64,000 bases of DNA, taken from Squalus acanthias. Its lineage: Eukaryota. Numbering within the stretch: position 1 is the first letter of the stretch; every line of letters starts with the position of its first letter. Shown one piece after another: positions 1 through 64,000 of this stretch. Below the pieces are notes generated by a model, which made no database searches, was not told where the DNA came from, and saw only the letters and a list, made by a program, of their open reading frames with translations. The stretch lies in contig CM059432.1 of assembly GCA_030390025.1 (NCBI GenBank), positions 58,406,001 through 58,470,000 on the forward strand, in the 5' to 3' direction. Both the position numbers and the translations under genes were made by a program.

Positions 1-206
1 TATTTAAAGTGGGCTTCTTCCTGTCTTTCTCTGTGGTTGACATTTTTGCACCACTCGTTCTGAGAGAGAGAGAGAGAGAGATTCAGAGAGAGAGAAAGAG
101 AGACTTCTGCATTGAGTCAACGCTGTGTGAGGTAGTTTTGGCTACTGATCGTAACTTTGCAGGTACTTTGGTTTTTGACCTTCATAACTTTGATTGCCAA
201 GAGACT

Positions 207-1367
207 GTGGGGGCTGCACTGACTGGGGGCGTCGTCCTGCGCCAACAGAATCGGAGGACACAGAGACGCAGAGAGCGAGTGGCAATCATAGCCAGACGGA
301 GGAGGGCCAACAGGCCTCTGTACAGGAGACCTTACCCTCCCAGGGTATATCGCCAACAATTCACATATATTAATATGTCTGAGGAGCAGTGTTTGCGAAG
401 GCTGCGCTTCAGCAAGGAGGTAGTCACTGAGCTCTGCCACCTGCTGCAGCCAGATCTGCAGCCTCAACTGAGGTCCAGGACGTCTCTGTCGGTGGCAGTG
501 AAGATCACAGTGGCTCTGAACTTTTATGCCGCTGGCTCATTTCAATCAGCTACTGGGGACATCGCCAATATCTCCCAGTTCGTGGTGCATTGCTGCATCC
601 GTCAGGTCACAAATGCCCTCTTTAAAAGGAGACGAGAGTACATCTCTTTCCCCATGACCCCAGACAAGCAGCAAGAATGCGCAATGGGCTTTGCTAGGAT
701 AGCGGGCTTCCCCAAGGTGCAGGGCGCCATTGACTGCACGCATGTGGCTTTGCGTGCTCCGCATGAGAATGCCGAGGATTTCCGCAACAGAAAGGGGTTC
801 CATTCCTTAAACGTTCAGTTGGTCTGTGACCACAGACAGCTGATACTCGCTGTCAATGCTCACTATCCTGGCAGCTGCCACGATGCATTCATCCTGCGCC
901 AGACTACTGTGGCAGAACTTTTCCAGGCACCGCATCAGCCAGTTGGTTGGCTTCTCAGGGACAAGGGATATCCACTGAGCACCTGGCTGATGACACCGCT
1001 TCGTACGCCCAACACCCCTGCTGAGCTGCGGTACAACGAGAGCCATCAAGCTACCAGGGACATCGTTGAGCACACAATCGGCGTGCTCAAGCAACGGTTC
1101 CGCTGTCTGGACTATTCTGGAGGAGCCCTGCAGTACTCGCCTGAGCGAGTTTCCCACTTCGTAGTTGTGTGCTGCATGCTGCATAACCTGGCAATCCTCA
1201 GGACCCAGCCAATGCCACCAGGCCTTGGAGCACCACCAGAGGGGAAGGAGGAAGAGGAGGAGGAAGAGGAGGAGGATAATCATCAGCAGCACCAAGGCGG
1301 GAGGGAGGCCCACAATGTAGAAACTGGAAGGGCCGTCCGTCAACGGCTGATAGCAAGCCGCTCCTAG
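207..1367 (+). CDS. Harbinger (HARBI1-like, DDE_Tnp_4) transposase; ORF open but the homologous start codon reads GTG
   Basis: Motifs GAIDCTH, DKGYP and DIVEHTIGVLKQRFRCL. GTG at 207 aligns with ATG 56302 of the sibling copy. Confidence 0.85.
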   Translation: MGAALTGGVVLRQQNRRTQRRRERVAIIARRRRANRPLYRRPYPPRVYRQQFTYINMSEEQCLRRLRFSKEVVTELCHLLQPDLQPQLRSRTSLSVAVKITVALNFYAAGSFQSATGDIANISQFVVHCCIRQVTNALFKRRREYISFPMTPDKQQECAMGFARIAGFPKVQGAIDCTHVALRAPHENAEDFRNRKGFHSLNVQLVCDHRQLILAVNAHYPGSCHDAFILRQTTVAELFQAPHQPVGWLLRDKGYPLSTWLMTPLRTPNTPAELRYNESHQATRDIVEHTIGVLKQRFRCLDYSGGALQYSPERVSHFVVVCCMLHNLAILRTQPMPPGLGAPPEGKEEEEEEEEEDNHQQHQGGREAHNVETGRAVRQRLIASRS

Positions 1368-1667
1368 GCCCCTGCTGAGGAAATGGCTTCTGCCATTGAG
1401 AACAACATGAATGAAACCAACCCGCAACCCCTAAGCCGGCCAAGGCAGCAATGATTCCAAAGACCAAACATGTACATTTTGAATACAAAAACTTATTTAT
1501 TTCACAAACTCTGTGTGTGTCATTTCCTCATGACAAACTAATAGAAAGAAACACAAAAACACAGTCATTAACATAACTGGTTCGCATAACCTGGAGATAA
1601 TGTTCAAAAGTTTGACCACGAACCTCGGCCTTTAATAAAAAAAATGACCAATATTTTGTCACACCTC

Positions 1668-3433
1668 CTACTTTTTGCCCTTCGAGGGTGATCTCCTTCC
1701 CTTGCGCACTTCCCCCCTTCCCACCCGACTGCTCCTCCGTAATGGGACCTCAGTGGCTGCAGCAAGGCTGGCGGAAGGCTGCTGATTGTCAGAACTTGAG
1801 ACTGCAGATGCCCTTGAAGGAAGGCCTCGACCAGCTCTGGGCCTGGAGGGCCCGGCTGCAGACTGCACCAACTCTGCATGGGCGGCAGCAGTCTGTCCTA
1901 CAGGCGGTGGCAAGTGCAGTGGAGAAGTGACAGTGGTGGCAGCAGGAATGCTGTCATCTTGAGAGAGGGCAGCAACTCCCTGCTCGCCCGACACACTGGC
2001 ACTCCCATGGGGCAGCACTTCAGCATCCGGAGCAATCTGCTGGAGCACAGATTGCTGGCCTGCTGCGGCGCGGTGAGAGCCCCGGGGACATGTGAACGAA
2101 CCATCGAGGTTGGCAGCAGTCAGTGCTCGCGTGGCCTCAATCTGAGTCTGAATGAGAGCAGTCAGAGATGGGATCACGGCAGTCAGTGACTGAATTGCAG
2201 CACTAAGCATTAGTGTGGCATCCGCCTGTGCTACAGCGAAGTGCTCCGCACTCCTTGCCAGTGATTCAATGCATTCGAGCACCTTTCCCACTGCACCCAT
2301 GAGCTCAATGTGCATGTCCACCGCCTGGGTGTTCATTTCAGTGATGAGCCGCTCCTCCTCTGCGTCCAGTGCAGCAGGACTCGCTGGCATACTCTCCCTC
2401 CGGGGAGAAGGCCCCCGAGCTTCCCTAGCCACATCGCGTTGCTGCAGCCCGCTGGATCCTGGAGCTTCACCCTCATCAGACCCTTCCCCCTTGCTCCCCT
2501 CCAGGGAAGGCGTGTTCCCAGTGTGGGCATGGGCTTCCTCGGGAGAGGGTGGCGCTGATGCTCCGCCTTCATCTTCCTCCTCGGCTGCAGCTTCACTCCC
2601 ACTGGCAGCTTGAGGGCCCGTCTCCTCAGCTGGTGAATCACCATATGAAAGCAGGGAGGTACAAGTGTTGCTTTAGCGTGAGGACAGGGGGGCAGTATGG
2701 GAGGAATGAGTGCAGCGATTTAGTAAGTTGGATTGAAAGTGTCAAAGGCTGGTGTTGTGAGGGACAAGTGGAAGGACAGAGGACATAAAGGTGATGACCT
2801 TACCATTGCTGTCCAGAACGGGGTCGGCGTCTCCAGTGGCGAAGGGACCGATCACCCGGCTTGCCACAATCCTGTGGACGCGCGCCTCAAGATCGCTGAG
2901 GGGTTGCAGCTGAGGTCGCCCTCCACCCGTCCGTTGCTGCTGTCTCCTATTATGAGATAGCTTGGCCTGCAAGAAAAAGGACGGCGTCTGAGTAAATATA
3001 CAGCCATGGTCTTGCCTGATGTGCCTCCCATAGGTGAATAGCTCATACTGTATGCAAAGTGTGGAATGTGCGTTTGTGTTTCATGAGAGGGCCATAGGTG
3101 TTGGATGAGTGTTGTGCATTGGGGTTTTAAGACCCTCTGGCCATAGAGTGAGGTTGAGATGGAGGGATGGAGAGGTATTGAAAAAAAGCCACTCACCCTA
3201 ACGATCCGAGTGAGGTCGTTGAACTTTTTTCGACATTGTATATGGGTCCTGGGCACCACACTCCTGGAGGAGATGCTCTGAGCCACCTCCCTCCACACTC
3301 TTCTGTACTCGCGCGGCAAAGGCCTCCTGCCACTCTCAGGGAAGAGTATAGATCTTCTGCGCTCCACCCCGCCAACCAGAGCATCCAAGGCCCGCTCGCT
3401 GAAGCGCTGAGCTCGTTCTCTCACCCTCTCCAT
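1668..3433 (-). pseudogene. Harbinger Myb/SANT-like DNA-binding protein, 3 exons (3433-3197, 2966-2804, 2644-1668); exon 3 acceptor mutated
   Basis: Exon 1 reads RFSERALDALV...WREVA...RTHIQCRKKFNDL. Donors are GTGAGT and GTAAG. The exon 3 acceptor is TTTCAT here versus TTTCAG in the sibling copy. Confidence 0.85.
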
Positions 3434-3794
3434 AGTCCTTGGCTGGAAGATTTAGGCACAGGTCTCTCCAGGCCTAGATTCAAGGCTCCAATGAGCAGTG
3501 TGTGGCTGAAGAGCAAGATCGACCCTCCCCTTTAAGAACTGTCCGGCACCAGTGTGTCTGTGTTCCATCACTAACTGACAGCACCTGCGCTGCGCCCGTG
3601 CTCTGAGTTAGCGCCTCGCTCCTCGGCCTTTGCGCCTTAAGACAGGTGTGTAGTGCCTGATTTAGCGCTCCAATCACCTCCAGGGGCGATAAAAGTCAAG
3701 TTTGCAGTCAGAGGTGATAATTAGCGCCAGGCGCCAATCTTTGCGCCCGGCCGATAATTGCGCCCCAAATGGGGCGATACTGAATTTCTCCCCC

Positions 3795-4045
3795 AAGGAG
3801 TCATCAATTTAAAATTCCCATTAAGAAAACATGGAGAGGGGTTAGGAGAAATTTCTTTACACAGAGAGTTGTTGGAGCATTTAATGTTCTGCCACAGGGA
3901 ATAGTTGAGGCAGAGACCATTGCATCTTTTAAGGAAAAATTAGATAAATATTTGAAGCAGAGGGAGAAGAAAGTTACCATATAGTGGGATTAGTTTCAAC
4001 AAAAAAACTGGCAGCTACACAATGGGCCTAGGCTGTAAATTTCTA
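3795..4045 (+). mobile_element. Decayed CR1 LINE 3' fragment
   Basis: AGAAATTTCTTTACACAGAGAGTTG corresponds to the RNFFTQRVV C-terminus of the other CR1 copies in the window. Confidence 0.7.
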
Positions 4046-4049
4046 TTAT

Positions 4050-4330
4050 TCCATTATTCTTCTTTGTTTCTTCCTCCTTTGCTTTTGTTTCTCTTTCTTG
4101 CTCTTCCCCATACTTTAGTTTTTATCTCTTTCATTCTACTCCTTCCTTTCTTTTCTCTCTGTTCTTCATCACTTCTTTTCTTTTTCATTGTTCTCCTTCA
4201 CTTATTTTCTTGCTTTGCTCTCTTACTTCTTATCATTTTCCTTTTTCTCCACCCCTTTACCGCCTGTCCTGTTTTTACACCTCTGCAATGTTTGTTTCTG
4301 CAGCACTTTCCCCTCTATTTCTGATGTGGA
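4050..4330. repeat. Pyrimidine-rich (CT/TTC) low-complexity tract
   Basis: Base composition. Confidence 0.7.
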
Positions 4331-5204
4331 GATGCAAGTTTCCAGCATTACGAGGGCAGACTGTGGCTGTGTGACAGGCCAGGCGGCTGAAGAAGCCTAG
4401 ATCAGTTGGGCCACAGATCCGATGAGCAGCAGACTGGGACTGCTGATGCACCATGGAGTGTGAGAGGGATCAGGCTGGGACATGAGGAACACAGAGACTC
4501 TTGTGTGAAGAATGAAGTTTGAAGAGTGAAGACCCCTATTTTCTCCCATTCTTTTTTACTTTCCCATTCTTTTATGATTTAATTTGACTTTTTTCTAACT
4601 TATTATATATTTTCTAACTTTTAAGTATAAAAAACCGTAGAAAAAATTTACTTGCGTGATTTATTTTTCCAATTGGCTCACACCATCCATTTTGGAAATG
4701 CAAACAAGTTTAAAGAAGTGGGTTTTCACTGATGAATACCAGCTTTAAAGATCTTTTTTCAACCGAAGAAAAGCCTTAAAAGCCTATGGCCAGACATGCG
4801 ACTAAGTTGATCTTTGCCATTTTATATGCATCAAAACACAGAAGAGGTGGCCAAATGATGATACTTGATGCTGGCCCCTAGAGCATATTAGTGTCCGCAT
4901 CTGTAAATTCATCTGTAGCAACGCAGTGTTAAAAAGTCTAAGATACGACCAGAATCACATAGATGGTTAAGTGAGAAACTAGAGATAGACAAGCCATGCA
5001 GTTCAAGTTCAGATTGAGCTGACACCAATCTGAAATGGACCTGGCTTGATTTGTGTAGAAAAAACCTTAATACAGCTATTTGGAAATCACCAAAGTCCCT
5101 TTTATATAATAGCAAAATACTGCGGATGCTGGAAATCCGAAATAACAACAGAAAACGCTGGAAAAACTCAGCAGGCCAGGCAGCATCCGTGGAGAGAGAA
5201 AGAG

Positions 5205-5241
5205 AGTTAACGTTTCAGGTCGATGACCTTTCATCAGAACT
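5205..5241 (-). ncRNA. Minimal type I hammerhead ribozyme in 3' pLTR
   Basis: Minus strand reads AGUU-CUGAUGA-A-AGGUC-auc-GACCU-GAAAC-GUU-AACU: core boxes, stem II, stem I and a palindromic stem III. Confidence 0.85.
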
Positions 5242-5511
5242 GGGAAGAGCCGGAAATCAAATAGATTTAAGGCCAGGGTAAAGCTGGGAAAAGGGGGAGG
5301 GGATAAAGGAACAAAGGGGGAGATGAAGAGACATTAAGAGATATGCAAGGCTAGAGGTGGTGTTAATGTGACAGATTAAGGCTGAATGAAGTGTGAAATC
5401 CACTGGCAGAATGAAGGACAGCTGCCAGCTTCTAGGAGGAAAAAAAAAAGGTTGGGGGGGGACAAATAAAAGGGTGGATAAAATAAAATATAAATGTGAT
5501 TGGAGCTGAGG

Positions 5512-8252
5512 TTATGATCTAAAATTGTTGAACTCGATATTGAGTCCAGAGGGCTGTAGCGTGCCTAAACGAAAGATGAGGTGCTGTTCCTCGAGCTTAC
5601 GCTGAGCTTCCGTGGAACAGTGTAATAGGCCGAGGACGGTGAGGTCAGAGTGGGAGTGAAGCGGTGAATTAAAGTGACAGGCCACCGGGAGCTCGGGGTC
5701 CCCCTTACGGACTGAACGGAGGTGTTCCGCAAAGCGGTCACCCAATCTGCGTTTGGTCTCCCCAATGTAGAGGAGTCCACATCGTGAGCAGCGAATACAG
5801 TATACTAAATTGCAGGAAGTACAAGTAAATCGCTGTTTCACCTGGAAGGGGTGTTTGGGGCCCTGGACAGTGGGAAGAGGGGAGGTATAAGGGCATGTGT
5901 TGCATCTCCTGCGCGTGCACGGGAAGGTGCCGGGCGAAGGGGAAGGGGTTCTGGGGGTGGTAGAGGAGTGGACTAGGGTGTCGCGGAGGGAGCGGTCCCT
6001 ATGGAATGTTGAAAGGGGAGGTGAGGGGAAGATGTGTTTGGTGGTGGAATCACGCTGGAGGTGGCGGAAATGGCGGAGGATGATCCGTTAAATGTGGAGG
6101 CTGGTGGGGTGAAAGGTGAGGACAAGGGGAACCCTATCATGGTTCCGGGAGGGAGGGGCAGGGGTGAGGGCAGATGTGCGGGAGATAGAACGGACACGGT
6201 CGAGGGCCGTGTCGACCACGGTAGAGGGGAATCCTCGGTTGAGGAAAAAGGAAGACATGTCGGAAGCACTGGTATGGAAGGTGGCATCATCAGAGCAGAT
6301 GCGGCGGAGACGGAGAAACTGGGAGAATGGAATAGAGTCCTTACAGGAAGCGGGGTGGGAGGAAGTGTAGTCCAGGTAGCTGTGGGAGTCGGTGGGCTTG
6401 TAGTGAATGTTAGTCAATAACCTATCCCCAGAGATGGAGATGGAGAAATCGAGGAAGGGAAGGGAAGAGTCGGAGATGGACCATGTGAAGGTGAGGGAAG
6501 GGTGGAAATTGGAAGCATAGTGAATGAAATGTTCTAGTTCAGGGCGAGAGCAGGAGACGGCACTGATACAGTCATCAATGTACCGGAAAAAGAGGTGAGG
6601 GAGGGGACCCGAGTAGGACTGGAACAAAGAGTGTTCCACATATCCCACGAAAAGGCAGGCATAGCTAGGACCCATGCGGGTACCCATAGCAACACCTTTA
6701 ATTTGGAGGAAATGGGTAGAGTCAAAGGAGAAGTTGTTCAATGTGAGAACAAGTTCAGCCAGGCGGAGGAGGGTGGTGGTGGATGGGGACTGGTTGGGCC
6801 TCTGTTCAAGGAAGAAGCGGAGCGCCCTCAGGCCATCCTGGTGGGGAATGGAGGTGTAGAGGGATTGTACGTCCATAGTGAAGAGGAGACGGTTGGGGCC
6901 GGGAAACTGGAAACTGTTAAAATGGCGGAGGGCATCGGAAGAGTCGCGGATGTAGGTGGGAAGAGACTGGACAAGGGGAGAAAAAATAGAGTCGAGATAG
7001 GAAGAGATAAGTTCCGTGGGGCAAGAACAGGCTGAAACGATGGGTCTACCGGGGCAGTCCTGTTTGTGGATCTTGGGAAGGAGGTAGAAGCGGGCTGTGC
7101 GGGGTTGGGGAACTATGAGGTTGGCGGCGGTGGGGGGAAGATCTCCAGAGGAGATGAGGTCAGTGACAGTCTTGGACACGGTGGCTTGATGTTCGGTAGT
7201 GGGGTCATGGTCCAGGTGGAGGTAGGAGGAGGTGTCAGAGAGTTGGCGTTCAACTTCCGCTAGGTAGAGGTCGGTTCGCCAAACAACAACAGCACCACCC
7301 TTGTCAGCAGGTTTAATGACAATGTCAGGGTTGGATCAGAGAGAATGGAGTGCTGCAAGTTCAGAGGGAGGTAGGTTGGAGTGAGTGAGGGGAGCAGAGA
7401 AATTGAGCTGGCCGATGTCACGGCGGCAGTTAGCAATGAAAAGATCAAGAGGCCAGAGGGAGGGGTCCAGGTGGAACGAGAATTCTGAAAGCGGGAGAAA
7501 GGGTCAGCCGTGCGGGGGGAAGACTCCTGGCCAGAGAAGTGGGCACGGAGACGGAGGCGGCGGAAAAAGAGCTCAGCATCGTGCCGAGCTCGAAATTCAT
7601 TGAGATGGGGGCGTAAGGGGATGAAGCTCAGGCCTTTGCTGAGGACTGATCGTTCGGAGTCAGAGAGGGGAAGGTCAGAGGTGATAGTGAAAACGCGGCA
7701 GGGGATGAGATTGGGAGAAGGGGGGTCAGAGGAAAGTGAAGGGGAAGAAGGTTCCGGAGGGGCTTTAGTGTCCAAGAGTTGTTGAAGCTTGCGATCCTTG
7801 ACATCGGAAAGGAAGAAGAAAAGTTTTTTGTTGAAGCGTCGGATGAGTCTAAGGATGAAATGGAACTGTGGACCCGGACAGCTTTGAGATAGAGTGCGTC
7901 GGTGCTGCTGAAGAGAGATGTCGAGAGTGTTCATGTGGCGCCGCATGGCGTTGAGCGTGGATCTCAAGATGCGGCGAGAGCAGTAGTTCGAGGAACGATG
8001 AATATCTTGGAAATATTTGTAATCCTGGGTGGATCCGAAACACGAAGGGTGGAAGTTTAGTTGGAATCCACGTGGGATAAGTCGGAACCGGAGACAGTTG
8101 CTGAGGAAAGTAATGTGGCTGTGAAACCGAGTCTTGGCAGATACCTGATCAAACACGAGAAGGGAAACTGAAATCAATGAAGATGAACAAGGTTGAAGAG
8201 CCAAACGGAAATCCCGTCGAAGAGAAGAGCAGAACTTCTTCAAGGTAGGCAT
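5512..8252 (-). pseudogene. Penelope ORF (N-terminal domain, RT, Cys-rich linker, GIY-YIG endonuclease) with a frameshift near 7440 and an in-frame TAA at 6088-6090
   Basis: RT motifs FYLLPKIHK, GRPIVS, MDVQSLYTSIP, GVAMGT, FRYIDD. Linker CTRRRCNTC. Endonuclease LVYCIRCSRCGLLYIGET...RFAEH. Confidence 0.92.
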
Positions 8253-8387
8253 TCCAAGAAGAGAGGTGGCAGTGAACCAAACACTAATACGATAGCAAAA
8301 TACTGCGGATGCTGGAAATCCGAAATAACAACAGAAAACGCTGGAAAAACTCAGCAGGCCAGGCAGCATCCGTGGAGAGAGAAAGAG

Positions 8388-8424
8388 AGTTAACGTTTCA
8401 GGTCGATGACCTTTCATCAGAACT
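8388..8424 (-). ncRNA. Minimal type I hammerhead ribozyme in 5' pLTR
   Basis: Identical to 5205-5241. Confidence 0.85.
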
Positions 8425-8807
8425 GGGAAGAGCCGGAAATCAAATAGATTTAAGGCCAGGGTAAAGCTGGGAAAAGGGGGAGGGGATAAAGGAACAAAGG
8501 GGGAGATGAAGAGACAATCTCTGTACGCTCTTTGGTGAGGAGTTGCAGAATTCTGGGGGAGTTTTCCGGACCCTCATAATATCCGGAACGTTACAGTCTA
8601 GCTAAACTTATTAAAAGTGCTATCTGGAGGACGGTAACATCTTCAGGTTGTTCCTTTCCTTTAGGGAGAGATAGTCTGGACCTTTACACCCAATTAAGCG
8701 TCTTTAGGATTCGGCTACCTCAAACTTTAGTTGAAAGTGAACGTCTGGGGAATACGCCTGATCCGGGGTAGCCCTAAAGGGGCTAGGAATAGTAAATATC
8801 CCTTCAA

Positions 8808-8887
8808 GATAGACAGACAGACAGACAGACGGATAGACAGAAAGCCAGACAGACAGATAGAGAGACAGACAGATAGACAGATAGACT
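8808..8887. repeat. (AGAC/AGAT)n microsatellite
   Basis: Direct reading. Confidence 0.9.
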
Positions 8888-10972
8888 GGGGCTTGCAGGG
8901 TGTCGCAGCAGGCCAGCAATCTGTGCTCCAACAGATTGCTAGGAACGCTGAGGCGCCGCCCCGAGGAAGTGGCAGTGGGTCTGTGGAGCAGGACCCTGCT
9001 GTCCTCTCTCAGGATGACTGCATTCCTGTTCCCACTGCTGCCACTCTGCCATTACCCTTGCTGCTGCCTGACAGCCAGCCAGCCCAAACTGCTGCCGCCC
9101 TTGCCGAGATGGTGCAGTCTACAGCCAGGCCTTCTAGGGCCAGAGCTGCTCGAGGTCATCCTGCAAGCCGTTTGAAGTCTCCCACACAGAAACTCAGCAG
9201 CCTTCCACCAGCCATGCTGCAGTCACAGGGGGAGCACTTCGCCGGAGCACAAGATCAGGAAAGGGCACACGAACGACAGGCACAAAGAGATTGCATAAAG
9301 GTGATTAGTTCATATCATAACTCTAAATATGTGTCAATTGATTTTGGATAAATTTATTAATTTTGTTTGGAATCTTTTGTGATGTCTCTCATTTCAGCTT
9401 TATGCCCAGGAGGACGCTGTGATATTCCATGACAGAGGGATGGAATGATGGGGATGTGGTGAGCAACTGGGATCTGGGGATTCATTCATAGGAATCGAAG
9501 TCTGATGAGGTGTTAACGGACAGCCTGTCCAGAAGGGGGATTGGCTGCCTGCCTCGTCCCTTCCTCCTCATCCTCATCCTCTTCCTCTTCCTCATCTTCT
9601 TCTTTCTCCTCCACAAGGACTGTGCTGTGGTCACTGCTACCAATACTGTCGTGGACATCATTGAGGATGGGGATGCTCATGGAGCCTCCTCCTCCCATTA
9701 ATTGTTTAATTGTCCACCGCCATTCACGATTGGATGTGGCAGGGCTACAGTCTCTCTGTTCGTCTACACTTCTCAGTATCCTACCATTTATTGTGTATTC
9801 CCTGGCCTTGTTAGCGGGCATTGACCATCAGGAAGCGCTGGGCGTGGTCACACACCAAATGCACATTAAGTGAGTGGTAGCCTTTGCGGTTACGGAAGGT
9901 CTCAGGATTGTTATACGGAGTCCACAAAGCCACGTGGATGCAATCGATGGCGCCCTGCACCATGGAGAAGCCCGATATCTTGGCAAAGCCACATGCGCAC
10001 TCATCCTGCTTCTCTCTGCTCAGAGAGAAGAAAACATAGTCCCTTCTCCTGGTGTAGAGAGCCTCAGTGACCTCCTGGATGCAGTGATGGATGGCGAACT
10101 GGGAGATGTTAGCTATGGCTCCTGCTGCAGACTGGAAGGATCCATTGGCGAAGAAATTGAGGGCCACGGTGACCTTGAGGGCCACTGGGAGAGCCGTGTT
10201 CGCCCTGCTCTCAGGTTGCAGGTCTGGTTGCAGGAGGTGGCAGAGCTCTGTGACCACCTCCTTGGTGAAGTGGAGCCTCCCAATACACTACTTCTCGCTT
10301 AAGTGGATATATGAGAAATGCCCTCGGAAGACCCTAGGAGGATAAGGCCTCCTGTTGAGAGCCATCCTGACCCTCCTCCTCCTCCCTCTGCGAGCATCTT
10401 CTCGTCTTCTTCGCTGCCTCCGCTCCCTCTCCCGAAGATACTCAAGCGCAAGGGGGACTACAAGTAGAGCCCCCATGACTGTGAGCAAGTGTTGTGAGCA
10501 GAAGCCTTTAAATAAGAATGAAGGCATTCTCTACTTGCAACAACACTCCCTGTTGCCTTAGAAGAAGGTAATAAAGCTGCTGGAGTTGCAGAAAGTTGCA
10601 CAGAGTCAGTCAAACTGCAGAAACTTGTCAGGTGCAAGTTGTTGCTGATGATCCCTTTAAATACCACTGCTGGAGCCTCCTTCTTGCTTGTCAATGCTTG
10701 TTCAGCTCTTCGCACTTAAGGCATGCCGATAAGTGGAGCAGCAAAATCGAACTCACAGATCGGGCGTCAAGTGAGTGTTGCACACTCACTGATGTCACAA
10801 TCTGCATAATCTACATACCACTAGCGAGCGCGGACATCGGCAGCACTGCCAGCCATCTGAAAATGGCAGTTGCCGCAGGACCCACCGGTAGCGGGCGGAA
10901 GAGCAGCGGCCGCTATTTTTTTGCCCGAATCTGGCCGTAATGGGTGGCGCTAAAGCCCCAAATTTCTAGGCT
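8888..10972 (-). mobile_element. Decayed, truncated Harbinger: Myb-gene 3' part on + (8888-9300), transposase pseudogene on - (~9487-10476)
   Basis: AAGQQSVLQQIA homology to Myb exon 3. Transposase motifs RRPYPPRVF, VTELCHLLQPDLQP, GAIDCIH. TIR-like AATTTCTAGGC at ~10961-10972. Confidence 0.85.
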
Positions 10973-12439
10973 ATAGACTGACATCTTTTATGTACAATAA
11001 ACGCTATATAGACCTATATTCTTTCCCTTTTGTTGTGTAATGTTCTTAATATTACCATGCCATAAATGACCTTCAACTACCTTGTATGCAGGCTGTAACC
11101 TATGGCTTGCATTTTTGATAAGCATACAATGTAATGTCAACTAAACAACATACAGTTCTTCAAAAGAAATGAAATTGAGTAATATATTTCAGTCAAAGCT
11201 AGACATATATGCTTCATATTAATAAATATCCAAGTAAAGAAAATAACTGACTCCTTTGGATTTTCCTCGATTTAATTAAACACTGACATTTTTAGGATTA
11301 GATCTCTTGCTTCTGTGTAGGCAGACCCCGCACAGACTACAAATGTGCAACCTGCCACAAGGCATAAGAGTATATTTTTTCATTTTCACCCACGCAGGGT
11401 GATTACTCAGCCAAACATCACTCCATCATTAAACCTTTCTTTTACTTTTTACAAGGTTGCACTTGGTTTTTTTTTAACAATTAAATGTGTTATTGAAATG
11501 CTCCCCATATCTTTGAATGATGCTTTCTGTTGCGCTCCAATTAATTAATTTGTTTTTGAATTATAGAAAGCTTAGAGGTCTTCTTTGAAGATTACGTACC
11601 ATCTTGTAATATCAGGAAGGAACATCATATTTCCTTCACCCTTACATTATGGCATGTGATACTAGTGAACAAAAACTCAATGCCTTGGTCTGAGATTTTC
11701 CTCTGCACTAAAATAATGGAGAGGAATTTCAAATGAGTGCATTAAGCATTTGTATACTATCCTGCAATGTGTTTAAAGGCCTATATTTCTTAGCAAACAC
11801 CCACACATGCAAGAAATGAAAAAGTAATATGACAAAGCGTATGCAGAGCAAAATAAAATAAATTGCTCATGTTATTATCTTTCTTTCAATGACCCCATTT
11901 TTATCTTCTTCCTCTCATTGGAGATGGTAGGCAGAATATAGGAATGTCTTTGGGGTTACACAGTGCACGCCTTCAGACTTAAAAATGGTGGACCCAAAAT
12001 TCCTGGGGAGGCCACTTCACCAACGCAGAGACCCCCCTGCTTTGTCCCCAGGCTAGAGATTGCCTCTTGAATCCTGAGGACAGGGCCATCTGCATGGCTG
12101 GGGCGGGACACTGTGACTGCAAGGGCACATCAGTGGCTCCTGCCCTGGACCACCGGTGGAATGTCGGCACAGTAGTCAAGCAACTTCAATGGCAGAGAGA
12201 AAACCCACCGAGGCCCCAAAGGGAAGTTGCTTTTTCCAGTATTCTGCTCCCAATGGAGCCAGTGAGCCTCTTGGGGAAGGTAATTGATCCCCTCCTTTGT
12301 AAAGGTTTGGAGCCTATTTACAGGTCTCAAGGGCACCTCAACTGGTGTGCGTTCTGCTGAGGCCCAAGGAGGGCATAAATGGTGGAACTTCCAGAGAAAA
12401 ACAGAAACTGCCTGCCCCCGCCGCCGCCACCCACACCCA

Positions 12440-12745
12440 AGTCATTAATAATTCACATTGTTAAAAGGGTACTTATGCTGATAATTACTAGACTTAACTT
12501 TCTGTGCCAAGTTTAACGGACAATTTATGTGCAAATGCAGCAAATTCATGAAAACCATGAGGAGGTTAATTAGGAGATGCCGTTTTTGCACAGCTAACGG
12601 CCGAGTGGCACAAATCAGCTTGCAAATTGTGGCGATTTGCAATTCATGGGGTATTTCTTCTTCGCTCCAAGTTGCTGGCCAATTTGCGCATTAATAACGC
12701 TGTACATTGTTCAGATGCCATTATTTTATCAGCAAAATCTAGCCC
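12440..12745. mobile_element. MITE-like fragment ending in Harbinger-type TIR (AAAATCTAGCCC); same family as the pieces at ~50596-50795, 52491-52705 and 53291-53410
   Basis: ATAATTACTAGACTTAACTTTCTGTG...CATGAAAA is shared with 53291-53400. Confidence 0.6.
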
Positions 12746-13539
12746 AAAGTAATTGGTCTTTCACAAAAAGAGGCAGTGATGCAATGAAACAAGAGGTCAT
12801 CACTTAATCTTTAGCTGATAAGTTGTTTATTTTGGAATTATCTGTTGAACAGGAAAATATCCTGAATTCTGACATTCTGGCATCAGTGCTACTGTCAGGC
12901 TGTTAACTAACTTCATGTATCAGCATTATCTGGGGTCATGATTTAATATTTATAAGAGTCCTGGTAGTATTGGGCATAATGTACCTCACTGGAACCAATT
13001 TTCTTTCCCACGCTTTGGCAGGAGGCCATGAGGAGAAGAATTACTTACTTCTGAATTATGATATGTCTATAAAAAGATAGGAACAAGAAAAAGGCAATAT
13101 TTGGCACATGCAGCCCACTCCATAATTGATGTCCTTTTATAAAGAGACAGAGGCATGGACGCCGGTGATATTGAGCACACACATTGGCAGGGGATCCCAT
13201 TGTATTACATCATACCAGTGCATCCATTCCACTCTCCACAGTCTCACAATGGGTAAATAAGAGGCCTAACACCTGTCCCGCTCATCGCAACCCAATTTCT
13301 GTGAGACGACCTAAAACAGACATTAGGCCACTCATTTACGTATATAAGGAACCTAACGGCTGACTTTAGCAGTTGCCAGGGACCAATCCGAATTTCAGCT
13401 CGGATGTTTTTCAGGTGTCCTTGAGGCACAGAATCTTGGTCCCCAAAACTAGGCTTCATTGCGCCCATTTTACTCCCATAAAACGAGGTCCAATTTCTTC
13501 CACCACACTCCCGAGCCAATGGAGCCTTCTCCACTTTAC

Positions 13540-13880
13540 CAGATTTTCCATGCTTCCCCTCCCCCTTTGCTATTTTGCTGTAACCATTCACGTATCCTCT
13601 GGGTCTTGGATATGTCTTTTGCTTCTCTCATTATTGCTTCCGTTGTCTTACACCATTATCACTTCTGTCAGCTAATCATCTCCTGTCCTCTACCTAATTA
13701 CTTTACAGACCATTCTTTTTTTTCACCCCATCCTCTTTTCCCTGGCTCTGTCCTTCATCTGGAACATCTTACAGTTCTAACGAAGGGTCAACGAGCTGGA
13801 ACGTTAACCCGACCTTCCTCTCTCCACAGATTCTGCCTGACCTGCTGAGTGTTTCCAGCATTTCCAGCTTGTATTTCCCC
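13540..13880 (+). mobile_element. Decayed Penelope 3' end / pLTR with degenerate hammerhead
   Basis: AGTTCTAACGAAGGGTCAACGAGCTGGAACGTTAAC followed by CTGCCTGACCTGCTGAGTGTTTCCAGCATTT matches the pLTR family. Confidence 0.7.
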
Positions 13881-14127
13881 TACAGTTTCTTCCTTGTTTT
13901 TATCAGTTGAAAGATTAAAATGTAATCTACTGCTCTTAATTCAAAGCTGCTTAATTCAAATTATTGGATAATTCAAGTTTCTTAGTGCAATTATCAGGTG
14001 CCTGTATAAAAACTTTGGACTAAAAATTTGTGGCCACCACAAGTGTTGCCAGTGTCACCGCGGCCTCAAGTTAACGGCCGCTGTAAATGGACGAAGCGCT
14101 ACAAGAAAAAAATTCATGTTAGAAAAA

Positions 14128-14235
14128 GAAAAAGAAAGACTTGCATTTATATAGCGCCTTTCACGACCACTGGACATCTCAAAGCGCTTTACAGCCAATG
14201 AAGTACTTTTGAAGTGGAGTCACTGTTGTAATGTG
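14128..14235 (-). mobile_element. SINE 3' tail (DeuSINE/SacSINE-like)
   Basis: AAAGAAAGACTTGCATTTATATAGCGCCTTTCACGACC; reverse complement of 17770-17850. Confidence 0.7.
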
Positions 14236-15650
14236 GGCTAAATATTTTTAGCCCAGCGCTAACTTACCATGTAACATCCTCCTGGTGGCGTTAGTGTAGG
14301 CATGAGAGTCGAAGTCCCCGTCCTGAAGCAGCGTTCCAGCTTCCAGCAGCCTCTGGAAGTGAGGCAATAGAGTTCGCTAGGCATTGTGGGGAATTAAAAG
14401 GGCAATGCCTTTTGAACTAATAAAAATCAAAATGAAGTGAAAAAATGCAGTTTCAGCCCTTACTGCCTTTTTCAATAATTTAACATTAAAAAGAAGTCCC
14501 AAATGGGAGTCTTCAGCTCGTAAAGCTGAATTCCCTTCCGAAACTCAAAAAATGGGAAAAGTGCTTCAACACTGACACAAATGGCTCTGCAAGCCTGGGA
14601 AAGGACACCCAGGGTCTCGCACGCAGCACTCCAGCTTTGTGCAGGGGGTCAACACTGCAAGAGAGGTCCTCTACCCACAGGGGCCAGGAGGCCCTCCAGA
14701 AAGAACGATGTGGGAGCACATCACCGAGGCTGTCATTGCCAGCAGTGTCGGCCCCATGACCTGGCTCCAGTGCCCAAAGAAGCTTCATGACTTCAGACCA
14801 CCAGTCAAGGTCAGTGAATGCATCTTCAAAAGCCATCTCCTACCAACTAGCCTCACACACTTCTCAATGCACAACTCTCCCCACGCGCCCCTCCCCCCCC
14901 CTCCCCAATTACTCACCGGCCAACAATCTGTACCAATCACGAGGCACACCTCCCATTCCTAGCCTCACCTCACCCCCTTGGAGGAGATGGTGCTGGCCAT
15001 TCTTGGCAGGGGCATGGTTGAGCCCTTGGGATACAAGATGCTGATATCCTCATATGTTATCCTCCTTCTCGCATGCACCTCTTGCTTTCCCGCCCTCCAC
15101 TCACCACAACTCCATCCTTGTGCCTTCCTCATTACACACACCCAAGAAATCCAGCCTGCCCAGCCAATGGTTGGCCAAGAAGAGGGAGAGAAGAAGAAGA
15201 AGAACTGTCACTCGGTTTGACACTCCCAGCCACCAGCTCCTCAAGGTCGACCAGCAAGGCCATTTGCAGTGTCCCCCACTGAAAGTCAGCAGCCTTCCAC
15301 CAGTCATGCTGCAGCCACTGGGGTAGCACTGTATGACATCAGTAGGATAGGCAAAGGCACACACAAGGCAGTCACTAAGAGAATGCATAAGGGTGATGAG
15401 TTTATTTCTTGATGCCATATTGGATGGATAGATGTATAAAGTTGGATTGGAAAGTTTGCGTTGTGGTGGCTTTTATTTCAGCATTGTGGCCAAGAGGGCG
15501 CTGTGATGGTCAGTAACAGCGGGAAGGTAAGGTGTGGGACTAATGATGTAAGGGTAATTGGGGTTGTGGTACTGCGGATGGATGATTCCATCCCAGATAT
15601 CCCAGCTGTCTGGGTTGCATCCTTCCTTCTGCTTCCTCCTCTTCTGTTTC

Positions 15651-17662
15651 ATAAGAACATAAGAACATAAGAAATAGGAGCAGGAGTAGGCCAATCGGCC
15701 CCTCGAGCCTGCTCCGCCATTCAATAAGATCATGGCTGATCTGATCCTAACCGCCAATCTACTATCTATCACAGAACCATCTCCTGCATCTAACAGAATT
15801 GCACACACGAAATAGGAGCAGAATCAGGCTACACAGTCCCTGGGCCCGCTCCACTACCCACAGGGCCATGACCGATCCGAACCTAGACTCATGTCCAAAT
15901 TCCTGCCCGCTCCCCGTAACCCTTAATGCCCTTTACTTCTAGGAAACTGTCTATTTCTGTTTTAAATTTAATTAATGTTGTAGCTTCTACAGCTTTTTGT
16001 GGCAGCATATTCCATGGACCTACCACCCTCTGAGTGAAGTAGTTCCTCCTCATCTCAGTTTTGAAAGAGCAGCCCCTTATTCTAAGACTATGTCCCCTAG
16101 TTCTCGTCTCACCCGTCATCGGGAACATCCTCCCCGCATCCACCCGATCCAACCCCTTCACAATCTTATATGTTTCAATAAGATCGCCTCTCATTCTTCT
16201 GAACTCCAATGAGTAGAGTCCCAATCTACCCAACCTCTCCTCATATGACCACCCCCTCATCCCCGGGATTAACCGAGTGAACCTTTTTTGCACTGCCTCG
16301 AGAGCAAGGATGTCTTTCCTTAAGTAAGGACACCAAAACTGTATGCAGTATTCCAGGTGCGGTCTCACCAATACCTTGTACAACTGAAGCAATACCTCCC
16401 TATTTTTATATTCTATCCCCCTAGCAATGAAAGCCAACATTCCATTTGCCTTCTTAATCACTTGCTGCACCTGCATACTAACCTTTTGAGTTTCGTGCAC
16501 CAGGACCCCCAGATCCCTTTGCACTTCAGTACTCTCCAGTTTCTTGCCATTAAGATAATAAATTGCTCTAGGATTTTTCCTGCCAAAGTGCATCACCTCA
16601 CACTTTCCAGTGTTGTATTCCATCTGCCAAATCTCTGCCCACTTACTTAGCCTGTCTATGTCCCCTTGCAGGTTTTTTATGTCCTCCTCACTCACTACTT
16701 TCTCTCCCATCTTTGTATCATCTGCAAATTTTGATATGTTACACTTGGTCCCTTCCTCCAAATCGTTAATATAGATTGTGAAGAGTTGGGGACCCAGCAC
16801 TGACCCCTGTGGAACACCACTAGTTACTGATTGCCAGTCTGAGAATGAACCATTTATCCCAACTCTTTGCTTTCTGTTAGATAGCCAATCCTCTATCCAT
16901 GCCAGAATATTACCCCCAATCCCGTGATTTTTTACCTTAAGCAATAATCTTTTGTGTGGCACCTTGTCAAATGCCTTTTGGAAGTCTAAATACACTACGT
17001 CCACTGGTTCCCCTTTATCCACTCTATATGTTACTTCCTCAAAGAACTCCAGCAAATTTGTCAAACATGACTTCCCCTTCGTAAAACCATGCTGACTTTG
17101 TCCTATTAAATTATGATTATCCAAATGTCCTGTTACTGTTTCCTTAATAATGGACTCCAAAATTTTACCTACCACAGATGTTAGGCTAACCGGTCTATAG
17201 TTACCAGCCTTCTGTCTACTGCCCTTTTTAAATAAGGGTGTTACATTAGCAGTTTTCCAGTCTGCCGGGACCTTAGCGGAATCCAGGGAGTTTTGAAAAA
17301 TTATTACCAATGCATCTACAATCCCTACCGCCACTTCCTTCAAGACTCTAGGATGTAAGCCATCAGGTCCAGGTGATTTATCCGCCTTGAGTCCCATTAT
17401 TTTACCGAGTACCACTTCCTTAGTGATTTTGATCGTGTTTAGCTCCTCTCCCCCTATAGCCCCCTGTTTGTCCAGTGTTGGGATATTCTTAGTGTCCTCT
17501 ACTGTAAAGACTGATACAAAATATTCATTCAGTGTTTTTGCCATCTCCATATTTCCCACCATTAATTTCCCGGTCTCATCCTCTAAGGGACCAACATTTA
17601 CTTTAGCCACCCTTTTTCTTTTTATATAACTATAAAAACTCTTACTATCTGTTTTTATATTT
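15651..17662 (-). mobile_element. 5'-truncated CR1 LINE with open RT frame (stop at 15889) and (TTCTTATG)n tail
   Basis: [37 protein letters not shown] and KFADDTK motifs; CATAAGAA x3 at the 3' end. Confidence 0.95.
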
Positions 17663-17706
17663 TTCTTCCTCTTCTGTTTCTTCCTCTTCTGCGTCTTCCT
17701 TTCCTG

Positions 17707-17855
17707 TTTGTGGGACCTTTCTGTGCACAAATTGGCTGCCGCGTTTCCTACAATACAACAGTGACTCCACTTCAAAAGTACTTCATTGTCTGTAAAGCGC
17801 TTTGAGACGTCCAGTGGTTGCGAAAGGCGCTATATAAATGCAAGTGTTTCTTTTT
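17707..17855 (+). mobile_element. SINE 3' portion (DeuSINE/SacSINE-like)
   Basis: GTAAAGCGCTTTGAGACGTCC...GAAAGGCGCTATATAAATGCAAG. Confidence 0.7.
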
Positions 17856-17873
17856 TCCTCTTCCCTCTGCGAG

Positions 17874-18010
17874 CTGAAAATCTGAAATGACAGCATAGAA
17901 TGCTGGAAATACTCAGCAGGTCAGGCAGCATCTCGACCTGAGACGTGAACTCTGTTTCTCTCTCCACGGAGAGAGAAACTGACCTGCTGAGTACTTGAAG
18001 CATTTTCTGT
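17874..18010. mobile_element. Inverted (fold-back) Penelope pLTR remnant
   Basis: ATGCTGGAAATACTCAGCAGGTCA ... TGACCTGCTGAGTACTTGAAGCATT. Confidence 0.7.
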
Positions 18011-18817
18011 CATCTCAAAGGCCTTCCTTTCCCCTCTGAGGCCTTGCAAGTGTCCAGCAGCACTCCCTACACACTTAAAAAACTGTTAACATGTAGCTTA
18101 AATGCAAACTTACCTGAAAAATGTGTGTGCCCCTTTAAGAGGTGCTGACATCACCTCTGTCAGCCTGCTTGCATGCTGGGTTTACATGGTGAGCTTAGGA
18201 CCCAGCGCTGAACTCAGCGCAAAGGTCCAAGTTTGCCGTGGTGACGTTAAGTCAGTGTTACACGTTGATGTCACCTCTCCCTCATTTTAATTTGCAGGGT
18301 GATGGATGTTACCGGCAGCGCTGTCGGGCCTGGGAAAATGGAGGATGCCGTGAGACCCGCCACCAGCTGGCGAAAGAGAAGCGGCTGGCCTCTTAACGCA
18401 ACTTTTTGCCAGTAATGGGTGGCATTAAGTTCCTGAATTTTTAGCCCTTTATATTTTATTTTTAACAAAATAAAATCACTGATTGCACCTCTTGCACATC
18501 TTGAGATCAGAGCCCAGAATTTCCATTACTTTTTAGAGCAACAGTAATGTTCAGCATAGGGCCCCAAATTGGGGCAGAACCTGTCACTGCTGGGTATTAC
18601 GCCTAATCCTCTCACTGCTTTCTGCCCTTCTCCTTCTACCCTGGCATCACTTTTGGGAGTGTATCTAGCAGGATCCCAGTCTTTGCTGGAACTCCCACCA
18701 GTATCATCACATATGTGGCCATCAGCCCATACATCTGCAGGAAGCAGGTGAATATGCCATATGGGGCAGTACGTAGGACGACTATGCACTATTCAAACAG
18801 AAGTTGATCCCAGAAAT

Positions 18818-19225
18818 AGAAAGTATGGGCATTTATATGGTGCCTTTCACATCCTTAGAATGTCCCAAAGCACTTCACGTCCAATGCACTTGGAAGCATA
18901 GTTACTGTTATGTAGGCAATGAGCAGCTAATTTATGCAGAGCAAAGTCCAACTAACAACAAATAGATAAATGACCAATGAATCTGTCCTGGTGTTGTGTG
19001 TTAAATAGCATTGGTAGGACACTGGGAGAACAGCCCTGCTCTTTGAATAGTGCTATGGGATCTTTTACATCCACCTGAACAGGCAAACTGGGGCCACCAT
19101 CTCCAACAGTAGAGCATTCTTGAGTACTACACTGATATATAAACCGAGATTATATGCTCAAGCCCTGCAGTGGACTTGAACTCACAATCTTCTGACTTGA
19201 AAGTGAAAGTGCTATCATCAAAACA
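18818..19225 (-). mobile_element. Near full-length decayed tRNA-headed DeuSINE (SacSINE-like)
   Basis: Deu-like core AATAGTGCTATGGGATCTTTTACATCCACCTGA, tRNA-like head at the right end and the shared tail at the left end. Confidence 0.7.
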
Positions 19226-20875
19226 AGCAGAAAGATTGACTGTCATTCCAATATGGGGCCTCTGTCTTTGATCAGACTGGCCTGTGGCTCTGCTCCCTGG
19301 AAGCAGCAAGGACCCACTCCGACATTCTGCATGCCCGTGGGGTGAGTGCCTTAGGAACACTAGCACCCACCTCTAGTATGTAAATAAGCCCATCCTCGGG
19401 ATTTGGAATGCGGTCATGTCAGGGACAGATTGATGGTCCAAGACCCTGCTGCAGTTCCAACAAACACCATTGCACACCGGAATTTCTCAGCTCGGTCGTG
19501 TTTAGATCAATTCAAGATTTGTGAGGTCTGAAACACTTTGCAACTCCCTCAATCTTTGGCCCAGCAAAGTTAGCTACAGGGAAATGGCTTGTCTTTGGGA
19601 GGGAAACAATCATCTCTGTTTAATAATCTGGTGTGGGGGAGATGAAAACCTAAGACTGTGCTGTGCAGATCTTTTGGATTAGTAACAGCATGTGATTTGT
19701 ACATGCAATACTTATTCTTCACATACAATCAGATATGACTATAAATTGCTTAAGATTTATAAAAAAACTGTCAGATTTGTGCAACAAGATGAGGAGCCAT
19801 GTACGGAAGGTGATCAGTCTTTAGTCAGATAGAGATTCACAAACAGTGAATGTACTTTAATAGAATACTGTATATGACCAGGAACAGCAGAGCTGTCTGA
19901 TGTTTGATAGAGGAGACAGGCTATTGTTGCAGTGCATTATGAAAGTTGATTTATGTGTGTGAAATATTAATAACTTAATTGAGGTGATGTTCCATTTATT
20001 CTATGGCACAATTCATTCTGGCGTTTTAAATATCTCCTGAATTTGACTGTTAAGTGATGTTATTCACTTCAGTGAATTAGCAATTTAATTTCACTTCAGT
20101 GAACTATCGCATCACTGGGCAGTAGGATTATAATTCACACTCACCAGCGTGAAAATTATTTTTCAGCTGAGTGATATGAGCACTATATGTGGATAGAATT
20201 TATAATTCTGCTTAAACCTTTATAAATTTATTTTTCAACAAGTGATTTAAGATTATCACTAAACTTAATTCATAGTCACAAAAAAGTAAGGGATTACTTT
20301 GCAAATGGAAGCCTCTTAGAAATTTACATTTATAGCATTTGCCCTGAGAATGTTGTGTAAAGTGCTTTTAAATAATACAGTCTCCTTTGATGATCAGTCA
20401 AACTTAAAAAATGTAATTTATTCTGACTATCTTGCGATCGATAGTATTCCTTTCCAAGCGTTTCAGATGTTCTGGAGCAGCAGTTGATCAAAAAATCATA
20501 ACAAGCTGAGATAACAGACACGTAAAGTGAAGGTACGATGGGCTAAGAGGCTTATGTATAGTATTACCTACAAACACCAATAATAAATTATAAGAGACGT
20601 GGAACTGAACATTTTAATGTTCAAATCGACAATAAATAAAGAATTGAATATTTAGTGTGAAAATGGTTATGAAGAGAGCTAGTACATTTGATTGGCCTGG
20701 CAGTAAATATAGTTAAGTGAGAGGCCAAAAATAAAGAGCTGTTTTTTGGTGTTTTCCAAAATAAAATTTCAAGATACTGTAAAAATATTTTAATACATCA
20801 GATCTTCTGCGGCACAGCGAGCAGCAATTATAATACAGAATACATTATGTATTTCTTTTTAATAGAAAGTCTGAT

Positions 20876-20971
20876 GTCAATCTTAGCTCAGTAGTAGTAC
20901 TCTTGCCTCTGAGTTATGAAGGTTGTGGGTTAAGCCCCACTCTTGACACTTTGAGCACATAATCCAGGCTG
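20876..20971 (+). mobile_element. SINE tRNA-derived 5' head fragment
   Basis: TAGCTCAGTAGTAGTACTCTTGCCTCTGAG...GTGGGTTAAGCCCCACTC (A/B-box-like). Confidence 0.6.
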
Positions 20972-21827
20972 TGGGGGTTAGCAGTCATCTGCATATATTT
21001 AAAACCAAAGGTTAGACATCTGATTTTCAGTCGCATTGAGCAGCGGTATTAAAGATTGTACCATGCTGTTTCTTCTCTGTACGATGCACTGTCTTGTAAC
21101 TATTAGCTGCCCTTGGAAAAGGAACCCATTATAAATAAGCTTTTCTGGAATATCCCACATAAATATTGCCAATCCATAAACTACAGGAATTTGGGATGGA
21201 ACCCAGTTTTGCTAGTATCCACCCTATTAAGCCTGTAGCCCAAGTTGTGATGGAGGCCGCAAACCATGGGCTCACCCCTCCCCCAAGTCTACTGCTTTCT
21301 TTTGGGAGGGTGTCTGGGGGTGTTCTCAGGCTACTCCAGAAATTCCATCCAGTAAGCCACCTGATAGGCCCTGTGGGAACATGTTGCTGAGAGCAGGCGT
21401 AGGTCCATTCTGGGCCTTAAGAAGTCCTCAAGATTGCCAGAGACAAAGATAATTGATCCCAGGTGGATCAGTTACCTTTAACATTCTTCCCCATTGCTCA
21501 AATAAAATGATGTGGCCTCATTTCTTTGAACCTTGCTGGACCTCAGGGTCCCCCTGCCTGAATCCCTTTAAGGACCGCTGTTTAGGTAAAAATCACTTAC
21601 AACTGCCAAAATAAACGTCATAGTTTTATTTTTTATTAGCTACATGGAGTTGGGTATCTTCTATAAATTGTTTTCATGAAGACAAAAATTGAGAAAAGCC
21701 ATAAGAAATATGGGTGATGTCCATTATCATGTCAGATATGAGTGATAATATATCTCAGTAGTTTAGAAACATTTTTAATTTTGGTCCAATTATCTTTGAT
21801 GTCCTTCCTTTCCTGAAGCCAGTGACT

Positions 21828-23505
21828 AAAAGAGAGAGTATGAGAATAGACTGGCAGCTAAAATAAAAGGGAATCCAAAAGTCTTCCATAGGCATATAAA
21901 TAGTAAATGGGTAGTAAGAGGGGTGGGACCAAAAAGGAGACCTACGCATGTATGGCTGAGGTACTAAATGAATACTTTGCATCTGTCTTTACCAAGGAAG
22001 AAGATGCTGCCAGAGTCATAGTGAAAGAGGAAGTAGTTGAAATACTGGATGGGCTAAAAATTGATAAAGAGGTGGTACTAGAAAGGCTGGCTGTACTTAA
22101 AGTAGATAAGTCACCAGGACCGGAAGGGATGCATCCTAGGATGCTGAGGGATGTAAAGGTGGAAATTGCAGAGGTACTGGCCATAATCTTCCAATCCTCC
22201 TCCAGCAACTACAGGCCAGTCAATTTAAACTCGGTAGTGGGAAAGCTTTTAGAAACGATAATCCGAGACAAAATTAACAGTCTCTTGGACAAGTGTGGAT
22301 TAATTAAGGAAAGCCAGCACAGATTTGTTAAAGGTAAATCGTGTTTAACTAACTTGATTGAGTGTTTTGATGAGGTAACAGGGAGGGTTAATGAGGGCAA
22401 TGCGGTTGATGTGGTGTACATGGACTTCCAAAGTTTGATAAAGTGCCACATAATAGGCTTGCTAGCAAAATTGAAGCCCATGGAATAAAAGGGACAGTGG
22501 CAGTATGGATACGAAATTGGCTAAGTTTTTTAAAATTCGTTTATGGGATGTGGGCGTCGCTGGCAAGGCCAGCATTTATTGCCCATCCCTAATTGCCCTC
22601 GAGAAGGTGGTGGTGAGGCGCCTTCTTGAACCGCTGTGACAGGAAACAGAGAGTAGTGGTGAATGGTTGTTTTTCAGACTGGAGGAAGGTATACAGTGGT
22701 GTTCCCCAGGGGTCAGTACTTGGAGCACTGCTTTTCTTGATATATATTAATGACTTGGACTTGGGTGTACAGGTGCACAATTTCAAAATTTGCAGATGAC
22801 ATAAAACTTGGAAGTATAGTGAACAGTGAGGAGGATAGTGATAGACTTCAAGAGGACATAGACAGGCTGGTGGAATGGGTGGACACGTAGCAGGTGAAAT
22901 TTAACACAGAAAAGTGTGAAGTGATACATTTTGGTAGGAAGAACAAGGAGAGGCAATATAAACTAAAAGGTACAATTTTAAAGGGGGTGCATGAACAGAG
23001 AGACCTGGGGATATATATGCACAAATAATTGAAGGTAGCAGGGCAGATTGAGAAAGTCATTTCAGTTACGTGGATAAACTGGAAAAGCTGGGGGTTATTC
23101 TCCTTAGAGCAGAGAAGGTTGAGAGGAGATTTGATAGGTGTTCGAAATCATGAGGGGTCTAGACAGAGTAGATAGAGAGAAACTGGCGGAAGAGTCGAGA
23201 AACAGAGAATACAGATTTAAGGTGATTGGCAGAAGAACCAAAGGTGACATGAAGAAAAACTTTTTTATGCAGCGATTGGTTATGATCTGGAATTCACTGC
23301 CTGAAAGGGTAGTGGAGGCAGATTCAATTGTGGCTTTCAAAAGGGAATTGGGTAAGTACCTGAAGGAAAAAAAATGATCAGGGCTACGGGGAAAGGGCGG
23401 GGAAGTGGGACTAGCTGAAGTGCTCTTGCAGAGAGCTGGGATGGGCTCGACCGGCCGAATGACCTCCTTTTGTGCTGTAACCATTCTATAATTCTATTCT
23501 ATGAT
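21828..23505 (+). mobile_element. Decayed 5'-truncated CR1 LINE (same subfamily as 32632-35465)
   Basis: Fragmented RT ORFs and a (TTCTA)n-type tail. Confidence 0.9.
22526..22636 (-). mobile_element. 3' end of a second CR1-group LINE family nested in the CR1
   Basis: Matches the ends at 24110 and 36571 (GCTGGCAAGGCCAGCATTTATTGCCCATCCCTAATTGCCC). Confidence 0.85.
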
Positions 23506-23669
23506 TGTACTCTAATACAGAAATAGAGCCCCATGGATGCCGGGAGAACATCCATACCTTATTTAATTAGTCATTCTTCCTACGTGAGCCTAGATTGTGA
23601 AATAAGGTAAAGTACTCAACCATCGCAACCGATTCTGATCCTGTCCTCATCAGGTTCCACACATTCACA

Positions 23670-24027
23670 ATTCTCATCCTTCATGGCCTCGCCCCTCCCT
23701 TTCTCTGTAACCTTCTCCAGTCCAAAAATTCCCCAAATTATTTGTTCCTCTGAATATGGACTTTAGTGCATCCCCTCCTCCCTTCGCACTACCACTGACA
23801 GCCGACCTTTATTTATCAAGGCCCCACACTCTAGAATTCCCATTCCATGCCCCATCTCCTTTCCATCATTAAGGTCCTCCTTGGTCTTTGGCCAAGCTTA
23901 TGTCATCCATCCTAATATTTCCTTCTTTGACCCGGCATCCATCTATTTCCGATTTCGCCTATGTGAAGTGCCTTGAAAGATTTTTCTACGTTAAAGACGT
24001 TATATAAATAGAAATTGTTGTTGTTTT
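23670..24027 (+). mobile_element. Decayed L2-like LINE 3' end
   Basis: CATGGCCTCGCCCCTCCCT...GTGAAGTGCCTTG...TATATAAATAGAAATTGTTGTTG. Confidence 0.6.
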
Positions 24028-24109
24028 TCGTTGGAGCTGCTGAATAGCCCATGGACACTGAAGCCAACTGTTGCACTCTGACCACTGCCCTAGCTGAGAT
24101 TGGTTGACT

Positions 24110-25573
24110 TTTTTATATTCGTTCATGAGATGTGGGCATTGCTGGCAAGACCAGCATTTATTGCCCATCCCTAGTTGCCCTTGAGAAGGAGGTGGTGAGC
24201 CGCCTTCTTGAACCGCTGCAGTCTGTGTGGTGAAGGTACTCCCACAGTGCTGTTAGGGAGGGAGTTCCAGGATTTTGACCCAGCAACGATGAAGGAACGG
24301 CGATATACTTCCAAGTCAGGATAGTGTGTGACTTGGAGGGGAACTTGGAGGTGGTGGTGTTCCCAGCGTCTGCTGCCCTTGTCCTTCTAGGTGGTAGAGG
24401 TCGCGGGTTTGGAAGATGCTGCCGAAGAAGCTTGGCGAGTTGCTGCAGTGCATCTTGTAGATGGTACACACTGCAGCCATGGTACGTCAGTGGTGGAGGG
24501 AGTGAATGTTTAAGGTAATGGATGGGGTGCCAATCAAGCAGGCTACTTTGTCTTGGATGGTGTCGAGCTTCTTGAAGCTGCACTCATCCAGGCAAGTGGA
24601 GAGTATTCCATCACACTCCTGACTTGTGCTTTGTAGATGGTGGAAAGGCTTTGGGGACTCGGGAGATGAGATACTCGCCGCAGAATATCTAGCCTCTGAC
24701 CTGCTCTTGTTGTCCCAGTATTTATGTGGCTGGTCCAGTTAAGTTTCTGGTCAATGGTGACCCCCAGGATATTGATGGTAGGGGATTCAGCGATGGTTAT
24801 GCCGTTGAATATCAAGGGGCAGTGGTTAGACGCTCGCTTGTTGGAGATAGCCAACGCCTGGCGTGAATGTTACCTGCCACTTATCAGCCCAAGCCTGATG
24901 TCGTCCAGGTCTTGCTGCATGCGGGCATGGACTACTTCATTATCTGAGGAGTTGCGAATGGCACTGAATACTGTGCAGTCATCAGCGAACATCCCCATTT
25001 CTGACCTTATGATGGAGGGAAGGTCATTGATGAAGCAGCTGAAGATGGTTGGGCCTAGGACACTGCCCTGAGGAACTCCTGCAGTGATGTCCTGGGGTGG
25101 AGATGATTGACCTCCTACCACTTTCCTTTGTGCTAGGTATGATTCCAGCCACTGGAGAGTTTTCCCCCCAATTCCCATTGACTTCAGTTTTACTAGGGCT
25201 CCTTGATGCCACACTCGGTCAAATGCTGCCTTGATGTCAAGGGCAGTCTCCACAGTGACTGTGCAGTGGTCACTGCTACCAATGCTGTCATGGACAGATG
25301 CATCTGCGACAGGGAGATTGGTGAGGATGAGGTCAAGTAAGTTTTTCCTTCGTTCTCTCATCACCTGTCGCAGGCCCAGACTGGCAGCTATGTCCTTCAG
25401 GACTCGACCACCTCGGTCAGTAGTGGCGCTACCTAGCCACTCTTGGTGATGGACATTGAAGTCCACCACCCAGAGTATATTCTGTGCCCTTGCAACTCTC
25501 AGTACTTCTTCCAAACGATGGAGGAGTACTGATTCATCAGCTGAGGGAGGGCAATAGGTAGAAATTACAACCA
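24110..25573 (-). mobile_element. CR1-group LINE (second family), internally deleted with EN joined to RT near 25250
   Basis: DFNVHHQEWLGS and SDH (EN) directly joined to [20 protein letters not shown] and FADD (RT). Confidence 0.88.
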
Positions 25574-26339
25574 TTACAATTTCTGTTTAACCACATTTCC
25601 TTTCTCGCCTACCCAATTGCACATTACTTTGTTTAATAATGGCCGTAATTTTCTGGGGTCCGTGCGGGCGCGATAGGGTCGGGAGGGAAATTTGAAAAAC
25701 CTTGGAGCGAGTTGGGAACCCACCGTCATCTGGTCCCCACGTGTCTTTCCCTCGGACGCGTTTGCTAGCATGGCAGTGACCCAAACGGCAGAGGCGGGCG
25801 AGGTAATTGAGATCATTATGAGATACTTGTCAGACCCTTAAGCGTCTTTTTATCCCAACCTTTCAAATTTCCATGGATGAGCACGGGAATCACGCAGCTC
25901 GGGAACCACGTCTGTGAACCTGAGGCGGAAGTCTGGTGGCCATTGATCCAGCTCATCAGTGCACAGCATGAAAAGTACAATAAAAAGTCTCACCTGACAG
26001 CTGGCTACTTTCCTAAAGCAGATGCTGTTGCTGAGTGCATTGTCAGCACAGATTTAGCTTTCGAGAGGTTGCAAATGATTCCAGTAAAGTCGGGATCCAC
26101 TGTCACCTCATTGGTAGAACCTATCACACCATTGACAGATTGCTTCTGTCATCTCTACTTGATCTGCGAATCTATTCCATCAGCATTGGTGCCGTTTATA
26201 CTGTCTCACCTTGGTCCTCAGAAACGGACCATGATGAGCCCCAACACCAGCAGCACCAGGCGGCACACCAGCAGCACCAACAACAACACCTCCAACCTTC
26301 TCCTCAACCACCTGATGCTGCATAGGACAGAGGGCATCA

Positions 26340-27365
26340 GTGCAGGGCTGCACCACGCCGGAGGCGATACCCCCAACACAGGATATACAGGCAGAGGATG
26401 AGCTTCCTCAACATGACTGAGCAGCAGTGCCAAAGGAGGCTCAGGCTATCGCGCCAGGTTGTTGCAGACATTTTCACATTGCTGGAGCAAGACTTGCAGC
26501 CCAGAGGAGCAGGTGGACATCCTTTCAAGTGGCTGTCAAAGTCACGAGCACCCTCAACTTCTTCGACTCAGGCTCCTTCCAGGGATCTGCAGCAGACATT
26601 TGCGGCATCTTGCAGTCGGCCGCCCACACAGGTCACCGATGCCCTCTTTGACAAGTCAGCCAATTATATCAACTTTGCCACTGATGAAGCTCAGTGTTAC
26701 TCAGCTTTGTTGCTCTGGCTGGATTCCCACGGGTGCAGAGAGTCATCGACTGCACACATGTGGCCATCAGGGCACCTCATCATAACCCAGGAGTCTTTGT
26801 CAATTGCAAGGGCTTCCACTCCCTCAATGAGCAGCTCGTCTGCAACCATAGGAAGATCATCACGCATGTGTGTGCCAAATTCCCTGGCAGCTGCCATGAC
26901 TCGTCCTGCGCCAGTCCACCCTCCCTCAGCTCTTCGCTCCTCCAAACAGACTTTCCAGCTGGTTGCTTGGAGACAAGGGCTATCCACTGAAGATGTGGCA
27001 CATGACACCCCTGAGTAGACCAAGCACTGAGGCCCAGGAGAGATAAAATGAAAGCCACATTTCCACCAGATGTGTCATAGAGCAGACAATAGCCATGCTG
27101 AAAATGTGCTTCAGATGCCTTGACAGATCTGGAGGATCCCTTCAGTACGCACCAGCCAGGGTCTCCAGAATCATCGTGGTCTGCTGTGCTCTGCACAACA
27201 TAGCACAGCAGCGAGGATTAGCGCTGCACGAGGAGCAAGGCTATGAGCGCTCAGACTCTTCAGAGGAGGAGGAGGAGCAGAAGGAACCTGCGGTCCAGAT
27301 CCCACCCGAGCACATTGCTGCCCAGGAGGCCAGGGATGGCCTCAGCATGGCCAGATTTACTTACC
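26340..27365 (+). pseudogene. Harbinger transposase pseudogene (multiple frameshifts)
   Basis: [45 protein letters not shown] and IIVVCCALHN occur in different frames. Confidence 0.9.
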
Positions 27366-27599
27366 TTCACGCATTACACCCATATGGCTGCCATATGCTG
27401 TGCCAGGTTGGCACCATCCCACAGCAACATCATAAAGTATCCCTACAATGACCAAGCCATTTCTTTCACACTGACCACCATTGCTGGAGGTAACATTATG
27501 TCCCACCATTCACTCCAACTCACTAAGCCACTTCCAAAGTTGCACACAAATTTATCCATGACCGGAAAGTGGTGAAAATAAATAGTTTTATGCGTGACA

Positions 27600-27696
27600 A
27601 ATGTGAGAAGTCGCACAACACCAGGTTATAGTCCAACAGCTTTATTTGAAATCACAAGCTTTTGGAGTGCTGCTCCTTTGTCAGGTGAATCGTCAG
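27600..27696 (-). mobile_element. 97 bp Penelope-type pLTR insertion with degenerate hammerhead, 15 bp TSD
   Basis: GTTTTATGCGTGACA at 27585-27599 and 27697-27711. Minus strand reads CAC-CTGACAA-AGGAGCAGCACTCC-AAAAG-CTT-GTG. Confidence 0.75.
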
Positions 27697-27774
27697 GTTT
27701 TATGCGTGACATCAGAGTAACGGAAACTTTACAGAAACATTTATTAAAACACCCAAGTGTCTACCCTTGTGCAT

Positions 27775-29615
27775 CTATCTCTTACACCTGCTTTTACGAG
27801 GTGCAACCCCTGTGGCTTCAGCAGAAGTAGAGGCAGCCTGCTCATTTCCCTGCTGCGACTGCATAGACACTTTTGGCGGATGTCCTCCGGGTTTTGGAGC
27901 CTGTGATGGCCCCGCCAAAGTCTGCTCCTCCTGCGACTGTGCAGGGGCAGACTCGGCCATCGCGATCCGAGGAGCCATCTGGGGCTCTGACTGAGCGGGG
28001 GGCAACGGGGGAGAAGTGTGAGTGTTTTTAGAGGAGCCCTCACTCTCATGTCCCCTCTCACCATCATCCCTCTGATGGGCCACCCGCACTTCCCTGCTAG
28101 CAAGGAGCTGGAGAGCACCTTACTGCACATCAGTGGGGCCATGAGGACCCACACCTACGTTGACATCCCTCCTAAAGAGGAGATCTATAAGCGTCTGCCA
28201 TCTATTCTCCATAGACAGCATGTGCTCCTGTGAGTGGCGCATTAGTTGCTCCATGTAGGTGGCCATCCTATCCATGGAAGAGCCTACAGTCGCCATCGCC
28301 TGCAACACGGTGGTGCTCGTGTTGGAGATGGACTCCTCCATTCTCTGCACATTTGCAGATATCGCAGTCGTAAACCCTGTCAAAGCCTTCTAGCTGCACC
28401 TCCAGGATCGCCGTCTTTCTGGATGGCCCCCAAGGCTCAGCTTCTGCATGCAGCTGAGCAGAGCTGGGAGAGTCCTGCACCCTCCAGTGAGTCTCCACTG
28501 CTGTCCCTGTCTCCACCATCTGCTCTTGCTCACTTATGAGGTGTGAGACACCAGGTGACAACTCTACTCTATGGTGCACAGGACCCATTGAGGTGTGCGT
28601 ATCTGCGCTGGTGCTGGCTGCGCTTCTGTCTGGTGACGGTGCGCCCTCAGAGGCTGGTGGCTCCTCTGAGGAATTGTCTTACTCTTCCTCCTGGACAGTG
28701 GGGGGGCTCTTGATGGACCTGTGGGAGAGTAAAGAGATGAGTTAGATATGCCATATCAAGAATGGGTACAGATATCCCATTATGCATATGTTGAACATTC
28801 ACTTGCTGCTGACATCAGTCCCCATATGAGTGATTGCTGTATGCCATGTGGCTGTCTGAGATGTAATTCTGTCATCAATGTTGCAGAGATGGTCCCCTCT
28901 CTCCGTCTCCCACCTCCAGCTGCTCTGCGACTCCCGACACTTCCAAGGCAACCTCCTCTGCTGCTGTTAAGGTGGCCAATGATTAAGGGCCACCTCCGGT
29001 TCTCTCCCTCTCCCTCTTACTGTGGGCTCTCTTTTCCTGCAAGGAGGGAAAGAAGAGAAGGTTGAGTGAGAGTGATGGAATGAGTGTAAGGAATGAATGG
29101 GTCTTTAGAGGGTGACTATGATGGAGTGGGGTGACAATGCCAAGTGGCCTCCTTGTGTGTTGTTAGTTGGTATGATTGCATTAGGATGAGGGTGCGTGTG
29201 AGGGGTGGTTAGTCAGATGGGGATGTGATAATGTAGACAGAGAGAGAGGGATGGGTGGACATGCAAGGTATGTTGGTGTGAGTAAGGATGGGCAGGAGTA
29301 GGATTGAGTAAGCAGAGTGAAGGGGATGTGATGAGATGCACAGCAGAATGAAGTTGAGTGTGGCTTTGCACTTGCCTTTCCTGATCTAATGAGATCATTG
29401 AAACGTTTGCGGCACTGCACCCAGGTCCTCCTCACAGCATCCTTGCTGTTGACCTCCTCTGCTATTTGGAGCTAGGCTCCTTTGGTCTGTTGGGGAGGTC
29501 TCTTCTGCCCATCGGAAGGGAAGAGGACCTCCCTGCGTGGTCTCACTGCCTCCACAAGCATATGGAGGGAGTCAGCTGAGAACCTGGGTGCAGCCTTCTG
29601 TCTCTGTGCAGTCAT
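27775..29615 (-). pseudogene. Harbinger Myb/SANT gene pseudogene
   Basis: MTAQRQKAAPRFSADSL...RTWVQCRKRFNDLIRSGK with an internal stop and a GC donor. Confidence 0.8.
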
Positions 29616-29960
29616 GTTTAAAATTCTTTGTAACACTCCAATTGTGCAGTGCAGTGCCTGCACTATCCTAGATGAGCCTTCAAATGCAATTTGGCCAAGG
29701 CCCCTTTAAATATCCCGGCTGAAGGCATGTCATCGATGACGTCATCAGACCCGCACCATTTAATAGGGCCATTAACGGAAAGTCGATCTTAGGAGCGGGA
29801 TGGAATGAAGAACGGGGTCGTGACCTGCCACGGCGACTGCCCACACCCGACCCACCCAGGTACAGAAAATTCCAGCCAATGTTTATTTTATGAAGGATGT
29901 GGTTCCAAGATTTGCAGAATCCAATGGAAATTAATATCAGGACAACCTGATGAAAATATT

Positions 29961-31314
29961 GGCCCAGAATTTGCGGTTCTGATGACGGTGAACTGGCAGC
30001 GTTCGCTGTCACTTCACCTTTCAAACTGACGGCAACTCCAGGATTTAGCGTATGCACAGCCTAATACAGAAATCCTGAAGCTGCGGTCTGTCATTCACTG
30101 CTCCTCCGCAGGCTGCGCTGTGCCCCCACCACCCCACCTCACCCCACCCCGAACAAATAGCCGGCAATTAGTGTAATCTCTCAAATCAGGGAAACTGACG
30201 AAAACTTCAGCTCTTCCACAGTTAAATTCCCCACTGAAAGTTAGACGCAAAGGGATTAGGTGTAACTTGGGTTTTAACAGCGTATTGACTGCTGAACAAA
30301 AGTTATGGGTCTGAAAAACTAATTTAAATTTTGTGCCGTGTCAAATTTATCCATTTTAATAAACAATAAGGGAGAGAAATTCATTATCGCCCCGTTTGGG
30401 GCGCTAAAACTTCAAAAGCTGAAAAATTAGCGCCAGGCGGTACTGGCAGAGCGCGAGACAATTTGCAGCGCATTCCAGAGGGCACTCTTCAATCACAGAG
30501 GCTGCTTCCCTCGCTTAAAGGGAAGGGACAATACTGCACCAGAAGTTATTTGTCGCCACTGCAGTCTTGCAAGGCGACAGTCAATACAGCCCCAAACACT
30601 GTCACAAAGTGGAGGGCTTGGACATCCTGCAATAATGAAAGAGTGAAAACTTTGCGCAAGCACCAGACTGGTGCAAATAACGGTTCAGCGATCTGAAAAG
30701 CATTCCCTTTAATTACCGTTCCCAAAGCGGCCATCCCACTTCAGAATGCCTCCTCTTGCTGACATTGTCAGCGCAAGGCGATAATGCAGTCGGCGAAAGT
30801 CAATTTCACATCCGGGGTGGTAACATGGCGCTGCGCACTTGATGATGTCACGATCTACAGGGCGCTAGAGACCGAGGCGTTAAGTGTTAGCGCCAGCGCG
30901 AAACCACCCGGAAAGTCCACGGGCGTCGCTGATTTCTCCGCGCCCGGTCGGTAACCACTTAGCGCCCCGTTACCGCCCCCGCAGGCGCTAATGGGAGGCG
31001 CAATTGCCTTTTCCCCATGTGAGAGCCCTAATCTTTGTTTTGCTCTCTCTAACCTTTTTAAAAGGTTAGAAGTTTAAGAGCTTACTCACTTCCTTGTTCT
31101 CTACCTGTGATTTTGCAGTTTATTGGCTGCTTAGACAGCTTGTTGACGTCACAGCAGCTCGCACTAGGGGATCCCCACTATACTCCATTGATTTGAATTA
31201 CACGTCGGAAAACCCGAACTTCTCAACACTGAGATCACGAGAACATTGTGTGAAGCTTACTTCGGGGTCGGTGGCGAACGACTTTGCTTCGCCGCTGACC
31301 ACAAATTCCGGGCC
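29961..31314. mobile_element. Harbinger-type MITE with nested Harbinger derivative (~30370-31016)
   Basis: TIRs GGCCCAGAATTTG / CAAATTCCGGGCC, TSD ATT. The inner element begins GGGAGAGAAATTCATTATCGCCCC. Confidence 0.8.
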
Positions 31315-31625
31315 ATTAGTTCTTCAATAGAAAGCTACTCCCTACTAATAAAAATAAATTAGAAATTAACAAAAATAATATGAGGCTAGAAATTACTGTT
31401 GGCAAGTTTATCAGACCAATATTTAACGCATTTCTATGACAGTTTCCTGTCTACTATCTTAGCAAGGACATTAACACATTTATTTTAAACAGGTTTATTG
31501 GCTTCATTAAAATAATGAACAAGGGAATGTCATATGAACACATTAAGCTTTTGTTTGCTAAGACTACTACGAGTAATTTGGAGTTTATGATCTTGCAATT
31601 AAATAAATAGCATCATAGAATCATA

Positions 31626-32515
31626 GGGGGAGAAATTCAGTATCGCCCCATTTGGGGCGCAATTATTGGTCGGGCACAAAGATTAGCGCCTGGCGCTAAT
31701 TATCGCCTCCGACTGCAAACTTGACTTTTATCACCCCTGGAGGTGATTGGAGAGCTAAATCAGGCGCTTCACACCTGTCTTAAGGCGCAAAGGCCGAGGA
31801 GCGAGGCGCTACCTCAGAGCGCTGGCGAAGCTCATGTGATGTCAGTCAGCAATGGAACACACACACAATGGCGCCGGCCAGTTCTTAAAGGGGAGGGTTG
31901 ATCTTGCTTTCCATCCACATCCTGCTCATTGCAGCCTTGAATCTCAGCCTGGAGAGACCTGTGCATCAAAACTGCTGGAAAGAACAATGGAGAGGCCCAG
32001 GGAAAGAGCTCAGAGTGCAGCCCCCACAGTCTCTTCTAAATCGATACAAGGAAGGGCAAATCAAAATGAACCTGCAAAGTGCTGCTCAGTACCCAAAACT
32101 CCTTCACACAGCGTTGAATCACTCCAGAAGTCTGTCTCTCTCTCTCAGAATGCGTGGTTCAAAAATGTCTAAACAATAAAAGGCAGGAAGCGGTCACCTT
32201 TAAATAGCGCTCCCCCAGTCCCTTCCTGACTGCAAAACGCTCCCCTCAACCTGTCGTTGCTAGTGGCAGGCGGTAAGGCAGGGGGCGCCACTCAATATCC
32301 ACTCCAGGGAGCTGCCGGGGCGTTGTGCACTCGACTGACGTCACGATCTGCCGGCGCAGGAGATCGTGGCAGTAGTGTTTAGCGCCGCTGCAAAATGTCT
32401 AGTTAATTTCGCGAGCGGCACAAACATCGCCGTGCCCGGGCGCTAGTTGCTTTGCACCCCATTAGCGCCCTCTTAAGGTGCTAACGGGAGGCGCAGCCAA
32501 CTGAATTTTTCCCCC
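31626..32515 (-). mobile_element. 890 bp non-autonomous deletion derivative of Harbinger family A, inserted in a CR1 (ATCATAGA)n tail
   Basis: TIRs GGGGGAGAAATTCAG / CTGAATTTTTCCCCC, TSD ATA. The left ~370 bp is the reverse complement of 3420-3794. Confidence 0.92.
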
Positions 32516-32631
32516 ATAGAATCATAGAATGGTTACAGCACAGAAGGAGGCCATCCCGACCGCTTTCTAGCGCCCCCGCTCCCGGCCCGCCTCCAGATTA
32601 AAATTTCGGCCGATGTCCAACCTTTGACAAT

Positions 32632-35465
32632 CATAGAATTATAGAATCATAGAATGGTTACAGCACGGAAGAAGGCCATTCGGCCCGTCGAGCTGGCTCT
32701 CTGCAAGAGCATTTCAGCTAGTCCCACTCACCTGCCCTTTCCCCGTAGCCCTGCAAATTTTTTTCCGTCAGGTACTTTACCACTTTCCTTTTGAAAGCCA
32801 CGATTGAATCTTTCAGGCAGTGCATTTCAGATCCTAACCACTCGCTGCGTAAAAAAGTTTTTCCTCATGTCGCCATTGGTTCTTCTGTGTCCTCTGGTTC
32901 TCGACCCTTCCACCAATGGGAACAGTTTCTCTCTATCTACTCTGTCTAGACCCCTCATGATTTTGAACACCTCTATCAAATCTTCTCTCAACCTTCTCTG
33001 CTCTAAGGAGAACAACCCCAGCTTCTCCAGTCTATCCACGTAACTGAAGTTCCTCATCTCCGGAATCAATCTCGTAAATCTTTTCTGCATCCTCTCTAAG
33101 GCCTTCGCGTCTTTCCTAAAGTGCGGTGCCCAGAATTGGACACAATACTCCAGTTGAGGTCGAACCAGTGTTTTATAAAGGTTCATCATAACTTCCTTGC
33201 CTTTGTACTCTATGCTTCTATTTATAAAGCCCAGGATCTCGTATGTTTTTTTAACCGCTTTCTCAACCTGCCCTGCCACCTTCAATGATTTGTGCACATT
33301 TACCCCCAGGTCTCTCTGTTCATGCACCCCCTACAGGATTGTACCCTTTAGTTTATATTGCCTCTCCTCGTTCTTTCTACCAAAATGTATCACTTCGCAC
33401 TTTTCTGCATTAAATTTCATCTGCCACGTTTCCGCCCATTCCACCAGCCTGTCTATGTCCTCTTGAAGTCTATCACTATCCTCCTCACTGTTCACTATAC
33501 TTCCAAGTTTTGTGTCATCTGCAAATTTTGAAATTGTGCCCTATACACCCAAGTCTAAATCATTAATATATATCAAGAAAAGCAGTGGTCCTAGAACCGA
33601 CCCCTGGGGAACCACACTGTGTACCTTCCTCCAGTCCGATAAACAACCGTTCACCACTACTCTCTGTTTCCTGTCACTTAGCCAATTTGCTGCCACTGTC
33701 CCTTTTATTCCATGGGCTTCAAATTTGCTGGCAAGCCTATTATGTAGCATTTTAATTAGCGCACAGTGACTATTAATTTTGACCTGAATTATCGTTTCTA
33801 AACACTTCCCCACTACCAAGGTTAAACTGCCTGGCCTGTAGTTGCTGAGTTTATGTTTACACCCTTTTTTGAACAAGGGTGTACCATTTGCAATTCTTCA
33901 GTCCTCTGGCACCAGCCCCGTATCCAAGGAGGATTAGAAGATTATGGCTAGTACCTCTGCAATTTCCACCTTTACTTCCCTCAGCATCCTAGGATGCATC
34001 CCTTCCGGTCCTGGTGACTTATCTATGTTAAGTACAGCCAGCCTTTCTAGTACCTCCTCTTTATCAGTTTTTAGCCCACCCGGTATCTCAACTATCTCCT
34101 CTTTCACTATGACCTTGGCAGCATCTTCTTCCTTGGTAAAGACAGATGCAAAATATCCATTTAGTACCTCAGCCATGTCCTCTGCCTCCATGCGTAGGTC
34201 TCCTTTTTGGTCCCTAATCAGCCCCACCTCTCCTCTTAGTACCCATTTACAATTTATATGCCTATAGAAGACTTTTGGATTACCTTTTATTTTAGCTGCC
34301 AATCTATTCTCATACTCTCTCTTTGCTCGTCTTATTTCCTTTTTCACTTCCCTTCTGAACTTTCTATATTCAGCCTGGTTCGCATGTGTATTCTCAATCT
34401 GACATCTGTCATACGCCCCCTTTTCCTGCTTCATCTTACTCTCTATCTCTTTCATCATCCAGGGAGCTCTGGTGTTAGTTGCCCTACCTTTCTTCCTAGT
34501 GGGAATGTACCTCGACTCTACCTGAACCATCTCCTCTTTAAAGGCAGCCAATTGTTCAATTACAGTTTTGCCTGCCAATCTTTGATTCCAATTTACCCGG
34601 GCCAGATCCATTCTCAACCCACTGAAATTGGCCTTCCTCCAATTAAATATTTTTACTCTAGATTGCTCCCTGTCCTTTTCCATAGCTAATCTAAACCTTA
34701 TGATACTGTGACCACTGTTCCATAAATATCCACCTTCTGATATTTGCTCCACTTGACCCACCTCATTCCCCAGAACCAGATCCACCAATACCTCCTTCCT
34801 TCTTGGACTGGAAATGTACTGATGAAGAAAGTTCCCCTGAACACACTTCAGAAATTCTTCCCCCTCTCTGCCCTTTACACTATTACTATCCCAGTCTATA
34901 TTAGGATAGTTGAAGTCCCCCATTATCACTACTCTATAGTTCTTGCATCTCTCGTTAATTTCCCTGAAAATTTGCTCCTCTATATCCTTCCCACTAGTTG
35001 GCAGCCTATAGAATACACCTTGTAGTGTAATGGCACCTCTATTGTTTCTCAACTCTAACCAAATAGATTCTGTCCTTGACCCCTCCAGGACATCCTCTCT
35101 CTCCAGCACTGTAATATTCTCCTTAACCAATACTGCCACCCCACCTCCTTTCTTTCCTTCCCTATCTTTCCTGAACACCTTATATCCAGGAATATTTAAA
35201 ACCCAATCCAGCCCTTTTTTGAGCCAGGTCTCCGTTATCACCACGACATCATATTCCCATGTGTCTATTTGCGCCTGCAGCTCACCGACCTTATTTACCA
35301 CACTTCGTGCATTCACATACATGCTCTGCAAACCTATCTTAGACCTTCTTGCATTCTCTCTTAGTCTGACCCCACCTAATACCGTACTATTTCTTACTCT
35401 AGTGCTATGTGTCTCTCCCAATCCTTTATGCACCTTGTTTCTCCTTGCTAATGCTACATCCTGCT
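32632..35465 (-). mobile_element. CR1 LINE, nearly complete ORF2 (APE endonuclease + RT) with deletions and frameshifts
   Basis: YVNARSVVNK, ITETWL, GDFNYP, RT fragments and tail repeats at 32632-32655. Confidence 0.93.
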
Positions 35466-36570
35466 GCCCACAGGAGGTGTTGATGGTGTCCATAAAGAGC
35501 TCAGTAACTTGTAGCTTTGGGGATATTGAATAAAAAATCATAGTGTGGCAAAATCTTAATTTTCTTGTATTTCCTTGCCTTTTTTTTGCCTGATCTACAT
35601 CTTAAATTGATAGAGACTAGCCATTGGGCCAGTGATGAATGTAATAAGTGTATGTATCCCCCTGATTCCAGAAATATTGGCTTTCTGTATTGAGAATAAT
35701 TTTTTAAATGATAATAGTTGCCAATCTCTTTGCTAACTCAAACATCCTTCAGCATTTTTATCAACACAAACACAGAGATTTCACCTTTTGCTTTTTTTCC
35801 TGTTCTTTATCAATTTATAATGTTTGTTAAACATCTGAACTTTAGCCTGTATAAATTATTTTCTTGGTCCTCCTTCCTGTCTTAATTTATGAGCAATATT
35901 AGCAGGCCAGGAAACCTAGCTTCTGACATATATTTTACACTTCGCTAATCATGCACATTACCCTGCCATGAAGCTGAGTCCTTCTGTACAGAGAGTTCCT
36001 CATTATAACTTTATTAAAATTCATTGTCTGCAATGTGACAGTGAAAATCAGGCTAGACCAGCTGGCGTTGGCGTCAATAACTGTTAATGGATTCTAACAC
36101 TTGCATGTCTGCCTGCATCTAATGGTTCGCTTTACTGTCAGTCAATAGCTTTGGATTTATGCCAAATCTAGGGCAATTCAGACTTAATTTAATCTGCAAC
36201 TTTAATGGAGCTTTGAATAATACAGTACTCACATTGTACACTTATTTGTTTACTCGTGTAACATCGTCAGCAATCACGTTGCATAAATGGACAGTTGGTT
36301 TAGCTGTTTCAGTGAAGTGTTTCGTTCATAGAATTTTAAATTACATTAGTGTGTTAAGGTCATTGTACGTGTAAATTGAAATCAAAACTGATTACTACAG
36401 TTTGACTTATCTCACTACCGAATGTTTACAAGTGGCTAGTGTCAAGAGAAACAAGTCACAATTTCAAAAGGTACAAGAATTTTTTTCAGTATGAGGGTAG
36501 TCAGAGGAGAGGGGAGATTTCAAAAGGATACAAACAGGCCAAAAGCTGAGGATCAACATAAAATAGTTGA

Positions 36571-38140
36571 TTTTTTTTTAATTCGTTTATGAGATCTGGG
36601 CGTCGCTGGCAAGGCCAGCATTTATTGCCCATCCCTAATTGCCCTCAAGAAGGTGGTGGTGAGCCGCTTTCTTGAACCGCTGCAGTCCGTGTGGTGAAGG
36701 TACTCCCACAGTGCTGTTAGGTAGGGAGTTCCAGGATTTTGACCCAGCGACGATGAAGGATCGTCGATATATTTCCAAGTCAGGATGGTGTGTGACTTGA
36801 AGGGGAACTTGTAAGTGATGGTGTTCCCATGTGCCTGCTGCCCTTGTCCTTCTAGGTGGTAGAGGTCGCGGGTTTGGGAGGTGCTGTCGAAGAAGCCTTG
36901 GTGAGTTTCTGCAGTGCATCTTGTAGATGGTACACACTGCAGCCACGATACATCAGTGGTGGAGGAAGTGAATGTTTAAGGTGGTGGATGGGGTGCCAAT
37001 CAAACGGGCTGCTTTGTCCTGGATGGTGTCGAGCTTCTTGAGTGTTGTTGGAGCTGCACTCATTCAGGCAAATGGAGAGTATTCCATCACACTCCTTACT
37101 TGTGCCTTGTAGATGGTGGAAAGGCTTTGGGGAGTCAGGCGGTGAGACACTCACCACAGAATACCTAGCCTCTGACCTGCTCTTGTTGCCACAGTATTTA
37201 TGTGGCTGGTCCAGTTAGGTTTCTGGACAATGGTGACCCCCAGGGTGTTGATAGTGGGGGATTCGGCGATGGTAATGCCATTGAATGTCAAGGGGAGGTG
37301 GTTAGACTCGCGCTTGTTAGAGATAGTCATTGCCTGGCACTTCCATGGCGCGAATGTTATCTGCCACTTATCAGCCCAAGCCTGAACGTCGTCCAGGTCT
37401 TGTTGCATGCGGGCATGGACTGCTTCATTATCTGAGGAGATGTGAATGGCGCTGAACACTGTGCAGTCATCAGCAAACATCCCCATTTCTGACCTTATGT
37501 TGGAGGGAAGGTCATTGATGAAGCAGCCAAAGATGGTTGGGCCTAGGACACTGCCCTGAGGAACTCCTGCAGCAATGTCCTGGGGCTGTGATCATTGACC
37601 TTCAACCACCACAACCATCTTCCTTTGTGCTAGATATGACTCCAGCCAGTGGAGAGTTTTCCCCCCGATTCCCATTGACTTCAGTTTTACTAGGGCTTCT
37701 TGATGCCACACTTGGTCAAATGCTGCCTTGATGTCAAGGGCAGTCACTCTCACCTCACCTCTGGAATTCAGCTCCTTTGTCCATGTTTGGACCAAGGCTA
37801 TAATAAGGTCGGGAGCCGAGTGGTCTTGGCGGAACCCAAACTGGGCATCGGTGAGCAGGTTATTGGTGAGTAAGTGCCGCTTGATAGCACTGTTGATGAC
37901 ACCTTCCATCACTTTGCTGCTGATTGAGAGTAGACTGATGGGGCGGTAATTGGCTGGATTGGATTTGTCCTGCTTTTTGTGGACAGGACATACTTGGGCA
38001 GTTTTCCGCATTGTCGGATAGATGTCAGTGTTGTAGTTGTACTGGAACAGCTTGGCTAGAGGCACGGCTAGTTCTGGAGCACAAGTCTTCAGCACGACAG
38101 CCAGGATGTTGTCGGGGCCCACAGCCTTTGCTGTATCCAG
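36571..38140 (-). mobile_element. CR1-group LINE (second family), 3' part; interrupted by the LTR element and continuing at 46888-47075
   Basis: NYRPISLLS, QFGFR, LDIKAAFD and FADD motifs. The sequence resumes after the TSD. Confidence 0.9.
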
Positions 38141-39504
38141 TGTAGAATTCGCAATATATCGCGATTTTATAAATAAGGAGAAAACACATAGTTTCGTTCA
38201 AACAGCTTTATTTCAGCAGAATGCTGTCAGGTTTTCAAAGTGGACACAAGCAGCCTGTAAAATGGCCGCCGAGCATCGTGGCAGAAGCTTCCAGAATACA
38301 GTGGGCAGACAAGATGGCGTTCGAATAAACATTTCAGTATCAGATTGGTTAATACGCAGCAAACACTGATAAAGACAGGATGCAACCTGTCTGCATTCGA
38401 CACAATAGCAAAGATATAAGTGCTGGAATCATTTTCCATGCACAAGTAAGGACCATTGTAATGGGCAATCGAAGGCCCATCCAGACACAGCAATACACAT
38501 CAGTATTCGAGAAGGCCCCAAACCCAGTCAGGGAGACTCCTAGCCGGCTCGACAATGGGGAAAACATTAACGGCTACTTGGCCAGTTTAAGGTGCTACCG
38601 AAACCCATTAAAGGAAAGAATCGCCCCATGCTGGGAGTTTTGTGCACCAGCATTTCACAAAGGACAAACATTAAGATTTGAGCGGGAGATAAGGGAACAC
38701 AGCACTATAACTATAGTGAACAAATGTCCATCAAGGGCTTATTCTCTGGATTCGACTTATATCTCTGCTGACTCTTGACTCGGGCTGGACTCTTGACTGA
38801 TTGATCTCGCTGATGACTGCTGAACTTTTATTCTCCTATTCTGATCCTCGGGTATCGCTCTGCTGGACGAGCAGCCTTCTGTTTTTCTCTGGACTCTGTT
38901 GACTACGAGACGAGACGAGAAGAAGAGGAGAAGAATCCACGTACCGCCACGGTCAGTAAACCCCGACCGCGCCCGAAAATACAAGAAAGAACTGCAGCGA
39001 AACGAGCCGAGTGCCTTACTTTAAAATTCTCCGAGTTATCACGAGTGGTGAGCATGAGTCTCGATCCTACATATCTAGATTAGTGTAGGTATTAATAGGG
39101 GAGGGTGGTTTTAAGTTTTAAGGATAACTGTAATGTGTGCCCCCATCTATGATGTGTCGTTCGTTCCTCGTTTCCCTGAAATTAGTTACATAACTGCGTG
39201 TAAGATTGTACTGTCATTAATCTGTGCTTATGACATGTATTTCGTAATCTTAAATAATATGCAATAAAGATTTTCCATTTCGTACCATTCAACCGGGTCT
39301 ACCTGAGTTTTCTCTCCATTACTGCTCTCGCATCTAAGTCCAGTGTCAGAACCGTAAGGGCGAGTGGGTCGAACCACTCACAGGTGTCTAGTGCTCCCAG
39401 ACTGGCTGGAGACCAGAACAGGCAACAAGGCCTAACCTCGCACTAGCATCCAGGCTGCACAGAGCCACACGAATCTCACAGGCTGAGAGACGAAAACCCT
39501 TACA
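38141..39504 (+). repeat. 5' LTR (AATAAA at 39263)
   Basis: Direct repeat of 45524-46887. Confidence 0.97.
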
Positions 39505-39508
39505 GAAA

Positions 39509-41317
39509 ATGGCGACCGCGGCAGGACACTGGCAGCGAGAGGGTAGTGTGTTAGACTTTGGTGTGAATGTACGAAATGTTATGCAGGAAAAGATAGCAGA
39601 TTATGTGTTCGGAAAGGTAAATCTAACTAAGAAATGGATAAGTGACTTGTTAGCGGATAAGTGTCCACTAGAGGCAGCCGAGAGGTGGACAGATAGTAAG
39701 GAACATAAAAAGACAGTCGAGAAAGCAGTCTGGTTAATGTGTTACAAAAGGCAGGTCCAGATTTCAAACCAGGTCATTACAGCGCAAACAGCTCGGATCA
39801 GGCATTTAGAGGAGGAAATGGATGAGAAGGTCTCTGGAGGGGAGTTGCTCATTAGGAATTTAAGTGCGCTGCACCGAGAACGCCAGGAAATCACCAGTCA
39901 CCACAAAGCAAAAATAGATTACCTCGAGTGTCAGGTCACTGAGGCAAAGTTAAGTGAGGGCAGACTAAAGGAACGATGTGCCCGCCAAGCTGCCCAAATA
40001 AGAACCCAGGAAGAGAGCTTAACGGGGGTTAGGGCGGCATATAAGATGGCCCTTGAGGATAAATTTCAGGGGGCCGATCATAGCGCCTGCCAACAGGAGA
40101 TAGAGCACCTCAATAGGGCCGTGAACAAAGCGCACGGCATGGTGTGCCTTATCAGTCCGTCAGCACACCAGCCGCTAGTAAATGAGGAGTTTCAGAAATC
40201 CCCACCCAATAAAGCAAAGGAAGTATTAGCCACTACGCCCTCCGCGCCACCCAGCTATTCGGAAACCTGGGTAAGGGAGGAAGTAGTAGAAGAAACAGAA
40301 GAGCCCACTGAGGAAGAAGTGGAAAAGGGACCGTTGTGTCCAGTTACGGGTATAAAAAGGGGCCCAAACAGAAACGGTGGGGAGGAACCAGGGGTTCTCC
40401 TCAACCAGCTTGTGTTGCCTCACAGCTCACACCAGCTGAGAGTTATGATAAATCACGTACGGAAGCTGACCGAGTCAGACGACCCTTCCGTACACTTTAG
40501 AGAAGTTGAGCAAACCGCAGCCATTAACGGCTGCGATGATGGGGAAACAGCAAAAATGCTGTTATTCTCATTGGGTAGTTCGATCCTTCAGTGTCTCTCG
40601 GACGAGAGCAAGAAGGGAACCAAGACCTATGAGGCATTAAGAAATGAGGTCCTAGAAGTATTGGGGACGGACGATGAAGGTCCGTTTGTTAGAGTGGGAC
40701 AGACAGTGCAGATGGAGGGAGAACCCCCGAAGGTTTTCGCCGACAGGCTGTGGCCAGTATATCAGCGCAGCTGTCCAGGTGTGCCAGAGCGCGACGCTGT
40801 GGAAGGCATCGGTTTAACTCATTGGCTCAGGTGTATAGTAGCCAACAGTTTGCCAGCCGTCAGAGAGCAGGCAAAAGCGTGGTTTGATCCCACTGACCCC
40901 AACATTACGGAGGAGTCGGTCTTAAATCGACTCACGGTAGGATACCGTAATATCAGGGGTATGGGAACACGTCCCCTTAAGGGAAAAGTACATGAGGTAC
41001 GACCCGCAGCCCCGGCTCAAAAGGAGTGGCATCAGGAGGGTAACCGCGCCCCGCAGGCAAGTAATGCTTGTTACGGGTGTGGGAGGACAGGGCACTGGCG
41101 CAAGAACTGCAGGAACCCTTGGAAGGATTCCAGGGATAAAAATCCCGCAGCCCGAGCCCAGATGCCTGTCTCTGTTAGGGAAGCTAGTGCACCCACCCCT
41201 CCCGACGACCTCGAAACAGTGTTGGGAGCCATGCGCAACTTCATGAGTGCGCATGGAAAAGTGGCGGTTGCTACCGGCCCCGTAGGTGCCACAGGCCCGT
41301 CTAACAATACCCAATGA
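39509..41317 (+). CDS. gag: Gag-like protein (N-terminal coiled coil, capsid-like region, CCHC zinc knuckle), 602 aa
   Basis: CYGCGRTGHWRKNC knuckle (41069-41110), MHR-like QMEGEPPKVFADRL, and position directly after the LTR/PBS. Confidence 0.9.
   Translation: MATAAGHWQREGSVLDFGVNVRNVMQEKIADYVFGKVNLTKKWISDLLADKCPLEAAERWTDSKEHKKTVEKAVWLMCYKRQVQISNQVITAQTARIRHLEEEMDEKVSGGELLIRNLSALHRERQEITSHHKAKIDYLECQVTEAKLSEGRLKERCARQAAQIRTQEESLTGVRAAYKMALEDKFQGADHSACQQEIEHLNRAVNKAHGMVCLISPSAHQPLVNEEFQKSPPNKAKEVLATTPSAPPSYSETWVREEVVEETEEPTEEEVEKGPLCPVTGIKRGPNRNGGEEPGVLLNQLVLPHSSHQLRVMINHVRKLTESDDPSVHFREVEQTAAINGCDDGETAKMLLFSLGSSILQCLSDESKKGTKTYEALRNEVLEVLGTDDEGPFVRVGQTVQMEGEPPKVFADRLWPVYQRSCPGVPERDAVEGIGLTHWLRCIVANSLPAVREQAKAWFDPTDPNITEESVLNRLTVGYRNIRGMGTRPLKGKVHEVRPAAPAQKEWHQEGNRAPQASNACYGCGRTGHWRKNCRNPWKDSRDKNPAARAQMPVSVREASAPTPPDDLETVLGAMRNFMSAHGKVAVATGPVGATGPSNNTQ
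39510..39527 (+). promoter_or_regulatory. Primer binding site, complementary to tRNA-Arg(TCG) 3' end
   Basis: TGGCGACCGCGGCAGGAC is the reverse complement of GTCCTGCCGCGGTCG+CCA, the vertebrate tRNA-Arg-TCG 3' end as I recall it. It lies 5 nt after the LTR. Confidence 0.85.
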
Positions 41318-42424
41318 CTAGAGCCCACGCAGCCTGCCTACCTGTGTCCTTTTAAAAGACACGCACAGGAGGGGGTCTCCTGTGAGGAGGCCAGGTTAAA
41401 AGAGCAGGCCTTGCGGGAGGAGAACGCCCGCTTAATAGGGAAAATAGATGGGCTAGAAGGGCAGCTTAGAGAGCAGGCCCTGCGGGAGGAGAACGCCCGC
41501 TTAATGGGAAAGTTAGACGTGCTCAGGCTAGAAGGGCAGCTTAGAGAAATAAAAGCAGCCTACCAGGTAGCCAGAAGCAGGGATTTAAACCAGTGCAAAC
41601 TGTACAAGCCAGGTGCACAAGGGAAAACCACAGGGGCAAACCCTGCGAGTGGGGACTCGCAGCCCCAGGTAGGACCACAAGGCACACAGGCAGGCAGAGC
41701 AGCTTGCATCAGGGAAGGAGGCATCCTGGAAAATTGTGAAGCATTTTTGTGGGGTTGGGAGTCAGATGAGGGAGAGTTCCAGGAACTCGAGTCAGATGAG
41801 GATAGTGATGAGGACGAGTGGGAATCGGAGGACACAAGGGTCGCCCCCGATTCAGGTATAGGGAGGACAGGGGCTGCAGATAGAGATCCACACAGGGTGG
41901 ACACCCAGGCTGAAGGTCCCGAACACAGGAGGGAGGAGCTAGGGGAGGCGGAGCCAGCCACTGTGGGACCACAGGGCGGGACGGCGGAAACCTCAGAGCC
42001 CGAGCCGCCCGCCTTGAACGTCCTGCCCTCGAGGGAGGTAGGGACTGCGAGTGGAGGTTCGCCTGCTGGGCCGAGCAGGGCGGTGCCACAAGCTGCAGGT
42101 CCCGAGGTCAGGGAGGCGGAGTCAGGGGAGACGGAGCCAGCGACTGTGGTGGGACCACAGGTCGTCCCGGTGGAAGTCTCGGAACCCGGTCCGTTGGTCC
42201 TGGGATTCCTGCCCCCGACAACTCCTCGTAGGTCAGGTCGGGCACCCCAGCCCAGGAAGATGTGGTCATGTCCCCAGACTGCCCCAAGGCGCAGGCTCAA
42301 GGTTAAGGCAGCCCAGGAAGGGCCCAGTCCCATCGCAGCAGCAACAGGCTGCGGCAGATCAAAGGAAGGGGTCAGTGCCCTCCCACCGTCGGGAAGAGCT
42401 CGCAGCAGCCTTCTCAGAATTTAA
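41318..42424 (+). CDS. 368 aa ORF in frame with gag after TGA-CTAG; coiled-coil repeat plus acidic/Pro-rich region; no PR/RT/RH/IN motifs
   Basis: The frame is open from 41318 to TAA at 42422-42424, in the same frame as gag. Confidence 0.65.
   Translation, partial: LEPTQPAYLCPFKRHAQEGVSCEEARLKEQALREENARLIGKIDGLEGQLREQALREENARLMGKLDVLRLEGQLREIKAAYQVARSRDLNQCKLYKPGAQGKTTGANPASGDSQPQVGPQGTQAGRAACIREGGILENCEAFLWGWESDEGEFQELESDEDSDEDEWESEDTRVAPDSGIGRTGAADRDPHRVDTQAEGPEHRREELGEAEPATVGPQGGTAETSEPEPPALNVLPSREVGTASGGSPAGPSRAVPQAAGPEVREAESGETEPATVVGPQVVPVEVSEPGPLVLGFLPPTTPRRSGRAPQPRKMWSCPQTAPRRRLKVKAAQEGPSPIAAATGCGRSKEGVSALPPSGRARSSLLRI
41399..41548 (+). repeat. In-frame tandem duplication (~69/75 nt) encoding EQALREENARL...LEGQLR twice
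   Basis: Direct reading. Confidence 0.9.
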
Positions 42425-42724
42425 AGGGGCCGCCCTGGGAACGGGCGGCGCTGTACAGTAATAAGTTTAGGATAAGTTTCTAAGTTTATAGTTTAAGGTT
42501 AAGAATAAGTTTATAGTTTTAAATCAGGTTAAGTTTGTAGTTTAATTTTAACAGAAAATGGTAAAATGATGGGAGCTTTAGAGATAGGTTTAGTTAAGGT
42601 TTATCCAGCGAACATTGAAGTTTACGTGAGGCGAGGTCAGGGGACCCGCTCACCCTTCACAAAAGCCAGAGACTCTTGCGAGGCTGGCTACCTCATTCTA
42701 TCTGATCACAGGAACCAAGGAAGG

Positions 42725-45076
42725 ATGGAACGAATTCTAGTATTGCTCGCGGCAATCGGATGTGGATTGGCCTATCGAGGCCGTACCAAGGATGTCGTGG
42801 TGTTTGGATGCTCCGGGGACACGGCCCCCATCGCGGTGGATGGGACCGGAAGACGGGAGGCTGAGGAGACCACCACCTATTTCCACAAGGGAAGGTGGCC
42901 AGGATGGCTGGGAACGAACTCAACGGAGTATTCCAGCACATCAGGGTTTGCCTACCAAGAGACTTCTTTACTGTGCCCCAAAGTAAGGATCATCGCACCC
43001 AGGATCAGCGTCACCGTCGGCAAACGGATTTGTTTGACTTGTAGTGGGAATGTCCCATTGAGCCGATGGTGGTGGCTGCGAAAGCTGAGCAAAAACATGA
43101 GGAACTCTTCGGTCGAGTGGGAACGACTGGGTAATAATACCCATCGGACAATTACGGGGACAAACGGACAAGTGAGAGTCTGTTGGGACAAATGGTGGGT
43201 ACCGGATGAGGGAATTTATGTATGTATGTGGGGGTCAAAGTACGCTTGCCCCAAAGGCATCTCCATATTTTTCATTCATCAATGGCAGGATAACGGACAG
43301 GGGATGAGGTGGGATGCGAGCACCAGGGGGTGCGGAGCCCCATACTCTTCGATCCCGGTAAATACCACTGAGCTCATTACGCGCCCACGCAAAGCCCCGC
43401 CCACGATTCCGGTGGTTCTAGCTGAAGAGGAAGGGTGCCCTAAAACTAGTAAGGGACCCGGGAATGGTTTGGTACTGGTCCCCACAGACCAGATACTATT
43501 TCAGGGGGTACATTACGCGGTGGCCTCGGTGATTTTAAATCTCACCGAGGTGCGGTTACCAGAGTGGTGCCCCAAAAAGACGGAACAGTTATATCAGGTC
43601 CTGTTGACCAAGATGTTCAGACAATTTTACGAATTCGATTTCGCGGAAATTGATAAAACAAGTCTGTACACCGCACCACATGAAGTTTTGGATCAAGTAG
43701 GGAGGCAAAGAAGGGGTGTAGTGAACGACGTGTTCACTGCTTTTAACACGGGTACATCTGTGGTCAACGCTCTAGACAGTGTGGAGCTGCAGACCCAGAT
43801 TAATGGTTTAAAGACGCAATTAAAAGACATTCTAACAGATGAGAATAAAGTGGTTGGGTCAGGTTTACACGAGGACCAAGCCATGACTCTCCATTTAAAA
43901 GAAATTATAGCAGAGTTAGAGAAACATGCAAAGACGGTAAATGCCCTGATTAGGGAAGATCGGAATGCATCCGATCAAGCTGCGCAGAACGAGGTGTGCG
44001 TGATTTACGGGGCGTGGTTACTGGGCGAGGGCCGCAGTAATTTGGAGGATTTAAAACAAGGTTTGGTCCCGTCCTGGATAAGTAACAAACACCTGCGGGC
44101 GCTCCACCCTTTTCAGAACGCATTAAGCCCGTGCCAGCTCAGGCTAGCTTCAGAAGCTTACCCAGTCCCCGTGGACTGCGGACGATCAAACCATACTATC
44201 ATGGGTATAGTATTACGTATGCCGGTTTTGGGCGACACAGCAAAGCCCGCCCCGGTGTATCGGGTAGAGAACATTGGTGTCATTCAGGGGGGAGCCCACA
44301 TTCGCTATGCAGCGGTTCCACCCTACGTCATCCGCTGGGAGCAAACGATGACAGGTACAGATCTCTCTGGTTGTCGTGGCAGGGGAGCACACATAATACT
44401 GTGTCCCCAGCACTTGAATGCCTTTTTAACACCACAGTGCGGGTTCAGAACGGCTGGCGCCAAGTCCATGAATTGCACCATGGAGGCAATGGCACAAGAT
44501 CATGTGCCTCCGCAGGTAGCATACATCGGGGGTGGAACATATTGTGTTACCACTGCAGCGCAACACTACCAGCATGGAAACCGTAGCCGGTGTCCGGTGA
44601 GTGACAGCAGTTTCTGTTTCAAACCCAGGGCGGAAGTTCAAGTAGCACAACGGCGAATTGTCCCAATCCCTGAACCATCCACTGTTCATCTAACAGTAAA
44701 AGAGAATTTCACCGACTTGCAGCGATTCGTCGCGCATTTCGGATACCTCATTCCCCCTCTCCCTGAACACCTCACCAAGCTTTTAAAAGCCGTCGCGGTG
44801 TCACAGAAACATTTTTACACATTAGAACAGAAAACTGTCGAAATAGGAACAGACATTCTGGATATAGTAATTCCACCGTGGTGGAATCTGTTCACCAATA
44901 TTGAAGTGCCTTCATGGATCAGAATAGCCTCCCACATTTTAGTCGTATGCCAAGTTTTTATTGTAGTGTACCTATTGATCGTACATTGTAAAAGAGGCAA
45001 ACGCCTCACCAAGCATGAAAACACAGGAGAGTGGCGAGAACGTTACGTGCGCGTGCACGATGAAAGCACCGTGTAA
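42725..45076 (+). CDS. env: Envelope / class I fusion-type glycoprotein, 783 aa from the signal-peptide ATG (ORF open from 42566)
   Basis: Signal peptide MERILVLLAAIGCGLA, Ig-like segment, furin site RQRR (43703-43714) followed by a heptad region, Cys-rich region, TM HILVVCQVFIVVYLLIV and a basic tail. Confidence 0.88.
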   Translation: MERILVLLAAIGCGLAYRGRTKDVVVFGCSGDTAPIAVDGTGRREAEETTTYFHKGRWPGWLGTNSTEYSSTSGFAYQETSLLCPKVRIIAPRISVTVGKRICLTCSGNVPLSRWWWLRKLSKNMRNSSVEWERLGNNTHRTITGTNGQVRVCWDKWWVPDEGIYVCMWGSKYACPKGISIFFIHQWQDNGQGMRWDASTRGCGAPYSSIPVNTTELITRPRKAPPTIPVVLAEEEGCPKTSKGPGNGLVLVPTDQILFQGVHYAVASVILNLTEVRLPEWCPKKTEQLYQVLLTKMFRQFYEFDFAEIDKTSLYTAPHEVLDQVGRQRRGVVNDVFTAFNTGTSVVNALDSVELQTQINGLKTQLKDILTDENKVVGSGLHEDQAMTLHLKEIIAELEKHAKTVNALIREDRNASDQAAQNEVCVIYGAWLLGEGRSNLEDLKQGLVPSWISNKHLRALHPFQNALSPCQLRLASEAYPVPVDCGRSNHTIMGIVLRMPVLGDTAKPAPVYRVENIGVIQGGAHIRYAAVPPYVIRWEQTMTGTDLSGCRGRGAHIILCPQHLNAFLTPQCGFRTAGAKSMNCTMEAMAQDHVPPQVAYIGGGTYCVTTAAQHYQHGNRSRCPVSDSSFCFKPRAEVQVAQRRIVPIPEPSTVHLTVKENFTDLQRFVAHFGYLIPPLPEHLTKLLKAVAVSQKHFYTLEQKTVEIGTDILDIVIPPWWNLFTNIEVPSWIRIASHILVVCQVFIVVYLLIVHCKRGKRLTKHENTGEWRERYVRVHDESTV

Positions 45077-45523
45077 TCGGAAAATGGCGTCACTCCCGCT
45101 CGCCACGTGCGCCGCGGAGGTTTGTACTCGATCATGATTTTCAAAGACTGTAAATACGTTTGGAACTCGACATGTGTTAAGAGTTGGTGTTGATTATTTT
45201 GGTGATGGTGTTGTAGTTAAAAATGATTGTTTGGTTTTGGTTTTGTTTTTCCTTTCCCTAAATAAAAATATGAATATACAGGTGATACGAGAGGCATCGG
45301 CCTGGTTACGCCTGGAAGGAAAACAAGTGGTGTAAGTTTAAAGGCAAATAATGCCTACGGTGCTATAAAATGTAATTTTCTTGGGAAATAAGGACGACGC
45401 AAAGACCCTAGATAGTTTAAGTTATGGGATTAAATTTTCTGGATCTGGAGAAATCGAGATAATATTGCTCACCACAATATTTTTGATACGATAAGCGGAG
45501 TTATTCGCATCAACAGGAGGTAC

Positions 45524-46887
45524 TGTAGAATTCGCAATATATCGCGATTTTATAAATAAGGAGAAAACACATAGTTTCGTTCAAACAGCTTTATTTCAGC
45601 AGAATGCTGTCAGGTTTTCAAAGTGGACACAAGCAGCCTGTAAAATGGCCGCCGAGCATCGTGGCAGAAGCTTCCAGAATACAGTGGGCAGACAAGATGG
45701 CGTTCGAATAAACATTTCAGTATCAGATTGGTTAATACGCAGCAAACACTGATAAAGACAGGATGCAACCTGTCTGCATTCGACACAATAGCAAAGATAT
45801 AAGTGCTGGAATCATTTTCCATGCACAAGTAAGGACCATTGTAATGGGCAATCGAAGGCCCATCCAGACACAGCAATACACATCAGTATTCGAGAAGGCC
45901 CCAAACCCAGTCAGGGAGACTCCTAGCCGGCTCGACAATGGGGAAAACATTAACGGCTACTTGGCCAGTTTAAGGTGCTACCGAAACCCATTAAAGGAAA
46001 GAATCGCCCCATGCTGGGAGTTTTGTGCACTAGCATTTCACAAAGGACAAACATTAAGATTTGAGCGGGAGATAAGGGAACACAGCACTATAACTATAGT
46101 GAACAAATGTCCATCAAGGGCTTATTCTCTGGATTCGACTTATATCTCTGCTGACTTTTGACTCGGGCTGGACTCTTGACTGATTGATCTCGCTGATGAC
46201 TGCTGAACTTTTATTCTCCTATTCTGATCCTCGGGTATCGCTCTGCTGGACGAGCAGCCTTCTGTTTTTCTCTGGACTCTGTTGACTACGAGACGAGACG
46301 AGAAGAAGAGGAGAAGAATCCACGTACCGCCACGGTCAGTAAACCCCGACCGCGCCCGAAAATACAAGAAAGAACTGCAGCGAAACGAGCCGAGTGCCTT
46401 ACTTTAAAATTCTCCGAGTTATCACGAGTGGTGAGCATGAGTCTCGATCCTACATATCTAGATTAGTGTAGGTATTAATAGGGGAGGGTGGTTTTAAGTT
46501 TTAAGGATAACTGTAATGTGTGCCCCCATCTATGATGTGTCGTTCGTTCCTCGTTTCCCTGAAATTAGTTACATAACTGCGTGTAAGATTGTACTGTCAT
46601 TAATCTGTGCTTATGACATGTATTTCGTAATCTTAAATAATATGCAATAAAGATTTTCCATTTCGTACCATTCAACCGGGTCTACCTGAGTTTTCTCTCC
46701 ATTACTGCTCTCGCATCTAAGTCCAGTGTCAGAACCGTAAGGGCGAGTGGGTCGAACCACTCACAGGTGTCTAGTGCTCCCAGACTGGCTGGAGACCAGA
46801 ACAGGCAACAAGGCCTAACCTCGCACTAGCATCCAGGCTGCACAGAGCCACACGAATCTCACAGGCTGAGAGACGAAAACCCTTACA
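45524..46887 (+). repeat. 3' LTR, preceded by short purine tract AACAGGAGG
   Basis: Direct repeat of 38141-39504. Confidence 0.97.
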
Positions 46888-47075
46888 CCAGTGCGCTCAG
46901 CCGTTTCTTGATGTCACATGGAGTGAATCAAATTGGCTGAAGACTGGCTTCTGTGATGGTGGGGACCTCAGGAGGAGGCCGATATGGATCATCCACTCGG
47001 CACTTCTGGCTGAAGATGGTTGCAAACGCTTCAGCCTTGTCTTTTGCACTCAAGTGCTGGGCTCCACCATCATTG
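46888..47075 (-). mobile_element. Continuation of the LINE interrupted by the LTR element
   Basis: Removing the element restores GCTGTATCCAGTGCGCTCAGCCGTTTC, a continuous LINE reading frame. Confidence 0.85.
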
Positions 47076-47329
47076 ATACGCTAAATGATTGCTTGCTCCA
47101 AGTATTAACTCGAGAAGACATGGGCAATATGCCCGCCATAATCAGTATTCATCCAAGTAGAACTACCGACTGCAACATAAAAAGGTGGTGATCCTACTCA
47201 GACTAAACTAGCTCTAAACAAATTAATTTCCAGGAATGTGTACAATTTATCTCTAAGAGAGAGAAAAAGGGTCATAATTGTGAGATGGTAACACCATTAT
47301 GAGAGAGTCAATAAACACTGGGAAAAGAG

Positions 47330-47490
47330 TCAACTTCTATTTATATAGCAGATTTCACATCCTCAGGATGTTGCAAAGAACATCACAGGTAATAAATTAC
47401 TTTTGGAAGTATAGTCACTACTGTAATGTAAGCCAACACTACAGCTAACTGGCACACACAAAGGTTTCACACCAGATAATCTGTTTTATT
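47330..47490 (-). mobile_element. Decayed SINE 3' tail
   Basis: TATTTATATAGCAGATTTCACATCCTCAGGATG resembles 14140-14235. Confidence 0.55.
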
Positions 47491-47494
47491 AATC

Positions 47495-47930
47495 ATCCAG
47501 GTGAATATCCACTTCCCACGCAGCACTCAATGTTTATTTTAAGGCAATCCTCTATACCTGATGTATTTGAAGGAGAAGGCAGACTTGAAGTATGCGTCCT
47601 AGCTGACAAGGCTACCCTCTGCATATCAGCAAATAACACCCGATAGAGCAAGATCCATGCATCTGTGGAGGGTGATAAACAGCATGTCAGATGCTGGACT
47701 AAATCAGGGGGCAAATTGTAGTGCAGCTCCATCAGAGTCCCCAAGAATATCGTTGTCTGCTGCATGCTTCACCATTTTGCTATCCAAAGAGGCCTAAATA
47801 TGGAGGTGGTGGAGGAGGAGGTCTATCTGCAGCCAAACCAGAAAATGATATTGACAATAATTTGGAGGATGTCACCAGCGAAACAGCTTTGTAGCTAGGA
47901 AGGGTTGTATGCCAGGCTCTCATGGATTAC
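47495..47930 (+). pseudogene. Old Harbinger transposase C-terminal fragment
   Basis: FILRQSSIPDVFEG, LADK and IVVCCMLH motifs. Confidence 0.7.
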
Positions 47931-47949
47931 CTTCACTGTAATACCTTCT

Positions 47950-49442
47950 GGATTAGAAATTCATTATAGCCCAGGAATGGGCGGTATCTTTAGAAAAGTT
48001 TGAGAATTGGCACCAGGCGCTAATGCTTTAGACTGCACGCAAAATTCATTATCACTGCTCAAATACATGATTGGGCGCTAAATCAAGTCTTAAAGGCTTA
48101 GCTCATTGGCGTTACACTGAAAGGGTGGACCAATATCGGGTGCAGTCTAATCTCAACTCTTCATTGCCACAGGTTTTTCCCAGTACTTAAAGGGGAGGTT
48201 CATTGATACTGCAGCACCTCATTGTCAGCATTGTTGGCTGTGCAGCTGCCTCAGCAAGGAGAAGCACAACAAGGAGAAGGAGCCGGAGGACTGAAGCAGG
48301 TGTGCTCATGGCAGATCCACCTCAGTCGAGTGGTAGCCTTTGCATTACGGAAGATCTCAGGATTGTTGTGCAGTGCCCGCAAAGCCACATGGGTGCAGTC
48401 AATGGCATCCTGCACCATGGGGAATCCCGCTATCCTGACAAAGCCACATGCACACTCGCCCTGCTTCTTTCTGGTGATGGGGAAGGAAATGTATTCCCTT
48501 CTCCTTCTGTACATAGCATCTGTGACCTGGTGGATGCAGCGATGGATGGCGAACTGCGAGATGTTAGTTATGTCTCCTGTTGCAGACTGGAAGGATCTGC
48601 TGGCGAAGAAATTGAGGGCGGCGGTGACCTTGACTGCTACTGTGAGAGCCGTGTCGCCCTGGTCTGAGGCTGGAGGTCTGGTTGCAGGAGGTGGCAGAGT
48701 TCTGTGACCACCTCCTTGGTGAAGCGGAGCCTTCTAATCCACTGCTCCTCGCTTAATTGGAGGTAGGAGACGTGCTCTCGGAATACCCTCGGAGGGTAAG
48801 TCCTCCTGTTGAGAGCCCTAATGGCCCTCCTCCTCCTTCTGGCCACATCTTGTAATCTTTCTCGCTGCCTCCGCTCCCTCCGCAGTAGATCCTGGAGGGC
48901 GAGGTCGACTGCCAGTACAGCCCCCATTAATGTAACCAAGTGTAGCAGTTTGAATTAAAAAAAAATAAATGTAGCTACTTTTTAGTTGCCACAACACTCC
49001 TCATACAAAATAACCTTGAAATTATTGAATTAAACTGTTGCACTATGTGAAACTGACAAGAAACCACTGAAACTCCATTAATCTGACAGCTGCGAGTCGT
49101 TACTGATGATCCCTTTAAATATCATCCCTGTAGCTGGCTTTCTGCTGCTTCTTGCCAACTCTCCCTGTCACTGTTTACTCCAGGCGCTAAGGTAGGTGAC
49201 GACAATCAATTTCACAGATTGGGCACTCACCGAGTGTTGCACACTCACTGACATCACAATCCAACTGGCATTGAGGTTCCCAGCGATAACTGTTAGCGGT
49301 GGCTCTGCGGTGGGGGGGGGGGGGGGGCAGGATTTGATGAGCAGCATTGGATTTGCCTCGCCCCGGTGATAATACTCTACAAACCTGTTAGTGCCATCTG
49401 TTGGTGCTAACAGGAGGCGCTAAGCTACCGAATTTTCCCCCC
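47950..49442 (-). mobile_element. Internally deleted Harbinger retaining the transposase N-terminal half (~48320-48930)
   Basis: RRTYPPRVFRE, RLRFTKEVVTELCHLLQ, AIDCTHVAL. TIR-like ends GGATTAGAAATT / AATTTTCCCCCC. Confidence 0.8.
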
Positions 49443-49449
49443 AAGGATT

Positions 49450-50595
49450 TCGGCATCAGGTCCAGGCAATTTGTTGGTTTTTAGTCTCATTAGTTTCTCA
49501 AGTACTTCTTCTCAACTGATATTAATTAATTCAAGTTCCTCACTCTTGTTAGTCCCTTGGTTCCCCACTATTTTTGCTATGCTTTTTGTGTCTTCTATTG
49601 TGAAGACAGATACAAAATATTTGTTTAAAGTCTCTGCCAGTTCCTTATTCCCCATTATATTTCACCTGTCTCAGCCTCTAAGGGACCAATGCTTACTTTT
49701 GCTATTCTCTTCCTTTTTGCCTACTTGTAGAAGTTCTTACAATCTGTTTTTATATTTCTTGCTAGTTAACTCTCATTCTATTTTTTCCCTTTTTAGCAAT
49801 TTTTTGGCCATCCTTTGCTGGTTTCTAAAGCTCTCCCAATCCTCAGGCTTACTACTATTCTTTGCAACATTATAAGCCTCTTCTTTTAATCTAATATTAC
49901 CCTTAACTTTTTTAGTTAGCCACGGATGGATCACTTTTTCCATAAAGTTTTTATTTCTCAATGGAATGTATATTCATTGAGAATTTTGGAATATTTCTTT
50001 AAATGTCTGCCACTGCTTATCTACTTTAATTTAATTTCCCAATCTACCTTAGCCAACTTGCCCCTCATACCTATGCAATTGGCTTTATTTAAGTTTAACA
50101 CTCTTGTTTTCACTCTCAGACTCAATGTGAAATTCTATCATATTATGATTACTCTTCCCCAGAGGATCCTTTACTAATTACTGTCTCAATTCACAACACA
50201 AGATCTAAAATAGCCTGTTCCCTGATTGGTTCTATGATGTATTGGTCTAGGAAACTGTCTCAAATGCATTCCATGAACTCGTCCTCCAGACTACCTTTGC
50301 CAAGTTGGCTTGCCCAGTCTATATGAAGATTAAAGTCCCCCATGTTGATTGTATTACCTTTGTTACAAACTCCTATTATTTGTTGATTAATATTCTGTCC
50401 AACGGTACAGCTACTGTTTGAGGGCCTATAAACTACTCCCACCAGTGATTTCTGCCCCTTATTATTTCTTATCTCCACCCATACTGATTATACTTCCTGA
50501 TCTTCTGAGCCAAGATCCTTTTTCACTAATGTCCTTATGCCATCCTTTATTATCAGGGCTAACCCCCTCCTTTTCCATTCTGCCTGTCTTTTCGA
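49450..50595 (-). mobile_element. Decayed CR1 fragment (endonuclease/linker region)
   Basis: VGVVYRP, MGDFNLHIDW and PWLTKKVK motifs. Confidence 0.85.
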
Positions 50596-51290
50596 CAGTT
50601 GTTGGACGTGCGAGCTGATAACGGTGCAGCGAGGGCAGTAGGGCATCTGGGACCTTGGTGCACAACAGGACAAACAGTCTATCTCCTTAACCAATGAGAT
50701 TTAAGAATTGAAAAATAAACAGAGGAAGGACTGAGCAGGAGGGTGAATTAGAGTAGGTGAATTCAATGTCAAATCAGGTGCAGAAAGAGAAATAATGGCC
50801 CGAATTTTCCCAGTCCTGAGCGTGCGGGTTTGGGGGCGGGTCAGCAGTAAAAATTGCCAAAAACCCCAGCGCGTCGGGAACCTGCCATCATCCCACCGAC
50901 TTCCGCATTTTACTCGGGCGCGTTTCTCAGCATGCCGTGGACCCGCTCAGCAGAGGCTGGTGACTTCATTCAAGTACTTAAATGCTTGTTGAGATACCCT
51001 TAAGAGGATTTTTAACAGGAGCTTTTGGCTTTAACTGCTGGAGCACGGGATTCACGCACCTCGGGAACCTTGCCTGTTAAGGGAAGCGGAAGCGCAGTGG
51101 CCAATGTTAATTGACAGCTGGGAAGAACACATAAATGCTCTCACATTACACCTGGTTACTTGGCTAATGGAAAGGCTCTTGTTTACTCGATTCTGTGCTG
51201 AGATTTAGCTGTCAGGAGTTTGCAGGTAATTTTTGCAACCTCGGAAGCCACTCTCACCACATTGCCAGTCACTATCAGAACATTAATACA

Positions 51291-51800
51291 ATAGCAAAAT
51301 ACTGCAGATGCTGGAAATCTGAAATAACAACAGAAAATGCTGGAAACACTCAGCAGGCCAGGCAGCATCCGTGGAGAGAGAAACGGAGTTAACGTTTCAG
51401 GTCTGTGACCCTTCGTCAGAACTGGAAAAAGTTAGGGATGTAACAGGTTTTAAGCAGGTTCAGAGGCAGGGAAAGGGGGGGGGGGAGGGGAGGAAAGAAC
51501 TAAAGGGATGGTCTGTGCTAGGTTGGAAGGCAGGAGAGATTAAATGTTGCAAATGGGGATGGCAGAATCATCAACAGTTGCCGCCCGAAAAAATGGGGGC
51601 TGGGGTTATAGTCTGAAATTGTTGAACTCAATGTTGAGTCCAGAAGGCTGTAAAGTGCCTAATCAAAAGATGAAGTGCTGTTCCTCGAGCTTACGTTAAG
51701 CTTCATTGGAACAGTGTAAGAGGCCAAGAACAGAGAGGTCAGAGTGGGAGTGGAGCGGAGAATTAAAGTGACAAGCGACCGGAGGCTCGGTGTCACCCTT
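51291..51800 (-). mobile_element. 5'-truncated Penelope copy (end of GIY-YIG ORF + pLTR)
   Basis: Homologous to 5109-5705. Confidence 0.9.
51387..51423 (-). ncRNA. Minimal hammerhead ribozyme (CUGACGA variant)
   Basis: AGUU-CUGACGA-A-GGGUC-aca-GACCU-GAAAC-GUU-AACU. Confidence 0.8.
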
Positions 51801-52705
51801 ACTATCAGAACATTGATTGATTGGGCCTCTGATCTCCACTTTACCTGCCATCTGAGGAGTGATGTGCAGGAGTAGGCTTGGGAAGGCAGAGTGATGGAGT
51901 TGGGGTGACAGGCACATCAAAATGTAGGTGAGTGTGGCATTGCACTCACCTTTCCTGACCTCATGAGATCATTGAATCTCTTGCGGCACTGGATCCACAT
52001 ACGCATCACCACATCCCTGCTGCTGACCTCCTCTGTGATCTCTAGCCATGCCCTCTTAGTGTCTTTTGCTGCTCTTTTTCTGCCATCCACAGGAAAGAGG
52101 ACCTCCCTGCGTGCTCTTACTCCCTGGACCAGCCCTTCCAGGGATGCATCTGGGAATCTTGAGGCTGCCCTGTCTTTGTGTCTCCATGAAACACAGAATT
52201 GTCAAAGTTATGCAGCAATTTGTATCTCTGGAAATCACCTTGAACACTCCTACATCAACCTTCAAATGAGATGTGTGCAAGGCTGCTTTAAATATCCACG
52301 CTGGAAACGAGTCATCGATGATGTCATCAGACCCGCTCCATTTAATTGAGCTGGGAAATGGCATGACTGGTTTAATTAGGGCCATTAAGTAAAATTCACA
52401 GTGCAGAACGCGCTGTTCACATCTTCGGGTTCCTGCCCCACTATACGGCCCGCACGCACGCATCCCGACTCCAAGGTAAAGATTCTGGCCAAAGAGTGGG
52501 AAAGAAAGATTGGATTAAGAGAAAGAGAAAAAAGAGACAGAAAAGAAATTAAGAATTTTTTTTTTAATTTGACATTTTTTAAATCTCCCAACAACAATTC
52601 ACAACCTGAAGGAATGAGACTCCACACTTATAATTGTTTACTTTCTGAGCAAGAGAGGTTGTTCAGCAGGCATTAACAACTATCGTGTTGTTAAAGGGTG
52701 CTTTA

Positions 52706-53290
52706 GAGTCAAGTCATAGAGTTTATACAGCACAGGAAGAGGCCCTTAGGCCCATCGTGTCCGCGCTGGCCATCAAGCCCTGTCTATTCTAATCCCATTT
52801 TCCAGCACTTGGTCCGTAGTCTTGTATACTATGGCATTTCAAGTGCTCATCTAAATGCTTCTTGAATGTTGTGAGGGTTCCTGCCTCTGCCACCCTTTCA
52901 GGCAGTGAGTTCCAGATTCCAACCACCCTCTGGGTGAAAAAGATTTTCCTCAAATCCCCTCTAAACCTCCTGCCCCTTACCTTGAAACTATGCCCCCTGG
53001 TTATTGACCCCTCTACTAAGGGGAAAAGTTCCTTTCTATCTACCCTATCTATGCCCCTCATAATTTTGTACACCTCAATCAGGTCCCCCCTCAGCCTTCT
53101 CTGCTCTAAGGAAAACAACCCCAGCCTGTCCAGTCTCTCTTCATAGCTGAAGCACTGCAGCCCAGGTAACATCCTGGTGAAACTCCTCTGCACTCTCTCC
53201 AATGCAATCACATCCTTCCTATAGTGTGGCGCCCAGAACTGCACACAGTATTCCAGCTGTGGCCTAACTAGCGTTTTGTACAGCTCCATC
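52706..53290 (-). mobile_element. CR1 3' fragment inserted in a MITE
   Basis: ORF 52789-53292 LYKTLVRPQLEYC...FFTQRVV. Confidence 0.9.
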
Positions 53291-55094
53291 ATAATTACTA
53301 GACTTAACTTTCTGTGGCAAGTTTAATGGGCAATTAATGTGCAAACGCAGCAACTTCATGAAAATCACAGGTTGGTTAATCGCGAGATGCCATTTTTGCA
53401 TCGTTGGCTTTGTTAGCAGGAACACAGCAGGCTGAGATGTGGCTGTCACTTCCAACAACTATGGAATGACTGTTCTTCAGTGAAGTAGTGTCCAGTTTAC
53501 AGCTGAAAGAAAACAGTGATCGATAGAAAATAATGTCAAACAGGATCAGTTCCCATCTGTGGGTGCATGTGTGTCTTACTCTTTCTTACTTTTTTACAGG
53601 GGCAGTCATTTATTCAAACTTCCACATTTCTCTCCATTTTCAAATGTCCATGTCTCATTCTCTTCTACACCACCTTAACTTTTATTTTAAAAAAGCCCTA
53701 TCTTGCCTTCCATAATATTGGAGCATATTAAAGTAATATCATTAAAGAACATATTATGATTAAAGATTTTTCTTTTCATCAGCGAAGCAGCCCAGTTAAC
53801 AGCCCGAAGGTGATTGAATGCTACACACTGTGTCCTTTCAGTAACCTGCTAAGATTCTGGTAACACTAGACCTCCTTGGGTTGTACATTGCAAGGACCTT
53901 CCATGTATTTCGATTTTGTTCAGGACTGTGGTAACTGACTGATGCTACTTGCTTTCTGCTACCTTGTCCCATTTCTTCTACAAGGAACTTCTGAGGAGAT
54001 GCAACAGTCCCATAAAGTGCATGTCTCTCCTCCCCGACTCAGAGAATTGGGCAATGTAATGTGATGGAAGGCAAGGTTAGTGATCGGACGTTGGGAGCAG
54101 TAGGGCTTCCAGTATGTGACCAATAATCCTGCCTTCCTGCACTCTGTAATGCTCAATTCATCAACAAATGTTCTCAGTAAACATGTAGCTCAACTGTTTA
54201 AATACTTGTTAATTGCAGTGTGTGGCTGATTAAGACAATTAGTGCTTCTCCCTTTTAATTACGTGGCCTGCTATGTGGAAGATATAGGGGTGAATTCATA
54301 ATCTAATGCTCCCAGCACAGAGCTTTGCTCAACGGGAGCTCATATCGGGAATTTGGTGCAGAGGTAAGCTCACCTGATTCACTGCCACATGATTTACCAG
54401 GAACATCAAATCGTAAAATTTACCTGTGGACTTCAATTTCACCCACAGACCAAATGCAGAAAAATCATTAGGTTGACAATGTAATCCCAGTGTAGAAGCA
54501 CATTGTTTGCTTGCTATACCTGCAGGTCTCACAGCTGAGCTCACTCCATAATGTGAGGTCAGCTAACTTAAGCATGGAGTACAAGACATGCTCCACCAAG
54601 GGTCACAGGGCAGGCTAGCGAGAGCCAGGAACTGTTAAAGGGTTGCTCTTGCCCTTAAAACATTTTCTTATATTTTTGGACCCCACTACAGCCTCCACAA
54701 CAAATACTTAATCCTTGGACTGAGTGTTGGAGGTTGTGGAGCTGGTCATCCTGCAATGAGGGATGGCTAAATGTGGAGGATAGGACCATACAGCAAGGTA
54801 GAAAATCAGTTTTGCTGCACTGCTTGCTTGAGGCGCTCAATTCAAACAGGTGTTAAGCATCTAGAGTGCTGATCAGGTGCATTATGAGGCATTCCTTTGT
54901 TTGCATTGAAATTGGGGCATTAATGAGCCTTTCATGCAATATATAAGTGGCGACAGTGCTTGAGACCTGCGCTATGGGCACTGTGCACATCAGGCAATAA
55001 GTAGAGCTCAGGCCTCAACAACTGATAATATGAGGCATTCATGGCCGATGAACTGCAGCAACTGTGGGTGCCTTGGAACATATTATTGGCCTCA

Positions 55095-55738
55095 AATCAC
55101 AAACAGCTAGTGCACACATACAAAAAGTAACCAAAAAGGTTAATGGAATATTGGCCTTTATCTCGAAGGGGCTTGGAATTCAAAGGGGTGGACGTTATGC
55201 TACAGTTGTACAGTGCCTTGGTCAGACCCCATCTGGAGTACAATGTTCAGTTTTGGCACCACATCTCAGGAAGGATATATTGGCCTTAGAGGAAGTACAG
55301 TGCAGATTCACCAGGATGATACCAGGACTCAAATAGTTAAATTATGAGGACAGGTAGCATAAAGTATTCCCTTGAGTTTAGAAGGTTGAGAGGTGATCGA
55401 ATTGAGGTGTTTAAAATGATGAAAGGATTTGATAGAGTCGGTATAGAAAACGATTTCCCCTAGTGGAGCAATCCAAACAAGAGGGCATCATTTTAAAATT
55501 AGAGCTAGGCCAATCAGGACTGAAATCAGGAAGCAGTTTTTCACACAAGGGTAGTGGAAATCTGGAATTCTCTCCCCCAAAAGGCTGTGGATGCTCTGGG
55601 TCAATTGAAATTTTCAAGAGTGAGATCAACAGATTATTATTAGGTAAGGGTATGCATCAAAGGTGTGTAAATGGAGTTGAGGTACAGATGAGCCATGATC
55701 TAATGGAATGGTGGAACAGGCTCTAAGAGCTGACTATG
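55095..55738 (+). mobile_element. Decayed CR1 3' fragment
   Basis: KVNGILAFI and PHLRKDILALE motifs. Confidence 0.85.
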
Positions 55739-56301
55739 TCTGTTCACGTTGTCTTTCTGCAAGTTGTTTATTTTATTTACTGAAGATGTTGGGGTAAAAA
55801 TTCACTTGGTTGCGCCTCCCGTTAGCGCCTTAAGAGGGCGCTAATGGGGCATTAAGCCGCTAACGCCCGGGCGCAGCGATGTTTGAGCCGCTCGAGAACT
55901 TAACTTGAGATTGTGCGGCGGCGCTAAAACTTACCGCTGCGACCACCTGCGCGCGCAGATTGTGACGTCATTCCATGGTGCAACGCCCTTGGGGCGCCCC
56001 GGAGCGGAAATTGAGTGGCGCCCCCTGCCTTACCGCCTGGCGCTTCCAACGACCGGAAGACTGGAACGCTATCAATCGGTGTGGGGCTGGGGGGGGCGCT
56101 ATTTAAAGGGGGCCTCTTCCTGTCTTTTTCTGTGGTCGACATTTATGCACCACTCGTTCTGAGAGAGAGAGAGAGATTCGGAGAGAGAGAGAGAGAGACT
56201 TCTACATTGACTCAACGCTTTGTGAGGTAGTTTTGCCTATTCATCCTAACTTTGTTGCTACTTTAGTTGCTGTACCTCATGACTTTTCTGGCAAAGAGAA
56301 T

Positions 56302-57462
56302 ATGGGGGCTGCAATGATTGGGGGCGTCGTCCTGCTCCAGCTGAATCGGAGGATACCGAGACGCAGACAGAGAGTGGCAATGATGGCCAGACGGAGGAGG
56401 GCCATCAGGCGCTTGTACAGGAGAGCTTACCCTCCCAGGGTATATCGTGAACAGCTCTCCTACATCCATATGTCCGAGGAGCTGTGTTTGCGAAGGCTGC
56501 GATTCAGCAAGGAGGTGGTCACTGAGCTCTGCCACCTGCTGCAGCCAGATCTGCAGCCTCAGCTGAGGTCCAGGACGTCTCTGTCGGTAGCAGTGAAGGT
56601 CACAGTGGCTTTGAACTTCTACGCCACTGGCTCATTCCAAGCTGCTGTTGGGGACCTCGCCAATATCTCCCAGTTTGCGGTGCATCGCTGCATCCGGCAG
56701 GTCACCAATGCCCTCTTCAGAAGGAGACGAGACTTCATCTCTTTCCCTATGACCCCAGACAAGCAGTGTGACCGTGCTCTGGGCTTTGCGAGGGTAGCGG
56801 GCTTCCCCATGGTGCAGGGCGCCATTGACTGCACGCATGTGGCTTTGCGTGCTCCGCGAGAGAATGCAGAGGAATTCAGGAACAGAAAGGGGTTCCATTC
56901 CTTGAATGTGCAGTTGGTCTGTGACCACAGACAGGTGATACTCGCTGTCAATGCCCACTATCCGGGCAGCTGCCACGATGCTTTCATCCTGCACCAGACT
57001 ACTGTGGCAGAAGTTTTCGAGGCACCGCATCAGCCAGTTGGTTGGCTTCTGGGGGACAAGGGGTACGCATTGAGCACCTGGCTGATGACACCGCTCCGTA
57101 CGCCAAACACCCCTGCTGAGCTGCGGTACAATGAAAGCCATCAAGCAACCAGGAACATTATTGAGCGCACAATCGGCGTGCTGAAACAACGGTTCCGCTG
57201 TCTGGACCATTCCGGAGGAGCCCTGCAGTACTCGCCTGAGCAAGTTTCGAACTTCGTAGTCGTGTGCTGCATGTTGCACAACATGGCAATCCTCAGGACC
57301 CAGCCAATGCCACCAGGCCTTGTAGCACCACCAGAGGAGGAGGAGGAAGAGGAGGAAGAGGACGAGGACGATGATCATCAGCAGCACCAAGGCAGGAGGG
57401 CGGCCCACAATGGTCAAACTGCAAGGGCCGTCCGTCAACGACTAATAGCAAGCCGCTTCTAG
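56302..57462 (+). CDS. Harbinger DDE transposase, 386 aa
   Basis: ATG at 56302. Catalytic motifs GAIDCTH, LLGDKGY and NIIERTIG are all intact. Confidence 0.95.
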   Translation: MGAAMIGGVVLLQLNRRIPRRRQRVAMMARRRRAIRRLYRRAYPPRVYREQLSYIHMSEELCLRRLRFSKEVVTELCHLLQPDLQPQLRSRTSLSVAVKVTVALNFYATGSFQAAVGDLANISQFAVHRCIRQVTNALFRRRRDFISFPMTPDKQCDRALGFARVAGFPMVQGAIDCTHVALRAPRENAEEFRNRKGFHSLNVQLVCDHRQVILAVNAHYPGSCHDAFILHQTTVAEVFEAPHQPVGWLLGDKGYALSTWLMTPLRTPNTPAELRYNESHQATRNIIERTIGVLKQRFRCLDHSGGALQYSPEQVSNFVVVCCMLHNMAILRTQPMPPGLVAPPEEEEEEEEEDEDDDHQQHQGRRAAHNGQTARAVRQRLIASRF

Positions 57463-57756
57463 GGCCCCTGCCATTGCTACAAACACTAATCAACCCAGCA
57501 CGCAACCCCTAAGCCGGCCAAGGCACCAATAATTCCAACCACCAGCCATGTATATTTTGAATACAGAAACTTATTTATTTTACAAACTCTGTGTGTGTCA
57601 ATTCCTCATGACAAACTCATAGAAATAAACACAAAAAAACAGTCAATAACATAACTGGTTCTCACAACCTGGAGATAATGTCCAAAACACTAAACAAAAG
57701 TTGGACCATGAACCTCGGCCTTTAATAAAAAAATGACCAGCATTTTGTCACACCTC

Positions 57757-59525
57757 CTACGTTTTGCCCTTCGAGGGTGATCTCCTTCCCTTGCGCACTT
57801 CCCCCCTTCTAACCCTACTGCTCCTCCGTAATGGGACCTCAGTGGCTGCAGCAAGGCTGGTGGAAGGCTGCTGCTCGTCAGACCCTGACACTGCAGATGC
57901 CCGTGAAGGACGGCTTCGACCACTTCTGGGCCTGGAGGGCCCGGCTGCAGACTGCACCAACTCTGCATGGGCGGCAGCAGTCTGTCCTACAGGCGGTGGC
58001 AAGTGCAGTGGAGAAGTGACAGTGTTGGCAGCAGGAATGCTGTCATCGTGAGAGAGGCCAGCAACTCCCTGCTCGCCCAACACACTGGCACTCCCACGGG
58101 GCAGCACTTCAGCATCCGGAGCAATCTGCCGGAGAACAGATTGCTGGCCTGCTGTGGCGCGGTGACAGCCCCGGGGACATGTGCACGAACCATCGAGGTT
58201 GGCAGCAGTCTGTGCTCGCGTGGCCTCCATCTGAGTCTGTATGAGAGCAGTCAGAGGTGGGATCACGGCAGCCAGTGACTGAATTGCAGCACTAAGCGTT
58301 AGTGTGGCATCCGCCTGTGCTACAGCGAAGTGCTCCACACTCCTTGCCAGTGACTCAATGCATTCGGGCACCCTTCCCACTGCACCCATGAGCTCAGTGT
58401 GCATGCCCACCGCCTGGGTATTCATTTCTGCAATCAGCCGCTCCTCCTCTGCGTCCATTGCAGTAGGAGTGTCTGGCATACTCTCCCTCTGGGGAGAAGG
58501 CCCCCGTTCTTCCCTACCCCCCCCATGGTGTTGCTGCAGCCCGCTGGGTCCTGGAGCTTCACCATCATCAGCCCCTTCCCCCCTGCTCCCCTCCGGGGAA
58601 GGCGTGTTCCCAGTGTGGGCATGGGCTTCCTCGGGAGAGGATGGCACTGATGCTCTGGCTTCCTCTTCCTCCTCAGCTGCAGCATCACTCCCAGTGGCAG
58701 CTTCAGGGCCCGTCTCCTCAGCTGGTGAATCACCATCTGAAAGCAGGGAGGTACAAGAGTGGCTTTAGCGTGAGGACAGGGTGGCAGTAAGGGAGGAATA
58801 AGTGCAGCGAGTTAGCAAGTTGGATTGAAAGTGTCAAAGGCTGGTGTTGTGAGGGACAAGTGGAAGGACAGAGGACAAAAAGGTGATGACCTTACCATTG
58901 CTGTCCACAACGGGGTCGGCGTCTCCAGTGGCGACGGGACCGATCACCCGGCTTGCCACAATCCTGTGGACGCGCTCCTCCAGATCGCTGAGGGGTTGCA
59001 GCTGAAGCCGCCCTCCACCTGTCCGTTGCTGCTGTCTCCTATTATGAGCCAGCTTAGCCTGCAAGAAAAAGGACAGCATCTGAGTAAATATACAGCCATG
59101 GTCTTGCCTGATGTGCCTCCCATAGGTGAATAGCCCTTACTGTATGCAAAGTGTGGAATGTGTGTGTGTGTTTGATGAAAGGGCCATAGGTGTTGGATGA
59201 GTGTTGTGCATTGGGGTTTTAAGACCCTCTGGCCATAGAGTGAGGTTGAGATGGAGGGATGGAGAGGTATTGAGAAAAAGCCACTCACCCTGACGACCCG
59301 AGTGAGGTCGTTGAACTTTTTGCGGCATTGAGTATGGGTCCTGGGCACCATGCTCCTGGAGGAGACGCTCTGAGCCACCTCCCTCCACACTCTTCTGAAC
59401 TCGCGTGGCAAAGGCCACCTGCCACTCTCAGGGAACAGCATACATCGTCTGCGCTCCACTGCATCAACCAGAGCATCCAAGGCCCGCTCGGTGAAGCGAT
59501 GAGCGCGTTCTCTCACCCTCTCCAT
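57757..59525 (-). CDS. Harbinger Myb/SANT-like protein, 3 exons (59525-59289, 59058-58896, 58736-57757), 459 aa
   Basis: Canonical GT-AG introns, phases 0 and 1; the exons join into a 1380 nt open frame. Confidence 0.9.
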
Positions 59526-60364
59526 GCTTGGCAGCAAAATGGATTCACAGGTCTCTCCAGGCCGAGATTCAAGGCTGCAATGAGCAGGGTGTGGCTGGGG
59601 AGCAAGTGGCCCCCCCCGCTTTAAGAAGTGTCCGGCGCTAGTGTGTCTGTGTTCCCTCGCTAACTGGCAGCAGCTGCGCTGCGCTCGCGCGCTGAGTTAG
59701 CGCCTCACTCCTTGGCCTTTGCGCCTTAAGACAGGTGTGCAGCGCCTGCTTTAGCGCTCCACTCACCTCCCGGGGCGGTAAAAGTGAAGTTTCCTGTCAG
59801 TGCCGATAATTAGCGCCAGGCGCTAATATTTGCGTCCGGACGATATTTGCGCCCCAAATGGGGCGCGACCTAATTTCTACCCCGTTGTTCTGTAGCAGCA
59901 AGACCCTGGAACACAGTGTACATAGATATGTAGGTCTCTTCCTGGAATGTTATATTCTCACATTGTGCTGGAGCTCACTACATTTATTTGGAATAATCAC
60001 TTTTTTGTCTTGCTACACCTAAGTTAATATAGTTATATTTATATCTCATTAATCTTATTCTGGCTTTTTGGTAACAAGTCATCTGACTTCTTTGAAGTGA
60101 TATCAAAGATTTGTGGTTGGTTTTGACATAGAAAGGCCTGTCTAAAAGTTAAGCTGAAAATCACTTCCATGCACCAATTGGCACTAAAGCTTATTTTTCT
60201 ATTGTACTTAGCTCTCTTCTGTTCATGTTAGCCAAAGTATGGATAAGAAGTCTTTTGGTCGCAGCTTATGGCAGCATCATCAATGGGTTTGTGAAGGTTC
60301 CCTCTACTAAGTATTTCCAGCAAAATAGTAAAGATGGAATAATGTTTACAGCTTCACTGGAAAC

Positions 60365-61110
60365 TTCTTCTTCTTCTTAGGCAGTCCCTCGGAACCGAGG
60401 ATGACCTGCTTCCACATTAAAAATGAGTTCTCAGGTGACTGATGAGTCCAATGCGGGACCTACAGTCTCTGTCACAGGTGGGGCAGACGGTGGTTGAAGG
60501 GGCGGGTGGGTGGGGTGCTTGGGTTGACGTGCACTCCTTGCGCTGCCTGCGCTTGGCTTCCGCTTGCTCCCGGCGAAGAGACTCGAGGTGTTCGGCGCCT
60601 TCCCGGATGCTTCTCCTCCACTTTTGTGTGGTCTTGGGCCAGGGATTCCCAGGTGTCGGTGGGGATACTACACTTTTTCAAGGAGGCTTTGAGGGTGTCC
60701 TTGAAGCATTTCCTCTGCCCACCTGGGGCTCTCTTGCCGTGCCGGAGCTCCGAGTAGAGCGCTTGTTTTGGGAGTCTCGTATCGGGCATGCGGACAAATT
60801 GACCCGTCCATCGGAGCTGATCGAGCGTTGTCAAAGCTTCGATGCTGGGGATGTTGGCCTGAGCGAGAACACTGACGTTGGTGCGCCTATCCTGCCAATG
60901 GATTTGCAGGATCTTGCGGAGGCAGCGTTGGTGGTACCTCTCCAGTGCTTTGAGGTGCCTGCTGTACATGGTCCATGTCTCTGAGGCATACAGCAGGGCG
61001 GGTATCACTGCTGCTCTGTAGACCATGAGCTTAGTGCCGGGTTTGAGGTCCTGGTCTTCAAACACTCTCTTCCTCAGGCGACCGAAGGCTGCACTGGCAC
61101 ACTGAAGGCA
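60365..61110 (-). mobile_element. 5'-truncated RTE-clade LINE with (GAA)n tail and 21 bp TSD
   Basis: TSD GTTTACAGCTTCACTGGAAAC at 60344-60364 and 61111-61131. Motifs LLYASETWT, QLRWTGQFVRM, RLPKQALYSEL. Confidence 0.93.
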
Positions 61111-61149
61111 GTTTACAGCTTCACTGGAAACACTCAACAGAGGAACTCT

Positions 61150-61990
61150 TCACAAATACATTTATGATATTGCTACAAGTTGTGCTCAGAGGAATTCTTG
61201 CTCTATGAAGTAAATGCAACTTATTTTCTACTAGTTTGTTACTTCCTAAGTCCTGCACCCAGTCCTTAAGAAGATGCACCTACAATGATGTCACCTTTGC
61301 ATTATAATTTACTGACAGCACAGGAAACTCTTGATGAGTTTACATGCCCTCTCTTGAGATTTGCCCGCCCCATCCCCCACACCCCCAAAAATACCTCTGT
61401 AATTGTTTTTGACAAATCTGTAAGATTTGAAAAGAATATTCCAATTTGGTTAGTTGTGCCTTGGAATTGTCTAACTTCACTGGCATTCAAAGGTGATTCC
61501 GTTGTTGGAATAGTTTGCATTACTTCTAGGTCCACCTTGATAACTTCCTACTCCCAGATTCCTCTGGCATTACTATTAGTGCTAAGAGATTTTTGTTATG
61601 TTCAGCCTTTGCTTGCCATCAGATAATACTATTGAGACTTTTTCTCTGAAAATGTTCAGGTGCAGATGAAATTCTAAATGGGAGCATTTTGAAGTAATCA
61701 CATACAAATTGTACAGTAAACATAATTAATAAGGCTGAACCTGTTGCTAGCAGCACTTGCCAGAAAACAGAATTTACATCTAATTTTGAGAAGATATTTG
61801 CACTTGAAAGCTGCTCTAATGTTTGATTATTTATGTGTTGTGGGTGAGTTTTTTCCATAAGCGCCCTCACTCAGTTGGTGAGGTCAAGACAATTGTGAAC
61901 CATTTTATTTAGGTACCACCACCATTTCTGTGCACCACTTTTTCAGTCCCTCTATTCTTTCCAATACTCCCACATGCTCCAAACAGGCCA
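61150..61990 (-). pseudogene. Old Ty3/Gypsy-type pol (RT) remnant
   Basis: FSKLDVNSVFWQV, LPFRISSAPEHFQR and EVRQFQG motifs. Confidence 0.75.
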
Positions 61991-64000
61991 GTGTGGCATA
62001 AGAATAAAACAAAAAGGGTGACTCAACCGTGGCTAACAAGGGAAATTAGGGATAGCATAAGATCCAAGGAGAGGGCATATAAATTGGCCAGAAAAAGCAG
62101 TAACCCTGAGGATTGGGAGCAGTTTAGGATTCAACAAAGGAGGACAAATGGATTAATTAAGAAGGGGAAAATAGAATATGAAAGTAAGCTTGCAGGGAAC
62201 ATAAAAACTGACTGTAAGAGCTTTTATAGATATGTGAAGAGAAAAAGATTAGTGGAATCAAGTGTAGGTCCCTTGCAGTCAGAAGCGGGGGAAGTTATAA
62301 TGGGGAACAAAGAAATGGCAGACCAATTAAATGCATATTTTGGTTCTGTCTTCGCAAAGGAGGACACAAATAACCTCACAGAGATGTTGGAGAACATAGG
62401 GTCTGATGAAAGGGAGGAACTGAAAGAAATCAGTATTTGCAGGGAAATGGTGTTAGGGAAATTGACGGGATTGAAGGCCGATAAATCCCCAGGGCCTGAT
62501 AATCTACATCCTAGGGTACTTAAGGAAGTGGCCCTAGAAATAGTAGATGCATTGCTGATCATCTTCCAACATTTGATGGAATCTGGAACCGTACCCATGG
62601 ATTGGAGGGTAGCTAATGTTACCCCACTATTCAAAAAGGGTGGTAGAGAGAAAGCGGGGAATTACAGACCGGTAAACCTGACATCGGTAGTGGGGAAAAT
62701 GCTAGAGTCCATTATAAAGGATGTAATAGCTGAGCACTTGAAAAACAGTGACAGGATTGGACAAAGTCAACATGGATTTACAAAAGGTAAATCGTGCTTG
62801 ACTAATCTACTGGAATTTTTTGAGGATGTAACTGGGAAAATAGATAAGGGAGAACCAGTAGATGTGGTGTATTTGGACTTTCAAAAGGCATTCGATAAGG
62901 TCCCGCATAAGAGATTAGCGTGTAAAGTTAAGGCACATGGGATTGGGGGCAAGGTATTGACTTGGATAGAGAACTGGTTGACGGACAGAAAGCAGAGAGT
63001 AGGAATTAATGGGTCTTTTTCCGAGTGGCAGGCAGTGACTAGTGGGGTACCGCAGGGATCGGTCCTTGGACCCCAGCTATTCACAATATACATTAATGAT
63101 CTAGATAAGGGAACTAAATGTAATATCTCCAAGTTTGCAGATGACACAAAGCTGGGTGGGCGTGTGTGCTGCGAGGAGGATACCAAGAAACTCCAGGATG
63201 ATTTGGACAGGTTGGGTGAGTGGGCAGAAGCATGGCAGATGCAATATAACATGGATAAATGCGAGGTTATCCACTTTGGTGTCAAAAACAGAAAGGCAGA
63301 CTATTATCTGAATGGCAATAGATTGGGAGAAGGGGAAGTGCAACGAGACCTGGGTGTCCTTGTGCACCAGTCGCTGAAGGTAAGCATGCAGGTGCAGCAG
63401 GCGGTGAAGAAGGCAAATGGTATGTTGGCCTTCATAGCGAAAGGATTTGAGTATAGGAACAGGGATGTCCTGCTGCAGTTGTACAGGGCCTTGGTGAGAC
63501 CACACCTTGAGTACTGTGTGCAGTTTTGGTTGCCTTATCTGAGGAAGGATGTTCTTGCCATGGAAGGAGTTCAGCGAAGATTCACAAGGCTGATACCTGG
63601 GATGGCAGGAATGACATATGAGGAGAGATTGGGTCGATTGGGCTTATACTCGCTGGAGTATAGAAGAATGAGAGGGGATCTCATCGAAACATATAAAATT
63701 CTGACAGGTCTGGACAAACTAGATGCAGGAAGAATGTTCCCGATGGTCAGAGAGTCCAGAACCAGGGGTCATAATCTAAGGATAAGGGGTAAGCCATTTA
63801 GGACAGAAATGAGGAAGAATTTCTTCACCCAGAGAGTGGTGAACCTGTGGAATTCTCTACCACAGAAGGTAGTTGAGGCCAAGTCATTAAATATATTCAA
63901 GAATGAGTTAGATATATTTCTTAAAGCTAAAGGTATCAAGGGATATGGGGAGAAGGCAGGTACAGGGTACTGAGTTTGGATGATCAGCCATGATCTCATC
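61991..64000 (+). mobile_element. 5'-truncated CR1 LINE with uninterrupted 660-codon RT frame (to 63973); runs off window
   Basis: All RT motifs present ([28 protein letters not shown]). Confidence 0.95.

Follow-up and report, generated by a model that had tools for sequence, protein, structure and literature searches.

A lokiretrovirus-like endogenous retrovirus family of Squalus acanthias with a pol-less, gag- and env-bearing form, probably copied by a pol-bearing partner

The element at 38141–46887 (plus strand) of a 64,000-nucleotide stretch of the Squalus acanthias genome (CM059432.1, positions 58,406,001 to 58,470,000; the whole stretch is called the window here) has LTRs, a target-site duplication (TSD), a primer-binding site (PBS) and open gag and env genes, without the protease, reverse transcriptase (RT), RNase H and integrase core. 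It probably represents the pol-null version of an endogenous retrovirus (ERV) family of lokiretrovirus-like type, copied in trans by a pol-bearing partner and recombining with it. The best reading is a helper-dependent, recombining pol-null allele rather than an independent satellite. Genome-wide figures given below are exact-match pattern counts or come from small samples.

All cis signals named by the first-pass annotation (LTRs, 4 bp TSD, 18 nt PBS, short purine tract) were located in the window (Table 1), and the Gag (602 aa) and Env (783 aa) frames that it called uninterrupted are indeed open. The insertion is hosted by a LINE reverse-transcriptase frame on the minus strand, which continues across the TSD. 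The complement of the PBS is CCA plus the last 15 nt of a host tRNA-Arg(TCG) gene, and an AATAAA is found at position 1123 of the LTR. Over all 1364 nt the two LTRs differ only at 38648/46031 and 38774/46157, the same two positions noticed by eye. Substitution rates are low in sharks, and the element is young, on two differences in 1364 nt, only relative to the host substitution rate. The middle of the window LTR (∼38362–39024) is a minority variant, most sampled copies having LTRs of 1.65–1.72 kb; both LTR types are found with both pol states among the sampled copies. A 132-aa open reading frame within the LTR was rejected as a gene, as it is missing in the other copy of this LTR type and in nine other LTRs.

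Table 1. Features of the element and its flanks (window coordinates)
Feature	Position	Strand	Remarks
Left TSD copy, CCAG (4 bp)	38137..38140		Inside LINE RT frame on minus strand
5' LTR, 1364 nt	38141..39504	+	TG...CA
gag, 602 aa	39509..41317	+	Coiled coil 68–183, predicted capsid fold ∼313–486, CCHC knuckle 520–535; stop is UGA-CUAG
PBS, 18 nt	39510..39527	+	18/18 complementary to tRNA-Arg(TCG) plus CCA; overlaps first gag ATG
pol (protease) start stub, ∼11 codons	41318..41349	+	Homologous to the partner's pol start
235-nt insert replacing the PR-RT-RH-IN core	41350..41584	+	In frame; Gag coiled-coil fragment from another loki-like family
Integrase C-terminal tail, ∼280 codons	41585..42424	+	Acidic, Pro/Gly-rich, after SH3-like domain; closes the 368-codon read-through frame
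Putative splice acceptor upstream of env	42540..42554	+	Sequence pattern only; kept in 24/26 anchored copies
env, 783 aa	42725..45076	+	Signal peptide, RQRR cleavage site 327–330, fusion peptide, heptad helices, F-protein-like body, TM near 730–755
Short polypurine tract	45515..45520	+	
3' LTR, 1364 nt	45524..46887	+	TG...CA; 2 differences from 5' LTR
Right TSD copy, CCAG	46888..46891		Matches left flank

Gag is predicted to contain an MLV/Ty3-like capsid fold. Its model, built from four sequences, has the MLV capsid 6HWX as best match with modest scores (Foldseek E 1e-3; in a VIA comparison Z 11.4, rmsd 3.0 over 93 residues), and the zinc knuckle, a weak match, is the sole Pfam match among the interior frames searched. 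The Env model (mean pLDDT 62) matches the F proteins of hPIV3 (E 1.6e-10) and RSV (2.2e-10), and every listed match is an F protein; sequence searches of Pfam and PDB with Env did not detect F. From its model, Env appears related to the paramyxovirus and pneumovirus F proteins, with a signal peptide, an RXXR site (here RQRR, not strictly RXKR), a fusion peptide, a coiled coil and a transmembrane segment. The env frame is open from 42566 (836 aa), the ATG of the signal peptide being at 42725, and 20 of the 26 anchored copies keep this 53-codon upstream extension open. Env may possibly carry an Ig-like head, weakly indicated by Pfam (Ig_3, E 0.39 in the window copy and 0.0085 in one homologue; V-set, 0.045 in another homologue) and by Atlas scores of 0.80–0.82, which are a lead only; model confidence is low in this region, and a PDB profile search was dominated by a fused zinc-finger protein.

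The first-pass annotation found no protease, RT, RNase H or integrase motif in the interior; this stands for the catalytic core, but a protease-start stub and an integrase tail remain. A motif scan of all six frames turned up neither YxDD nor an integrase zinc finger, and no protease motif in frame (stray matches, one DTGS and three LPQG, fall outside the coding frames); none of the interior frames submitted to Pfam matched a pol family. Stub, insert and tail, the last a non-catalytic part of integrase, together make up a third open frame missed earlier (41318–42424, 368 codons), in frame behind the UGA-CUAG of gag. The insert is internally duplicated, with repeat units 69 nt apart. It has a gapless 43-residue match (score 96; maximum of 1000 shuffles, 58) to the Gag of a second family in the same genome, and scores 54 against the element's own Gag. 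A derivation from its own gag is weak (E 0.32; hhalign probability 26), the second family fitting better. With a nucleotide identity to the insert of about two-thirds, however, this second family is not the actual donor, and no donor was found. Two other candidate signals were set aside: an LTR end fused directly to the insert start, which might have hinted at the insert's origin, occurs once, and a read-through stem after the gag stop has z −2.0 in the window and −0.1 in the partner.

The pol-less layout is shared by many copies. The 24-mer at its 5' junction is found at 955 exact places and the corresponding pol-bearing 24-mer at 1388 (reversed controls: 0 for both), counts that may contain tandem or haplotype duplicates, as tandem runs are visible among the matches; exact LTR starts number 4,419. 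Among 21 scored copies out of 11,547 candidates, 12 (window included) are pol-less and nine have RNase H and integrase up to the identical join. Eight further copies were picked by position and not by score: seven show stub, insert and tail through to the env start (for the eighth, the sequence came from the wrong side and shows gag), and these pol-less copies are more diverged, at 80–89% around the slot. Among the first 100 LTR starts listed there are 26 pairs of same-strand neighbours less than 13 kb apart, five at 7.7–7.8 kb, 19 at 10.7–11.2 kb and two at other distances. Of the five further copies whose two flanks could be seen, four carry individual 4-bp TSDs. Integration in an already pol-less form, as the first-pass annotation had proposed, is supported by a junction present in no fewer than 955 places and by these separate TSDs. 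The element is thus non-autonomous: cis signals are kept, the enzymes are lost, and the lesion is common to many copies with separate TSDs.

The pol-containing partner that the annotation had suggested looking for is abundant in the same genome. Its LTR ends and PBS are identical to those of the pol-less form, its Gag is 95% identical, and its order is gag, UGA-CUAG, protease, RT, tether, RNase H and integrase, followed by env, between two LTRs; the window copy itself has no pol core. The partner pol has a dual RNase H, i.e. a tether (RT_RNaseH, 497–602, E 7.5e-19) and an RNase H (RNase_H, 650–755, E 4e-11). Because Env models onto paramyxovirus and pneumovirus F and Gag onto the MLV capsid, the family is lokiretrovirus-like. 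Two affinities had been proposed for it, of which the lokiretroviral one fits the RNase H pair and the Gag and Env models, while env-bearing Ty3/Gypsy elements (errantiviruses, with a single RNase H after RT) are disfavoured by the tether and second RNase H. Lokiretroviral RTs fall in a clade sister to the sampled retroviruses; by pairwise scores, the partner RT matches the MLV type (E 6e-68) and foamy viruses (2e-61) better than Ty3 (6e-42). The best named match of the partner pol is a coelacanth NYNRIN-like polyprotein (41%; long proteins only, query without integrase), a name that would suit a lokiretrovirus, whose integrase is closest to CGIN1/NYNRIN; the integrase matches only generic gypsy-type integrase clusters in the Atlas, and homologues are found in skate and sawshark. 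The survey by Wang and Han (2020; PMC7947760) lists lokiretroviruses in none of six cartilaginous-fish genomes. Our literature search returned no paper on pol-less gag+env lokiretroviruses or on lokiretroviruses of cartilaginous fish; Repbase/Dfam and most subscription papers lay outside that search, and Repbase/Dfam may already hold the family.

The pol-less form probably originated when the template was switched to RNA from a related loki-like virus, and ∼3.4 kb of pol would thereby have been exchanged for a short in-frame piece of that virus's gag. The shortened genome, with all cis signals, would then be packaged with the helper's Gag-Pol and reverse-transcribed and integrated by its enzymes; such mobilisation by the helper is what the sequences suggest. 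Being co-packaged with helper RNA, it would continually exchange gag, env, integrase tail and LTR middle with the helper by template switching, so that the pol slot and its adjoining bases alone would mark the pol-less lineage. Read-through at UGA-CUAG, a spliced env and extracellular reinfection would likewise be part of this cycle.

It is possible, though rather unlikely, that the pol-less form is a contributing defective genome, i.e. that it is selected to make Gag, Env and a Gag-insert-tail read-through product, which would tune the Gag : Gag-Pol ratio or shield the RNA from nonsense-mediated decay (NMD); this would add to helper dependence, not replace it. None of the five length changes in the pol-less-specific part disturbs the frame: the original join and the duplication preserve it, as do 6 nt gained by the second repeat, 9 nt lost and a 3' join that in some cases lies further on, an outcome with a chance of ∼0.4% if the changes are independent. 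Gap lengths within the frame are divisible by three in six of eight cases, compared with two of 14 in the adjoining non-coding spacer (Fisher p 0.008), but tail indels may have been born in the helper and then imported. The frame is open in seven of eight copies (the window and seven position-picked ones) and reaches at least 346 aa in 115 of the 150 best-scoring matches, a score-biased set; however, the copies are young enough for frames to stay open by chance. Six of the seven position-picked copies covering the stop read UGA-CUAG or UAA-CUAG there, and in the reporters described in PMC9661723, UGA-CUAG raises read-through and reduces NMD. Against this, the read-through frame shows no conservation at the amino-acid level (dN/dS 1.1–1.4 in the tail, 0.7–0.8 in stub and insert), at least two of 11 pol-less copies have internal env deletions, and in three of the eight whose env is fully covered the gene is broken by a stop or frameshift. 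More doubtful still is a stable pol-null allele in ∼40% of junction-bearing copies, its read-through slot refilled by a foreign Gag coiled coil and kept open by selection, whose genomes would still contribute Gag, an Env of the F type and a read-through protein lacking Pol, and would spread by Env-mediated reinfection in mixed particles. If true, this would be a system of defective-interfering or cooperating genomes preserved as roughly a thousand germline copies, and its host would belong to a class reported to be without lokiretroviruses.

In its strong form, the first-pass annotation saw a satellite lineage with gag and env of its own, taking only enzymes from a helper. Its partner is present, but the structural genes are common to both forms. 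Among pol-less copies dN/dS is 0.15–0.18 for env (shared changes: eight non-synonymous, 42 synonymous) and 0.27–0.32 for gag (0.47 and 0.51 in deeper comparisons), leaving out L006 (much older) and the gag of L009 (which belongs to a neighbouring element); both genes are thus under purifying selection and do not evolve neutrally. The env of pol-bearing copies, however, is equally constrained (0.16–0.19; shared changes 8 : 38). Between 12 pol-less and nine pol-bearing copies no fixed difference is found over 41585–45523, and env has an Fst of 0.022 (permutation p 0.12), the tail one of 0.015 (p 0.21). The sample had been picked for its resemblance to the window copy, so that divergence within either group is lowered, and did not include the position-picked copies. 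All four combinations with pol state occur at 149 of 196 informative sites (118 of 157 without CpG sites). The two forms interleave in the env and tail trees (the env tree has strong support on only one of 15 inner branches), the sole helper gag sampled nests inside the pol-less gag tree, and LTR types cross pol states. Except at the pol slot, both kinds of copy belong to a single recombining pool, although ectopic gene conversion between proviruses could partly mimic this signal. Constraint on gag and env in a shared pool without fixed differences cannot be credited to the pol-less form. The bases adjoining the junction do differ consistently from those of the two helper copies seen, as a separate lineage would have it. 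A satellite virus has structural genes of its own, unrelated to those of its helper; with a 95% identical Gag and an env without fixed differences the element does not belong to this class. An independent satellite is therefore largely refuted for the window's sub-lineage, and very unlikely overall.

The two open genes, and the exact 3' junction variant found at only 73 places, might raise the suspicion of a deletion unique to this locus after insertion, of an assembly artefact or of a gag/env locus domesticated by the host. All three are extremely improbable: 955 places share the 5' junction, the low count of 73 is explained by a 9-nt in-frame deletion variant and is no sign that most copies continue differently, a unique deletion would not import foreign gag sequence, the LTRs are near-identical, and a contig from an independent run spans the pol-less 5' junction.

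With ∼950 pol-less and ∼1,400 pol-bearing junctions and 4,419 LTR starts, the helper-dependent allele and its partner form a large natural data set on whether defective retroviral genomes still equipped with gag and env act as parasites or as contributors, a question left open for Athila. They also illustrate a trap: low dN/dS in non-autonomous copies that recombine freely with a helper is no proof that these copies use their own genes. The family extends lokiretrovirus-like elements to a cartilaginous fish, and surveys based on RT or requiring an intact pol would overlook the pol-less form.

Lokiretroviruses (PMC7947760) resemble the partner in gag-pol-env between LTRs and a dual RNase H, and the family as a whole in an MLV-like capsid, an F-like Env with an RXXR site and a coiled-coil ('smc') region before gag (one supplement entry reads 'smc-gag-pol gene'). 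Unlike here, the accessible text of that paper describes no amplified pol-less gag+env form, nor does it mention read-through, the tRNA primer or an Ig-like head. The zebrafish BHIKHARI elements Bik-1 and Bik-2 (196 and 393 insertions; bioRxiv 10.1101/2024.03.25.586437) are likewise described as non-autonomous endogenous lokiretroviruses, recently mobile and mobilised by a partner, with a Gag of ∼617 aa having a coiled coil and capsid as here. They carry Gag alone, Bik-2 being devoid of both pol and env, whereas env is kept here, and the reference genome has no pol-carrying copy of Bik-1, whereas here pol-bearing partner copies abound alongside the pol-less ones. The pol-less gag+env layout itself has known precedents. 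Chicken EAV-HP (PMC3747184) is a vertebrate ERV with gag and env domains, no pol, identical LTRs and a proposed helper dependence, its env being tied by recombination to ALV-J; it is Alpharetrovirus-like, with an ordinary retroviral Env and one predicted fused protein, and, in contrast to our element, no captured foreign gag piece is reported in the accessible part of that paper. The non-autonomous Athila families of Arabidopsis (PMC2410132), as described there, similarly combine LTRs with gag and env but lack pol; their ORFs are subject to purifying selection, and recombination ties them to autonomous families. They are plant Ty3/Gypsy elements with occasional recombination between distant families, whereas here exchange is nearly free and the partner is 95–97% identical.

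The two LTRs of the element (1364 nt each) are mismatched at two positions, the same two that the first-pass annotation had named, and a CCAG duplication stands on either side of the element, at an insertion site in a LINE reverse-transcriptase frame that resumes past it. Gag (602 a.a.) and Env are uninterrupted; Env has 783 a.a. counted from the signal-peptide ATG and 836 a.a. if the first ATG is used. Neither a catalytic motif of pol nor a pol family of Pfam was found in the element; the earlier layout stands to this extent, but it had overlooked a third frame behind gag: the gag stop is UGA-CUAG, after which the same frame remains open for 368 further codons (the read-through frame). The primer-binding site (PBS) and the first gag ATG overlap, so Gag begins with PBS-encoded residues; a second Met at Gag residue 25 is invariant in four homologues and may be the true start.

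Features of the element and dispersed repeats, in window positions
Feature	Position	Remark
Whole element	38141-46887	
LTR middle	38362-39024	swappable block
First gag ATG/PBS overlap	39509-39527	
PBS	39510-39527	complement of CCA plus last 15 bases of host tRNA-Arg(TCG) gene
Read-through frame	41318-42424	
Point where pol leaves off	41349/41350	
Insert meets integrase tail	about 41585	
Patterned Env segment	42965-43300	Env residues about 80-190
Dispersed repeats	1-4000 and 56000-60000; 9800-10400; 48300-48900	84-94% pairs

The window-type LTR (1364 nt) was seen in two copies, one of each pol state; the remaining copies have a longer type. The target-site duplications of the window copy and four others (L003, L005, L006 and L010) are CCAG (three times), CGGG and CCTG, and this sample of five suggests a C-first, G-last target preference. 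The primer tRNA, tRNA-Arg(TCG), lies in long tandem arrays with a period of about 1623 nt (L034; contig C26 of the host genome G000, 38.99-42.2 Mb), with tRNA-Ser(GCT) nearby; there are 427 exact matches across the genome.

A search of the 3.7 Gb genome gave 11,547 candidates. Among the 21 that were scored, 12 (window included) have the pol-less layout, and in nine RNase H and integrase lead into the same 3' half. The pol-containing partner that the first-pass annotation had proposed to look for was found in two upstream stretches: its LTR ends and primer site are identical to those of the element, its Gag is 95% identical, and behind Gag follow UGA-CUAG, protease, RT, tether, RNase H and integrase. 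Comparison with this partner sets the boundaries of the lesion: pol leaves off after 11 codons (the stub), a 235-nt insert stands for the enzyme core, and an integrase C-terminal tail follows. The 24-mer of the pol-less 5' junction occurs at 955 exact places and its pol-bearing counterpart at 1388 (a pol-less share of 41%; these are exact-match counts, not independent insertions), as against none for reversed control 24-mers, and the 5' junction is bridged by a contig of an independent public run. Only 73 places match the window's 3' junction exactly, because the window type is a 9-nt in-frame deletion variant, as seen in eight copies chosen by position; seven of these have stub, insert, tail and env start, and the eighth stretch covers the gag side. 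Both flanks could be seen in five other copies, and in four of these a separate 4-bp duplication borders the element. The LTR pairs of five copies show 3 to 45 differences, so insertion of the pol-less form, which is indeed a multi-copy layout, was spread out in time. Among 26 pairs of LTR starts, 5 are spaced at 7.7-7.8 kb and 19 at 10.7-11.2 kb, which makes two size classes. Nested and head-to-tail arrays of the family were also observed (C1:20940714-20963662, with L009, L031 and L038; C3295:86896-118562), some with a 7.6-8.1 kb period.

The Env model matches the F proteins of hPIV3 and RSV (E about 2e-10), the best match of the Gag model is MLV capsid, and the partner pol has a dual RNase H and, as its best named match, a coelacanth NYNRIN-like polyprotein. 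F-like Env, MLV-like capsid Gag and dual RNase H are lokiretrovirus features (PMC7947760), and the NYNRIN-like name of the pol match would fit them. These features favor the affinity suggested at first pass, and lokiretrovirus membership is likely. The nearest Env and Gag homologues are from skate and sawshark, which suggests a cartilaginous-fish host; the supplement of the survey has none of six cartilaginous-fish genomes as lokiretrovirus-positive (PMC7947760). F-type Env is widespread among retroelements (bioRxiv 10.1101/2023.10.26.564294). By eye, part of Env has a C...W...DxGxYxC pattern; an Ig-like head on the F-type Env is a weak possibility, and a bamboo-shark Env homologue carries the name 'Ig-like domain-containing protein'.

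The coiled coil encoded by the insert is internally duplicated; in one older copy it is present as a single unit. Against the coiled coil in the Gag of another loki-like family of this genome (the second family), that unit gives an ungapped 43-residue alignment (score 96, versus at most 58 for 1000 shuffles and 54 for the element's own Gag). At the nucleotide level the resemblance is too distant for the second family to be the donor; the donor would be a relative, which was not found. The simplest route would be a template switch onto co-packaged foreign RNA. The second family is abundant (L035-L037 on C3, C18 and C20; Gag 43% identical) and has a similar Arg-type PBS and a UGA-CUA context; past the stop, the frame in L036 and L037 departs from protease-like sequence after about 85 codons, and the family may have a pol-less form of its own. 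At L013 (C2462:316199-316219) an LTR end is joined directly to base 1 of the insert; this join, found once in the genome, is probably a nested insertion.

The read-through frame is kept open though its amino acids drift. Its dN/dS is 1.1-1.4 in the tail and 0.7-0.8 in stub plus insert; the frame is open in seven of the eight copies looked at, and none of the five length changes peculiar to the pol-less part shifts it. Six of eight gap events in it are multiples of three, as opposed to two of 14 in the spacer next to it (p 0.008). If the open frame counts for more than the residues it encodes, it could serve to protect the RNA from nonsense-mediated decay, which UGA-CUAG read-through reduces in reporters (PMC9661723), or to make a spacer-like Gag fusion. 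The alternatives are helper-imported tail variants and the youth of the copies, and we regard such a role as less likely than not.

Neutral evolution of gag and env among copies, set beforehand as a refutation of the first-pass reading, was not seen: in 10-11 pol-less copies dN/dS is 0.15-0.18 for env and 0.27-0.32 for gag, and shared changes are rich in synonymous ones (nonsynonymous:synonymous in env, 8:42 shared versus 50:68 singletons, Fisher p 0.001; in gag, 19:36 versus 73:55, p 0.006). The nine pol-bearing env genes are alike (dN/dS 0.16-0.19; shared changes 8:38). Internal env deletions occur in at least two of 11 pol-less copies, and env is interrupted in three of eight fully covered pol-less copies versus four of nine pol-bearing ones. 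Selection on Env in retroviruses is usually taken as a sign of reinfection. The constraint shows that the family replicated under selection on Env, but it is no proof that pol-less genomes use their own gag and env copies. PMC10435555 gives three routes by which ERVs amplify. That pol-less genomes contribute proteins under their own selection seems unlikely; if true, the finding would gain interest.

Gene trees mix pol-less with pol-bearing copies (support is weak), and over 41585-45523 there are no fixed differences between 12 pol-less and nine pol-bearing copies, with an Fst of about 0.02 (not significant). All four combinations with pol state are found at 149 of 196 informative sites, and both LTR types occur with both pol states. 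The interleaved trees, lack of fixed differences, low Fst and shared LTR types make gag and env a family property common to both pol states, contrary to the first-pass proposal of a satellite keeping its own structural genes. This sample was picked by likeness to the window and has one helper gag only, so the gag side of the exchange is less tested than env. The element is probably a helper-dependent pol-null allele in a lokiretrovirus-like family whose copies recombine; an independent satellite lineage is very unlikely, as env dN/dS is the same in pol-bearing copies, the trees are mixed and fixed differences are absent.

We found no report in the literature (repeat libraries or supplements may already hold the family) of the combination seen here: a loki-like family in a cartilaginous fish whose pol-less form, with about a thousand places in the genome, coexists with an abundant helper and exchanges sequence with it almost freely, and in which a piece of foreign Gag keeps the read-through frame open. 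Among known systems, the non-autonomous lokiretroviruses Bik-1 and Bik-2 are gag-only (bioRxiv 10.1101/2024.03.25.586437), chicken EAV-HP is a gag and env element without pol (PMC3747184), and Athila includes pol-less gag and env families with ORFs under purifying selection and recombination ties to autonomous families (PMC2410132).

Follow-up and report, generated by a model that had tools for sequence, protein, structure and literature searches.

In gamma- and epsilonretroviruses an in-frame stop separates nucleocapsid from protease, in the type III context UAG-G and, in MLV, with a pseudoknot (PMC13517186). UGACUA is the type II readthrough hexamer; UGACUAG alone gives about 1.3% readthrough, and in Sindbis virus UGA-CUA is accompanied by an extended stem-loop that starts at +16 and is 177 nt long (PMC13517186). 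In the accessible part of that review the contexts given for retroviruses of fish or frogs are UGAAGA, UGACGA and UGAAGU, in three viruses; snakehead retrovirus is listed with UAGGGC, and no retroviral UGACUA appears. The RT of the related clade Huo is reported to cluster with that of snakehead retrovirus (PMC6001957; also PMC4422223, PMC10435555). Lokiretroviruses (PMC7947760) and zebrafish BHIKHARI (bioRxiv 2024.03.25.586437) are described with a coiled-coil Gag N-terminus, a tether plus RNase H, and pol-less derivatives. Mouse IAP 1-delta-1 is reported as a very successful non-autonomous endogenous retrovirus with in-frame internal enzyme loss, in which deletion of part of gag and pol makes the fusion directly and the fused frame aids mobility in cis (PMC6466679, PMC7411935).

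We analysed a 64,000-nt stretch of the Squalus acanthias genome (contig CM059432.1; hereafter the window) that holds an element in which gag is followed by TGA-CTAG and a long open frame, X. As in IAP 1-delta-1, enzyme domains have been lost, a frame has been kept and the element has amplified next to autonomous siblings; unlike IAP 1-delta-1, it retains a complete gag as well as env, its fusion is predicted to arise by readthrough, and the frame contains a foreign gag filler. The family shares with gamma- and epsilonretroviruses the in-frame stop between nucleocapsid and protease. With Sindbis virus it shares the UGACUA hexamer, here in frame between two coding regions; a stem predicted in its pol-bearing copies, from about +16 and about 200 nt long, would resemble the Sindbis one. 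It differs in lying at a retroviral gag-pol junction and in that the structure is a prediction. Its UGACUAG also differs from the UAGGGC reported for snakehead retrovirus.

Anatomy and classification of the element

The element is a young, helper-dependent endogenous retrovirus whose enzyme genes are lost. Paired LTRs, a target-site duplication and a tRNA primer site are present, and the order is LTR, gag, TGA-CTAG, a 368-codon frame (X), env, LTR, with no enzyme domain left:

38141..39504, + strand: 5' LTR, 1364 bp, TG...CA; target-site duplication CCAG just upstream
39510..39527, + strand: primer-binding site complementary to tRNA-Arg(UCG), overlapping the gag ATG
39509..41317, + strand: gag, 602 aa, comprising a coiled-coil region at the N-terminus, a CCHC knuckle and, presumed from its position, a capsid region
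41315..41321, + strand: UGA-CUAG, a type II readthrough context at the family's gag-pol junction
41318..41350, + strand: pol codons 1-11, from the autonomous element, bearing the 5' arm of a predicted stem
41328..41381, + strand: predicted local hairpin between the pol-derived 5' arm (41328-41347) and the leading edge of the captured piece (41363-41381)
41351..41582, + strand: captured gag coiled-coil fragment from a related family, by homology; it has lost an in-frame segment and gained a duplicate of 23 codons
41583..42424, + strand: Pol C-terminal tail from the end of the integrase SH3-like domain onward, with acidic tract, Pro/Gly repeats and basic motif
42227..42265, + strand: RRS[SG]R-x-P-x-P[RK]-xx-W motif, also in the short Pol tail of a distant family
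42533..45076 (stop to stop), + strand: env ORF, likely start ATG 42725, with an acceptor-like site upstream at 42711
45524..46887, + strand: 3' LTR, from comparison with the 5' LTR

The two LTRs differ by 2 mismatches (99.85% identity) and CCAG stands on both flanks. The subfamilies likewise look young: of 40 loci, 30 allowed a comparison of the two LTRs, and their identities are 97.8-100%. For the primer-binding site, 3/3 loci scanned are tRNA-Arg tcg. The zf-CCHC match in gag has an E-value of 0.005 and lies below the Pfam cut-off. The env ORF contains an RQRR furin-type site and a hydrophobic stretch at its C-terminus; it has no Pfam match and a weak JAM-like Ig match at E 0.41, and PF00523 (paramyxovirus F) was absent among the listed Pfam families (25 of 27) for 35 aligned sequences.

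A sequence-only reading of this DNA had described a gag ending in CAA-TGA-CTAG, a same-frame extension of 368 codons with no ATG near its start, and a fusion product of about 971 aa, and these descriptions agree with the sequence. The gag frame ends CAA-TGA at 41315-41317, followed by CTAG; X then runs to the TAA at 42424, its first in-frame Met is codon 63, and readthrough would give 602+1+368 = 971 aa. The acidic tract, Pro/Gly repeats and PRRSGR that it listed are all in X. An open frame of 368 codons has a chance of about 3e-6 at the local base composition, and the other two frames of the region hold 17 and 14 stops.

Autonomous members of the family have the order gag - PR-RT-tether-RNase H-IN - env. 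By sequence comparison the family's RT is retroviral and not Ty3/gypsy: it scores 196 bits against MLV, 190 against foamy virus and 136 against Ty3, and in an RT tree (37 rows kept of 70) it is split with 100/100 support from PFG-type rows, which we read as gypsy-like. The family resembles lokiretroviruses and BHIKHARI in its coiled-coil Gag N-terminus, tether plus RNase H and pol-less derivatives. The dual RNase H (tether plus RH) is common to other retroviruses and so is not diagnostic for a lokiretrovirus, and the element here has env whereas BHIKHARI Bik-2 is described without it (bioRxiv 2024.03.25.586437). The RT motif is of LPQG type here, closer to MLV and foamy virus than to Ty3, versus PFG type in the Pol seen in the lokiretroviral supplement (PMC7947760); this motif disfavours lokiretrovirus membership, in a comparison whose tree has no lokiretroviral reference. 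Within the same supplement at least 4 of 17 TGACTAG matches look, by eye, like gag-pol junctions, and the available text of the lokiretrovirus paper makes no mention of readthrough (PMC7947760).

The gag stop and the RNA behind it

Pol-bearing siblings about 3.7 kb longer occur in the same 3.7-Gb genome. We compared 70 loci, 30 of them the best matches to a junction-containing query and 40 picked on gag, and found TGACTAG at all 69 junctions present (35 X-type, 34 pol-type). In every pol-type copy (34/34) the frame behind TGACTAG runs into protease, and the Pol that follows, about 1500 aa, comprises protease, RT, tether, RNase H, integrase and an SH3-like domain. Homology to HIV protease covers pol codons 16-45 and the first in-frame Met is codon 24; the protease homology thus begins before the first Met, so that the protease N-terminus needs translation from upstream. 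Together with the in-frame Pol behind TGACTAG, this marks the stop as a Gag-Pol readthrough site inherited within the family, in line with the readthrough-type junction first proposed from the window alone. A distant family in the same genome, with a gag whose N-terminal part is about 30% identical, also has TGA-CTAG in frame to protease. Exact junction matches number at least 976 for X-type and at least 1412 for pol-type copies, and a Gag homologue with 55% identity is annotated in a skate, in keeping with a cartilaginous-fish host. A scan for slippery sites returned one heptamer, out of phase. We regard low-rate readthrough of the UGA-CUAG that ends gag as likely in this family.

A structure is also predicted in the RNA downstream of the stop. 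When 230 nt starting at the stop were folded, two near copies and the distant family showed identical long-range pairs. We aligned 18 pol-bearing sequences (17 distinct) of five lineages, picked for diversity from 64, numbering the T of TGA as 1. The predicted stem consists of helices 16-20/213-217 and 27-31/199-203 plus the pair 15/219, and 98.4% of its cells are paired versus 22-51% when slid by 1-3 columns, for a structure that was chosen after folding; RNAalifold recovers both helices unaided. Eight of the 11 pairs are invariant, one shows a two-sided change and two show one-sided changes. Across six sequences none of the five synonymous third positions in the stem varies, compared with 18/75 invariant ones elsewhere. 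An extended stem like that of Sindbis virus is thus predicted downstream of the stop, common to the pol-bearing copies of five lineages.

In X-type copies the 3' arm of this stem was lost together with pol. The same 5' arm can instead pair with the 5' edge of the filler, at a predicted -28.3 kcal/mol in the majority type, a strength reached by 0/5402 background windows (shuffle P 0.023). The copy in the window pairs more weakly, at -20.2 kcal/mol (background 1.3%, shuffle P 0.097), and in its 230-nt fold the 5' arm is paired elsewhere. The corresponding segment of the closest relative found for the filler, a gag at a locus we call L252, pairs at only -5.3 kcal/mol, and all 6/6 differences from it at paired positions improve pairing in the majority type. 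Among 70 X-type copies the hairpin shows no two-sided change, part of its 5' arm being fixed by the pattern used to find the copies. X-type copies appear to have rebuilt, from the captured piece, a hairpin predicted to aid readthrough, which we regard as a lead and not as proof.

Origin of the open frame

Sequence comparison identifies X as an in-frame pol remnant in which a piece of another family's gag has taken the place of pol. Codons 1-11 are the start of pol, and codons 89-368 correspond to Pol 1216-1495 at 88% identity, the tail that follows the integrase SH3-like domain. The initial reading had likened the PRRSGR motif of X to integrase C-terminal tails, and this homology bears it out. 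In frog and coelacanth relatives Pol ends right after the SH3-like domain, and the distant family has an 86-aa Pol tail with the same acidic and basic motifs; these absent or short tails suggest that the tail is a Pol extension grown in this lineage.

Between these two pol segments lie codons 12-88, the filler. They score 30-31 bits against a gag coiled-coil profile, a level reached by none of 1000 shuffles (best 15) and none of 1000 heptad-block shuffles (best 27.5), so that the coiled coil noticed earlier in X finds support in its resemblance to the coil regions of gag. Among the sources found, the L252 gag is closest and belongs to another family (tblastn 5e-13; 69% DNA identity). The alignment starts at the filler's first codons and contains a 30-nt in-frame gap; L252 is a relative of about 70% identity and not the donor itself, and the differences are mostly A to G. 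We also considered a copy of the element's own gag as the source, and set it aside in favour of the L252 family for its poor match (E 0.05-0.16) and the lack of a DNA match; pairwise BLAST of gag against X likewise gave no match. When the donor was sought by a pattern from its flank, all 20 inspected matches, of 21, proved to be X-type copies. The filler differs between copies in repeat number and 3' junction. A view of X as a distinct, novel ORF is not supported and gives way here to a chimera of pol remnant and captured gag piece.

Maintenance of the open frame

We next compared 70 X-type copies in chromosome order, comprising the first 30 matches of a pattern search and 40 later ones, with some tandem or already sampled loci skipped. 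The junction was TGACTAG in 63, TGACTGG in 4, TAACTAG in 1 and a sense codon in 1, and one copy had a gag deletion that left no junction. X was open in 61 copies and gag in 52, gag being counted over a longer stretch of 491 to about 600 codons (Fisher 0.085). The stop context and frame are thus kept among copies, a point the sequence-only reading had asked to have checked. It had named frequent disruption of X beside intact gag and env as telling against it; X is broken no more often than gag. The nine X breaks are all different, where a rough calculation at the shared synonymous rate gives about 8.8 shared stops (Poisson 1.5e-4); for the filler alone only 1.4 would be expected. Multiples of three account for 19/25 length classes in X and 7/28 in the noncoding spacer behind it (49 copies each). 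All five filler length classes common to at least two copies are in frame, the 69-nt repeat gains and losses being so by construction. The events specific to X, namely the 5' junction, the internal 30-nt deletion, the first duplication and three kinds of 3' junction, are in frame as well, and this set of filler events gives moderate X-specific support for maintenance.

The amino-acid sequence of X shows little constraint. With all variants counted (59 X and 54 gag frames), dN/dS is 0.93 for the tail, 0.66 for the filler (P 0.052) and 0.30-0.59 for gag, and the X tail shows no detectable amino-acid constraint. Filler values of 0.4-0.5, which would have favoured a protein role, came from loci picked by filler similarity and were ascertainment-biased; the position-ordered copies replaced them. 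All tail types occur in both X-type and pol-bearing copies, and 21/30 Pol tails are open. Tails are exchanged with pol-bearing copies, so a stop-free tail may reflect selection on Pol. Single contigs bridging the stop and filler were present in runs of three organisms (four runs assembled, scored for presence only), and the X form seems not to be confined to this genome.

The probable explanation, in our view, is that readthrough benefits the copying of the RNA that undergoes it, and that X stays open and the leaky stop is kept for this reason. Most ribosomes would stop at UGA and produce Gag, and a few percent would read on into a minor 971-aa Gag-X. The enzymes would be supplied in trans by pol-bearing siblings, with which the RNA would be co-packaged and recombined. 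The property under selection would act in cis, either as RNA stability against nonsense-mediated decay or as a coupling of translation to packaging. Readthrough is reported to inhibit nonsense-mediated decay in a distance-dependent manner (PMC5360307); here it would reduce the stretch left untranslated on the 3' side from about 5.5 kb to 4.4 kb, which would serve that model only modestly. The frame and stop context are kept while the sequence is largely free, which favours a cis benefit of translation over a protein role, a passive relic or splicing, and in our best reading readthrough translation in cis is selected more strongly than the sequence of X, much as in mouse IAP 1-delta-1.

We consider it rather unlikely, but the strongest competitor, that Gag-X or a cleaved X protein has a role of its own, for example as a coiled coil fused to an integrase tail that binds chromatin, assisting or competing in mixed particles. 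In its favour, a disordered tail can function through its composition even with dN/dS near 1, and the filler shows a dN/dS of 0.66 and 61/77 residues without a shared alternative. However, shared filler variants alone give 0.80 (18 N, 9 S), and the low filler diversity fits recent spread, synonymous diversity per site being low too (0.14 vs 0.39 in gag). The variability of the filler in repeat number and 3' junction also speaks against a protein function. The RRS[SG]R-x-P-x-P[RK]-xx-W motif also favours such a role, being kept in 52/59 open X frames and, in the form RRS[SG]R..P[RK]..W, in the distant family's tail as well; it also occurs in 24/30 Pol tails, and exchange with Pol can explain its presence in X.

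That X is a passive relic, with its stop context inherited and its frame held open by chance and constant recombination with pol-bearing copies, under no selection of its own, strikes us as improbable. The near-neutral tail, the tails common to autonomous copies and the youth of all comparable copies are what such a history would leave. Yet the X-specific events are all in frame, TGACTAG persists in 63/70 copies despite a mean gag difference of 10%, and at every paired position where the filler edge differs from L252 it favours pairing. It is very improbable that Pol and X are translated in the manner of foamy viruses, via splicing or from an internal start, with UGA-CUAG incidental: RT stands at a similar distance from MLV and foamy virus, and a weak acceptor-like site lies about 40 nt past the stop in pol-bearing copies, but the ATGs beyond that site are out of frame, the first in-frame Met falls inside the protease homology, the X-type junction has no such acceptor by the same rule, and the distant family's TGACTAG is in frame.

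A broader scenario, which we offer tentatively and hold to be somewhat doubtful, is that a fish retrovirus lineage and some lokiretroviruses make Gag-Pol through an alphavirus-type UGA-CUAG with an extended stem-loop, that the satellite form lost the stem's 3' arm with pol and evolved a new arm inside the captured gag fragment, and that Gag-X may be a chromatin-anchored passenger. In a literature search of partial coverage we found no earlier description of this family's readthrough junction. If confirmed, it would extend the means of Pol production in retroviruses to a type II readthrough signal that carries a long stem-loop. The family would also provide a natural experiment, in about 1000 copies of several subfamilies, on why a pol-less element keeps reading past gag, a question so far studied mostly in mouse IAP 1-delta-1. 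If the satellite has indeed built a new stem arm, readthrough would be under selection in an element that has no enzyme left to make.

Stop context and the integrity of X

Among the pol-less copies of the element, the state of X, the 368-codon frame behind the gag stop, varied with the stop context. X was broken in all four copies carrying TGA-CTG-G (loci L124, L143, L150 and L173) compared to 5 of the 65 other X-type copies (Fisher's test, 1.5e-4, a post hoc comparison), and this breakage may reflect either the age of these copies or release from selection. Variants were also seen as single copies: L140 has a different in-frame junction of filler to integrase and retains the SH3-like domain, in L163 a sense codon replaces the stop, and L167 has a gag deletion that fuses gag in frame to X. 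At L071, near position 3300, the first bases of the filler abut an LTR end, with gag absent between them.

In the accessible part of the PMC7947760 supplement, at least 4 of 17 TGACTAG matches resemble, by eye, in-frame lokiretroviral gag-pol junctions. A term search of the main text found none of readthrough, read-through, frameshift or stop codon.

Other features of the element and its surroundings

The primer-binding site and the gag ATG overlap, and the N-terminal part of Env gave a weak Ig-like match to junction adhesion molecule (E 0.41).

39505-39527: primer-binding site and gag ATG
42962-43243: Ig-like match in the N-terminal part of Env

The tRNA-Arg(UCG) pattern has 424 matches across the dogfish's own genome; on contig C26 (L264, L265) it matches long tandem arrays that repeat every ~1.6 kb. 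Copies of the element lie in head-to-tail runs spaced 7.6-8.1 kb or 11.1 kb apart (contigs C661, C3295 and others). Within the window, 1-38000 and 47000-64000 contain many other dispersed repeats along with many long ORFs, among them:

15889-17829: long ORF
33934-35601: long ORF
61913-63973: long ORF

The Pol tail and its lineage

The motif RRS[SG]R-x-P-x-P[RK]-xx-W is common to the 86-aa tail of a distant family and the 280-aa tail.

42227-42265: RRS[SG]R-x-P-x-P[RK]-xx-W motif

This motif is reminiscent of arginine-anchor chromatin-binding motifs; a literature search returned no paper directly on point. Frog and coelacanth Pol proteins (P0007, P0008, P0009 and P0011; 43-45% identical) terminate immediately past the SH3-like motif, indicating that the long Pol tail is specific to the lineage of the present element.

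Follow-up and report, generated by a model that had tools for sequence, protein, structure and literature searches.

The window analysed, 64,000 nucleotides of Squalus acanthias DNA (contig CM059432.1), contains an LTR element at 38141-46887, with all its parts on the forward strand and the 4-bp sequence CCAG, a likely target-site duplication, at both flanks. The 5' LTR (38141-39504; 1364 bp, TG...CA) shows 2 mismatches to the 3' LTR (45524-46887). A primer-binding site for tRNA-Arg(TCG) lies at 39510-39527; the pattern containing its reverse complement has 433 exact matches in the host genome (G000) and none in the control, and ARAGORN returned tRNA-Arg(tcg) at all four loci scanned. The same genome holds long tandem arrays (C26, ~38.99-41.88 Mb; L094-L096), whose 1.6-kb unit contains genes for tRNA-Arg(TCG) and tRNA-Ser(GCT).

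The gag gene (39509-41317) encodes a CCHC knuckle (zf-CCHC, E 0.0058) and ends in a likely readthrough stop, TGA-CTA-G (41315-41321), found in identical context in 20/20 sibling loci. TGA-CTA-G is a readthrough-type context, as in alphaviruses; the retroviral UGA contexts given in PMC13517186 differ from it. The earliest ATG in the gag frame lies five bases past the LTR, overlaps the primer-binding site (39509-39527) and leaves no leader; translation may truly begin at a later Met, or the layout may be unusual. Beyond the stop, only a remnant of Pol is left (41318-42424), with most of pol absent and a stretch of ~230 nt (41350-41582), encoding a repeated coiled-coil-like sequence, in its place. 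YVDD-containing pol is found in 11 of the 20 sibling loci, while the other 9 have the short pol-less form; this pol-less subfamily remains in frame past the stop of gag and retains env. The one pol-bearing sibling that was scanned encodes protease, RT, tether, RNase H and integrase (RT_RNaseH at 470-602, RNase_H at 650-792).

The element belongs to a young, many-copy family. Among the best candidates, all 57 scored Env matches are 98-100% identical and 52 are without a stop, and all 150 scored genome matches to the head domain show at least 95% identity; older families in the genome have a head identity of 48-62%. Most siblings (L031-L050) match the LTR of the window copy only at 1-194 and from ~885, so that the window copy, L040 and L049 have a differing middle part. 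The stretch is covered by contigs from four runs whose type is uncertain, which is uninformative on transcription. Elsewhere in the window there is a Harbinger-like transposon at 56107-59696 (DDE_Tnp_4 nuclease on the forward strand, Myb-like ORF on the reverse), with a second copy at 66-3737, and there are non-LTR retrotransposon fragments with RT/endonuclease matches at 5512-8573, 15889-17829, 24870-25586, 33934-35601 and 61913-63973, one of them flanked by repeats that are 99% identical (5104-5333 and 8287-8516).

The env gene occupies an open frame of 847 codons (42533-45076) and, counted from the ATG at 42725, which follows a possible splice acceptor AG (42710-42711, read by eye), encodes 783 amino acids. 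A hydrophobic start, likely a signal peptide (42725-42784), is followed by an N-terminal head segment with Cys29 (residues 21-80, 42785-42964), modelled mostly at low confidence, and then by the likely Ig-fold domain (residues 81-189, 42965-43291), with Cys84, 103, 106, 153, 167 and 175 and sequons at N127 and N137. A linker that contains Cys203 and is in part rich in Pro/Thr (43292-43435) leads to an F2-like segment (43436-43714), which starts with CP..GP..GL and ends in the furin-type site RQRR (43703-43714, residues 327-330). The F1-like ectodomain (43715-44923), with a likely fusion peptide, a coiled coil and a Cys-rich region, precedes the transmembrane helix (~734-756; hydropathy peak 2.56 at residue 734), the short tail and the stop (44924-45076). 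This order of parts bears out the position given in the preliminary description of the locus, which had placed an Ig-like domain ahead of the fusogen; its limits for that domain, 42980-43240, were slightly narrow on both sides, the likely extent being ~42965-43291.

The motifs that had suggested an Ig domain were all found where they had been reported. They comprise ISVTVGKRICLTC, which includes CLTC, with Cys106 at 43040; WWW at residues 115-117 (43067-43075); and DEGIYVC, which begins at 43205 and ends with Cys167 at 43223, 61 residues past Cys106. The head thus carries the V/I-set signature of a B-strand Cys, a C-strand Trp and an F-strand DxGxYxC at a spacing of 55-75 residues, with a G-strand-like GISIFF also placed at Ig spacing. 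A loose form of this signature (C, W 8-16 residues on, [DE]x[GA]xYxC 55-80 residues on) is satisfied by one stop-free segment in the six frames of the window, the Env head; when residues 21-235 were shuffled 20,000 times, 13 of the results satisfied it too, as did 17 of 20,000 for the ectodomain, a significance that is overstated because the rule was drawn up after the hit was known. When relatives are aligned in 26 rows, C103, C106 and W117 are present in every row, C153 in 25/25 covered rows and C167 in 24/25, and the position of D161 is occupied by E in 19/25. The invariant extra Cys pair agrees with Ig strand geometry. We propose that Cys106 would pair with Cys167 (the canonical B-F disulfide) and Cys103 with Cys153 (B-E, on the outer face), and that Cys84-Cys175 and Cys29-Cys203 may form further pairs. 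The domain is basic (16 K/R, 6 D/E), a charge that appears weaker by eye in the sister families and was left out of the reasoning.

Signals from Pfam, PDB, a language model and fold analysis are weak but concur in an Ig-type fold for residues 81-189, which we regard as likely; individually, none of them reaches significance. Pfam Ig_3 scored 15.6 bits against a curated 30, no member match was reported above the cut-off (best E 7.4e-4), and the best PDB matches of the head, JAM-A, FCRL5, CRTAM and VEGFR3, were all weak (E 0.19-0.49). The structure model is poor (pLDDT 50); its N-terminal stretch packs into the sandwich, lectins tie in a VIA comparison, and Foldseek searches of PDB and BFVD gave no match at E<=0.001. 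A single-sequence fold (pLDDT 34) was unusable, and the sole PDB match of profile A1 was a His-tag artefact, because long unrelated rows had inflated the profile. The earlier V/I-set reading stands as to motif and spacing, while the fold itself is likely rather than proven, all signals lying below threshold.

The rest of Env is predicted from sequence to resemble paramyxovirus F, a class Ib fusion protein. ESM Atlas features of the F1-like region reach 0.95 for Gypsy/Baculo_F env (errantivirus/baculovirus F) and 0.93 for paramyxovirus Fusion_gly, one relative matches Baculo_F (E 0.0011), and the layout of signal peptide, basic cleavage site, fusion peptide, coiled coil and transmembrane helix is that of class Ib, with a putative fusion peptide that is only moderately hydrophobic (0.88). 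Pfam and PDB searches with Env or its profile returned no F-protein match, and the F-core profile recovered only coiled coils from PDB. A gamma-type Env was considered and rejected, since there is a CxxC at 103 yet no CX6CC. Within the element, no second glycoprotein gene was found.

F-like Envs are known from lokiretroviruses (Wang and Han, PMC7947760), where, as here, signal peptide, basic cleavage site, coiled coil and transmembrane helix are described, along with a core that opens with a GP..G(I/L)V motif and a Pol with tether plus RNase H. This Pol trait is present in our family and is common to all retroviruses. The CP..GP..GL core start, shared by headed and headless relatives, also resembles Loki Env N-termini; unlike the present Env, 4/4 Loki Envs compared, of the ~23 in PMC7947760, are headless, with the core right after the signal peptide. 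Despite this Loki-like core, lokiretrovirus membership was rejected on RT motifs, which, compared by eye, likely ally the family with snakehead retrovirus (SnRV) instead. The family has LPQGF, QYVDD and LDISNGFWS, whereas the four Loki rows in the PMC7947760 supplement have PF/PFG, I/VYVDD and MDL or ADI motifs; LDISNGFWS occurs twice in the 300 of 318 pages of that supplement that were covered, both times in SnRV, and SnRV (class III, clade Huo) shares LDISNGFWS, LPQGF..SP.IFHQ and QYVDD with our family. CPFG is present in 0/89 RT relatives, the best named RT relatives (52-53%) are from frogs and coelacanth, and the best PDB scores of the RT are 240 bits for MLV, 222 for foamy virus and 146 for Ty3. 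SnRV, listed among gag-pol readthrough viruses in PMC13517186, has the same stop readthrough layout but with UAG instead of UGA, and an Env tail of 136 residues compared with ~28 here (PMC12193657, PMC4422223, PMC8922424, PMC13517186). SnRV-like ERVs are reported in elephant shark (PMC4422223), and the five cartilaginous-fish genomes looked up in the table of PMC7947760 all stand without an asterisk.

Searching 1.84 billion representatives with Env gave 49 proteins at E<=0.001, none of them a host Ig protein; the named relatives come from sharks, coelacanth and frogs, the nearest being a skate and a sawshark. The search with the head alone gave 4 matches, again without a host Ig protein. Close relatives carry the same head, and the N-termini of distant ones are varied. 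The head of P0035 is V-set-like (Pfam E 0.0029; 8/10 weak PDB matches to the Ig superfamily), and that of P0014 is Ig-like (E 0.015) and so named in UniRef; among seven distant heads, Pfam assigned no family to four (P0013, P0020, P0024, P0049) and a non-Ig family to one. An HMM of the present head scored -1.8 to 6.5 bits against 11 distant-head targets, the best score being equalled by 1-6 of 200 shuffles, and hhalign gave probabilities of 0.3-11.7% for the four distant heads compared, neither result showing homology. P0037 and P0048 have no head, the core following directly on the signal peptide. A third Env family in the genome (L081-L092) shows ~30% identity in the core; L083, L087 and L092 of this family bear another kind of Cys-rich head, and its other copies are without most of the head.

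In a midpoint-rooted core tree of 17 rows, which left out P0052, P0068, P0042, P0016, L080, L087 and L092 as too short or without the start motif, P0035, which has a head, groups as sister to P0037, which has none (97/96), and a head was therefore likely gained or lost within the family. The existence of distant relatives with other heads or none suggests, in turn, a swappable head slot at the N-terminus. We tentatively extend this idea, with more doubt than confidence, to the SnRV-like retroviruses of sharks, skates, coelacanth and frogs at large: the N-terminus of their F-like fusogen might be a cassette slot, repeatedly and independently filled with host Ig domains or left empty. Its contents would be a Cys/Trp-rich Ig domain here, a CD2/CEACAM-like V-set domain in P0035 and others in P0014 and the frog Envs, with P0037 and P0048 as empty cases.

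For the Env in the window, the reading we favour, with somewhat better than even confidence, is that residues 81-189 form a disulfide-stapled Ig-type beta-sandwich, serving as the attachment head of an F-like (class Ib) fusion protein in an SnRV-like ERV. In F proteins, the N-terminal piece is disulfide-bound to F1. Furin would cut the Env precursor at RQRR, and the head would stay on the N-terminal piece, held to F1 by a disulfide (probably Cys282-Cys425). It would then bind a molecule on the target-cell surface, in place of the separate attachment protein of paramyxoviruses, and fusion would follow. By analogy with other Envs, the Ig head is likely a built-in receptor-binding module.

Selection on the head bears on this role. 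Compared with six loci of older families, the domain has a pN of 0.20-0.25 and a pS of 0.69-0.83 and is under purifying selection; F1 is better conserved than the domain, residues 21-80 and the linker less so. Could the Ig-like domain then be a structural stalk or scaffold, with attachment left to residues 21-80, the F core or general glycan binding? Its identity between families (56-66%) does exceed that of residues 21-80 (45-55%) and of the linker (40-49%), headless relatives exist, and the modelled N-terminal stretch packs into the sandwich. However, within the young family, amino-acid variants are more frequent per silent variant in the Ig region (11/16) than in F1 (26/105; post hoc test, p 0.007), a hint of surface pressure, and N-terminal Ig domains of other Envs are receptor-binding domains (RBDs); we consider a scaffold unlikely. 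That the head acts mainly as an immune decoy or modulator on the surface of virions and infected cells seems more improbable still. Viral Ig-domain proteins often serve in this way, and the head is outermost on the chain, but a mimic would be expected to lie close to its host model, none being detectable, and the head is fused into the sole entry protein; no observation in the analysis favours a decoy role.

Where the head comes from is a related question. The preliminary description had proposed a captured host Ig domain, but a traceable donor emerged from neither the protein nor the genome searches: the closest host Ig-superfamily protein that it had called for was not recovered, and the donor search in G000 returned ERV copies only (150/150 scored). 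Because no donor was found, host capture is unproven. A segment not derived from host Ig, be it a viral beta-sandwich with no more than a likeness to Ig or an Ig-like module of ancient viral descent exchanged among Envs, would fit this lack of a host match, the scores below threshold, the tie with lectins in VIA and the atypical Trp- and Cys-rich E strand, and Hotzel (10.1101/2024.03.17.585361) notes that the host origin is unknown even for the MLV-type RBD-C. Against it, the B-Cys, C-Trp, DxGxYxC and GISIFF stand at Ig spacing, five methods lean alike, and the V-set head of the relative P0035 is more typical; we give this origin only a small chance. Most likely, the head would derive from a host Ig-superfamily domain captured long ago and by now too diverged to trace.

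The preliminary description had also doubted that Ig domains are a known feature of such Envs, a doubt that the literature dispels for other Env types. At the N-terminus of the MLV, FeLV and EnvPb(1) Envs an IgV-like RBD is established, for ZFERV one has been modelled, and alpha-like Envs are described as carrying an IgV head derived from SIRP (Hotzel 2024, 10.1101/2024.03.17.585361). The SIRP-like RBD of alpharetrovirus-like mammalian Envs and the gamma RBD-C are, as here, N-terminal IgV domains with B-F cysteines and an extra disulfide, proposed to bind receptors; those Envs have a gamma- or alpha-type fusogen and a recognisable donor, whereas here the fusogen is F-like without CX6CC, the donor is untraceable and the Ig domain comes after a segment of 60 residues. 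In foamy virus Env and coronavirus spike (PMC11468914), a class Ib F scaffold is likewise joined to a receptor module of its own, but the foamy RBD is inserted and has a novel fold, in contrast to the N-terminal and likely Ig module of the present Env. CrocERV31 (PMC4299795) is another ERV with Ig-superfamily sequence (nectin-3), in that case a whole recent host mRNA replacing env, rather than a single old domain in a working Env frame. A literature search, with subscription journals mostly outside its coverage, found no publication that describes a retroviral Env of F-like type with an Ig head, and the words immunoglobulin and Ig-like are absent from the main texts of PMC7947760, PMC13524379 and PMC13709493. 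Each ingredient thus has a precedent, while the combination of an Ig head with an F-like Env and the variable slot appear to be undescribed.

This combination would unite two lines, that of F scaffolds with a receptor module and that of gamma- and alpha-type Ig heads, and is a sign that F-like Envs also occur outside loki- and spumaviruses, in a further retroviral lineage. It also suggests that screens demanding a standard TM motif miss or misfile such elements. The closely related headed and headless proteins offer material for asking how attachment joined fusion and, if the cassette idea is true, would form a natural series of a bare F protein acquiring its own receptor-binding head.
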